Positions 1-64,000 of a stretch of 64,000 nucleotides of DNA are shown here, piece after piece (position 1 is the stretch's first letter; each line of letters begins with the position of its first letter). The notes beneath the pieces were generated by a model, which did no database searches, was not told the DNA's origin, and saw only the letters and a list, made by a program, of their open reading frames with translations. The stretch spans positions 9,114,001 to 9,178,000 of the forward strand of contig CM060734.1 of the NCBI GenBank assembly GCA_030704615.1. Reading direction: 5' to 3'. The DNA is from Takakia lepidozioides. Taxonomy: Eukaryota > Plantae > Bryophyta. A program made the position numbers and the translations under genes.

Positions 1-323
1 AAGTTATTTTACCACTAGTGTGAAACTAGCTAGGAAATAGCTAGCTTTTACATATTGACATTTGGGATTGGCCCAAGTGTCAATCCAGGGATCAAGGCAG
101 ATTTAGGCCCTGGAGTGGTTATCTTCACGGCAAGTGCAGGAGGCTCATCTTTCTCGAGTTGAGCCTCACCGCGCCTAGCTATGGCGTCGTAGTGTGGATT
201 CCCCATGGCGTGGGGTGCACTTGGCTTGACTTGTATTTGAGTGATGAGGTTATATATGCATGAGTTTATGCTTCAGCTTTGTGAACTCACATGAGCTTGT
301 GCTTGTATTCTTCTTCTTTATCA
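1..323 (+). repeat. 5' terminal repeat, segment A (ends ...TTTATCA)
   Basis: Near-identical to 9405-9726 and homologous to 16687-16998. Confidence 0.95.
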
Positions 324-339
324 CTCGAGAAAGATGAGC
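324..339 (+). promoter_or_regulatory. Self-priming primer-binding site (Tf1/sushi type)
   Basis: CTCGAGAAAGATGAGC, immediately after the repeat, is the exact reverse complement of GCTCATCTTTCTCGAG at 143-158; no TGG-starting tRNA PBS is present. Confidence 0.8.
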
Positions 340-2943
340 TCGTATCTGTGAGTGCCAGATACGAGTTAGTTGTAGCACTTGTGGTTTTTGCTTGAGGATG
401 AGAGAAACTAGGTTGTTATGCAAGGAGCACGTGGAGCCCTTGGTTGTTAGAAGCGGAGACGATGTGGGTTATGAGGTGGTAGACCTTGGCCATCACAGCC
501 CCACAGGCCACAGGGCACAGGGCACAGCCTGTCACAACCCGCCACAGCCCGTCACAGCCCGTCACAGCCCCATCCATGGCCACTCATGACAGTTTAGCCA
601 TTTCTCCAAGGGGTTTAGCCACGCCAAGCTAGGGTTTGTGTCTCTTGGACTCTAGGCTTCTTTGCACCGAACTATGGTGGCTGTGAGGAAATCAACGAGG
701 TATTCTTGCTCTTTGTGGCCCCCACGCACCACCAATAGTATCTCTAATTCCAAAGGAAGATGTTTGCAACCGAAACTAAGTGCACAAGCTTCCTTTTAAC
801 TCACAAAAGAGCGCCATTGATCCCTATGGCGACTAACCAAACATGGCTGACTTCCAGCCCTTGTAGGCACTTATTCATGCGCTCTCCTTGGCCATAGAAT
901 GTGTCTTAGAGCCTATTCCAGCCCCCTACACCTACCACTTCAAGAGCCATGCTCTATCTAGGCTTGTAGTTGAAACCCCAACTCAGAACACGATCTACAA
1001 GTGTCGGACTGTCACATAAGAGCAGATCAGCCCCTTACCTTCTCTTCTAGCTCTCCAAAGCTTTAAAGATGGAGGCCTAACTAGGCTGAATGCATGCTCC
1101 ACACATGCCCTACAGGGAAACCAACTCCTTCATTCATTTCTTGCACTCCCAAACCTGAAAATGCAAGCCTTCAATGAGCTGAAAGCACGCTCCACACATG
1201 CGTTGCCCTCACATAAGAGAAGTAAGCCCTTCCCTCTTCCTTGCTTGCCCTCCAAGCTTGAAGATGGAAGCTTCAATGGGCTGCATGCATGCTCCACACA
1301 TGCATCCTCTTCACACAAGAGGTAATATCAGCCCCATATCTTGGCTCCTTGGCTCCTTGATGCTCTCTAAGACAAGACTAAGCACTCCACAGCCTTTGCC
1401 AAGCTCTTGAAAACCTAAGGCTTACATTTCCAACCACTTCCTCTTGTGGTGCAAGAGCTCTTCTTCCAAGCTCTGAAACCCTAGGTGCACATTCCATGGC
1501 CTTGCCGCACCTCTTAGCTCATGTTCCAGCCCTGCTCTTGCCATGACAAGAGCCCTCTCAATGCTGAAGCTCGAGATTGAAACCCAATCTCAACATACTC
1601 CACAAAGTGCACTGATTTGCCCCGAGTCAAATCAGCCCTTTCGCTTGGTCTTGCAGTCCTTCACACAATGAAAGCTCGCATTCCCAAGTCCAGTTCTCAG
1701 CTTTGCCACCAAAGCCACTATAACCTGCTCTTGACTGGTCCTCTTCCCAATCGTGCTTGCTCATGCATGTACACAATCTGAAACCATCAAGGTGCTCTGG
1801 AATTACTTGCAGCATGGTGCTTTCATCTCTGAAGCTGAAGATCGAATGGACTGTGATGGGCTGTGATAGGCTGTGACATGTGGCCTTTGGGGTTGTGATG
1901 GCCTGTGACCTGTGGCCTTGGGGGCTGTGAGGGGCTGTGACAGGCTGTGACCTGTGGCCTGTGGCTTGTGTGGGGTTGTGACGGCTGTGACCAGTGGTCT
2001 GTGTGGGCATGTGCTGGTCTGTGGTGGCCCGTGTTGACATGTGGACGGCCTATGCTAACTCATGGAGGCGCTGGTGGGCTGCCTGAGGACTAGCATGCGG
2101 TCTTGAAGGTCAAATTTTGAAGCTCGTGGAGGGCGGTTTGAGGAGTATCTTCATGATATTTCCATGGTCATGCAAGTGAGGGAAGAGAGGAGAAAAAGAG
2201 TGTTGGGATGAGGGCATGCTGGGGTTAGACATTGCTTTAGCTTCTTTTCCTTGTAGTTTTCCACCCTCTCATTAGGCCAAGACCTTTCCGTAGGTGGAGG
2301 CAAGAGTCAGTTCGGGTTTGGGCTGGGGTGTCCTTGCAGGAGCAACACCGTGGAGATGTTTTTGGTGTGGGGGAGTTGTCGTTCTGATTTCTTGTGTTTG
2401 GATCCCTTCCATACCTACATGCTTGACTGTGCGCCATGTTAGTTTTATGTGGGCGCTTGTTTTTATAGGTGATTGGTCCGGATTTGATCACCGGCCAGTC
2501 CTAGAGCATGCTGTCAATGGTGAGGCTGGGGTGATGACCAGTCAGACCATCATTGTTTCTCCAGTGGTGAGGTTGGAGGTGATGACCAGCCAACCATAGG
2601 AGTGCTTGCGGTGGATGCAGGTGCAGGTGTAGGCTATGTTAGAAACCTAGTATTCCAAACCATAAGCCGCAACAGGTTCTCTATCCGGTTACCTTGTGGA
2701 GAGGGGGTTAGGGACATGTTCATAACCGGTTGAGTGACAGTTTCTCAACACGGAGGTGCCACTAGTTGCTGGGGACAGTGCCGGTTCAAGCACTAGCAAT
2801 ACTAGTGGGTACACGAGACGAGGTGTGCGGTTTAGGCCACCTACACCTCCTGTGTCTTCTACGGAAGTTCTGATTCGGATTGTGAATCAGGACGACTCAC
2901 ACCGGCGGTGCAAGTTGGTTCCTTGCCATTGTTGTGGGACACA

Positions 2944-4170
2944 ATGGAAGAGATGTATGGAGCTACCAAGGGGCCACGAAGGTACTCTGGGGCGGTGGGC
3001 ACCATCGAGTTGGATGATTTTATCCAAGAGTTTGATAGTTGGTGTGATTTGCAGCAAATGCGCAATCCACAACTATTTACGCCTTTCATGGCATGGAAGG
3101 GGCTGTTTCAGCACCTTGAGGGGCCGCCTATGGATGATTATCATGAGTTCAGGCGGGGGCATGAGGTTGAGATCGAGGAGTGGAGGATGTACTGGTCACC
3201 CGACTATGTCTCCATCACTAGGGGCACTAGAGCCACGAGGGCAGTGGCTACACCTGCCGCTGCACCGGCAGCTTCAGCAAGCAACAGTGGGACTAGTGGG
3301 ACTGGTGGTACCGTAGCTACGACGTCCACCCAAGCCACTACCGCACCAGCACCAGTACCCGTGCCTGCCTTCAACCCTGTTGTGGAGTTCTTCGAAGAGT
3401 TGAGAAGGAACTACCAAGGGGTGATGACAGAGAAGTTGCGGAGCTTGCAAGAGTTCCAATAGAAGCCTACTGAGAGCTTGAGGGAGGCTTTCACTCGCAT
3501 GAGGGCTTGATAAATGTAACCCAAGGGGTTACGGAAGCTCAGGCAGTCCAATTCTGGTATGGGATATTGGACAATGAGCTGAGGAGAAGGGTGCGGGATG
3601 CAACTCTCCACAAGCGGCCCAACCCACCTTAGCAAATGTGTTTTTGCTGGTAGAGCGGATAGAGCTCAACATGGTGAAGGAACGAGTGGTCATGGTAGGA
3701 TTTGCTAAGGAGACACCACGGGGTAGTGGTGCTCCTAGCCAACCACTACCTCAACGTGCTCAAGGTAACAAGGGGGCTCAGGTGAAGCTCATGGAAGGAC
3801 AGAGAGGACCTCAGATGCAGGGATCTCTCCCTTCATTTGCAGGCCAACAACGGGCGGAGGTGGTGTGTTGGACATGTGGAGGACCCCATGTTAAGAAGGA
3901 TTGCCCAGAGGGAGGCAAAGGGCCGGCACATGCACAGCCTGCACAGTTGCAGTGTGGGCATTGTGGCAAGCACGGGCATGGAGAGGCCCAGAGTTATGGT
4001 TTGCATCCTGAGTTGCGCCCAGGCCAGTTCCAAGGGAACAATGGTGGCCGGGGGCGAGGTCGGGCAGCCCAGAAAGGACGAGGTGGCCAGGCACGAGGGC
4101 AAGCTCAACATGGCCAATGACGTGAAGGTCAGGGTGTTGACCAAGGCATGGCCAACCGGCTTCAGCAGCT
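2944..4170 (+). pseudogene. gag: gag with two CCHC-type zinc knuckles (copy 1)
   Basis: ORF pieces 2908-3462 and 3638-4120; CWTCGGPHVKKDC and CGHCGKHGH motifs; collinear with the copy 2 ORF 10251-11438. Confidence 0.85.
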
Positions 4171-4859
4171 AGAGTAGATGCTCGCTGCCATAGCTACAGC
4201 TCAGGTGGTACCGGCTCCAGGCCGGATGGTCCACCTCCTGCTCCTGAGGGAGGAGATATGGGAGGCATGGGATTCATGTGCGGAGCAGCACTACCACTAG
4301 TGCAGGTGGAGTCTGCTGCAACCGTGACTCGGGGAGCAGCACGAGTTCCTGAGCCACGAGGTGCAGAGGTGGAGTTGGATCCACAGCGTGGGGAGGCAAG
4401 CCGTCAGGCTAGGATTCCTCAGTCATTCACATTGGCGGAAACAATGTCGACGCCATCCATGGCACCTAGTTCTCGCCCGACTGTTACCGAGGCGGAGGTT
4501 ACTATGTCATTGGGGAGAGCTACACGGGTAGCACCACTACCTAGTATTGCCAAGGCTACGGCAGCTAGTGTGCTGTTGGGAGCGGCCACATCTGTGTGTC
4601 AGGCTCCATTGTTCTCGGCTACCATGATTGCGACGTCGAGGGTAAGACCAGCTGAGGTGTTCAGGCTGGCAACTACACTCTGTGAGAGTGGGGAGGTTAC
4701 TTCATCTTCTACAGAGATAGTGAGAGGTCTAGTGCCGGAGGGATCCTCGGATTTGAGGGTCAAGACTGCCACGACGGCGCCATGGCAAGCTACAGCTGTC
4801 AGGTTGATGAAGCTGTCAGCTAGGCCAGCCATTGAGCACGCCATGGTGACACCTGGAGT

Positions 4860-5250
4860 TGTCATGTTAGACAACCAGGCTGACATTTTCTGTTTGAGTG
4901 GACCGGCAGGCAAGAGGTACCGGCCACTGCGGGTCTTGCTGGACTCAGGAGCTCAGCCATTGATGCTGGGTAGAGCTGTTATTGCAGGCTTGGGCCTCAC
5001 GGAGGCGGATATGGAGCTGTGCCCTTTCCAGATATAGACGTCTCTGGAGGATCGGAGCATGCTCGGGGCATGACACGGCGTGAGTTGGCTATCAGACTAC
5101 GGCCGGATCACCCTACAGATGGCTCAATGATGCAAGCCAAGGCCATTGTGACAGACGCGGTCTCATACGATGTCCTGGTTGGTGGGGCAGTGTTGTACCC
5201 CATGGGCTTCACCCTGGATTTTTGGGAGGAGTCAGTTTCCTATAGGCTGG
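4860..5250 (+). pseudogene. Retroviral-type aspartic protease (copy 1)
   Basis: RVLLDSGAQ catalytic motif and downstream YDVLVGG motif; frameshift near 5037. Confidence 0.85.
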
Positions 5251-5639
5251 ATGGCAGTCAGGGGAGGGCCGACGTGTGCAGCTCCCTGTGACGTTCATAG
5301 GAGGAGTTGCGGTTGCCCAAGGGGCAAGATGCCGACACTAGCAGCATTCACAGCTGCAATGAGTTGGCCTGGAGAGTTACTTGAGAGCAATGCTCATTCA
5401 GAGGATGACACACCTCTAGGAGAGCAGGTTGACATGTATGGTATGGCGGAGTTGTCTGCCATGGTTGCTCATACTCCATTGTGGGCTCGAGCAAGGATTT
5501 GCAGCGGGTTGCTGATCGACGGGTGCAACAAGCCTGGGTAGAGGCTTTTGTACCGTCAAGAGAGGAGGACAGTGCGGGGATTGCACCAGGACCACCTCAA
5601 TTGTCACCATTGGACACCATACCGATCGTGTGGCAGTAT

Positions 5640-6620
5640 CCAGATGAAGGCATTTGTCTTCTGGACTTGTTTGGCGGATCAGCACCGGATTGGCTGCTGT
5701 GTTACAAGCAAGTGTACGAGTTTGGCGTTACATGTATGTGGAGAGGGATGAGATTGCACGACATATTTCACTTTGCCATGTTGCTCAGTTGGTGCAGCAG
5801 TACCCTGAGTTGTTGCCGGTGTCTGCAGTTCGTGGATATCAGCAGGCCTTGCCAGCAGACATTTCGTTGCTGGGGGCGCAGGATTTGGAGCGGGTTGGCT
5901 CCATTGATCTGGTAGTGGCAGGTTGGCCCTGCCAAGGGCATTCATCAGCCGGGCATGGCAATGGATTGCAAGACTCGAGGTCGGGTCTGTTTTGGGAGAT
6001 GGTACGGGTTTTGCGCCACTTGCAGCTTCATCAAGCTGTATCTCCAGCATATATCTTGGAGAATGTGCCACTGATGGGCGATTCTCGGGCCAGGGTGATG
6101 GCCAGTGTGCATCAAGTCCGGTCGTGGCTTGGGTCAGCAGTGTTGCTAGATGCAGCTGTAGTGGGGTCATGGGCTCATCGTCCCCGGCTATGGTGGACTA
6201 ACTTGATGTCACCCGCACTGCTTAAGCGTGCATTTGATGGGGTGCAGCGACCAGCACACCTCATAATGGATAGCATTTTGGACACATGGAGGCAGTCTCA
6301 GCGTGTGAGATACGATGACCGTTCGCCTTTGGCAGTGGTCAATAGGGTGGGTCAACCACGAGCAGCATTACCTACACTGCTCAGCTTCCCAAGATCGCAT
6401 GCTTTCCGGGATAGTGGACCTGGCCTCCTGTGGGATGCTCAGTTGTAGCAGTTAGTGGAGCCTAATGCTGACGAGCGTGAGCGGGCAATGGGTTTTACCA
6501 CTGGTACCACGGCGGTGTCGTCTCTTTCTGAGGCATCACGTCGTCAGGTGTTGGGGCAAGCAATGGATCTCAATTGCTTGACCTGGATTATCAGCTTGGC
6601 TATGGCTGAGCAACGCAGAG
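5640..6620 (+). pseudogene. C5 cytosine DNA methyltransferase, DNMT3-like, inside the polyprotein (copy 1)
   Basis: Motif I LLDLFGG (frameshifted), IV VVAGWPCQG, VI YILENV, VIII AHRPRLWWTN, IX ERERAMGF, X RRQVLGQAMD, all in canonical order. Confidence 0.92.
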
Positions 6621-6894
6621 TGCGGAGTACACTTCCCTCGCTGGTCTCTCTGCCTACCGAGACGGTACAGGCAGTGAATGGGGGCGAGCATGTGAGGACC
6701 ACGGGGTGTAGCCATCCATGGCACACGTGGGAGGTGCTCGAGGTTTAGAGGGAGTTGGCAGCCAAGGTGGCGGTGATGGATGAGGTTGGGGATTTTTCTC
6801 GGGTTGAGGAAGTCCTCGAGGATAATATGCAGGAGAGGAGCATCCTCATTCATTTTCCAGCACTCCACCTCTTCGCATTTCACTCGGAGAAGTT

Positions 6895-7262
6895 AGCTCA
6901 AGGCGAGGTTGACCTCGGCGCCTATCCTGAGACGACCTATCAGGGGGCGTCCCTTTCAGCTGCATACGGATTGGAGCATGCTGGGGCTTGGAGCGGTGCT
7001 CACACAGGTGGATGATGAGCGAAGAGAGTTCGTAGTGACTTATGCTAGCCGCTCGAACAACGCTGCAGAGGCTAAGTACAGCTCATATGAGGGAGAGTGC
7101 TTAGCTGCAGTGTGGGCCGTGGCACACTTCAGGTGCTATCTATACAGCAATCTCTTCACCCTTGTCACGGATCACCAACCACTCAAGTGGTTGATGGAGT
7201 CAGACAAGCTTACGGGGAAGCTTGCACGGTGGGCACTCGTACTCCAGGAGTATGACTTTTAG
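6895..7262 (+). pseudogene. Ty3/gypsy RNase H (copy 1)
   Basis: LTSAPIL, FQLHTDWS, YASRS, YSSYEGECLAAVWAV, LVTDHQPL and RWALVLQEYDF motifs. Confidence 0.93.
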
Positions 7263-7265
7263 GTT

Positions 7266-8960
7266 GTGCATCGACCGGGTTTGGTCAATCGGGATGCGGA
7301 TGGATTGAGTCGCAATCCATGCACGAGCCAGCAGGATGACACTGGAGTTCGGTGGCATGGTGAGACGGATGAGGAGATGGTGTCGGGATGGCACGCATAT
7401 GCCTTTTTGTGTATCTTGGCATCGGGAGGTCAGGTTGGACCTACAACAGGGATGACTATAGACGGAGTGTCTGAGGACCCTGAGGCTAGTGATGAGCCAG
7501 GTGGTGCCAGAGATATACATGAGGATTTGGCTGTGTTGGACTACCTCCGCACGGGAGACACGGCAGCCACTGTGACTGCCAGGAAGAGGGATCGGATCCT
7601 GCAACGAGCCAAGAGGTTCAAGTGGGAGGGGATACACTTGCTTCGAGTGTGGGAGGATGGTCGGGTGAGGATCGTGCCTCACCCAACACAGCGTGCACGG
7701 TTAGTGCGGCATGCCCATGAGGAGTTGGGGCATTTTGGAGTGCGATGCACTCACAGTTTACTGCAGGGGCAGTATTGGTGGCGTGGTATGCATACAGAGG
7801 TGCAACAGTTCGTGGCTAGGTGCATGGTGTGTGACAGGGTGCGTGCTTCATTCAACGCCCCTACACCACAGTTGCATCCTTTACCAATCATGGGATTGGG
7901 CTATAGGTGGAGTCTTGACTTCGCAGGACCGTTGCCACTAACTATGCACCACCACAAATATGCGTTGGTGATGGTGGAGCACTTCTCCAAGTGGATTGAG
8001 TTGGTTCCATTGCCTGACAAGGCTAGTGAAGGGGCTGCGTATGCATTCCTGGATCGTGTGCTTAGCCGATTTGGTGCTCCAGCTGAGGTACTCACGGACC
8101 AAGGAAGAGAGTTCTTGGGGGAGTTTCAGGTTTTGTGTGATAAAGCCTTGATAGACCACCGCACCACTTCTCGGGATCATCCTGAGGCCGATGGCTTGGT
8201 AAAGCAAGTTGTTCAGACGGTGAAGAGGGGTTTGCGCAAGTATGGCTTGCAGAAGGGACACCTAGGAGATTGGGATCTTCAGGTGCCTTGGTTAGCCATG
8301 GGCTACAGATTCAGCAAACAAGCATCACTTGCCTCTTTCTCACCATATTTCCTTCTCGTTGGCCGAGAGCCGGATTTGCTTGCAACCTTTCGTAGGGACA
8401 CTGCTCAAGTCCTTAACCTTGACGATCCGGACGTGTGGGTACGTGCATGTGGTCAGCGTGCAGAGTTGTTCATGAAAGTCATACCCATGGCTTTTGAGAA
8501 CCTTGCCATTGCACAACACCGTGATACGTTGAGGTATGCCACTATACGTGGTGGAGGATATCGTCCTGGGGTTCGGAGGTTTAGCCCTGGTGACTATGTT
8601 TATTTGCAGCAGACTACTCCTACGACCCTGGATGTCACTGCAGGGCGTGTTATTCTGAGGGTTCGAGAGGTGTTGCCCTCAAGAGTCCTGATATTAGAGG
8701 GTCGGGATGGCATGACTTGGAAAGACCATGTGCGTAATTGTGCGCCATGTCACCTTCTCAATGTCGATGGCAGAGTTGACCCAAACTTGGTAGCAGTGGT
8801 ACCTGCAGGTTTGAGGTGCATGCTCTGTGGGTCTGCCAAAGGGGCAGCCACCATGCTGGTGTGTGATCGATGCTCAAGAGGTTGGCATATGGGATGCTTG
8901 ACACCACCTCTTAAGAGGGTTCCTGATGGAGATTGGTTATATCCACACTGCTTGGGATAG
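7266..8960 (+). CDS. Integrase (HHCC zinc finger plus DDE core) with C-terminal PHD finger; open frame inside a defective element
   Basis: HEELGH...CMVC, WSLDFAGP, LTDQGREF and HPEADG motifs; C-terminal CMLC-x11-CDRC-x4-HMGC...WLYPHC (PHD, one Cys replaced by Tyr). Confidence 0.92.
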   Translation: MHRPGLVNRDADGLSRNPCTSQQDDTGVRWHGETDEEMVSGWHAYAFLCILASGGQVGPTTGMTIDGVSEDPEASDEPGGARDIHEDLAVLDYLRTGDTAATVTARKRDRILQRAKRFKWEGIHLLRVWEDGRVRIVPHPTQRARLVRHAHEELGHFGVRCTHSLLQGQYWWRGMHTEVQQFVARCMVCDRVRASFNAPTPQLHPLPIMGLGYRWSLDFAGPLPLTMHHHKYALVMVEHFSKWIELVPLPDKASEGAAYAFLDRVLSRFGAPAEVLTDQGREFLGEFQVLCDKALIDHRTTSRDHPEADGLVKQVVQTVKRGLRKYGLQKGHLGDWDLQVPWLAMGYRFSKQASLASFSPYFLLVGREPDLLATFRRDTAQVLNLDDPDVWVRACGQRAELFMKVIPMAFENLAIAQHRDTLRYATIRGGGYRPGVRRFSPGDYVYLQQTTPTTLDVTAGRVILRVREVLPSRVLILEGRDGMTWKDHVRNCAPCHLLNVDGRVDPNLVAVVPAGLRCMLCGSAKGAATMLVCDRCSRGWHMGCLTPPLKRVPDGDWLYPHCLG

Positions 8961-9209
8961 TGGCAGTGGCCATGACTAGAGGCAGCTAACAAGACATGAG
9001 AGGCCAAGCTCATAGGAGTCAATACACGAGATCCCAGGCTCAAGTTCACAGGTTGCAAGACGGCGACTAATGATGGGGCAACTCTTGCACCCGGCCTCTT
9101 GATCTATCGAGTTTGAGTGTAGTAGGGATAGTGGTGGAGGACTTAGTGAGGCTATGGTCACTATCACATCTTGTGGCTACCAAGACTTAGAGGGACCTAA
9201 GCACCAGCT

Positions 9210-9219
9210 AGGGGGACAA
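9210..9219 (+). promoter_or_regulatory. Polypurine tract (copy 1)
   Basis: AGGGGGACAA directly precedes the TG start of the 3' repeat; equivalent AGGGGGGGCAA at 16440-16450. Confidence 0.85.
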
Positions 9220-9220
9220 T

Positions 9221-9917
9221 TGTGTGGACTAGTGACTGCCATAGTGGGCAGCATAGTGGCAGCCTAGTGACTGACTAGTTGTAGCCTAGTGGTTGGACTA
9301 ATGGTGGACTAGTGGTATACTACTGTGTGTGCGTGCACATGTATTGTGTGGTTTTGGACAGCGATGTAGTTTGTGTAGCGATATGTATGCGCACGACAAC
9401 TGTCAAGTTATTTTACCACTAGTGTGAAACTAGCTAGGAAATAGCTAGCTTTTACATATTGACATTTGGGATTGGCCCAAGTGTCAATCCAGAGGTCAAG
9501 GCAGATTTAGGCCCTGAAGTGGTTATCTTCACGGCAAGCGCAGAAGGCTCATTTTTCTCAAGTTGAGCCTCACCGCGCCTAGCTATGGCGCCGTAGTGTG
9601 GATTCCCCATGGCGTGGGGTGCACTTGGCTTGACTTGTATTTGAGTGATGAGGTTATATATGCATGAGTTTATGCTTCAGCTTTGTGAGCTCGCATGAGC
9701 TTGTGCTTGTATTCTTCTTCTTTATCTATTGTGTGGACTAGTGACTGCCATAGTGGGCAGCATAGTGGCAACCTAGTGACTGACTAGTTGTAGCCTAGTG
9801 GTTGGACTAGTGGCTGGACTAGTGGTGGACTAGTGGTATACTAGTGTGTGGCGTGCACATGTGTTGTGTGGTTTTGGACAGCGATGTAGTTGTGTAGCGA
9901 TATGTATGCGCACGACA
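9221..9917 (+). repeat. 3' terminal repeat B1(9221-9398)-A2(9401-9726)-B2(9730-9917), copy 1
   Basis: B segment is duplicated on either side of A; homology stops at CACGACA. Confidence 0.92.
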
Positions 9918-10099
9918 ACTTTAATAACTGCTCAACCTCTTATGTCCATCCTCTATAATCAATCATCCATTTCTTCTATCATCCAGTCACGGGTAGACTA
10001 TCGGCTGCATACAAAATATCGAGGAACACTGCTCTATCGCAGCAATATCGAAGGTATCACAGAGTATATCAATAGAAAAATACACTAATTTTTTTTTAA

Positions 10100-10336
10100 A
10101 TCGTAGCCTCGCCAGTAATTCCTATTATTCTACACGTTCCTTCAGGGATTCGGATGTTGCCAATCTCTTGGTGATGGCTAGTCGCAATGAGGGAATCTCT
10201 ATTTCGATTGGCATAATGGACTCCACCCCGTAAACTAATGAAAAAGGGGTGTGTTGAGTGGTTACCTTATGTGTCGTGCAAAACGCCCACAAAGCTTAAA
10301 TCAACTTGGTGTCCCAATCCCGCTTATGCTCCCTCT
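10100..10336 (-). pseudogene. Fragment of an unrelated gypsy (Athila/Tat-like) integrase
   Basis: Manual minus-strand translation: HKRDWDTKLI*ALWAFCTTHKVTTQHTPFSLVYGVESIMPIEIEIPSLRL. Confidence 0.75.
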
Positions 10337-13044
10337 CAATCCACAACTGTTTACGCCTTTCATGGCATGGAAGGGGTTGTTTCAGCACCTTGAGGGGCCG
10401 CCTATGGATGATTATCATGAGTTCAGGCGGGGGCATGAGGTTGAGATCGAGGAGTGGAGGATGTACTGGTCACCCGACTATGTCTCCATCACTAGAGGTA
10501 CTAGAGGCACAAGGGCAGCAGCCACACCGGCAGCTCCACCAGCAGCTGCAGCTGCAACAACAGCTTCCACGAGCAGTAGTGGGACTAGTGGTACAACAAC
10601 TATGACATCCACCCAAGCTACTGCTGCACCAGCACCAACGCCCGTGCCTGCATTCAACCCTGTTGTGGAGTTCTTCGAAGAGTTGAGAAGGAACTACCAA
10701 GGGGTGAGGACAAAGAAGTTGAGGAGCTTGCAAGAGTTCCAGAGGAAGCTTACTAAGAGCTTGAGGGAGGGTTTCACTCGCATCAGGAGCTTGATTAATG
10801 TAACCCAAGGGGTTACGGAAGCTCAGGCAATCCAATTTTGGTACGGGATATTGGACAAGGAGCTGAGGAGAAGGGTGCGGGATGCAACTCTCCTACAAGC
10901 GGCCCAACCCACCTTAGCAAATATGTTTTTTCTGGTAGAGCGGATAGAGCTCAACATGGTGGAGGAACGAGTGGTCATGGTGGGATTTGCTAAGGAGGCA
11001 CCACGGGGTAGTGGTGCTCCTAGCCAGCCACTACCTCAACGTGCTCAAGGCAACAAGGGGGCTCAGGTGAAGCCCAGGGAAGGGCAGAGAGGACCTCAGA
11101 TGCAAGGGTCTCTCCCTTCATTTGCAAGCCAACAACGGGTGGATGTGGTGTGCTGGACATGTGGAGGACCCCATGTTAAGAAGGATTGCCCAGAGGGAGG
11201 CAATGGTTTGGCACCGGCACAGCCTGCACAGTTGCAATGTGGGCATTGTGGCAAGTACGGGCATGGAGAAGCCCAGTGCTGTGGTTTGCATCCTGAGTTG
11301 CGCCCAGGCCAGTTCCAAGGGAATCAATGGTGGCCGGGGGCGAGGTGGAGCAGCCTAGAGAGGACGAGGTGGCCAGGCACGAGGTGCAGGCCAAGGGCAA
11401 GCTCAACATGGCCAAGGACGCGGAGGTCAGGGTGTTGACCAAGGCATGGCCAACCGGCTTCAACAGCTAGAGCAGAGGCTGGCTGCCATGGCCACAGCTC
11501 AGGTGGTACCGGCTCCAAAGCCAGATGGTCCACTTTCTGCTCCTGAGAGAGGAGACATGGGAGGCATGGGGTTCATGTGCGGGGCAGCACTACCACTAGT
11601 GAGGGGTGCCACTACCACTACCACTATGGGTGGGGCACCACTACCACTAGTATCGGGCAACACTACCACTACCACTATGTGCGGGGCAGGACTACCACCG
11701 GTGCAAGTGGAGTCAGCTGCGGCAATGACTCGAGGAGCAGCACGAGTTCCTGAGCCACGGGGTGCGGAGGTGGAGTTGGATCCACAGCGTGGGGAGGCAA
11801 ACCATCAGGCCAGGCTTCCTCAGTATTCACATTGGCGGAGACAGTGTCGACGCCGTCCATGGCACCTAGTTCTCGCCCGACTGTTACCGAGGCGAAGATT
11901 ACTATGTCATTGAGGAGAGCTACACGGGCAACACCACTACCTAGTGTTGCCAAGGCTATGGCTGCTAGTGTGCTGCTGGGGGGGCCACATCTGTGTGCCA
12001 GGCTCCATTATTCTCGGCTACCATGATTGCGACGCCGAGGGTAAGACCAGCTGAGGTGTTCAGGCTGGTAGCGACACTCTGTGAGAGTGGGGAGGTTACT
12101 TCATCTTTTGCGGAGATAATAGGAGGTATAGTACCGGAGGGATCCTTGGATTTGAGGGTCAAGACTGCCACGGCGGCACCATGGCAAGCTGCAGCGGCCA
12201 GGTTGATGGAGCTGCCAGCTAGGCCAGCCATTGAGCGCGCTATGGTGACACCTGGAGTTGTCATGTTAGACAACCAGGATGACATTTTCTATTTGAGTGG
12301 ACCGGCAGGCAAGAGGTACCGGCCACTGCGGGTCTTGTTGGACTTGGGAGCTTAGCCATTGATGCTGAGCAGAGCTGCTATTGCAGGCTTGGGCCTCACG
12401 GAGGCAGATATGGAGTCGTGCCCTTTCCAGATACTGACATCTCTGGGAGGATCAGAGCAGGCTCAGGGCATGACACGGCGTGAGTTGGCTATTAAACTAC
12501 ATCCGGATCATGCTACAGACGGCTCAGTGATGAGAGCCAAGGCCATTGTGACAGACGCGGTCTCGTACGATGTCCTTGTTGGTGGGGCAGTGTTGTACCC
12601 CATGGGCTTCACCCTGGATTTTTGGTAGGAGTCAGCTTCCTATAGGCCTGAATGGCAATCAGGGGAGGGCTGGCGTGTGGAGCTCATTGTGACGTCCATA
12701 GGAGGAGTTGCGGTTGCCCAACGAGGCAAGATGCCGACACTGGCAGCATTCACATCTGCAGTGACTTGGCCTGGAGAGTTGTTGGATGGCAACACTCATT
12801 CTGAGGATGTGTCAACTCTGGGAGAGCAGGATGACATGCATGGTACGGCGGAGTTGTCTGCCATGGTTGCTCATACTCCATTGTGGGGCTCGAGCAAGGA
12901 TTTGCAGCGGGTTGCTGATCGACGGGTGCAACAAGCCTGGGTAGAGTCTTTTGTACCGTCAGGAGAGGAGGACAGTGCGGGGATTGCACCAGGACCACCT
13001 CAGTTGTCACCATTGGACACCACACCGATCGTGTGGTAGTGTCC

Positions 13045-14020
13045 GGATGAAGGCATTTTCCTTCTGGACTTGTTTGGCAGAATCAGCACCGGATTGGCTG
13101 CTGTGCTACAGGCAAGTGTACGGGTACGGCGTTACTTGGATGTGGAGAGGGATGAGACTGCACAACGCGTCTCACTCCGTCATGTTGCTCAGTTGGTGCA
13201 GCAGTACCCTGAGTTGTTGTCGGTGTCTGTAGTTCGTGGATATCAGCAGGCCTTGCCAGCAGACATTTCGTTGCTGGGGGTGCAGGATTTGGAGCGGATT
13301 GGCTCCATTGATTTGGTAGTGGCAGGATGGCCCTGCCAAGGGCATTCATCAGCCGGGCATGGCAATGGATTGCGAGACTCGAGGTCGGGTCTGTTTTGGG
13401 AGATGGTGCGGATTTTGCACCACTTACAGCTTCATCAAACTGTATCTCCAACATACATCTTGGAGAATACGCCACTGATGGGCGATTCTTAGGCCAGGGT
13501 GATGGCCAGTGTGCATCAAATCTGGTCGTGGCTTGGGTCAGCAGTGTTGCTGGATGCAGCTGCAGTGGGATCACGGGCTCATCGTCCACGGCTATGGTGG
13601 ACTAACTTGATGCTACCCGCACTGCTCAAGCGTGCATTTGATGGGGTGCAACGGCTAGCACACCTCACAGTGGATAGCATTTTGGACATAGGGATGCAGT
13701 CTCAGCGTGTGAGACACGATGACCATTCGCCTTTGGCAATGGTCAACAAAGTGGGTCAACCATGAGCAACACTACCTACACTGCTCAGCTTCCCATGATC
13801 GCATGCTTTCCGGGATAGTGGACCTGGCCTCCTGTGGGATGCTCAGTTGAAGCAGTTAGTGAAGCCTAATGCCGACGAGAGAGAGCGGGCTATGGGTTTT
13901 TCCACTGGGACCACGGCAGTGTCTTCTCTTTCTGAGGCATCACGTCGTCAGGTGTTGAGGCAAGCGATGGATCTCAATTGCTTGACCTGGATTATCAGCT
14001 TGGCTATGGCTGAGCAACGT
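13045..14020 (+). pseudogene. C5 cytosine DNA methyltransferase, DNMT3-like (copy 2)
   Basis: LLDLFGRISTG, AGWPCQG, ILENT, AHRPRLWWTN, ERERAMGF and RRQVLRQAMD motifs; in-frame stops. Confidence 0.9.
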
Positions 14021-14494
14021 AGAGTGCGGAGTGCACTTCCCCTGACGGTCTCTCTGCCTACCGAGACGGTACAGGCAGTGAGTGGGGGCGAGCCGGTGAG
14101 GACCACGGGGTGTAGCCATCCATGGCACACGTGGGAGGTGCTCGAGGTTCAGAGGGAGTTGGCAGCCAAGGCGGCTGTGATAGATGAGGTTGGGGATTCT
14201 TCTCGGGTCGAGGAGGTCCTCAAGGATGAGATGATGGGGCAAGATGAGGCCTTATCAATGACTGAGCAGGCAGGGAGTACTGCTCATGAGGTTGCGGCAT
14301 AACAACCACGAGTCACGTCTCCTACCTCTAAGTCTGCTGGACTTAAGGTTGCAGTTACGGAGGACAATTGGGAGCCTGACATTGGACCCATTGTCACTGG
14401 AGGAGAGAGACGACGTATACGGCGGTTCCTGAGGGCTTACAGGAATTGTTTTGTCTCTCGTGTTACGGTGGAGGAGCATGAGAGACATGTTTAG

Positions 14495-16190
14495 GTTGTG
14501 CATCGACCGGATTTGGTCAATAGGGATGCGGATGGATTGAATCGCAATCCATGCATGAGCCAGTAGAATGACACTGGAGCTCGGTGGCATGGTGAGACGG
14601 ACGAGGAGATGGTGCTGGGATGGCATGCATCTGCTTTTTTGTGTATCTTGGCATCGGGAGGTCAGGTTGGACCTACAACAGGGATGACTGTAGACGGAGT
14701 GTCTGAGGACCCTGAGGCTAGAGATGAGCCAGGTGGTGCCAGAGATATACATGAGGATTCGGTTGTGTTGGACTATCTCCGCACTGGAGACACGGCAGCT
14801 AGTGTGACTTCCAAGGAGAGGGATTGGATCCTGCAACAAGCCAAGAGGTTCAAGTGGGAGGGGATACACCTGTTTCGAGTGTGGGAGGATGGTCGGGTGA
14901 GGATTGTGCCTCACCCAACACAGCGTGCACGGTTAGTGCGACATGCCTATGAGGAGTTGGGGCATTTTGGAGTGCGACGCACTCATAGTCTACTGCAGGG
15001 GCAGCATTGGTGGCATGGTATGCACATAGAGGTGCAACAATTTGTGGCTAGGTGCATGGTGTGTGACAGGGTGCGTGCTTCATTCAATGCCCCTACACCA
15101 CAGTTGCATCATTTACCCATCATGGGATTGGGCCATAGGTGGAGTCTTGACTTCGCAAGGCCGTTGCCACTGACGATGCGCCACCATAGATATGTGTTGG
15201 TGATGGTGGAGCACTTCTCCAAGTGGATTGAGTTGGTTCCATTGCCTGACAAGGCTAGTGAGGGGGTTTGCGTATGCATTCCTGGATCGTGTGCTTAGCC
15301 GATTTGGTGCTCCAGCTGAGGTACTCACGGACCAAGGGAGAGAGTTCTTGGGGGAGTTTCAGGCTTTGTGTGATAAAGCCTTGATAGACCACCGTACCAC
15401 TTCTCGGGATCATCCTGAGGCCGATGGCTTGGCAGAGAAAGTGGTGCAGACAGTGAAGAGGGGTTTGCGCAAGTATGGCTTGCAAAAGGGACACCTAGGA
15501 GATTGGGATCTTCAGGTACCTTGGTTAGCCATGGGCTACAGGTTTAGCAAGCAAACATCACTTGCCTCTTTCTCACCATATTTCCTTCTCTTTGGCCGAG
15601 AGCCAGATTTTCCGGCGTCTATTCGCAGGGAGACTGCAGTAGTCCTCAACCTTGATGATCCGGATGTGTGGACACAAGCATGTGGCCAGCGGGCAGAGTT
15701 GTTCAAGAGGGTCATGCCTATGGCTTTTGCGAACCTTGCTATTGCCCAATACCGAGATACATTGAGGTATGCCACTATACGTGGAGGGGGATATCGGCCA
15801 GGTGTTTGGCATTTCCACCCTGGGGACTATGTATATCTGCAGCAGACAACGCCTACGACCTTGGATGTTACAACAAGACGTGTGATTCTAAGGGTCAGGG
15901 AGGTGTTGCCTTCAGGAATGTTGATTCTGGAGGGTCGAGATGGCATGGTATGGAAGGACCATGTGCGCAATTGTGCGCCATGTCACCTTCCACATATGGA
16001 TGGGATGATAGATCCCAACCTTGCAGTGGTACCTGCAGGGTTGTGTTGCATGCTATGTGGGCATGCTCGTGGTGCCGCCACTATGCTGGTGTGTGATTGA
16101 TGCTCAAGAGGTTGGCACATGGGATGCTTGACACCATCTCTTGAGAGGGTTCCTGATGGAGATTGGTTATGTCCACACTGTTTGGGATAG
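14495..16190 (+). pseudogene. Integrase plus PHD finger (copy 2)
   Basis: ORF pieces 14609-15298 and 15228-16100; the PHD continues past a CGA>TGA stop to WLCPHC. Confidence 0.9.
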
Positions 16191-17183
16191 TGGCAGTGGA
16201 TATGACTAGTGGCAGTTAACAAGACATGAGAGACCAAACTCATAGGAGTCAATACCCGAGATCTCAGGCTCAAGTTCACAGGTTGTAAGACGACAACTAA
16301 CGATGGGGCAACTCTTGTACCCGGCCTCTTGATCTATCGATTTTGAGTATAGTAGGGACAGTGGTGGAGGACTTAGTGAGGCTATGGCCACTATCACATC
16401 TTGTGGCTACCTGGACTTAGAAGGACCTAAGCGCCAGCTAGGGGGGGCAATTGTGATGGACTAGTGGCAGCCTAATGATGGACTAGTGGCTGCACTAGTG
16501 GTGGCTAGTAGCAGCCTAGTGGTGGACTAGTGGCTGCACTAGTGGTGACTAGTGGTTGTCTAGTGGCAGCCTAGTGGTGCACTAGTGGTGGACTAGTGAT
16601 AGACTAGTGTTTGGTGTGCACATGTGTTGTGTGGTTTTGGAGAGCGATGTAGTTGTGTAGTGATATATATGCGCATGACAGCTGTCAAGTTATTTTACCA
16701 CTAGTGTGAAGTTAGCTAGGAAATAGCTAGCTTTTATATGTTGACATTTGGGATTGACCCAAGTGTCAATCTAGGGGCCAATATATGTTTGGGCACCTGG
16801 CGTTGTTATCTTCACGGCAGATCGCGGTGGCTCATCTTTTTTGAGTTGAGCCTCACCGCGTCTAGCTATGGCGCCGTAGTGTGGATTCCCCATGGCGTGA
16901 GGTGCACTTGGCTCGACTTAATATATGAATGATGTTTTCATGTGCAAGTATGTGAGTTTGAGAGAGCTTGTGTGCTTGTATCATTCTTTTCTTTATCATT
17001 GTGATAGACTAGTGGCAGCCTAGTGATGGACTAGTGGCTGCACTAGTGGTGGCTAGTGGTTGTCTAGTGGCAGCCTAGTGGTGCACTAGTGGTGGACTAG
17101 TGATAGACTAGTGTTTGGTATGCACATGTGTTGTGTGGTTTTGGAAGCAATGTAGTTGTGTAGCGATATGTATGCGCACGACA

Positions 17184-20100
17184 AGCTCAATCCACTTACC
17201 GGATTTCGGGGAAGATGGACCCCATTTGCACTTCCCAAAGGAACCATTCCTGGTTTTGAATCCAAAGTGAGTGCTGAGATCGAGGGTGAGCCATGTGGTA
17301 TTGCCGGAAGGCAATCTGAACCATGTACTCAATGACATCCCCCAAGTTATCTTCTCATAACACTGGGTTATGTCAGCGACAAATACATCATGGATTCTAG
17401 TAGGCAGGTTCAGAGTGAAGTCAGAAATGTTGTCTATAATCCAATACATGGAAGTGGATACTTTGAAAAACTTTTCATAAGTATCTAAGCGTATCTTGAC
17501 CCATTCTTTCACCAAAGGCAACAGGGCCATAGTGGCTCGTGTAAGAATACAGGCTAACTCACTGAAAATGCAGTTATGGGCATTCATGATCCATCGATAT
17601 TTCTTTTTGTGTAGCTTGTAGATCCCCATCATGTAGGGGAGACTACTAGCTGCTATTGGTACTTTAGGGATCAGGTTTTGTATCTGCTCAGACAAGCTTT
17701 CCATAACAGAGTCGGGTGGTAACCATACCTCATTTTGAGTGCAGGGCTTAAAATCTTTACCCATCAGTCGGTGAAAGGCCTGAGTTCTGATGTGCTTCAC
17801 ACACATATAACAGACATTATTGTTAGCCTTGTCAAGCCCCGACATATACAAGTTGTTAAGAAGCCATGATAGTTCATCACGAGCCTCATTCATAGTCAAA
17901 GGATTACCCTCGTTGTGAGTGCAATTGAATTTTCTTTTGCTGGCCCTGCGTTTCAGCCTGTCCCAACATGTGTTCTTTACCCATTGGCTGCAGTTTGCTG
18001 CCCATGGCTCACAAGGGTCCACACGTAGAATTTCAGAGGTTCTGGAAAAAGCATATGACACTTCATCAACGACATCTTTCAATATAGTGCATTTGAGATG
18101 TACGTGATTCATACCTAGGCTGAGAAGTTCTTTCAGCCTCGAATGTCTAATGATGTCCAAGTCCATGGTCCAAACATGTGATTTGGGGGCAGAACCAGAT
18201 AAGTGGAACTCTGCTTTAGTGTCCACATCACAAAAGTCATTGAATCTCTTGGCATTGCCACAGAGACAATCTGGTGAGTGGATTAGGTCCTGCAGAAAAT
18301 TGAAATCACAAAAAACAGCAGCAGACCTGTAATATTCTGTACTGCATTGTTTATGATAGGTCCAACCAAACATTATCTCATCAACGAGATTGGCCAAGTC
18401 GAGTTGCCCGAAAAACAAGAAGGCTTCTTTTATCACACCTTTAGGGCTTAGCCATTCCATTCCTCGGTTTGGGTACAACATATGTATGAAACCCAAAGGA
18501 GCAGCCTTTGCTGGTTGTGTTTCCAAGACAACCATCACCCTAGATTCAGATGTCATTCATCATTGAAGGAGTCTTGTTTTTCTTATAAAACAATCAGGAC
18601 AAACACCACCTTTGGTACATACCAGATCAGCATAAACACTTGAGCCTTTAAGAATGAGTTGCAGGTGTTGCAATTCCAAGAGCCCAGCCTGATAATTTAG
18701 ACCAACCAGCATGCTATGTCTATGTTCCATGAATGCATAAAGGTCTGGATCTGGTTTTCCAATCCTCTCTCCAAAACTCAATCAGAGTGGAGTGCTACAA
18801 TGAGCATTATCAAAACTTTATAGACAACACCAGCTCAAAGGGTATTCCAAAAGGCTAGTTTGATAAGTTAAACCAGCCCCTATGTATTTTGAAAAAGCCC
18901 AACAAGACCACTGCTTGGTATTCTCCAAGTCAAGTACAGCTTGGTACTTTCCAAGTTAACATAGTAAAACTGAACCTGTTTCAAATTCAAAGGATGGTTC
19001 CAAAGGCATTGTTTGGCAACTTTAAAACAGATGTTATGTAATCTGAAAAGCCCATCATGCCAGCTGCTTGGTGATCTCTAAGTTAAAATAGTGTAACCAG
19101 GGCTGTTTTAAATTTAGAACTCTGACCTCAATGTTCGAAAAGTACGGCTTGGTACTTACCGTGTTAAATCAGCATAAGAAGGCCTATCTTAAGCATCATT
19201 GGATAGCCTTATAAGGTCTGGAGATGGTACTCCAGCACCATATCAAAATGCAGCCGAAGTTCAGACTGGTATCATGCTAGAAAACTGATTTACAACTAGG
19301 TTAAAACCCAACTAATATGGTGCCAAAGTTCAGACTGGTATCGTACCAGAAAATTGACTTATAATCAGGTTACAACCCATAAAAACCAAAAAGGTTTAAG
19401 GTTGAGAGGCCGAATTGTATCAGATGCCCCACTGAAGCAGTATGTAGCGTCAATCGTCACCATCGCCAAGCCTTTGATCATCTGCAAACTGAAAAATACA
19501 CATCAAGTGAAGACCCTCACCTGTGCCCATCCCAAAAACCACCACATCAAGATGTGTGTTAGTGAGGATGCACGAGGTGAGTAGCAGGTCTTCACAGTTG
19601 CTATCCATGTCCAACATGCATTCTATAGTGAGCAAATTGATCAAAAGAAAAACATAGGTGCGACACCACAAATAACTTTAATCGTTTGTGGACTGGGACG
19701 TTGCGGCATTCACCACTTGAATCTTCAGAGATCACAGCAGAATGCAACAAATTGGGATACTTGAGGACAAATTGCATCTTTACAAAGTGCATGATACTTC
19801 CCCCATCACCTTATGAGCGCCGCTGCTTCATGTATAAGAAAGATTGCAGGCAAACACAACAGTAGGTCATTTGCCAGTGCGGGAAATGGAAGAGCCTACC
19901 GCCATCGCGCAAGAAAAACAAAATGCACGCGGATCGTGATGCTCGAGCACTCAGCTCAGCCGCCATCGCCATCCTCCAGAGAAAACAAGCACGAATATCG
20001 TGTTGTGCTTAGGGCAGAGAGGCGGTTAGCAAACCATCCCGTGATTTCATCCACTGGGATGAAATTTTGCACTACATTAGAGTTACATCCTCTTAGGTTT

Positions 20101-20340
20101 ACATCTATTAGGGTAACATCCAGGATGGATGTAATCCGTCATGGATGAAAAATGCAGGCTACATCCTTAGTGGTAAAGCTCAAGACAATAATTCATCAAG
20201 TTAGGGATTATACCTGGCATATTTTTCATCCGATATGGATGAAATTGAAAACATATTCCATTAGGGATTAGAAAGAAGGTATTTCCAAACCAGGTAGGCT
20301 TAGGAAAAAAATTGTTAATCCCAAACAGATAATTGGAGAG
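17184..20340 (-). mobile_element. Penelope-like retroelement remnant (RT region 17184-18556), cut by gypsy copy 2
   Basis: DKANNN, YKLHK-R, YWIID and VADITQCYE motifs; protein homologous to 58440-59790; leader shares the 19490-19620 motif with 55740-55850. Confidence 0.75.
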
Positions 20341-20657
20341 AGGGAGAGAGAGGGAGAGATGAGGGAAAAAAAATAAAAAAGAAGGTGGGGTGGGGGGGGG
20401 GGAGTGACTGCTGCTGCTCAGTCACTCCCCCCCCCCCCCCACCTTCTTTTTTACTTTTTTTCCCTCATCTCTCCCTCTCTCTCCCTCTCTCTCTCCACAT
20501 CTTGATGGCACAGAAGGAGAGAGAGGGAGAGATGAGGGAAAAGAGTGAGAGAGGGGGACAAAAGGAGAGAGGGACAGATGCAGTGAGGGAGAGAGGGAGC
20601 AGCTGCACAGTCACTCCCCCACCCCCCCACCTTTTTTCTTTTTTTTTTTCCCCCCTC

Positions 20658-20692
<35 letters not shown>

Positions 20693-20945
20693 CATCCTGA
20701 TGGGACAGAGGGAGACAAAGGGACAGAGGAAGAGATGAGGGAAAAGAGGGAGAGAGAGGGAGAGATGAGAAATTAATTAATTAATTTAAAAAAAAATGGG
20801 GGGGTGGAGGGACTGACTGAGCCGCTGCTGCTCAGTCACTCCCCCCCCCCCCCCCCACTTTTTATTTTTTATTTTTTTCCCCTCATCAGTCTTTCTCTCT
20901 CCCTGTCTCCCTCTCTCTCCACATCGTGATGGGACAGAGGGAGAG
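20340..20945. repeat. GA/CT-rich spacer with G-run/C-run hairpins (GnAGTGACTG...CAGTCACTCn)
   Basis: Hairpins near 20385-20442 and 20797-20858; the same motif occurs at 52202-52256 and 54617-54680. Confidence 0.85.
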
Positions 20946-22915
20946 AGAGGGAAGATAAAATGTCTTGTCGAGACATGGACAAGACCAAACAAGGTCGTTG
21001 TCAATTTGTATGACAAATCAACCTCATAACGAGGCACTATCAATCACTCTTCATTCATAAACTAGTCTGATGACATATAACAGATCTCACAGTTCATGAA
21101 ATCTCTGGGAGGGGGGGTGGGATCATATAAACATCCGTTTCAGACAAACAGGGACCCAATCAAGGGTATATTAGAAACATTTCATAGCAGGAAAATTATG
21201 TTTAACTTGCTAAGTTTACCACCCATGTTCCCATTAATAAACTGGAGAAGAAGTTCCAGTTTTCATATAGCCATAATGGTCAAATTAGAGCAGTAAATAG
21301 CTTCTAAACTATTTACACATGAAGGGAATGTCCATACATCTTGTTTTTTGTCCCAAGACCTAGTTTCAATCTGGGGCCAGTGTATAAATGGATTCAAAAG
21401 GTTTTGAGCAGTAAGTGATTACTGATAATCATAGACTATAAAGAAATCCAAAAAAACATGTCATGGTATATGCCTTAGTAGTAAAGCCAGTCTATCCCAG
21501 AGCCCGTTTTAGGTCTTGGGGCAATCTGTATCTGCTCCAGCAAGGTACTTGCAAGGTCACAAACAAGTAGAGAAGGACAGGAACCCATATGGTCTGCATC
21601 AGGCAGCATACATGGCCTAAAAACAAAAGATTGTGGTTCCCTATGTCCTCTTACTTAGCTGCTTGATATCATTCAAGCCACAGCATCATACCAGTACTAT
21701 AGACCGAAATAAAAAGCTCATGCTGTGCTGTAAAACAGCAAATCCAGCATCATCACGTAGTGTAGCAGAAATCAAAGGCAATAGTCTTTAATAGAAAGTA
21801 TGTGTTCTAATAAAGCTCATCTGATGTATTAATGCTCAACAGGAAGAGTTGGAAGCATAGCCAGAAAGATCAAGAAATGGGGGCGGATTCGAATCAGCTC
21901 CCTGAAGAAACAGCTTGAGTCGACTTCACTTCAGCTTGCTAGTTTTCAATCAATTGCAAGCTTCATGAATCATATTAAGTGAGGGCCCTCACCTGGTCCC
22001 ATCACATGCAGTCAAAAAACAATGAAGTTAGTGAAGATGTGGAACCCCAGGTGAATATCAGGCCTCACGCTTGTTATCGTTGTACACCATGCGTTCAAAA
22101 AGCAAGAAGAGATCAAAAGCAGAGCAAAGATATTCCACAACCTTAAGTGTTTGTGGAAGAGGATTTGACATAGCTCCAAGAACTCGATAATCGACAGCAC
22201 AAACAAGCAATGGTTTGCTGAAATCTACGAGCATTTTATCAGGTGAAGGGACTTCCTGATGGTTTAAGAGCGGCGCTTGATCTTAATGATCATTGAACGG
22301 AACGGCAAGCAGTCACAGCTTAAAGTAGGTTGCCCGCCAAGGGAAGAGACAACCTCATTGAGGGAATTGAAGCTCAACCGCCTTTGCATACCCCAAGGGG
22401 ATTTGAAAAGTACTGGAATCTTGCCAGAGCACTTGCAGGCTGTCATAAAGCTTCTCCATAGCAATCAAATTACAAGATTTGTGCTTAAATGATCCCTCTG
22501 ACACCATCTCTCAGCTCCATCAGAATCAAAACGCACGAGTATCTTGCAGAGTTTAAGGGCGGAGGAAGAGATAGGGCAAACCTTCGCGATTTCATCCAGA
22601 ATAGATGAAAAACAGATAATGTAAAGTATTTCCCTGATTCCATTATGATGTCATCCGGTAGTGATGGCATCCAAAAGTAGAGTCTGGCTTTCATTAGGGT
22701 TTAGTTTTCATGACCAAACTCATCCAAAGAACCCAGTAATCAGAGAAATTGCCTTCATGGAATTCCTCCATTTTCATGATTACATCCATTGTGGATTAAA
22801 AAAGGTTTAGACAAAATTATTCCAAGCCGGCCTGGGTTTTGGAAAAAGTACAAGCAAATTCCTTGTACAGAGGGAGAGGGAGAGAGGGAGAGAGAGGAGA
22901 GATGAGAGAAAAATG
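20945..22915 (-). mobile_element. Non-coding module of the Penelope-like family
   Basis: Begins with the reverse complement of the module-end motif seen at 54450-54510, 56600-56660 and 62520-62580; ends in TCATCC-rich sequence and a GA tract. Confidence 0.55.
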
Positions 22916-25900
22916 TTAAAACCACGCTGATGGTTCATGCAAATCTAAAGCATTCTGAATGAAAGCCCTATGTGAACGGAACTTCCACTGGTCTGAAGAC
23001 AAGCTCATGAGTCATTGGGCTCTTCTAGGTAAACTGGATTGCAGCTGATGTCGCACCCCTGTTGAAATTCACCACAATGTCGTGCCCTTCAATCAAACCA
23101 CCATGGAATATGGAAAGCTTCACTGTGGGCCCACTGTCTCCGTGCATTTCGTCCTCTATCCCAATGTGAATGTCCCCATACACTGGATAAAAGGCCGAGC
23201 GGAGTCGTTCAGGACTATACATCTCTTGGATGGAGTTCTCCCAGGTCCACTGGCAGCAGTTCCACCGCCAAAGCATAGACTCATAGCCTCCATGAGTTCT
23301 TGGTGAACTCTAAGTTGCCCTAAATGCTATCACAAACACCCAATCCCACAACCACAACGAATCTGGCTTTGCGGACATTGCGGGCTTTCCCGCGCAAGGA
23401 AGGTAGAATGCGGACCCCTAAGCATTGTGTGTGCGCCTACCTCACTCTCTCCCTCTATCTCTCTTGAATGACTGTGCAATGGCATGCACGTTGTGTGCAT
23501 TGGAGCGACTATGTGCAAAATGCATCAAACTACAAAGTAGAGGTACCCCGGGGTGTTTCGATTAGTAGACACCACACAGTACAAGAACACAAAGAGAAGA
23601 CAATGAGGAGGGGAAACAACGTGTACTCACAACCCTCCTACAAGTAGAAGTAGGGCTTCAACAGCCTTGTTCCTTTCAATGTTGGCGAGTCGAAGCCTCT
23701 AATACTCAGTCACTGGGCTATTGGTACCTCTGGGCCTTAGTACCATCGTCGAATGCAGAACGGTTATGACTTGATGTGAATGACAGTATGACCTGATGTG
23801 TCTTCAGCTCATGAGGGGAATATCCAACCTGAGAAGGGAGACATGGTAATATACCTACGCCCTCTGAAATTTTGGCAGAAGCTCAATCGGGTGGTCTCAT
23901 GGACACCTCAGCAGCGCCAGTGGTAACATTTTGTATGCCAGAACAAAGTTGCATGGCTGCTAACTCACAGATGGCAGAGAGGGGGAATTCTCGAATTTCT
24001 ACCTACATGGACAATGAATTGATACATTGGCCAAAGTTCCAGCAGCAACAGCAGGTACCACAAGACAAGATGGCCATGATCAAGAATCATATGGCCAGTA
24101 CTATTAACTTGTTGTGTAATTATTCTAATGACTACATGAGTCTTGAGGAGGCAAACCAGATAGTGGAAAAGATGAAGAATGATTTTGAGGAAATGGTCAA
24201 GAGTTTGGATAATGCCCACTTGTTCCAGCAAGAGAAGGCTTTACTATAAGCCAATCTGCAGAAGTACATCAGCCAGTTGGGGGGTTGTTTTTTCAGGAGC
24301 GATGAGCAGATGAGCCATGAGCCATGAGCAGAGTTGCCGAACCTGTTCCAAAGCAAAATCTGAAGGGACATTGCAAGCTCGGATCCGGTTCGGGATGTGT
24401 GCGAAGCTGATATGACCATATAATTATTCGTACAAAGTATAAATGCACGGTATTAGAAGGTCTTCCACCTATTTCCACGCGGTATATACAATACGAAACT
24501 TAACCAAGGGCGGAGGAAAACGAGAAGTCGGCAACGACTTCTGCTGCATGGGGATCTGGGAAGTCTATGCCGACTTCTCGAACAGAAGGTGATCCGGGGA
24601 AATGTTACTTAAAATGGGCTAGCGGAAATTTGTGCCGATTTCTCCCAAAAACAGATCATGTGCTTCAGTAAATAGGAAAATTGAAGTAGGGACCGGGAAG
24701 TCTGTGCCGACTTCTGGAAAGCAATGAAATGACATAAAATCGGAAAAGGCAGGGACTGTGAATACTGTTGAAAATGCAGATGTACTCTAACATATTCCAT
24801 GCTTCAAGACAGTTAGTCATACAAAAATATTTCCTCCGTCCGTTGCATGGAGCTGCACAAGAAATAAACACGAAACAAACTTTTGAATTTACAAAAACGT
24901 TTCAGGGTAACAAGGTTAATGAGTGCCATCACTGGTAGCGTCCCCATATTCCATCTCCACATCATCCACTACTTTCTCGATGATTTCATCGACATCATCA
25001 CCGTCCTCTTTCTCTGTCGATGGATCAGAGCTCTCGATATGGCCCCCTCAAATGACATGGAGAGGGAGGCGAGACCTCCCTTGTACGAAGGGGCGAAAGT
25101 GAGTCGACTTTCAACAATCTTACTCTTGCTCAATCTTCAAATTCGATTTGGCATAAGTAATGTTGGGATGTTTGCCATAATGCGAACTATTGCGGACTAT
25201 ATCCTTGCTCCACACTTGAAACCCAAGATGCCACGGTCGCGGAAAGAGGCGCGCGAAGTCTTGGACTCTGTGGGGATGGGCTATAAGATTTTTCATGCAT
25301 GTCCATGTGATAAAACCCTATACTACGGAGATGATTCGCGTATGACCAAGTGTCCAAAGTGCAAAAAAGACCGATATCGGGATGATGTCCAAGGGAAAAA
25401 AATACCACGCAAGGTATAAGCGCCATTCCCCCTCGCATGGAAATTATTTTTCTTTAATCTTCTCAATGCATGTAAAGTGTATTCCACAAAGTTTAGGGTT
25501 TAGAGCGTAGTATTCATGCAAAATCTGATTGTGGCTTTGGAAGGAGTGAGTAATATTAGCGACGTTCGGTGTGATCATTATTTTCCTATTGAGGGAGAGG
25601 GTGCATAAAGGAAAAGACATAAGGGTGTCGTATTATGTGTGCTAATGGGATGATTACATGTGGGGGACGTGGGGTATTTCATCCTAGAAAATACATTACT
25701 TTCCGATCATCCCGCGATTGAAGGCACAGTACCGAAGCCCCACATTGGCTGTTCTAATGAGATGGCACGCCTCGCATCGGAGCCCCCCGGGAAAGGTGTG
25801 CGGGCCACAAGATTCACAAGCATGGAGGCATACTGAAGAGGATCCATGACATGTCCACCTCGGCTTCTCCTCGGATGGGGTCAACCCGTACTCTGTCCAG

Positions 25901-27060
25901 TCATGTAGTCATTCCACTTGGCCGGTGACCATGGTGAACTACAACATCCCTCCATATCTTTCAATAAAAAAAGGCCATATCATGTTGGCTGCCATTGTAC
26001 TAGGTGAGTGTTCCCATTTCATTCTTATTATTCCCTTGGACTTTACATTAATTTTCTGATCTCTGGCGCAATTCGGATGCAAGATTGATGAGTGACATAA
26101 TCATGGAGCACTACAATACAAGCTGGGCTTTTCGACTCTGTATTTGACTCATTTTTTAGTCATTTGTGACATTTTTACTCCCAGCCTCCATAGTCGAACA
26201 TGCGTGACAAAGGTCAAGTCATTTCAGTCAAGCAGTCGAATCTAGATGCCAGGTTTTGACAGCGAAATGTGACAGTAAAACCTAGGGGGTGACGTGTAGG
26301 CAGCACAGTATGACATGGATGCGATGTGGCTATGACGTGGCTATGACGTGGCTATGACGTGTAGTAAAGTGGTTTAACTGAATTATAAGGTGGATGCATG
26401 ACGTGTAGTGAGTGGGTTAAGGGCAGAGTGACATGGATGCATGACGTGTAGTAAAGTGGTTTAACTGAAGTGGAACATATTGACTATGTTCCATGATGTT
26501 TAGTATACAGTTTGACTGTAAATCAGTGATAGTGAGTTTGCTTGACTTTGTATATTGTAATATTGTACTGTGAAGCAGTAAAAGAGGACACATTTTAGTA
26601 AATATGTTTCACTCTGGAGGTGTATATACATATAAATATAAAAATATATACATATATATATATACAATATATATATATGAATTGGGAGGCTTTTTATTTA
26701 ATATTTGGTTTCTTTGTTTATTACTGTTATTTCGTTTTTTTCATTTACTTTTAGTTTATATCTGTACGTATGTGAATTAGTGGATATTGTATTTAAATTT
26801 TTTGATTCGCTGCGCTGCATTGAAAATATATTACAAATACAACAAAACATAGAATACAAATACAGGTCGGAACCAAAAACATTTGGATGGCTCAAAACTG
26901 GTTTTATATCAAGAGTGATTTGCAAAACAAATTTTGGCCACATTCTACAAATGACCAACATGCCATATCCATAGATCACTGCCCAACTGAAGTCATTGAG
27001 TAAGGATAATTTGCTGTGCAGCTAGGTCCAGCACTATCGTGGACATGTCAAGAGAAGAAA

Positions 27061-28470
27061 TCATTTTGAGAATGAATTCAGGTAGTTCCAGAGAATGGTG
27101 GTGCCAGCTACCTTGTCACCCAAAGTGACATCCACTTCCAGGGCTGCCTTGAAATACATATCCACCAAGGCAGTGTTTAGAGTGACAACTCTAGCTTTGA
27201 CGATGTCATCATGGACCTTTGTGCCCTTTTGATGGCTGCCAGGCTCACATTTGACGTAGATGTACACTAGATGTTCAGAATGACATCTGGTACAATTCCA
27301 GCTTGGATAATGTCACCATAAACCTCTTTGCCCCTTCCCAGGGCTGCTAGGCTCGCATATGCATATTACAAAAACAAATGAACATGACGGCCTGGTCTGG
27401 CTTCATCCCTTCCCACATCATTTGCTCTTATGTTTCCAAAGCCTTAATCCCATACCTATGCTGCACATACCTTGCAATCATGGCACTCCAAAATACCACA
27501 ACTCGTTCAGCCATATTGTCAAACTCTCCCTTCACATCAGACTTGCTGCACCCACATTTGGCATACATGTCCACCAAGGCAGAGTTCAGAATGACAATTT
27601 CCCCTTTAACGATCGGCATAAGCAAGGGGAAGGAAACAGCAGAGCTGCTGCTCTCTCCCAGCGCCAAAAAAACCAAAAGAAAAAAAAATGGAGGGGCTGA
27701 GAGAGCCGCCATGGCTGTGAAGTACCAGTATGCTGCAACGTGATGTGGTTGGGCTTCACCCCTTCCCCCATCAATATTTGATCATAGGTCTCCAAAGCCT
27801 CCATACCATGTCCCTGCTGTGCATACCCTGCAAGCATCACCCATTCACAATCTCCAACCCTGCCAACCCAGTATATAAACAGACTACACATAAGTTCCTT
27901 GCTTGGCATCCTCAATGCACCCACATTGGGCATACATGTCCACCAGGGCAGAGTTTAGAATCACATCTGGTACAATTCCAGCTTTGACAATGTCATCATA
28001 GACCTCTTTGACCTTTTCCAGGGCTGCCAGGCTTGCATAAGCATTGCAATCACACAAAAACGTGATGTGGTTGGGGCTTCACCCCTTCCCCCATCATTTG
28101 ATCATAGGTCTCCAAATCCACCATCCCACGCCCTGCTCTGCATACCCTGCGATAGTTGTGAGTGTGTACCTGCTTTCCAGCTTCCAGACCTTTTTGGCAT
28201 GAATCCACATCATTTGTTGGCACTAGGAAAGGGTTGAGACTGAGCTGCTCAACTACTCCCTGGTCTTACATAGTGGGTTTACATAGTGTGCCAAGCACAA
28301 CATCTGGAGCCAAAGCCTCCATCCAGTGCCCCTGCTGTGCATACCCTGCAAGCATCGAGTTCTACGACACCACATCAGCTCTGACAATGTTGCCATGGGC
28401 CTCTTTGCCCTTTTCCAGGGCTGCCAGGCTTGCACACGCACTGCAACCGCACACAAACCTGATCAGCCCA
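27061..28470 (-). pseudogene. Additional scrambled PPR motif fragments
   Basis: NTALVDMY, NSALVDMYAKCG and GMEALETYDQ fragments separated by unrelated filler. Confidence 0.8.
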
Positions 28471-31320
28471 AAACCAATGGCCAGCCTCTCACTGTGGTGG
28501 CAAAGAGAAAATTCCTTTTCCTCCTCCCCCACATCATGCAATACAAAGCGCGTATCAGACACATACCCCGCCTCCTTTCATCTGCCCAGACGATCTTCTC
28601 AGCTCAGCATGGATTTCCTTAATTGGGATGCAACTTGTCATCTACAGCAAGGTGTGCACCCTGTTGCCAACCCCAATGCAGCAGCGACCTGGCTGCTTTC
28701 TAACCCCTCTGACCTTCATCATTCTTCACACCTTTGCAGTATCATCCCACCTGCCAGCTGCAGCATACATGTTTGATACCAACACATAAGTCACGGCATC
28801 CTGTTCATCCCATTTGAGGATAGATGTTGCCGCACGTTCAGCCATCTCCACATTGCCATGGATTCTGCAGGCACCAAGCAAGGCCTTCCACACCACAAGA
28901 TCTGGATTGATTCGCATCTTATTAATCAGATCCACTGCCTCATCCAGTTGTCCCGCACGTCCAAGAAGGTCCACCATACAGCCAAAGTGCTTGACTGTTG
29001 GAGTGACACCATGATCTTGATTTCCTTCATTCAGTAGGCCAGTGTGGCTGCATGCAGAGAGAACACATATAAATGTGAGACTGTCCGGCTTCAAGCCATT
29101 CTTTTGCATTTCCTTCAAATAGTTGCAGGACCTCCCTATGACAATGCTGGGCATATCCTGCGATCATCGCGTTCCACGACACCACATTTCGTTCAGCCAT
29201 ATTGTCGAACACTCCCTATGCATCCTCAATGCACCCCACATTTGGCATACATGTCCACGAGGGTATTGTTCAGAATCACATCTGGTACAATTCTAGCTTT
29301 GGCGATGCAACCATGCACCTCTTTGCCCTTTTCCAGGGCTGCCAGGCTTGCAAACGCACACAAACGCGATGTGGTTGCGCTTCACCCCTTCCACCATCAT
29401 TTGCTCATAGGTCTCCAAGGCCTCCATCCCCCCCCCTGTAGTGCATACCCTGCAAGCATGGCGTTCCATGACACCAAATCTCGTTCAGCCATATTGTTGA
29501 ACCTCCCTCCACGTCCTCAATGCCCACATTTGACATGTATGTCCCCGAGGGTGTTGTTCAGAATCACATCTGGTACAATTCCAGCTTTGACGATGCAACC
29601 ATGGACCTTATTGCCCTTTTCCAGGGCTGTCAGGCTTGCACAAGCATTGCAAACGCACACAAACGTGATGTTGTTGCGCTTCACCCCTTCCCCCATCATT
29701 TGCTCATAGGTCTCCAAGGCCTCCATCCCGTGCCCCGCTGTGCATATCCTGCAAGCATGGCGTTCCATGACACCAATTTTGTTCAGCCATATTGTTGAAC
29801 ACTCCCTCCACATTTGGCATACATGTCCACAGGGTATTGTTCAGAATCACATCTGGTACATTTTCAGCTGTGACGATGCGACCATGGACCTCTTTGCCCT
29901 TTTCCAGGGCTGCCAGGCTTGCACACGCACTGCAGACGCACAGAAACTTTATGTGGTTGGGCTTCACCCCTTCCTCCATCATTTGCTCGTAGGTCTCCAC
30001 AGCCTCCATCCCGCGCCCCTGCTGTGCATATCCTGCAAGCATGGCGTTCCATGACACCACATCTTGTTCAGCCATATTGTTGAACACTCCCTCGGCATCC
30101 TCAATGCTCCCACAATTGGCATACATGTCCACAAGGGTATTGTTCAGAATGACATCTGGTACAATTCCAGCTTTCACGATGCAACCATGCACCTCTTTGC
30201 ACATGCATTGCAAATGCACACAAACGTGATGTGGTTGGGCTTCACCCCTTCCCACATCATTTGATCACAGGTCTCCAAAGCCACAATCCCCCCTTGCGTG
30301 CCACGACACCACCATCTTGTTCAGCCATAGCGTTGAAAACTGCCTTCGCATCCTCTTTCCCCTTTTCCAGAGCTGCCAGGCTTGCACATGCATTGCAAAC
30401 GCACACAAACGTGTTGTGGTCAGGCTTCACCCCTTCCCCCATCATTTGATCATAGGTCTCCAAAGCCACCCCCACCGTCCCTGATATGCATACCCTGCAA
30501 GCATCGCGTGCCACGACACCACATCTCGTTCAGCCATAGTGTTGAAAACTGCCTTTGCATCCTTAATGCACTTACATTTGGCATACATGTCGACCAGGGC
30601 AGTGTTCAGAATGACATCTGGTACAATTCCAGCTTTCACGATGTCATCATGGACCTCTTTCCCCTTTTCCAGGGCTCCCAGGCTTGCACACGAATTGCAA
30701 ACACAAACGAACGTGATGTGCAACATTTGCTCATAGGTCTCCAAAGCATTCCTACCACACCCATGCTTGGTAAATCCTGCCAACATTATATTCCACGTGA
30801 TCAAAGATGGTCGAGGCATTCTGTGGAAAACCTGGTGAGCATCCATGATGCTCCCACACTTAACATACATGTTGACAAGGGTGTTGAGTAGAAAAACATT
30901 TGGCGTTAATCACTTTGGATAATGTGAGTGTGCACCTGTTTCCAGCTTCCAGACCTTTCATCTTGATGCACTTAAGCAAGAGACAGAAGACGTATCTGAA
31001 TCTGCTGAAATGCCGTGTTAGTTTAAAGTTCTAGAGCCTCTGTCAGTCTGCCTGCCTCACAAAGCATCTTCACATGCCCAGCAGAAGAGGCATTGTGGAC
31101 TCCCTCTCTTGATCCTCTTTCAGAAGCTGTGGTCATGCTTGATTTTATCAACTGTGCCGCTGCAGCTGCTACCTTTACTTGACCATCTACCCATGCAGGT
31201 TCCTTGTAGCTATTGATCCACATGGAATCATAGGTAATCTGGAGCTTGAAGTCCAGCCCTCTTGGATGAACCTGGACTATCCCTGCTCCTTCAGCTATCC
31301 ATGCCTCTGCACAAATCATG
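28470..31320 (-). pseudogene. PLS-class PPR protein with E/E+ domains and truncated DYW domain (organellar RNA-editing factor type)
   Basis: Repeating P-L-S motifs (VVSWNAMLAGYAQQG / [23 protein letters not shown] / NTLVDMYAKCG); HFGCMVDLLGRAG, VWKALLGACRIHG and [30 protein letters not shown] motifs; many frameshifts. Confidence 0.92.
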
Positions 31321-32815
31321 CATACTGCATCCTTGCCTTGCTGCTAGCACCTGACAATGAAAGCCTAGATTTGTTCTAGGAAAAACCTATCTCAACTTAT
31401 CACACTAGTTCCTATGGTCAATTGCATCTGCTACTCTTTGTAATCCAACAAGCATTCACCTTTTTGCCTCGATTGTCCCGCCATTGCCTGGGGTCAGAAA
31501 AGTATCAGAATTCAACATGAAAATTTAGGGCCAATTCTGATAAGAGGGAAAAACAGGGTGAAATCTGTTGAAGAAGGTACCTTCATTAGCAGTGCCTGAT
31601 TTTATCAATTGAGCCGCTGGTGCTGTGGCTTCCAGTTCACCATCTACCCGTGCAGGTTTCGTGTAGCTATCCTTCCACAGGGAATCATAGGTAATCTGGA
31701 GCTTGAAATTCGGCCCTCTTGGATGAATCTGGACCCACACTCTATCCCTGCTCCTTCAGCTATCCAGACCTCTGCACAAATCATGCACACATCCTTGCCT
31801 TGCTGCAGCTAGCAGCTGAAGCAGCTGATACTGACGCCCTAACCCTACCTACAATAACATGTCAAAATCACTCCAAAACCACCATAGATCCACCAACGAG
31901 CTTCTCCTAATCTATGTTATCTGTTTTTGGATACTTTCCTGCTGCCACATCGGCAGTAACTTGTCAAAGTCACTCCTAAACACCACAGATCCACCCAACG
32001 AGCTAACTTACAAAATTCAATATGCATCTCAGGGCGAGTCTGATGAGAGGGTGGCAGAAATAGGTTGAAGAAGAAGGTGCCCTCACCACATTGTCGACCT
32101 TGACCTTGTGTCATGACCCATGGAGGATTTGACAGACCATCAACCCAAAGATCCTCTTGTGTGTGCTGCTTGTGTCCATCGTCAGGAACTGTCGGATTGG
32201 TTTGTGAGAACCACCACGGTGCAGCTGAGCAGAGATTGAAACACGGCCTGCTAAGACCAAGCTCTCTCCCAAGAACCTTGTAAACATCAGGAAGAATACC
32301 AAATCATGGTACTAACAGGAGCCAAGAGCCCACATTTACATGATGGACAAACTTCTTCACATCGTACATTAAGAAAAAGCCACACCTTGCGATTGCGGTT
32401 GTCGCACCATCGTGAAGGATCTTTAAAAAACTCATGCCTGCTCTGCTCCGTGCTGCAAATTTAGGGCCGAGTCTGATGAGCGGGCAAAACAGGCTGAAAG
32501 ACGTCGAAGAAGGTGCCCTCACCACATTGTCCTCGACCTTGTGTCATGACCCATCGAGGATTTGACTGACCACCTCTTGTGTGTGCTGCTTGTGTCTGTA
32601 GTCAGGTAATGTCGGATTGGTCTGCGAGAACCACCACGATGCAGCTGAGCGGGCGGAGATTGAAACACGGCCTGCTAAGACCAAGCCGACTCACCCAAGA
32701 ACGTTGTAAACATCAGGAAGAATACCAAATCATGGTACTAAGAGCCCACATTTGCAGGATGGACAAACATCTTCACATCGTACATTAAGAAGAGCCACAC
32801 CTTGCGATTGCGGTT
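31140..32815. repeat. Local tandem duplications (31140-31345 vs 31595-31810; 32030-32405 vs 32460-32815)
   Basis: Direct comparison of long shared words, e.g. GGAATCATAGGTAATCTGGAGCTTGAA and GTAAACATCAGGAAGAATACCAAATCATGGTACTAA. Confidence 0.85.
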
Positions 32816-35800
32816 GTCCGCCCAAGCTATGCATATCCTGCAGATCCTCCCACGCAAACACAGCAAAACGATCAAGTCCCATAACTTTCTCATCGCTGAA
32901 CGCAATCCCGCAACCCTAAATCCATTTTGAATTATTTGGATGAATGTATCGTAGATGGATGGATTTTGGGTTTTCCATCAATATATCCATCCATCCATTT
33001 AATTTTTCGTTCATCCAATAGTTGCCATCAAGGCGTTTGCTTTATCGTTCATTCATACGTTCATCCAACAGCTGCCAGCAAGGCGTTTGTTTATCATTCG
33101 TTCAGATAATTCAGTTGTTCTGTTTCACTAACCTTTCATACGTTCATCCAATAGCTGCCAGCAAGGCGTTTGTTTATCATTCGTTCAGATAATTCAGTTG
33201 TTTTGTTTCACTAACCTTAACCAGCACACGATTAGTTTACTATTAATGTGTTGGGTCAGTGAAAAAATAGTTAAATATTTCTTATTATCCATGTATATAT
33301 TGCTATATATAGTTTATATATTGTGATTACACATGCCATTGCTTAACTGGTTGTCTCAGTCAGCTCATTTTAGGTAGTCAAAATCTCTCACTACAGTCAA
33401 AATTTTCGCGGTTGTCTAGCACCTCGTATAAATTTTGACTGCAAAATGGTTGGAACAGTCGAAAGTGACAACAGTCAACGCCAGCATCAAAACTAAATCG
33501 TTGAAATTACATAGGGTGTGTTGTAGTGGAGTAAGACGTGTAATTCATTATGTAGTATAATTTGCATATTGGTGGAGCATTGAAACAATGATGTGAATGT
33601 CTTATAGGGAAAAAACAAGTGACAAACATAGACACGTACTCAAGCGACCTCTAGTTGATGAACTTAAGGAGCTATGGAGGGGGGTCCCGACATTAGATGC
33701 TTCACTTGACCCTATGGCCGGACAATCTTTTCAGATGAGAGACATCTTGCTTTGGACAATGCATGATTATCCAGGTATATTATGTTCCCCATGAAGAACC
33801 CGCATACATTCACTTGTCAAGGCCGGATAATATCGATGATGATTGGGATTGATTGAAGTAGCGGCGATAGTCTTGTGCACCTTAGTTCGGTACCAGGTTC
33901 GCAATTGCGTGAGCTGGAGATAGGGGACATTATGGTGGAGTTGGACTTCAGTGAAGGCACACGCAGGGTGACGAGTTTCCGAGCACTTCTGTGGGATTCT
34001 ATTTGGGTGAGGCCTGCCAGTGGACAACATTGGATACTTGTTGTGCGAGATAGACTTGGAAGACGGAATGTTCGTCTCTTCATCAGGAGATGTTGCTGCG
34101 GCGAGTTCTGGAGGTCTTACTACCATAACTATACTGCACCTCCACAATATTTGCTCCCGGATATGGCTCTTGACTTGCTCAGTCACTCTTCTGGGCCAGG
34201 GAATATATTGTTGAAATAAGGGAGAATCGGAACAGGTTTGTCCTGGATGTTTGCGCATTTCACGACGTTGTGGAGGAGCTCCCACTTGGCCTCCAATATC
34301 TGTATGTTTTCATGAACGTGACCTCTATAGATATCTTGTATCTTCATGTATGCCATCTAAATCCAGAAAACGGCAATGCGCAATGGACAACTACCGCGCC
34401 ACTCCTAATTCTGGACTTGTGGTTCGACGACTCGGTGGTTCGTGTTGTGGATATCAACGCAGCAGCATAAAGCGTTAAGGATCATTGTAGAGGGTGATTG
34501 GAGGGCACAGGCTCCGGGTTATGGTAGTTCCACAGGTTTCTTATGCCGCAGTGGTCCATTTCTGATGATGGAAGCTCGGAGTTGTCGTTGTACAAAATAA
34601 AAACTTCCAGTTTCCTGATGTTTGTATTTCGAGCGTGTATGGCAATTTTCTGTCATGTCAATGTGGGGTTGATGTTGTGTTGAATGGGGTCTGCAAGTTC
34701 AACTGTCTTCTGATCCTAAATATGTTACCCTGACATTACAATGGCTTGTGAGGGCTACAAGTTTGTGTCTCTTTCATGTCCTGCACAATGTTTTTCAGCC
34801 GTGACGTGGAATAACGCCGCCGAAATACCTCATTCCGCATCCTGGACCAGGAGAAAGAGACCCTATTATCGAGGTATGAGGACCTAATACCGTCAATAAA
34901 GGCACGAAAATTCCAATTCCGCGGATGCCCGCTCATGAGCTCATAGGCTCATGGGCTCATGGGCTCATGAAATAGTAAACCTCGTCATGGCCACTCTCAG
35001 CAGAGAACACAAGCACAAGTTATTCCATGTAATTTGCATCAATGGGTAGTGATAGGAAGCACATGTTACACAGAAATTGAGGGACAATTGCACTTACAAT
35101 ACGCGCCTCCATTGCAGCTTTCCCACCATGGCCTGGTTAGATTCTGAATCGCACCGTGTGCCGCCTTCATACTGTCACTTTTTTTTGGCAAAGTTTGGTG
35201 TTGCCCAGTAACTGACCAGTCAATCCCACTGTGCTGACACAACATGGCTGGGTCTCCCGCCGCCCCTCTTATACCGCATATATATATATCGTACATTTGT
35301 GTCTTCAGTATCTTACCGACCATGCGTTTATAGTACTTCCATTCCAAGTCCCTTGGTGTGTATGCATACGACTTTCCCACTAGTATCCCCAGTATTTCTT
35401 GCAGCAGAGACTCAGGTTGGTCGTTTATATGTATAGACATGTCGCACAGATGGAGGACTTGACCCTCACACATGAATGCCATGCATTGCGCGATGGAGGG
35501 AGGGGGTCTCCATTGGTATCTACTTCAATGACATGAGGGGGGGGGATCTACTTCTTCCATTTCTTCCTTTTGGGACAGAACTGCAGACTTGGCTTTGCGG
35601 TTCATGGTTCTTAATGCATTTGCCCTCTCCTTTCCACTGGGAAGCAACTCTTCTGCCTCCTCAGAGCCTTTTGGAGTGCCAGAAGAGCACCCTGTTCTTT
35701 CTCGTGACCTCGCCGGAGCCCAAACTCATGCCAATATGCACCTGTTCAAAACAATACAAGACAACTATTCCGGTCCCAGATTGCGATCTCTCTATTCTCC

Positions 35801-37739
35801 CGCCTTTCAAGTCCAGTAGGAGCACACGGCGAGGAGTCTTGGCAATTGGAGGAAACAATCTGTATAGCGATGAAATATCGCGGCAAAGCAAGTGCTGCAT
35901 CGGAGCAAACGACGGGTGAAGAAGCTTCCCGACAAAGATTTGAATTCCTTAGCGATGCAAAGTGAGTAGGAAGGAATTCCAGAAGATCTGTGACCCAATG
36001 GCAAGGCCAAAGACCCCCTGGGGCACCACCAGTATTTTAATTGCCAGGAAGCGGCAGACTGCCTATATGGCGAAACCATGGAAACCAGCAAAATGATTGG
36101 CTTTTCTTCCCCGATCCCCCTGAGAAATTACAGGCAGCTACGAGACATCTAATTATAATTTTTCACCAAGTTTGGTGAATTATGGAAGTGATGAAAGATG
36201 GCATCAAATTATCAAGCCGGAGGCATTCGCGAAGGGCGATTAAATGGAGTTCTAGCTCATCTAATGGATGAAAAAAGGAATTTCTACCTGAAAGCTGGAT
36301 GGATGAAAAGAAAACCTAGCGCCAATTGGTCATCCATTGGATGGATGAAAAAACCACATTTATCATTATCTCCAAGGTTTTCTATTCAGGGTTATTAGTT
36401 TATTGTGTTCTATCGTTTTTAAATTATAGACTCATGTAGGAAATAATAGTGTAAGACTATCTTCACTAGTTTAAGTCCGATTGAAGCCATCAGTTTGATA
36501 TGTATCCCGGGGCTTGTGAAAGCAGAGAGAGAGAGAGCCCAGAGACAAGGAGGAGAGAATCCTTGGTAGGGGTTCCAGAAGGTAGAAGATGACATGTTTC
36601 AAATTCGTTCTAAGCTGGTTGCTTGCATAAATTAATCAGATTATATAGGAAGTAGGTGGAAGAGGCACACGGAATGAACCCTGGGACCCACTGAATGTTT
36701 AATCATTGTTTAAATACTAGGGTGGCAATCGGATGAGAAATTGATAGGAGGCGGATTTCATTCATCCTGGCCCGGTGATTGCTTAAGTTGCTAATGCACT
36801 ATTGATTGGGTTTGGTATAGGAATTTATGGGCGCTCCCAAGGTGGAGAGCGGTTCCCCAACGCTCCCAAAACAAGGGGCGTTCCCAGGGCATTCCCCTGG
36901 TACCTTGAAGGTAATTCGGGTAGTTCCAAGATCCTATGAGGGTTATCTATTTCTACGGATTTCATGCATTTGTAGGAAGGTTTTAATTATTTGTTATTTA
37001 TTATTCAGCGGGGTAAATCCGCCTTGAACAAGGGATTTTATCTGGACCCCCTTAACTTCAAAATGGAAGTTTTAAAGGAGGTATTGCCCCCTTCCGCCAA
37101 GAATATTTGAAGGCAAATACCCGGCCGTTGGAGGGGCCTTGGGCCAAGGAACGACCATTGGTTTCATTAGATCTCGGGAATAACCTCTAGGTTTGAATAG
37201 CTATTATTCACCCGATAGACTGACCATTGAGGTTGAAACTTTGGATCGCTCCAAGCAGGGGAGACCGACTTGGGAAAGCGGATCCGGTACCTTCCTCGCA
37301 GGTAGGAAACTAATCCACCTCGGGATTTAGGGGGGGCATTGGGCGGGAGATAGATGATCCCCGTCTCCCTGGACTCGGGATTCGCTTTGTGAAGGGATTT
37401 GAAGGTTCGTCTCGACTATAAGTGTGTTGGGAGCTCAGGCATGTAGGAAGTAGTAATAAACAAAGACTTGGAAAGCAGTTACGATTAAAGACGTAGAAAA
37501 CCATAAACAAAACGTAGGACTAGGAAACGCAAATCACCCTGTGAAGTGGAGTTGTCAAGCTTTGCTTTGGCGGTAGGAATTTAAAATGTGTTAGATCCAC
37601 CCATAGCTGCCGCGGACCCGTGCACTTACCGCAGTCGGGTAGGCGGTTCGTTGAGCCCAACCTACACCGCAAGTTATCACGACCCCCTAGGCTAGTATGC
37701 CGTCACCCTGGCTGCACGCGACCAGGGCTCATCATGGAG

Positions 37740-39095
37740 GGGGAAGAGTGAGCTGCAAATCGTGCCCAGTAGAGAGCTTCGTGAGTAAGGGGGCCAGAGG
37801 GGGGGGTGGGCAAAGGCCCTCCCTTCCCAGATGTGTTGGATAGCACTTCTTGTGGCTCCAAAAATACAGTCTCTGTGATGTGGACTGGAGAATGTGTGCA
37901 TGTCCATAGGACATGTCAGTGGACTGGAATAATACAAGTGAGTGAGCTGAAATGTGTTGATAAGTAAGGCAATGATATCATGTGGTATTGTGTGATGTGC
38001 GCATGCTGTTTCAAGTCTGGCGATGGATCGTGGTTTCTTGGGTGGGGTGTCCTTGAGGTATCGGTCAATTAGCCAATATATTTCGGTAGCAAAGTCTTGT
38101 TTCGGGGGTTGTAGGGAGTGTAAGTTGTGTTTGTAGCAGAGTACTTTTCCCATAACCATGCAAATCGGTTGTTGGGGATGATCCCCATGAAGCGGCCATG
38201 TGGGGTGTAGATATTGGAAAGACGGGGGCCCATGTGAATAAGTGGTTGACTATGTTGGATATCTTTGTCGGGATTGCATCAGCTATGCAAATGTGTACGT
38301 GGGGGGCAAAGATCGGTTGGTGGACGTATCGGTTGTCCGTAGGTTGAGTGGGGGTGGCGTGTTGATGATGAATATGTGTTAGATAATCGGTGTTGGTATG
38401 TTTATGGAAGGTGGTGAGAAGGGCCCGGTTATGGTCAGGGTCACAATCGTCATGGGGGCCGAATAGATCATCCTCTATAGATGTCATGTGTTATCTTCTG
38501 AGGAGTACCCAGCCCATTTGCAGTGGTAGTATGTATCTAGGCAGGTGGCACCAAAGGCGTCAATTGACGTTTGGGTTTTGACCCCCAATATAGCTTCGAT
38601 GATATAGGCATTGGTGTTGTTTGAGTTGTGTGGAGGGGATGAGTGGGCTTCTGTTGTAATGAGTGGGGAGTTGGTGGGGGGGGGTCTGGTATATCGGATG
38701 CGGGGGTTGATCCTATATAGAGGGTATATAGCGGAGGTGATGTGTTTGAGTAAATTTTGCCCACTCACGATCAGCTGCAAATGGAGATTTATGTATACCA
38801 TTGTATGTATGGCCCAGTAGGGCAATGTCTTTGTTAAAGTCACCTGCAAGGGTATATTGCTGAGAGTGGGTTGAGGGTGGTTGAGTGTTTTGGATATGCT
38901 GAGTAGGATATCCGGAATTAGAGGTAGATCATGAGTGTGTGATGGCATGTATAAGTGTATGAGGGTAATAGAGGGGAGCGCGGGGAGGTGTATAAGTTGG
39001 ATGATTTGGAGGTGCGACCATAGGGGGAGATCGACAGGTATTTTAATCATGGTACTAGGGGAGTGATGTGTGCGGACCCAACACACGAAACACAA
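37740..39095 (-). pseudogene. Retroelement-like fragment: possible AP-endonuclease piece, chromodomain and PCIF1-like methyltransferase motif
   Basis: IHLYMPSH; YIIEAILG...YYHCKWAGYSSEDNT* (chromodomain; stop at the Trp position); YSSPLTC...FSS...DCIFGA...WEGRAFAHPP. Confidence 0.55.
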
Positions 39096-39369
39096 AAATA
39101 AATATCCAAAATGTCCTAGTTAACTAAAAGCAGGTGATTCTAGTTAACCATGACTAACCATGACATTTAAAAAGACAATTTAAAATATGATCTAATTAAT
39201 TGTTGCAAAAAGAAATTATAAAGAAAAATAGGGTATTATGAAACAAAGGGTTTTACAATATTACCTAAAGATAGGGTGGAAAAAAATGCAAAATTTTAAA
39301 AATATCGCCTAGTATAAATATACCTTTGTACGCACGTGATATGGAAAAAATACATATAGTGACCCCCCC

Positions 39370-42320
39370 CACCCCCCCCTGGAAGTGCTTAAAAACCCTG
39401 GGTACCCACTTTGCCAACAATGCAATGATTTGAGCTTGAGGGTCTATGATCCCCAAGCCACCATTTTTTTTTTTTTGGGTGAGCTGAGTCCAGCTGACCA
39501 GTGCTCTGCGGGTTTGATCAGGACTGGTGGCTCCCCAAATGAAATTACGAGCTAGAGCCTTGATTTTTTTTATGATGTCTTCTCCAGGAGACCATACCGA
39601 AGCATTGAACCAGCAGGAAGCCAAGAGCACTTGGTTGACTATAAGGGCTTTACCCACAATGGATAGATGCACCGAGCTCCAATAAGCCAAATTCTTCCTA
39701 AAGTTGGAAAGAACCTCTTCAGATCTCTGGCTGTCAGAGAGGTTGTGACCAATGAGGTGCCCTAGCAGTTTGTGAGAGCAGTCGTCTTGCAACCAAGAGA
39801 GGCCTATATCATCACCCCAGCTCGGGCAATGAGCAGCCCTGGATGGGTCTTTGATCTTAGAGAGAATCCCTCTGGATTTATTCCAATTTATGCTAAGACC
39901 CGAGGCACCAAAAAAAGAGGAGAGAGCTGCCAGACAATTGTGAACATTGGATACGGAGCTGTTGTCCAGCAGTAGAGTCGTGTCATCAGCATAAAGAGAG
40001 GACTTAACACTATAGTCGGGCTGCAAAGGATGGGGAATTTTCAAACCAATGATGTCAGATTGCTTTGCCAGCAAGTGACTAAGTCCATCTGCAGCAATTA
40101 TGAAAAGAAAAGGCGACAGGGACAGCCATGTCTTACCGAACGAAATAAAGGGAATGACTCGGATAAGGCTCCGTTCACAATGACTTTGCTGGAGGCGGAA
40201 CGTAGCAGGATGTTGATCCAAGAAAGAAAATTCCCTTTGATTCCACATTTCACATTTAAACCCTAAACCCTAAACCCTAAACTTGGTACGCAGAGAGAAC
40301 ATTCTCCTGGTCACTGGAGAGCTGGAGAGATATATCTCGCTTACTGAACAATTTGGAGAAGTGGGAAGCAGCCAAGGCTGACATTTCCTTTGGCTTTGAA
40401 TGAGAGAAGCCTGAAGAGTCAGACAGGAACGAAATGGAGGTATAGCGAGTCATTTTCTCCCCCTTCAATGACCAATTTATACCCGCCTTCCGTCTCAAGT
40501 TTTCCTCTTTAGCATGCAACATCTCAGCCAGATTCCTTTTGGCCAAAAAGTATGAATCCTAGGTCTGCGAAAGAGCCAGGTCACTCTCAGTAAGTTTTTG
40601 GCATACAGCTAAGCACTTTACCAGGTTTTTCTCCTTTCTATTTTGGTTCGTTGCATGAGCCCTTGATATGGATTGACCCAGTCTCCGAACAGAGCCAAGT
40701 TTTTTGAGGAATCTCACCGTGGGGGAAGAGAACTCATTTCCAGAGGAAGACCAGACATCCCTAAGCAACTGTAGATAATCAGGGACCTGTAAGATCGCAG
40801 GGTTGAGCTTGAAGAAGCCACGGCCTTTGGAATGGGCCCCAGGAAGAGCCAGGTTGATGCGGATTGCAGCATGGTCAAACCCAGGCAGAATGGGGCCCAA
40901 AGGATCAGGCCTATCCCAAATGAGCGGGGTCAGGGAACAGTAAAACCTGTCAAGGCGGGCCATACAAAGCTCTGGGGGTTTGCAACTGTTGGTCCATGTG
41001 AAGCTTAACCCCGAAAGCGTGGGTTCGAAGGAATCTTGAAGACCAACAGAAAGGCACAAAGCATCCCAAGAGTCATTCTCTTCTAAAGATAAGGGCTGAT
41101 AATCAGACGAAAGCCTATCAATTTGACTGTCAACCATGTTCAGGTCACCATCAAGAACCCAGTGCACAACATTCGGGAAATCCAGGATCTGAAGCCCAAT
41201 GAAGGTCCAAAATTGGATTCTTTCAGCTGAAGAATTCGGGGCATAAACATTTATAAAAGCAGAGGCACCAAAGGCCGAGTCAGGCTTAGTGAAAATAACT
41301 TGAATTCTCCCTTGCATCCAGGAGCTAACTGACGAGACAAACTGCATCATTGGCGGGGAGACAAGGATTGCGGTGCCGCCCCTGGAGTTGGCAATGGTTG
41401 GATTCCACCAAGCCGCATTTGAAGGCCAGAAGGAGGAGCCCAAGGCCTGAATCTTAACTGAATCCAGCTTGTGTTCTTGAAGGAAGATGATGGAGTTTTC
41501 CTTTTGAAAGGGGGCAGCCCACCTTTGGAGGCGACGGCGCTTGGGTAGGGAGGCATCAGACCCGATGCCTCTTATGTTCCAAGATAAAAGGGAGCAGTTC
41601 ATGTTGGGTCAGCTTGAAAGCCCATGGAGAATCCACGAAATGATGGCTTAACGAAACAGATCACTGATGAAGCTTCCAAAAATATCCTTGGAGGAGCATG
41701 GAGTGTCGCCAAAGCTGCTGAGCAGCTGAGAGGGCCGCCCAACTGGGAAAGAGTGACCCCATCCATTGAAGAGCTGAATTGAAGAACCCCATTCAACAGG
41801 CCTGAAAAAGCCCTGACCCAACCTGAAGGCAGAGTGCCAGCCACACCGCAGATGATGACGCAAAGCAACCCCCGACCGTGACACCCATAGGCAGGAAACC
41901 AGGTCACCCCCAAGCATAGAAAGGAGCAACAAGAAGCAGCGGCAGCAGCAGGGAGGCATCCTATTCCCGAGAGGCTGCTATAAACAAAAGGAATTTTGCC
42001 AAGGCTCACCCGGGGGGGGGGGGGGGGGGGGGATGGGATGGAGAGATCCATTGGTGTGATGTGGACTGACTCTGTCTCCACCTCCTGCACATTCACCACC
42101 ATGAGGCCGTCGCTAGAATGGGGTCGCTCCAGAGAAGAAGCGTATCTCTTGGCTTTTTCCGTTGCCAACACCAGCTTTCTTCCTGCAGAATACACCTTAG
42201 AAAGCCAGGGATAGTTTGATGGCAGCCCAATCTCCACAGGAAAAGAGTCATCAGAGTTGAAAACCATGTTTCTGTTGAGACCCAACTGGTATAAAAAGCT
42301 GAAGAATACTCTAACACTAG
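39370..42320 (-). mobile_element. L1-like LINE remnant (ORF1 tail, AP endonuclease 40559-41602, partial RT)
   Basis: SWNIRG, FLQEHK, NVYAPN, GDLN, RLDRFY and DH motifs; LSPFLF, YADDTTL, SINWNKS and GGLGI motifs; central RT segment missing. Confidence 0.92.
40257..40282. repeat. Interstitial plant telomeric repeat (CCCTAAA)3+
   Basis: TAAACCCTAAACCCTAAACCCTAAAC. Confidence 0.85.
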
Positions 42321-43397
42321 GAACAGACTGATACTGAAAAAAAGAAGTAATACCGCCGAACAGTGGTCAGAGTGTCAGAGGGTCAGAGGAGGAGGAATGT
42401 TTTGGCTGTGCGCTGGCAAGATCATTTGCATTGTCGAGTCAACGATCGAGGAAGAGACAAGAGACGGGATCATTGTAGGCTGTACCTACCTACATTGTTG
42501 CTATGTTGTTGCCAAGTTGAAATTCTTGGCCTTCAAAGCTTTGTAATGGCTTCTTGATCTGGTCTGGCCCCCACACGCTTTGCTGGTGGGACTTGGCAAG
42601 AAGTTGACCGAAGGCGGTGTGGTAAGTGGTATAACTATCTAAGGAGATGAAGATGTTTGGCTTTCTGGTTGTTGTAGAGGTCGCCCCCAGGTGCCACCCG
42701 TGAACCTGAATATGCCTGCATGCAAGGGAGGAGATTATGCCTCAAATGTAGCCTGTCTGCCCCAGCCAGCACCCGTATGGACTATGGACCCCGGTGGTAA
42801 GACCTTTTGACGGTTTTATCTGTGAATCATGTATATAGCCGTCTCTCAGAGACTCCCAAGCTTGGGGTAGTGGACCCTTGAATCGTTCTCCAGTGGATCT
42901 GAAGAGTGGGTGTGTTACAAGTCGAATGATCTATCCGTGGTCTGGGTATATCTAGTTGGTTGTCCTCGTAACACGTTACACATTAGACGTCAAGCTTGTG
43001 TGCATTTGTGTTAGTGTCTCTGTGCCTCGCGCCGTTTTGAGCAACGTGATCAAAACGCATTTGTGACAATAAGGCAACCCACTGTACTTTCCTCTTGTTT
43101 CCTGCGATTTTCTTGGACCTCCATGCAACTCTGCCTCTAGGAGGCCAGATCGGTCGCGGTGTGCGTTGGGAGGAGATACATTGAAACGCACGCAGGGTTC
43201 GATTCACATTTCGTAGAAGGAGAAGGAGAGGTGCAGTGACGGGCGGCGCTTGATTATGTATGAAACAATCAAAAGATACCGAGGTGTTCTCATGAGCCGT
43301 GATTCTTTTCCTTTACAATAGACGCCACCGGAATTTCTGGGGGATATAACCCACTTGGTTTGGTGACACTTTTGAGATCGAAACTGCGACAGCAAGA

Positions 43398-44420
43398 ATG
43401 GGGTACTTCTTACCTTCACACATGGATCAAGGGCTCATCTTTGTGGTCCTGGGAGTATGGCACATTGCCAATACTCTACACAGCTACATAAAGTACCCCA
43501 GAGACTTTAGGGCGAGGCCATGGTTTCCAGTTCCACAGCTTCCGGGCTTACTCAGATGTATGGAGCTATGGGTTTTGTTATTCATAGTGGTGCTCTTCAT
43601 GGGGAAGCAGCTGTCACACGCGCAGCCAGATTTGATCTCGGGGGTTATACAATCTGCGCACATGCAACGATTCCAGCATGTTACATTTGCAGTCTTCTTC
43701 TTGACTTACGTGATTGCAGGCATAGTGAGCGAGAATTCGACCGTGCTACCCCTGCCCAATGGGGTCCTGAATGCCACATTCGCACTTGGTTTTTTGATGG
43801 AGCTTCTTGTGTTTAAATTTGGGCATCACCCCGGAGATGACCTCGAGCACTTTGTGCACATGCTGATGGAGCTCATTTTGGCGTGTCTGGTAATCTTGAT
43901 GTTTCTTGAGAATCTGTGGCCACGCAGCATTCTCATTGCCGTCGCACGATGCATGGTCCTCACAATGAAAGGCACATGGTTCTTCCAAATTGGTTTTCTG
44001 CTCAATATCCCTTACTACATTCCCTTGGGATGCAGCACGACTCCAGAGAAGGATTTTCCAGTTTGTGAGGGCGCTCCCGCTCAAATGAGGGCCAAGTCAC
44101 TGCAGGTTCTTGTTTTTGGGTGGCAAGCATCTGGGATTGTGATGGCGACTTTTGTTGGCTATGCCTTGATGCTACACTACTTGCATCCACGGCTTGTGCT
44201 AACTCCAAAAGGAGCAGTGACTCCAAAAAGTGGCCTTACTCCAAGAAGCAAGGATCTTAGCCAACTAGCGTACTGTGTTGTTGATACTGGTGATGACTCT
44301 GACGATGGTGACGAAACCGATGAGCTTGATGCCGATGGAATCCCCATGCTTAGCACCCGTCCCCGCTCATTGTCTAGGCGCATGGGCAGCAGAAATGCGA
44401 AGGTACCTCCCAATGTATAG
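43398..44420 (+). CDS. DUF716 / TMEM45-like multi-pass membrane protein, single exon, 340 aa
   Basis: Intact ATG-to-stop ORF with several hydrophobic segments; family-like motifs GVWH, PWFP, QH-TF, ELLVF-FGHH and GTWFFQIGF. Confidence 0.85.
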   Translation: MGYFLPSHMDQGLIFVVLGVWHIANTLHSYIKYPRDFRARPWFPVPQLPGLLRCMELWVLLFIVVLFMGKQLSHAQPDLISGVIQSAHMQRFQHVTFAVFFLTYVIAGIVSENSTVLPLPNGVLNATFALGFLMELLVFKFGHHPGDDLEHFVHMLMELILACLVILMFLENLWPRSILIAVARCMVLTMKGTWFFQIGFLLNIPYYIPLGCSTTPEKDFPVCEGAPAQMRAKSLQVLVFGWQASGIVMATFVGYALMLHYLHPRLVLTPKGAVTPKSGLTPRSKDLSQLAYCVVDTGDDSDDGDETDELDADGIPMLSTRPRSLSRRMGSRNAKVPPNV

Positions 44421-46089
44421 GTGGTGGATGGCGTCTCGGCGCCGCAAGACCTCTGTTGAACTTCAACATGTAATCCGTGTCCTCGGCGAAGGTATTGGAG
44501 ACCTTGTTGTGTACTGTTGATGCAGAATAGGATTTTTTGCCGTTATCTCGAATGCCGCCATCTCTTTCCCAACCTCGCACAACTGGTAATCCTAATTTTT
44601 CCATCTATTGTGGACTGTGCTAATCGAGATGATGAATCTGGGTGGCTTACGAAGTTGGGGCTAAGCAACAATTTTATTGCAGATGCTGTCTCCCAGTGCA
44701 GATGCCTCTTGATCTCACTTTCCTGTCAGTGATCAAGCTATTATTTGGTTCTGTTGTGCTTATCCCTCTGTGTGACCTCCGTCCCCTATGACCAAATGGC
44801 CAGTCTGTTCTGGGGGCATCGGTAAACTGGAGAGTCTATTATCATCAGCGGCTACTACATTAGGGCAGTTTGCGAGTTCGAGCAAGGGAACTATGTCTGG
44901 GCAGTGTGAGTCCGGGGAGTGTGAGCTGGCTTGGCACATGAGAATCAGTTGCGAATCGAGATAGTGAAGAAGGTGCATACAAGCAGCAACGTGGTAAGAG
45001 ACATGGTCCTGCGCACGAAAAAGATCACAGAAGGCGTGCAACGTCTCTTGTGAGTTTTTTTCCGTTTAAAAGGCACAGTTTTGAGATCTGCCCCACATTT
45101 TGTTTCTGGGGACACCTTTGAGACACATCAATGTTGGGTTAGGTCATCAATGGATTTGAATTTTCTCTCATACCAAACTTGCTCTATGAATACGTAGTTA
45201 TATACTTGTTCCTCTGTTTGGAAAAGGAAACGGTGCTGGCCACAGTCAGTGTAACTATTCCGAGCCTTACCTCCAGAAGGTGGTTGTCCGTCTGAGGAGT
45301 CTTTCCTAACTGCGTGCTGCTTTCATACTCGCAAACCAACTGAGCACAACTTGCAAAACCCTTATTGATTTCTAGTCCACTCTCTCTGCTCCAACGTTGG
45401 TTGTATATTGAATACTAGCAATGGTTCACTATAGACTTGCCTGCCATTGCTTCCTGTTCGGACATTGACAAGGCCTTTTAAGAACCATCACTAAAGTTAA
45501 GTTTGTAAGCTGTCTTCGGCTGATTGCTCTGATTCTCTGATTCTCTGATTATTTGTTGGTGCTTTGTGTTGCTTTTGGTGGCTGTGTGAACTGAATCATC
45601 TCAGTGCATGAACTATCTGCTTGATAAGTGTAGGACAGTTGCACGATTGCAGTACATTATTATGCACACAAGTTCTGAGCACAGCTACTATGCGTTGGTC
45701 ATATGGGAGTGAACCATGTACCACAAGAGAGGCTTCCATCTCTGGTGGTTTGTACTTGTGTACGAATGATGGCCCTCTTCAAATCAATCAGTAGCTTCTT
45801 GCCTTTCTTTCATAATCCTGATTTCTTCATCAAATTGAACACACAAATGCATCCACAAGACCAAACAAATTACAATACATCTATCTCACCAGCTAAACCT
45901 CATTTTATGTTACTACAGTCATATCTTTCTGAATCCAATACCAGTACTAGTCAGAATATCATGTTGCAGAGTAATCAATGGACCGTGTTCTCGAATTGTA
46001 ATAATACAAAAAGGCTCTCCCTCTACATTGTATTTTTATCCTCGGTCTTGAAATACCAGAAGGATAAAATGCCTACAATCTCTCCTCCC

Positions 46090-47560
46090 ATACCAAGAAT
46101 GAACAATGGCTTAGCACGAATCATGCTGTGCAAAACAGAGTATAGAGTTTCCAGGTTACCTTTTATCTTGTCAACACAGCCTTCACAAAGACAGGCCTGT
46201 GTATAGAGATTATGAGTGTTCCTCAACCAAGTGCAGCAAACGGCTGCACCTCACTTCACCCCATTAGCCAAATCTCTGATTACAGAAACCGTGTTCCCAA
46301 TAGGTATAAGTAATCATGTATTCTTCAACCGCTGGCAATAGTCTTCTGCCTGTGCTTCATACATATCAATTTCCAGCACCAAAGGGTAAATTTGTGTGGT
46401 GCTACCAAGAGCGAGGCCACATCCAAGAGAAACCAGGAAGTATATGAGCTGAAGATAAACGAAATTCTAACATAAGGCATTGGCTACAGGGGATCAGTTA
46501 GCAAGAGCAATGTATGTGACCGGATCATGTAGAAGGTGTATACATGTACTCCCGTATACTGTCTTACCATGGCCCATAACATCAGAATCATGTTGGGTAA
46601 AACCAAAGTACTGAGTTTCCAGGTTACCTTGTAACTTGTCAACATCGCCTTCACAAGTCAGGACAAGCATGAGTATAGGAATTATCAGTGTACTTCAGCC
46701 GATGGCAGCACACTGCTGCACATTATTTCACCCAGTTAGCCAATTTTCTAGTTACAGAAGCAAATTTCCCATAGATAAAATCATACCATATTAGGGATTT
46801 AGTGCTCCATATTACTGACATGGAGGTAAGGTGGGCTGATACCTCATGGTCAAGTGATCAATGGCATAACAAGAATACAGTTGGACATGTAGAGTCATGA
46901 CTTTTCCATGTTACCTCTTAGCCGTTGAACAAGCTGTTGTTTCCAGGTTACCTTTTATGTTGACAACATAACCTTCACAAAGCTGGACAGGCATGGCTTT
47001 CAGCTTGTCAACATAGCCTTCACATAAGTGGACAGGCAAGAGCATAGGAATTATAAGTGTTCTCCTGCCAATGGCAGCAAATTGCTGCACATCATTTCAC
47101 CCTATCAGTCACATTTAACCAGGGAAGGATCCTTGTTCGCGAGGAATCTTATACTGATGTGAGTCAGCTTACTAGTTTCAGAATTAATTTTCCAAGGGTA
47201 TGAATCAGTACATAACTTTCTTTCCAAGCCGTATTAACGTTGCTGGAAAAATACAGGAATGGAGAAGCCCGTGAGATCACCATATTAATACTGATTCACC
47301 GGTCTATTCCAGCCACATATTACACTTGGGCAATTTCTAGTGGTGCTACAGGGAGCGAGGCCACATACAAGAGAAACATAAAAGCTTAAGAGCCGGAAGG
47401 TATCTAAGAGTGACATGAGGCATCGCCTACAAGAGACAAGCTAAACAGAGTAATGTACATTGACCGGATCATGTAGAAGGTGTACACATATACTTGATTA
47501 TGCTGTCTGACAAGGGCCTAGCTCACAATATCAGCTTTCAGGTCTACCTTAGAAACTCCG
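46090..47560. repeat. Degenerate tandem array with core TTTCCAGGTTACCTT...TGTCAACA...CCTTCACA
   Basis: Core recurs near 46149, 46617, 46940 and 47003; GACCGGATCATGTAGAAGGTGTA at ~46519 and ~47462; inverted relative at ~63900-63970. Confidence 0.7.
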
Positions 47561-48344
47561 TGCTTATGATGTTTTTTTCTCCAAGCTCAAATCACCAACA
47601 AACTCTTGTTGTACAAGATTATACCTTACTAGTATCCCATGGCTTTGAGCCCATAACTCCAATCTGGAGTGCCCTTGCTGGAACTCCCTTGGCTTTGAGT
47701 TCATCACTCCAAATCGGAGTGTATTTGCTACCCTTCTGTCAAAGCCAAAGAAATGTAAGTACATCAACATGAGAGAGACGGAACAAAAAATGAGAGGGGT
47801 AGATGGTGTGTACAAACACCTCATAAGTACACTGGTCAAAGGAAGAGAGGGAAGATATTAATGTCATGTCAAGACACAGACAAGACCAGTAGGGTCATTG
47901 TTAATTAAAGACATCATCAGCCCTTTACAGGGCACCATCTAATACCTCCTTCCATGCACATCTCCTCAAAATAATTAGGGTGGGAGGGTGGGGTCTTTTT
48001 CATAAGAGAACAACCATATGCCAAGAGCAGGAATGGGTTTGAGGAGAGTATGCAATTGCCATACAATCAAAGGGACCCAAAGATTACAATTTTTTGTTGT
48101 TTGAAGCACGTTGAGCATTTAAATACAAGCTGGAGGTATTCCAATAGCTTACAGCAAATAGACAAAGGGCTTTGGTTTTGCTGGCCTCCAAGAAACTTTC
48201 AAGTAATTACCAGGTGACAGGCTCATTCAAGAATACTGGTTTGGTAATCTTAAGACTCAAGCAGCTTAGAAATTGAATGTAATAAGCTTAACAGGTCAGG
48301 TGGAAACCATTCAGCCATGTCTAAGAATGTAATTTGGGAGTCTC

Positions 48345-48585
48345 ACGCCAGCAACCTTTAGCACGCTAATGAACTGCCTCTTTCAGGAGTGGTTAGATGA
48401 TTTTGTGATCGTGTACATCGACAACATCTTGGTGTACTCGAAAACAAAAGAAAAGCACCTGGAGCACCTCAAAAGGGTGTTCCGAAAATTGCGAGAATGG
48501 AAGCTTTATGCCAAAGCTTCAAAGTGCAAATTTGGGGTTACAAAAGTGGAGTTCCTGGGGCATGTGATTACACAGGATGGGATGT
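48345..48585 (+). pseudogene. Isolated Ty3/gypsy reverse-transcriptase fragment
   Basis: PATFSTLMN...FVIVYIDNILVYS...HLEHLKRVF-KLRE-KLYAKASKC-F...FLGHVI. Confidence 0.9.
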
Positions 48586-49826
48586 ATACCAGATGCCTGT
48601 CAAAATGCTGCCATGTTTAATGCTAAATTCAAACAGGTCTGATCTGCAATCAGCTTTCATCTGCAATCAGGTTATGAACACAACCATTGATGGGGGTCTT
48701 AGAAAAAGGTCCACCTTATACCTTTCCTAGTACATCTATGTTGTTAACAAGGCAAACCAGTTTGCTGCTTGTGCCTCCATAAAGCCACAACACTTTAATA
48801 AAGGCCTGAAGATGGTGTACCAGGCTTTGTCAAAAAATGCCACCATGATCAATCTTGTAACCAGATGTCTTTATCACTGAAATCACAGGGCATTCACTAG
48901 GAAGCATTGCATAAGACCTTCTTCATAAGCTAAACCAAAACCAAAAAATGAGGTCAAAGATTAAAGCATATCCCCATTGAAGCCTTTTTCTGAAGCGGTA
49001 GTGTGCAACGACAGTAGAATATCGCAACCCACTCATCCATTCTGCTCAGTCCAGATCACCTACAAGCTCTGTAAATCACATCAGTTTAAGTCCCTCACAT
49101 GCGCCCGTCCCAAAAACAAACACAAAAAAAAATTTGTGCGTTAGTGAGCAATGACGCAATGGCGTGAGCGTACGCTCACGCAGGAGTGACGTGGCGTGAG
49201 CGTGCACCCACGCTGACGTGGCGTGAGCATGATGTCAGCAAGTTGATATGGCGACAAATGCTGATGTGGCACTGCGCCGTCATCTGCCACGTCAGCATGA
49301 ACATGCGCCGCCTATAACCGAGGATGGTCCTATGACCGTGGGATTAATGCAGGGAATCTTTGGCTAAATACAATGAAGACTACCATGGTTCCTACAATTG
49401 TAGCATCCAACATTGTGCAATTACAAATTTTTGTTTCACTTTTACAATTACAAGGACGAGAAAATATCCTCACAAAGTATGCGCCATAGAGGCTGTCACG
49501 GAAAGTCCTTGCTCCCTCCCCAAATAACAATGAGAACTAGGATCATCTTCAAAAGATGATTGCAGTGCATAGCGACAGGAAAACATGTAGACTTCGAAAG
49601 GTGCAATGATGCATGTACTTTTAAAAGTTGTCACTCAGAGCTCACTCAGTATAGTTGGAAGCATAATGGAGGGATAAGGGACGTCATATCATTGCACCGC
49701 CGACGATGTTGCAAACGAATTGATTTGAATTGAATTTCTATGACAATGTTGCAAATTGCACATTTCATAGCATGGTCGTACACATACCACATTGTATAGC
49801 AGATGCTACCTATATGTTGTATCTCG

Positions 49827-50640
49827 CTACAATAGAGTATCGACCTCGTTGAAACTCAAAGTGGCTTGGTGAACGAAGTTGTCACGTTTGGGATCGCAAA
49901 CCATCATCTTCAAAAATATGAAATACAAATGTTTGCAGGGTATGAATTTACCTCTCTTGCCCAAACTGGTTGATAGCATATTCACAAAATCAGGACATGT
50001 GCAATTGGGGAAATTGGAAACCGTGATGTCGTAGGCCCTGTCATGAACAGCAGATGTCGAAGTGATCATTGTGTATACCCGACCATATCTTGGATCGGGC
50101 GCTTCCGTGGTGCTTGCAACACGAGCTTGGAGCATTCTTGCGGACTCCACTTTGCCGAAGTGTTCAGCGGTTGGATTGAAACGCCGAACCAGCTTTCCAT
50201 CTCGTTTGGTTGGCCACAAGTGAGGATTTGCCGGAGGGACCCGAGAGGATGCAGAAGTAAAAGCACATGCATGCAGTTGGGGTTGTCTCGCAAGGGAAAA
50301 ACCTGCCTCCTCCAGCATTGCAATCTCCTGACTCGTGAGATGTGTTCCCACCTGGACGGGCCAAACGGTTGGAGGAACTGGCTTCATCACCACGGAATGA
50401 TACACAGTTCCATGCACACATCTATCGTCTTGATGCTGGAGCCTGCCGTCGTGTCGGAGGTTCTTCCAGAATGGAGGTTCCGGACATGGATGTCATGCAG
50501 GGGAACACGAGGCTTCGAGAAGTTATCACGGTCTGCCCTGTGCGAATCGGAATCCGAACCAGGTGGGATGTTCAATTTCCTCTTACATGAGCCGAATCTC
50601 TCCCCTTCAAGATGTGGAATTCTAGAAACAAGTGGAGGTC
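49827..50640 (-). pseudogene. SWIM zinc-finger protein fragment
   Basis: YDITVSNFPNCTCPDF...FIPCKHLYFI (CxC...CxH). Confidence 0.75.
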
Positions 50641-50670
50641 CCTGGGCATACAACAAAAAAAAAAAAAGAA

Positions 50671-51335
50671 CAGAAGTGATGATCGGCGGCACCGACCATC
50701 GCATCCACCCAAATGCCAAATGCCAAAAGCCACCTTAAATTTATATATATATATATATATAATAATAAATCAGAAAGTGATGATCGGTGTCACCGATAGA
50801 AGTGATTGTCGGCACCGACCATCACATCCACCCAAATGTCGAATGTCAAAAACCAAAATTTATTATAAAATAAAAAATAAAAAATAAAAAATGATGATCG
50901 GCGACATTGACAGAAGTAATGGTCGGCACCGACCATCGCATCCGCCTCAATGCCGAATGTCAAAAGCCAAAAAAAAAGATCGGCGGCACTGACAAAAGTG
51001 ATGGTCGGCACCGACTATCACATCCACCCAAATGCCGAATGTCAAAAGCCAAAAGCCAAAAAAAAAAAAAAAAAACGGAGAGTGGTGATCGGTAACAGAA
51101 GTGATGGTCAGCACCGATCATCACATCCACCCAAATGCCGAATGACAAAAAAAAAAAAAAAAAAAAAAAACGGAAAGTGATGATCGGCGGCACGGACAGA
51201 AGTGATTGTCGGCACCGACCATTGCATCCACCCAAATGCCGAATGTCAAAAAAAAAAAATGATGATCGGCGGCACTGGCAGAAGTGATGGTCGGCACCGA
51301 CCATCGCATCCGCCCAAATGCCGAATGTCAAAAGC
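50671..51335. repeat. Minisatellite, about 7 units of AGAAGTGATGGTCGGCACCGACCATCGCATCCACCCAAATGCCGAATGTCAAAA separated by poly(A)
   Basis: Directly visible repeats. Confidence 0.9.
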
Positions 51336-52269
51336 CTATTTTATTATTTTATTTATTTATTTATTTTAATAATTTATAAATTTATATATTTTTTTAATAA
51401 AAAAAAAATAAACAGTCTACCACTACCAATTCCGCGGCTATAGGCCCCTTTCTCCCTGTTCTGTCCGCGGTCATAGGTACGCCCGTGGAAATGACATGGC
51501 GAGACGTGACGTGGCGTCAACCACGCTGGCGAAGACTGCTAACGTGGCGTCGGACCCTTGAGCCAACGTGGCGAAAACCGGTGACGTGGCGTGAGCTTGG
51601 CCACGCTCACACGCTCACGCAGAGGCATTCCCCGTTAGTGAGGATGCGCGAGGTGAATCGCAGGACATCACAGTTGCTATCCATGTCAAATATGAGCTAC
51701 AAAGCCAGCAAGGAAATCAAACGGACAGGCAGGGGCAGAATCAGCCATAAACTTTCAAAGTTAGTGGAACAAGAGGATTCTGCAGCACGGCAATGAAGAT
51801 CTGGATATGACAAAGCAAAACATAATTGATTTGCTCCAAAGGGGAGCTGAAACAAGCCTCCATAGATCCAGTAATGTGTCGTTGCAGCAAAAGTGCGCAA
51901 TGAGGATTCTTCGGGAAGAACAGCAGCTGTCTGTCTATTTTTTTGTGGAGAGAAAATACCAGCACGGGAGCGATTCATTCAACTGCAGCTCCGTCGATTA
52001 ACACACAGGATCACGCGGCGAATGAAACGCGGTATCAGGATGAAACCCTAATATATCCATTAGGGATTACAAAAAATTCCATACTAGATATAGTTATGGA
52101 AAAAAAAAAATTGTTAATTCCCAAATATGTATCTGGAGAGAGGGAGAGAGAGGGGGAGAGGGGGAGAGATCAGGAAACCAAAAAATAAAAAAATAAAAAT
52201 TGTGGGGGGGAGGGGGGATGACTGAGCAGCTGCTGCTGCTAAGTCAACCCCCCACCTTTTTTTTGTTTC

Positions 52270-54510
52270 TTTGTTGCCCCCTCTCTCCCTCTCTCTCCCT
52301 CTCTACTGGGAATTGGCAGTTTGCTATCAGTGTTGACTTCTTGTTTTCTCATCCTCTATCAGGTTTTTCATCCATACCGGATGAGCCACCAGGATGGACA
52401 CTGAACTACCTCTAGGATGGTTCTTTTGGCTTTTTCATTCCTCCTTTATTGACTCTCATCCATACCGGATGAATCACCATGGAAGAAAAAAATTACCTCT
52501 ATGGAGGTTGCCAGCAACATCCTGTTTTTCCATCCGTACCGGTTGAAAAACTACCAGGATGATAATTTTTCATTCCTCTTTTATTGACTCTTTTTATCCA
52601 TACCGGATGGTCTGGTGAGGAATGATAAAATTACCTAGATGGAGGTAAGACGCTGCCACAGATGATATTCCCCACTTTTTCATCCTGACACAAGTGATCT
52701 GTCTATGGATGATGTGATTATGGCCTGGAATTGATCTTTACTACCCCTAATTATGATTAATTACGGTGGAAACCCTAACCCCTACCCCAAAACCTATTTT
52801 TAACCGTGTTGCGGGTGAAATCCGTCAGGGTATACGGATGTGTCCTACTGTTTTTCATCCACGGATGAATAATCGGGGGACCAAAAACCCTATGTCGTCT
52901 CTCCCGCTGTCAGAAGCACGCGATGTGCTTTTAAGCTCGCGAGGGGAGTGTTATGGCGGACGTGCTTCGGTGGCTGCCCCGTTTGTGGTGTCGTACCCAT
53001 GCTGGACGAGCGCCTGGGGGGGGGGCGAAGGCGGCGCCTTGTCTCTCCTGCAGCGGGAAACACCGCTTTGAATGTAGTGGCATCTTCCCTCCTCTGGCTT
53101 TTTTTGTGCTTAGCAAGGGTGCTTATGATGGGAAGTTCTCTCCCTCCTTTCTAGTGCCTTGCGATTGTGCCTGCGTTGCTTCATTGCTTATGTGCTTTGT
53201 GGAGGCGGCTTGCTGCGGGTGGTGATGGCGCATAACCCTCTTCCCCAATCACTTAAGGTGCCTTTGGAGTTTAGGGATTCTCACGTTCTTATCTCTTTTT
53301 CTTGCTTTTGAGTTTTTTAGTTGACATCGATGACAAGTGTGAGGGTCTGTGATTCATCTGGGGTTCCACAATCCTCACTATCCTGTTGGTTTTTGTGGGG
53401 GCTTGTGATGGGACCAGGTGAGGATCCTCACCTACTTTGAAGTTTCTTGAGCCTGCAGATTGGGATATGGGCTGAGGAGACCTAGGGGTTTGTGCGCTGT
53501 GAGGTGGCTGCTGCCTGCAGCCCCGATTTCAACTCGACTGCCCCTGGCTTAACATGCTACAGCCTGCGTTCTGGCCTTTGTCGTTCTGCCGCCGATGCGC
53601 AGCTCGGCCTGACTGGCCTGTTTCCTGAGGCTTGCATACAACCATACCCTACCTTTTGATCTTTGACAGCAAAGCCTGTGGATTATTAAGCTAGGTTGTA
53701 AGTTCTTTTGGCCAAAGAGGATCTGGTTTTTGGTGGTATGTTTTTGGCGGTTTTGGGTATCTATGGACCTGGTGGCCTTGAAGTTTAAGGCGGCAGCCTG
53801 GTAGGGTACTGCCTTGCTCCTTTTCAGGCCTAATTCTGATGTGTACTGGATCGTAGTAAGGTGTTCTTTATATGTCTTAGCATGGAACTCTTGAAGGATG
53901 AGGATGGTAAGCTGCAATGGGATCCTACCTATAGTTTTGGATCTATCATGACATCAGGCCTATGACCTGCAATCTGGTTTTTTATATACAAAAGAGGCTG
54001 GATCTCGGCTGTTCATGCTGCTTGTTGGTACAAGTCTTGAACCTGCAATTTGACAGGCTGCATTCACATTCCCTTGATACCTTGTATGATCACATGTCTC
54101 GGGGTGAATACAAATGATATGGAATCTACTTCATCTTGCTCAAGTTGGACTGCTTGGTGGCATACTGAGATTCTGACAAACTGCAGGCTGGTCCTTATGC
54201 CTTGGCTGATGCATGACCTACCATAATTAATGGCTGAAATTGTAAGCTGCTGGTATATGTACAGGCTGAACCAAGAGGCCTTGCAGCCTGCACAGGGATA
54301 GCAATATCTTATCTTGTCCCACACAAGAACAAACCCCGCCCTCCACCCTGTTTTGACTTGGATGATTGGGTGGTGTCTTTTGGATGATTTGACAAGACTG
54401 GAAATGTGAGATAGTGCCCTATCCAGGGCTGTTTATGTCTTTAATTGACAATGACTCTTATGGGTCCTGTCCATGTCTTGACATGACGTGAATATCTTCC
54501 CTCTCTCTTT
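52270..54510 (+). mobile_element. Non-coding module of the Penelope-like family
   Basis: CT tract, then repeated TTTCATCC..GGATGA palindromes, ending in the shared GACAATGAC...GTCCATGTCTTGACATGAC...ATCTTCCCTCTC motif. Confidence 0.55.
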
Positions 54511-54671
54511 TTAACTTTTTCTGCCCCATCTCTCCCTCTTTTGTTTTTTTTTTTTAAAGCAGCACAAAAGAGAGGGAGAGGGAGGGAGAGATCAGGAAAC
54601 AAAAAAGAAAAAAAAGGTGGGGGGGGGGGGGGGGGTGACTGAGCTGCTGCTGCTGCTCAGTCACCCCCCCC

Positions 54672-54703
<32 letters not shown>

Positions 54704-54914
54704 TTGTTGTCTCTCTCCCTCTCTTCTCCCTCTCTCTCCCTCTGTCTCTCTCCCTCTGTCCCTCTCTTTTTTCTCTGTCCCTCTCCTTCTCTCTTTTTAA
54801 CTGGACTGCCCCCTCTCTCGCTCTCTTGTTTTTTTTTTTTTAAGCAGCACAAAAGAGAGGGAGAGAGAAGGAGAGACATTTTTATTTTTATTTTTTGTTT
54901 CCTGATCTCTCCTT

Positions 54915-57900
54915 CTCTCTCCCTCTCTCCCTCTCCCTCTATAAATCTTTGGATTTCATCTGGCCTTAACCTTTTGAGGTTATTTAGTTTTTCATCCTGC
55001 CTTTTTCATCCAAATCTGGATGATTTTTATTTATTGGATGATGAAACTTAATATACAGAAAGCTAGAGTTACCATCTATTTTTTTCATCTAAACTGGATG
55101 ATCTACATAAATAATGGTTACCTATTATAAAATCCAAGAGAATAATAAAACTACCATCATAAATGATGGCAGTTATTAAACCTAAACCTATACCATAACC
55201 CTAAAAGATACATTTCTATGGGATGTCATCCAGTGACAAAATGCCTATCTTGGTAAAATGTGATATTTCATCCATCCTGGATGAAAAATCGGGAAGTTTT
55301 GCCCTAAGCAGGCCGACACACTTCAAGCACTGAACTCGTGCTTCAGTGAACCTTGATGATGCGCCGTATAAACCTGCTCCCCTGCTGCTACATGGTACTC
55401 GTGATTGCTGGCTCTTGGGATGCGCAGTGGTGGTTAAACAGATTCTTCTATGGCAGACGACAAAGCCGTGATTGCTCTGATCAGGAACTCATGGTTCTTT
55501 ATTTTGCAGCGGCTTTTACTCCTTGTTGGGAAGTACTCTATCCCTATTTATCTACAGATTACTTGTTGCTCTCTCTTCGTGTATGAGCCACTCTCTAGCT
55601 GTGAACGCTTCTACTCTGATTGCGTTCTGTTGGAGACAATCTGTTGGACGCCATGGCGCAGGGCATACCACAAACACTCAAGGTTTTTTGAGTTTACCAT
55701 TGCTTGAATTGTGATCTGTACTTGCTTTAGAATTCAACACTGACATGGATAGCAACTGTGAAGACCTGCCACTTACCTGCTGCATCCTCACTAACACACA
55801 TCGCTATGTGGTGGTTTTTGGGCGGGCACAGGTGAGGGTCTTCACTTGTCTTGATTTCTTGAAGCTTGCAGTTCCTGTTCTTGCAAGTGTGGATACTGCT
55901 GCTGCCTAAGCTGCTGATGCCATCTGCTGTTTCAAACTGCCACCATGCCGCTTCAGACCTGCTCCAAGATTGCTCCAATGAGGATCTGCTTCTCTCCTTA
56001 CCCCTGTTTACGGTTTTTTACAACCACATTTGCATGTGTAGGAGTTTAGCTATGAAGGATACAAGGATACAAAATAGCAGTTATTACTTTGACTGCCTTG
56101 ATACTTGGCTCTGAAATGAGAACTCTTGGTATGACTCTGATGGATCAAAAGGATAGGCTTTGATAGATAACACACATTCTTCAAGGCCCTCATATCATTT
56201 TGGTTTCATGGCTTGATAACAAACTGGGGTTTCTGAGCTGCTCTTTCACCTTGGCAGAACTACTTTATGTGGCCTTAAAATACCATTCTAGGCCTATACC
56301 TGCTTAAGGGGGCTCTACACTGTTGTTTTCTTCTTCCTTTTTAAGAATCTTGCTTATATCTTGGTTCTAAAACATCATCTTCAAACCAAACCTGCAATCT
56401 GGTTTTTGAAATGAGTTTAAAATGGATTCTTGAGATGATGATGTGTACTATGGTGCTTTCATGATATGAATGACCTGGAATCCCACCCTCCCGCCCTGTT
56501 TTTCAGAGACCCTGAAATGTAATTGGGTATTCAAATGAGATTGTAAACATGAAAGAGAATGTTAGATGGTGCCCTGTAAAGGGCTGTTTTGTCTTTCAAT
56601 GACAATGACCTTAGCGGTCTTGTCCATGTCTTGACATGACATGTATATCTTCCCTCTCTTTATTTGATCAGTGTACTTAGTGGTTTTTGTACACACCCCA
56701 TCTACCCTTACCTTTCTCCTTTTCACCTTCTCATTTTGTTATATTGACAAATGTTCCGGGGGCTTTGACAGAAGTCACCAAAGAGGTCCTAGCTGGAATG
56801 AGGACCTCATAGCCCTGGGGTATCAGTCCCCACTACCCTCCTCCAATTCCTGCTGTGCAGGCAACCCTCGCACAAGTCACACCAAGTGACTTCCATGCTG
56901 CATTGCAAAAGATGGATACTGAGGCCGTGGAAAATTCAGGTGATGAAAACCCCGTGTTATTACTTGAAACCTTGGCTTTGGAAAATTGGGTTGCACTTGG
57001 CATCATGGCAAAAAGAATGGCAGGTACCTGGAGAAGCTCCAGGAATTCAATACTAAAATGATTGAGGTACTGGAAGATGATGCCGAGGAGCTGATACAAT
57101 GGGAAAAGAAGGGATCAGCCATTGAGGCAGCTCTTAGAATGACCAGACTGTCTCCACGCAGAAATCTACAAACACATCTGAAAAAGACTTCATCCCTTCT
57201 GTAAGTAATCACCCAATCCTTGGGCACATGATTTTACCGGATGAAGAAAAAGAGGCAGTGAGAGAATTCTGTGAACAAGTAGAAATCTCACAAGTGGAAC
57301 AAGAAAGGGCAGCAGGTGCCACTCCTGGAAATCTGCAATTTGTCCCTTGGTTGCCTCCCCGTGCAGTTGAATTAGAGGTTGCCAATAACGATCACATGAT
57401 GTGGCACCCACATGCTAATATCAATTTATTGGCACCCATTTCTATTGAAATGTGGGTCAAATGGGGCAACATAACTCCTGCTGAACGCAGTAGGTGTGCA
57501 CAGGATGCTAAGGAGGGTTTTCAGAGAATAAAAAAGGAACCTATTGCTGTGGCATGGCCACTAAGGACCTTCTACTACAAGCTCTGTGACAAAGGTGAGA
57601 CCTTACCCTGAGGATGACTTGCCGACTGGTTCGGCCAGATCCAAAAAATCACAAGAGTCAACTCTTCAACTGGCATCGTCCCTACATAAGATGTAACTGT
57701 GGACAAGGAGGGGCACCCTCTTCTTGCATTGGGAGTGTTGCTTGGTTTGACCATATGGTATGGTATATGCTGAACAATCTGATTGTGTTCTTCCCTGATG
57801 ATGCCTATCCTTCGGTGCAAACCAAGTATTAAGCTTTCTGGTATGGATCATGCGGGCTGCCAGATCTGCCTTCTTGCACAAATTACCTTCCAGATGACCC

Positions 57901-60900
57901 GGGGCTTCATAATGGAAGCAGCTTGTGAATTCTCAATTGACCCCCAAGCCAAGTTGCTTGGGAAGTTAGGAGAATCCAAGGGGGCCAGATACATTGAGAA
58001 ACTTGTGAAACCTGGGTCTTTTTCAGACAGCCTTCCCAGGCCACAATTCAACAGCTACAAACGGCAGCGTATGGAGGGGCAGACGCCTCCTCAACAAGGC
58101 AAGAACAATGCCACTCGAGGCAGAGGTACCCCTGGTCGTGGAAGAGGTCTCTACCAAAGAGGAGGACGCTCTGGCAGGGGGCAATACTCTACCAACACCT
58201 CTGAGAATTCAAGAGCAACGAATCGGTCATCACTTGGGGGTTCGGGTGCTAATTCCAGTACCACCATCAACATCGCCAGCAGGAGTCATACAAGACTCGT
58301 CGTATCACTGACGAGTTCTCCCCAATACGCAAACGAGATTTTGGATCATGGACAGATCTTTAAAAATCTCATTTTTGGTATGTTCCTCTACTTTGCATGT
58401 GCAGATGCGTTGTTTGGTCTTGAGGATGGTTGTAGACAAATTGAAACTCATGCCCATGGCAGGAAATTCATAAAACAGGCAGCAAAACCTGCTCCCTTGG
58501 GATTCATTCATATGTTGTACCCAAACCGTGGTATGGAGTGGATAAACCCTAGGAACTTGATAAAAGAAGCTTTTTTGGAATTTGGACAAAATGACTTGGC
58601 TATTCTCATCGATGAGATAGTCTTTGGATGGACATATCATAAAACAAAGCAGCTCTGAATACTATCAGCCTGCTGCTGTTTTTCCGTGATTTTTGCTTTA
58701 TGCAAGACCTGATTCACTCACCAGATTGTCTATGTGACAGTGCCAAGAGGTTTCATGATTTTCGGGATGCGGATACAAAAACAGAATTCCATCTATCTGG
58801 TTCTACACCTACGCAACACGTACGTACCATGGACCTAAATATTATTAGACACGCAAGGCTGAAAGAACTATTCAGCCTAGGTATGAATCACATCCCTCTC
58901 AAACGTACTTTGCTGAAAGACGTTGTTGAACAAGTGTCTCTGGCTTTCCATAGAACCTGTGAAATTTTACATATAGACCCATGTGAATCTTGGGCAGCAT
59001 CCTGCAGCCAATGGGTAAAAAACACATGCTGGGATAGATTGAAACAAAAAGCCGGCAGAGGAAGGTAACGACTTCACTCACCAATGAGCGAAATCCTCTT
59101 ACTGTAAAAGAGGCAAAAGAAAACTTTCATGGCTTCTCAATCACCTGTATTTTTCTGGTCTGACAAGCTAACAACAACGATGTTTATGTGTGTGAAGCAC
59201 ATAAGAACTCAAGCCTTCCACAGATTGATGGGTAAAGACTTTACACCTGACCTTGTTCTAGGAAACATTTCCGTGGAAATACAGAGTCTGATTCCGGAGA
59301 TACCTGCTCCCTCCTGTAGATTACCTTACAATTATGGGAATCTACAAGCTACATAAGAAAAAAACAATGGATTACCAATGCCCATAAATGTGTTTTCAGT
59401 GAACTTGCTAGCCTTCTTACAAGGCTACCATGGATCTTCTACCATTGGTAAAAGAAATGGCCAAGACAAGGCTGGATACTTATGAGCAATTTTTCAAAGT
59501 ATCTACTATGTATTGGATTATTGATTCCATCACTGACTTTACACTAAACCTGCCTGAAAAAAGTCCATAACATCTTTGTTGCTGACATTACACAATGAGA
59601 ACATACCTTTGACAGGATAGGATAACTTAGGGGACGCCATTGAATACGTGGTGAAGATTGCATTCCAACAACACACCATCGGTCTCACCCCCGAGCACGT
59701 CATACTCTATGGATTCCAGCCAAAAACGGTACTTTCGGAAAAAGTAGATGGGGCACGTCTTCCCCAAAATCAGGTACCTGGATTGAACTTTCTGAAGTCA
59801 AACTACTTATGCTCCACAAATGGCTTATGTCACACTGTTTTGTCGCCTTAGGGGACCGTGTATGGCAGCAGATTTCTGGAATACCTATGGGTTTTTCATG
59901 CTCACCATTATGGTGCAACATGTACTTCCTTTTTATGAAATCAAATTCATCTTAAGGCTTGCAGCTTTAGGACAATTCTAGCTTATGCCTATGTTTAATC
60001 TGCCTTCAGATACATTGATGATATATGCTGGCTAAATGTGGGTGATGCAATGCTATTCCTGGACCCACGGGCAGACAGAAGCAGCAACAACCCTTGGTGG
60101 ATCTACCCACTCAATGTAGTGGAGATCAAACCTGAGCTACTACGCACTAAAAACGATTCCCAATACGTGGGTTGGAAGCTTGTTTCAAGAATATCCAGAT
60201 TACAGTCTCAAACTGTGACACATGTGAGTTCCATTTCCAGAAATATGACAAGAGAAGACTACTTCCTTTCTCTTACACTCAATATATCCAGTTCTTATCC
60301 AATAGGCCTGTGAATCAATCTTACAACATTGTGATTTCACAAGCTGTGCCTATTCTATACATTTCCAGCAATGCTGATCTGGCTGGGAAGGAGTGTAGCA
60401 TTCTGATTAACACTCTTGGGAGGAATGGTTTCAAGACCAGAAAACTTGCTCGTATCTTGACAAAATTCCTTGAACGTGGTTCATTCCCTGGCTTGCTCTT
60501 CCCTGTACAAAGCTTATTGAGAAACTGAAAGGTACTTTCTAAAAAAACCTATACAGAGCTATGTTATACCATTGAACTCTCTACGTTCTTTTCTAAGTGA
60601 TACTATACTAGTGTTGCTATGATACATTTTATGCCATCATTTCATTCTTGATCCGAGGAAGTGAGGATGTAGGATTCTACTCCTTTGGATAAATATTATC
60701 TGAGGATAGAACTACATGGAAGAGGGAAAACCTTATGAGAAGAGGTCTGGTATGCACTCCCTTACGGGGTGAGTGCATACCACAGTTACTCCGTAAGGTT
60801 CTGCCATGCCAGGGGATTGGCTGGTGGGTCCCTCTCTCTCCCTCTCTCCCTCTCCTCTATAAATCTTTGGATTTCATCTGGCCTTAACCTTTTTGAGGTT

Positions 60901-62581
60901 ATTTAGTTTTTCATCCTTGCCTTTTTCATCCAAATCTGGATGATTTTATTTTATTGGATGATGAAACTAAATATACAGAAAGCTAGAGTTACCATCTATT
61001 TTTTTCATCTAAACTGGATGATCTACATAAATAATGGTTACCTATTATAAAATCCAAGAGAATAATAAAACTACCATCATAAATGATGGCTGTTATTAAA
61101 CCTAAACCTATACCATAACCCTAAAAGATACATTTCTATGGGATGTCATCCAGTGACAAAATGCCTATCTGGTAAAATGTGATTTCATCCATCCTGGATG
61201 AAAAATCGGGAAGTTTTGCCCTAAGCAGGCCGACACACACTTCAAGCACTGAACTCGTGCTTCAGTGAACCTTGATGATGCGCCGTATAAACCTGCTCCC
61301 TGCTGCTACATGGTACTCGTGATTGCTGGCTCTTGGGATGCGCAGTGGTGGTTAAACAGATTCTTCTATGGCAGACGACAAAGCCGTGATTGCTCTGATC
61401 AGGAACTCATGGTTCTTTATTTTGCAGCGGCACTTTTACTCCTTGTTGGGAAGTACTCTATCCCTATTTATCTACACATTACTTGTTGCTCTCTCTTCGT
61501 GTATGAGCCACTCTCTAGCTGTGAACGCTTCTACTCTGATTGCGTTCTGTTGGAGACAATCTGTTGGACGCCATGGCGCAGGGCATACCACAAACACTCA
61601 AGGTTTTTTGAGTTTACCATTGCTTGAATTGTGATCTGTACTTGCTTTAGAATTCAACACTGACATGGATAGCAACTGTGAAGACCTGCCACTTACCTGC
61701 TGCATCCTCACTAACACACATCGCTATGTGGTGGTTTTGGGACGGGCACAGGTGAGGGTCTTCACTTGTCTTGATTTCTTGAAGCTTGCAGTTCCTGTTC
61801 TTGCAAGTGTGGATACTGCTGCTGCCTAAGCTGCTGTTGCCATCTGCTGTTTCAAACTGCCACCATGCCGCTTCAGACCTGCTCCAAGATTGCTCCAATG
61901 AGGATCTGCTTCTCTCCTTACCCCTGTTTACGGTTTTTTACAACCACATTTGCATGTGTAGGAGTTTAGCTATGAAGGATACAAGGATACAAAATAGAAG
62001 TTATTACTTTGACTGCCTTGATACTTGGCTCTGAAATGAGAACTCTTGGTATGACTCTGATGGATCAAAAGGATAGGCTTTGATAGATAACACACATTCT
62101 TCAAGGCCCTCATATCATTTGGTTTCATGGCTTGATAACAAACTGGGGTTTCTGAGCTGCTTTTCACCTTGGCAGAACTACTTTATGTGGCCTTAAAATA
62201 CCATTCTAGGCCTATACCTGCTTAAGGGGGCTCTACACTGTTGTTTCTTCTTCCTTTTTAAGAATCTTGCTTATATCTTGGTTCTAAAACATCATCTTCA
62301 AACCAAACCTGCAATCTGGTTTTTGAAATGAGTTTAAAATGGATTCTTGAGATGATGATGTGTACTATGGTGCTTTCATGATATGAATGACCTGGAATCC
62401 CACCCTCCCCGCCCTGTTTTTTTCAGAGACCCTGAAATGTAATTGGGTATTCAAATGAGATTGTAAACATGAAAGAGAATGTTAGATGGTGCCCTGTAAA
62501 GGGCTGTTTTGTCTTTCAATGACAATGACCTTAGCGGTCTTGTCCATGTCTTGACATGACATGTATATCTTCCCTCTCTTT
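54915..62581 (+). mobile_element. Penelope-like retroelement with ~1.75-kb direct repeats (54915-56661, 60833-62581) flanking decayed ORFs
   Basis: Near-identical direct repeats without TG..CA ends; RT motifs between them. Confidence 0.8.
58440..60528 (+). pseudogene. Penelope-like reverse transcriptase (Naiad/Chlamys/Hydra-type motifs), frameshifted
   Basis: HVRTMDLNII, DKANN, YKLHK, VADITQ, QQISGIPMGFSCSPLWCNMY and FRYIDDIC (~60005-60028) motifs. Confidence 0.82.
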
Positions 62582-63292
62582 TTATCTTTTCTGCCCCCTC
62601 TCTCTCTCTCTGGTTTGTTTTGTTTTGTGAGCAGCATAAAAAAGAGGGAGAGAGAGGGAAGATACTTTTTGTCATGTCAAGACAAAGACAGGACCCCTAG
62701 GGTCGTTGTCATGAAGAAGAATAATAATCAGACATATCAGCCACTTAACAGTGGCACCATCCATCAATCATCAAGCTATAAAATCCAGAATTACCTCCAT
62801 GCATAGTAATGTGTTCATGTCAGTATTATCCATAATCCAGAGAGTACTTCAGCAAAGCTGATTGACCACCAGTCATGATCTGGATACACATTCAGAGGTC
62901 TGGGTGGGATGGCGGGTACTTGGCCATATTTTGGCCTCGATGTGTTGTAGGTCAAATGGTCATACAGATTTACAATCGAGATTGATTGATGTCCGCAAGC
63001 TGGAATCCAAACATACTTACTCACCCATGGGTGTCATGGAGGGTTTTTTTTTTAAAACAAAAAGAAAGCTTGGGTACCACAAATTTCAATATCTTGCCCT
63101 GCCAGTATTTGTTTAAACTGGTCTGCAACACAGCTTGCCCCCACAAGGGATGGGGATAATATGGTTAATTTTCCAGATCACCCCTGTACCATTATTTCTT
63201 GCTACAGCTGAAAATCAAAGTTCATGACACAGCAAGGCAAGTATAAAGCATTGCATACACACCCTATGACAGTATATGACACTGCCAGCACG

Positions 63293-63440
63293 AGGGAAGC
63301 TAGCGCGTGAGCGCGCTCACGCTTAGCGGACTAAGCGTGAGCAAACTTCGTTAAGCGTGAGCAGATTTCCTAAGTGTGAGCACATTTCTTAAGCGTGAGC
63401 ATAGAATGAAAGCGGAGCCTATAGCCGTGGGAAAAGCATA
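63293..63440. mobile_element. Probable terminus of a relative of the 49149-51633 transposon
   Basis: Repeated GCGTGAGC words and CCTATAGCCG, matching the reverse complement of 51430-51633. Confidence 0.5.
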
Positions 63441-64000
63441 ACCTATTGCTGTGGGGACAACGTTTAGGGTACCTGAGGGCAACATACGAAAGACACGAAT
63501 GGAAATTTGAGAGTAGTGCAAGACGAAATCTGTACGGATGAATGGGTATGTGGAATGGATGAATGTTGGATGAATGTAGGATGAATGTCGGACGTCAAAA
63601 TACGGATGAATGTACAATGGATGAGAGCAATGACATTTGGGGTGAAAGAACTTGAACGATGTTGAATGAAGTAGGCCATCATCCACTGCTTTGAAGTGGT
63701 ATGAATTTCCCTCACATACCTTTTGTTCGAAACAGTATACATGTCGTATAAACAATGCCATTAGTGAAGGTCCATGCAAGACTGAAGTATATTCAGAAAG
63801 CACGATCTTATTGATTGGGTATGAAAAGTAAGGCATCCTTGATGATATCTGAAATAAGCATAGAGCATCTAAAGGACTTCTGAATGCCGATATTATGAGC
63901 TAAGCCCTGGTAAGACAGCTTACGGGAGTATGTGTACACCTTATACATGATCCGGTCAATGCACACTACTTTTGTTAGCTAGTCTCATGTAGCCGATGCC

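Follow-up and report, generated by a model that had tools for sequence, protein, structure and literature searches.

The window analysed here, the entire stretch of 64,000 nucleotides from Takakia lepidozioides (assembly GCA_030704615.1, contig CM060734.1, positions 9,114,001 to 9,178,000 of the forward strand), carries two copies of what is read, on balance, as a Gypsy family of seed-free land plants in which a DNMT3-like enzyme ends the Gag-protease frame and likely methylates the element's own cDNA, and in which the integrase likely opens an end-joined circle at an internal site. The identification as a Gypsy element bearing a DNA methyltransferase (DNMT) domain, and the family nature of that arrangement, are close to certain.

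Element copies in the window

Copy 1 occupies positions 1-9917 and is already cut by the window start, and copy 2 occupies positions 10337-17183 and is 5'-truncated; the two are 91% identical over 2559 nt of the protease-methyltransferase region. Both are dead copies (pseudogenes) of one Gypsy-type family, because each has a frameshift or stops in the methyltransferase domain and because the reverse transcriptase (RT) core, absent from both through different deletions, has been lost. The coding features were placed as follows.

2944..4200 (+): frameshifted Gag of copy 1, including its zinc-knuckle region (aligned by tblastn from residue 1 of Marchantia Mp4g09160)
4860..5270 (+): copy 1 aspartic protease, frameshifted, LLDSGA at 4936-4953 (motif, profile and tblastn)
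5640..6620 (+): copy 1 DNMT3-like C5 methyltransferase, motifs I-X in canonical order, with a 1-nt gap near 5675 and TAG at 6446
6830..6896 (+): copy 1 junction at which the ORF1 stop and the entire RT core are deleted (the copy 1/copy 2 alignment stops at 6829; ORF2 of locus L032 aligns from residue 360 at 6897)
6897..7260 (+): RNase H of copy 1 (E 2e-35 to PF17917)
7263..8960 (+): integrase of copy 1, comprising an H2C2 zinc finger and an rve core and followed by a PHD finger at the C-terminus (PF17921, PF00665, PF00628)
10337..12660 (+): copy 2 remaining Gag and protease, LLDLGA at 12335 (copy alignment, tblastn, motif)
13040..14030 (+): copy 2 DNMT3-like domain in a single frame, stops at 13490, 13763 and 13796 (profile and motifs)
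14309..14490 (+): start of the copy 2 RT ORF, followed by deletion of RT and most of RNase H (alignment)
14495..16190 (+): copy 2 integrase and PHD finger, frameshifted (tblastn)

An integrase rve domain was present, and no tyrosine recombinase was matched in the scanned ORFs. In one DNA run (X1), 117,507 contigs fall on positions 1-17300, and the family is therefore abundant in this host, although copy number is unreadable from contigs. A 2173-nt contig from run X12 (possibly RNA, the kind of run being guessed) bridges 14453 to 6895 with approximately 920 letters between, which shows that an RT-sized segment is present in the family; transcription cannot be read from this contig. A search of sequencing runs listed no RNA run containing the element, which has no bearing on expression.

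Several other observations were made in the window. The 5' untranslated region of copy 1 contains inverted arrays of short ACAGCC/GGCTGT repeats at 480-580 and 1848-2030, which could pair over about 1.3 kb, and the same 10 bases occur at the 5' break of copy 2 (10335-10344) and in its 3' flank (17185-17194), perhaps as deletion microhomology. A long ORF with no Pfam match is found in two copies of 72% identity, at 17183-18556 (-) and 58472-59790 (+); the former abuts Gypsy copy 2. By eye the ORF has an RT-like motif and is possibly another retroelement. Other Gypsy fragments were located at 10130-10336 (-), integrase-like by eye, and at 48324-48593 (+), RT by tblastn. A LINE with endonuclease and RT domains (39265-41608, -), a degenerate PPR repeat array broken by frameshifts (27270-30910, -), and a near-identical direct repeat (54998-55812 and 60918-61732, spacing 5920 bp) were also recorded.

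Methyltransferase domain

A C5 methyltransferase domain had been proposed in both copies by the first-pass annotation, and PF00145 matched each of them there, at 5648-6445 in copy 1 (E 3.8e-13, 50 bits) and at 13040-13489 in copy 2 (E 7.9e-12, 45.7 bits), where the Pfam cut-off is 22. The position between the protease and the site of RT/RNase H was likewise recovered in both, with LLDSGA (4936) or LLDLGA (12335) upstream and RNase H/integrase/PHD sequences downstream. The motifs, all on the + strand, were located at the following coordinates.

5664-5678 (+): copy 1 DLFGG
5921-5935 (+): copy 1 GWPCQ
6056-6067 (+): copy 1 ENV
6176-6196 (+): copy 1 HRPRLWW
6473-6496 (+): copy 1 ERERAMGF
6539-6556 (+): copy 1 RRQVLG
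13067 (+): copy 2 DLFGR
13325 (+): copy 2 GWPCQ
13460 (+): copy 2 ENT
13580 (+): copy 2 HRPRLWW
13877 (+): copy 2 ERERAMGF
13943 (+): copy 2 RRQVLR

The accompanying claim that both copies hold all core motifs stands insofar as every motif can be located in canonical order and needs correction in that not all are intact. Motif I of copy 1 lies in another frame, owing to the 1-nt gap, and the TAG interrupts the domain downstream; an extra base at 5675 was present in contigs of three DNA runs, and the gap is therefore not common to all copies. Besides its three stops, copy 2 has changes in motif I (G>R), motif VI (V>T) and motif X (G>R).

Likeness to DNMT3, which had been suggested from the motifs, was upheld by searches of solved structures with both sequence and fold. 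When the window domain was searched against PDB sequences, DNMT3A was the best match (E 1.2e-7), followed by DNMT3B, HhaI, and DRM2, and the same order of matches was obtained with a Marchantia relative. An AlphaFold model of a relative 73% identical to the window domain (P0003) had a pLDDT of 89.8, and all 32 Foldseek matches listed for this model were DNMT3A, DNMT3B or DNMT3C (best E 6.7e-19, TM 0.83 on the target). The domain is accordingly classed as DNMT3-like, as judged from its closest solved sequences, the matches of its predicted fold, and its unrearranged motifs. A DRM identity was rejected because the motif order is canonical, I to X. The element domain is intronless, and DUF3444, the mark of host plant DNMT3, was not matched in 23 relatives or in L032.

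Relatives of the element

The window copies, at 91% identity, would by themselves be insufficient to show that the domain is a feature of the family, as had been proposed; the relatives do show this, with the domain at the same position in named liverwort and moss proteins and in 79 metagenome loci. Searches found 164 relatives of near-equal length and 56 longer ones. Those with names, at 57-72% identity, come from Marchantia polymorpha, M. paleacea, Calypogeia fissa, Sphagnum, and Riccia, and are mostly annotated as hypothetical proteins. One Marchantia cluster has 18 members, several with complete Gag-protease-DNMT ORFs of approximately 1280 aa. The V sex chromosome carries several Marchantia members (P0260, P0261 and others), and two of these have complete ORFs of 1281 aa. 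One member of 48% identity (P0035) is annotated in a bacterial metagenome-assembled genome and is probably plant or algal contamination.

The 79 metagenome loci were all picked by the presence of the DNMT domain; many are close to Sphagnum proteins, and some represent one insertion in different assemblies. RT follows DNMT in 48 of them, and Gag, protease, DNMT, RT, RNase H, integrase, and PHD occur in that order in nine. One locus (L032) has two open ORFs in a single frame. A quick tree of 83 element-borne domains placed the window copies in a 17-row clade with bryophyte proteins (SH-aLRT 99); the tree is unrooted, comprises element-borne domains only, and has about a quarter of its 'A' labels set by hand on short proteins without a second domain.

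A profile search returned 474 clusters at E values up to 1e-30. The commonest domain orders among the 150 proteins of at least 900 residues with the domain were RT-RNase H-DNMT-integrase-PHD (47), which includes a Scenedesmus pol protein (P0342, KAF8056149.1), and protease-DNMT (43). The two orders separate in the unrooted quick tree with a support of 93, and single-ORF forms (P0281, P0289) lie in deeper branches. The names among ten deep-branching proteins are Scenedesmus only and those among ten others Marchantia only. A second, very diverse group (P0165, P0171, P0342, and about 80 others, including a chlorophyte) has the DNMT3-like domain between RNase H and integrase. An atlas search yielded only PF00145 clusters, one of them streptophyte, and among 21 pattern matches in an IMG/VR scan there was no relative. 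The two positions of the domain, before RT and between RNase H and integrase, suggest one early capture followed by a move, not a capture confined to Klebsormidium.

Conserved stop between methyltransferase and RT

The order of the element is Gag-zinc finger-protease-DNMT-stop-RT-RNase H-integrase-PHD. At the boundary between DNMT and RT, an in-frame stop followed by CAR-YYN was present in 38 of 40 distinct loci (29 TAG, 9 TAA); the exceptions were L041, which has TAG TAG, and L039, which is out of frame. The placement of the domain between protease and RT that had been proposed earlier is thus refined, since a conserved stop parts the two. In the window this site is kept in copy 2:

14300..14308 (+): copy 2 conserved ORF1 stop and hexamer TAA CAA CCA, predicted readthrough site into RT (boundary comparison)

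The context of the stop resembles UAG-CAR-YYA, a readthrough signal of plant viruses. The strict CAR-YYA context follows only six of the 38 stops, and most rows come from one family. By this comparison of loci, the methyltransferase appears as the end of the Gag-protease ORF, cut off from RT by the conserved stop, and there is good reason to expect that RT is made by readthrough of that stop. Control of Gag-Pol by an in-frame stop has been described in fission-yeast elements (bioRxiv 10.1101/2022.12.06.519325). The Gag-protease-DNMT protein would be abundant, and RT, RNase H, and integrase would be obtained through readthrough at TAG-CAR-YYN. As translation would reach the stop only past the methyltransferase, the enzyme would be produced together with Gag and in excess of RT and integrase; particles would then take it up in Gag-like amounts, and the protease would release it.

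Element ends and proposed integration route

The element is delimited by repeats of two kinds, designated A and B, whose features were mapped as follows.

1..323 (+): copy 1 5' repeat B1, its first 4 nt beyond the window edge, with predicted promoter, R, and U5 (96.9% identical to 9405-9727)
143..158 (+): predicted self-primer (mRNA 5' end), exact reverse complement of 324-339 (17-nt Watson-Crick run including the A at 323, reached by 0 of 500 shuffles)
324..339 (+): putative primer-binding site right after the CA of B1, paired with the self-primer rather than a tRNA (same pairing, with other letters, in L038 and L045)
9208..9219 (+): polypurine tract immediately before A1 (sequence; kept in relatives)
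9220..9398 (+): copy 1 repeat A1, ending CGACA (97.7% identical to A2)
9394..9405 (+): A/B junction CGACA-ac-TGTCA, where integrase is predicted to cut (the ends of related elements fall there)
9401..9727 (+): copy 1 repeat B2, starting TGTCA (repeat comparison)
9729..9917 (+): copy 1 repeat A2 and element 3' end, the B2/A2 join resembling an LTR-LTR circle junction (repeat comparison)
16451..17183 (+): copy 2 3' repeats, A1 at 16451-16680, perfect palindrome TGACA-gc-TGTCA, B2 at 16683-16998, and A2 at 16999-17183

Each window copy has A-B-A at its 3' end and copy 1 begins with B, so that the ends are B and A and not two identical full LTRs. The 5' end of copy 1 and its target duplication lie outside the window, and the ends are known from relatives. 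In these, all 13 B copies at 5' ends (12 insertions) start TGTCA with host flank and none has A upstream, the five B copies that are preceded by A are all internal, and 14 A ends meet host flank. The reading that each end carries an ordinary A+B LTR, the additional A being accidental, was rejected because no 5' end has A. The B-internal-A-B-A layout was found in L038, L054, L066, L073, and both window copies, and the B-internal-A layout in L012, L021, L025, L026, L031, L034, and others. A 4-bp target duplication around B...A was exact in four of the five relatives with both ends (L031, L038, L040, L054), and that of L025 had one mismatch. The name Gypsy retrotransposon given in the first-pass annotation is borne out by the protease-RT-RNase H-integrase order (in relatives), the DDE integrase, and the TG...CA ends and short duplication of relatives, with the qualification that the repeats are split and DIRS-like instead of two ordinary LTRs.

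Self-primer pairing extends over 16-17 nt in the window, L038, and L045 and over 9-10 nt in five more elements, and is at chance level (4-6 nt) in five of the 13 5' ends. In L038 and L045 the pairing is 16 bases long with differing letters and lies about 30 bases after a TATA-like box. No tRNA primer site was recognised by eye after B. From the self-primer, the primer site, and the purine tract we infer a working LTR of A+B, in the self-priming geometry of Tf1. The mRNA would start in B and prime itself as in Tf1, a step suggested by the covarying 16-nt complement, and the plus strand would begin at the purine tract before A, giving a linear cDNA of the ordinary kind, flanked on either side by A+B.

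With a working LTR of A+B, the A2 repeat would therefore be without an RNA template. The identity of A1 and A2 within an element is 97.7% and 94.0%, versus 83.8-86.3% between the window copies, and A2 would therefore be remade from A1 in each cycle; in the L038/L054/L066 set the within-element identity of 93.8% only just exceeds some of the values between elements, which reach 92.9%. The B/A2 joins keep one purine of the tract end, and such a join looks like the right end of the cDNA fused to the left. The A/B junction consists of CA-nn-TG inside a near or perfect 12-bp palindrome, and the integrase likely opens an end-joined cDNA circle there. In this step the ends would be joined (B/A), the integrase would cut CA-nn-TG between A and B, and the product would be inserted as B-internal-A-B-A with the 4-bp duplication that is seen in relatives. 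The B-internal-A form could arise from the cutting of a one-LTR circle, from the cutting of both A/B sites of the linear cDNA, or from later A-A recombination; lacking a 3' R, it would be a dead end. An end-joined intermediate is considered reasonably probable.

The B-internal-A-B-A arrangement may instead have been copied from a transcript spanning A2 by a DIRS/PAT-like template switch; the integrase would then process, in the usual way, a linear cDNA bounded by B and A, and no circle would be involved. The layout is that of split-repeat DIRS elements (PMC5890265), and TGTCA/TGACA are ordinary integrase ends with a 2-nt spacer. This explanation is nevertheless considered unlikely in view of the fit of the self-primer, primer site, and purine tract to an A+B LTR, which would leave A2 untemplated, of the homogenised A1 and A2 within elements, and of the B/A join, which looks like a flush end-join.

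Possible substrate of the methyltransferase

The first-pass annotation had put forward, as hypotheses, that the protease releases the enzyme, that it travels in the particle, and that it methylates cDNA or the integration site, whether for self-silencing or to imitate host chromatin. Methylation of cDNA has been proposed for Dnmt3-carrying elements (PMC5890265), and in the end-joined-circle reading preferred here the cDNA is slightly favoured as the main substrate of the enzyme. In this last and weakest step of the cycle, the methyltransferase would act on the cDNA in cis, most likely at CG as do animal DNMT3 and SymbioDIRS-Dnmt3, the latter of which methylates CG de novo in yeast (PMC5890265), and the new copy would arrive already marked. 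The PHD finger would steer insertion by histone state.

The same element could instead employ its enzyme during integration or later, with the insertion site or, in trans, genomic copies as the target, for self-silencing or control of copy number. The location of DNMT in the abundant Gag ORF, not fused to RT, is compatible with this, and the chlorophyte form, with DNMT beside integrase (the order of 47 of the 150 long proteins), would carry the enzyme to chromatin. The polyprotein position has been argued to favour action in cis (PMC5890265). The arginine codons of the element decay by CpG-type changes, from which the host appears to methylate element copies already, and this alternative is given a low probability. 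CpG depletion was rejected as a sign of self-methylation, being uninformative, because the observed/expected CpG ratio of the element copies (0.47) is about that of the host gene (0.53).

A wider form of the circle-and-cDNA reading, in which an old green-plant Gypsy lineage extending from chlorophytes to mosses and liverworts would propagate only via an end-joined circle opened at the internal palindrome, with DNMT3 at Gag-like amounts methylating that circle, is put forward tentatively, the balance lying somewhat against it.

Selection on the methyltransferase

Values of dN/dS were calculated by the NG86 method on reference-anchored codons, and values printed as 0.0 were saturation artefacts and were left out. 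The DNMT domain gave 0.06-0.10 in six pairs of the window with L001, L002, L004, L054, and L005 that had finite dS (2.4-3.5, near saturation), and 0.15 and 0.21 in two further between-family pairs, the latter being L005/L004. Set against the Ka/Ks below 0.2 reported for the Klebsormidium element, most between-family pairs with finite dS thus fall at 0.06-0.15 and one at 0.21. For L032/L033, at a dS of 0.26, the ratio was 0.12 for DNMT, 0.13 for protease, and 0.04 for RT. The window pair gave 0.41 for DNMT versus 0.20 for integrase, and decayed sisters of the Sphagnum-like family gave 0.72-0.88 for DNMT versus 0.47-0.73 for integrase. Judged by these ratios, decay dominates among sister copies, and DNMT appears to have been under constraint in active lineages, though to a somewhat lesser degree than RT and integrase.

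The catalytic residues were kept in most of the distinct loci covering the respective column (C in 63 of 67, E in 61 of 68, N in 67 of 68). Neutral evolution of these residues, the outcome that the first-pass annotation had set against its own reading, was not borne out, as C, E, and N are largely kept and between-family dN/dS is low. Very probably, the enzyme is under selection for catalysis. Retention of the domain as a non-catalytic DNA/RNA-binding or structural part of Gag-Pol, which would accord with the lack of methylation seen in yeast with the Klebsormidium domain (PMC5890265), is improbable given that F-x-G, PC, ENV, HR-x-R, and the LG of motif X are kept across families with saturated synonymous sites.

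Land-plant setting

A host gene was identified in the window downstream of the element copies:

43398..44420 (+): intact intronless DUF716 gene (25 matches; 11 of 11 named matches are mosses, liverworts or a lycophyte)

Its best named identity is 57%, to Sphagnum, and a quick tree groups it with bryophytes against the lycophyte with a support of 93. The earlier assignment of the stretch to a land-plant genome is supported by this gene, whose named matches are all land plants and which points to a seed-free host, probably a bryophyte. The possibility that the domain reflects a host DNMT3 fragment captured by chance in a single lineage, an error of assembly or contamination from an alga, for which the broken state of both window copies might speak, is dismissed as extremely improbable in view of its constant position in the named bryophyte proteins and the 79 loci, the 117,507 contigs on the stretch, the land-plant matches of the neighbouring gene, and, unlike host plant DNMT3 (PMC6453930), the lack of an intron and of a DUF3444 match.

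The first-pass annotation knew of no description of the element type in embryophytes, and a full-text literature search, with most subscription journals and Repbase outside its scope, agreed with this, finding no account of such elements in embryophytes, of the circle route or of the stop. In the portions of two Marchantia methylation papers that were available, DNMT-bearing elements are unmentioned, and the available portions of later papers of the de Mendoza group assign such elements to 'streptophytes' with land plants unnamed.

Significance of the family

The kind of element is already known from a close algal relative of land plants, Klebsormidium, and finding the domain in land plants extends its range. 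New are the B-internal-A-B-A and B-internal-A layouts with 4-bp duplications, the predicted A+B LTR with self-primer and polypurine tract, the stop after DNMT, and the chlorophyte RNase H-DNMT-integrase order. The more surprising parts are the end anatomy and the Gag-side position of the enzyme, both of which we infer.

LTR circles are usually regarded as dead ends. The target duplications around B...A point to a Gypsy integrase inserting from a circle cut inside the LTR, and such a route would explain the DIRS-like repeats noted, unexplained, for the Klebsormidium element. Elements of this layout would be overlooked or wrongly bounded by standard LTR finders. It has been a puzzle since 2018 that retrotransposons should encode an enzyme whose usual effect is to silence them, in part because the hosts known so far are difficult to work with experimentally. 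Marchantia members with complete methyltransferase ORFs make the role of this enzyme testable in a genetic model plant through knockouts, methylation mutants, and methylomes, and, if the present reading is true, both the circle route and the purpose of a transposon DNMT3 could be tested in Marchantia polymorpha. The relatives are annotated as hypothetical proteins, and their genes may distort tallies of host DNA methyltransferases and the interpretation of bryophyte methylomes.

Comparison with known systems

The closest described element is KnitGypsy-Dnmt3 of Klebsormidium nitens, in which an intronless Dnmt3 lies in a Gypsy Pol with Ka/Ks <0.2 (de Mendoza et al. 2018, PMC5890265). Its repeats are described as 'the same as that of a DIRS retrotransposon', and its enzyme gave no methylation in yeast, a result that the authors call inconclusive (PMC5890265). 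The window family shares with it the Gypsy domain set, the intronless and unrearranged Dnmt3-like domain, purifying selection, and DIRS-like repeats (PMC5890265); its host is an embryophyte, whereas that of KnitGypsy-Dnmt3 is a charophyte. In KnitGypsy, DNMT is in one ORF with RT and RNase H (PMC5890265 review file), whereas here it is in the same frame with a conserved stop between. On domain order, PHD, target duplication, self-priming, and integration route of KnitGypsy there is no statement in the available portion of PMC5890265, which treats the capture as an event of the K. nitens lineage, whereas the relatives found here span liverworts, mosses, and Scenedesmus. No protein named as Klebsormidium was among the relatives found by the searches, and the window family, likened to KnitGypsy-Dnmt3 through its published description, is probably its land-plant branch.

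SymbioDIRS-Dnmt3 of Symbiodinium also has a Dnmt3 domain inside a retrotransposon with split repeats, but differs in its tyrosine recombinase, absence of a DDE integrase, dinoflagellate host, and independent capture (PMC5890265). DIRS/PAT elements likewise have a tyrosine recombinase, whereas an rve integrase and, in relatives, target duplications are found here. Host plant DNMT3 (PpDNMT3a/b) has the same DNMT3-type catalytic domain but is marked by a C-terminal DUF3444 (Yaari et al. 2019, PMC6453930), which is not matched here, and DRM has rearranged motifs in contrast to the I-X order of the element domain. Among green-lineage Gypsy elements, Gypsy-7a_cRei of Chlamydomonas has a PHD, with no C5 methyltransferase reported in the available part of the source (bioRxiv 10.1101/2022.06.16.496473), and EpiLTRs/DAM-LTRs have methyltransferase domains, those of EpiLTRs being DNMT4-related and accompanied by Dam and a chromodomain (bioRxiv 10.64898/2026.05.21.726589).

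The Tf1/sushi-type and Tj1/Tosmo elements resemble the window family in a self-primer that pairs just after the 5' LTR and in an in-frame stop with readthrough; their stop lies between Gag and protease, whereas here it follows Gag-protease-DNMT, and they have ordinary LTRs and a chromodomain, in contrast to the split repeats and PHD found here (10.1101/2022.12.06.519325). The integrase of foamy virus cleaves palindromic 2-LTR circle junctions (Delelis et al. 2005, PMC1180852), and the proposed chemistry of circle opening is therefore plausible. The likeness is that a DDE integrase acts on circular cDNA by cleaving it at a palindromic CA-n-TG junction, a reaction that is predicted here; in foamy virus the cut at the LTR-LTR junction restores the linear form (PMC1180852), whereas in the window family the cut would fall inside the LTR and permute the element.
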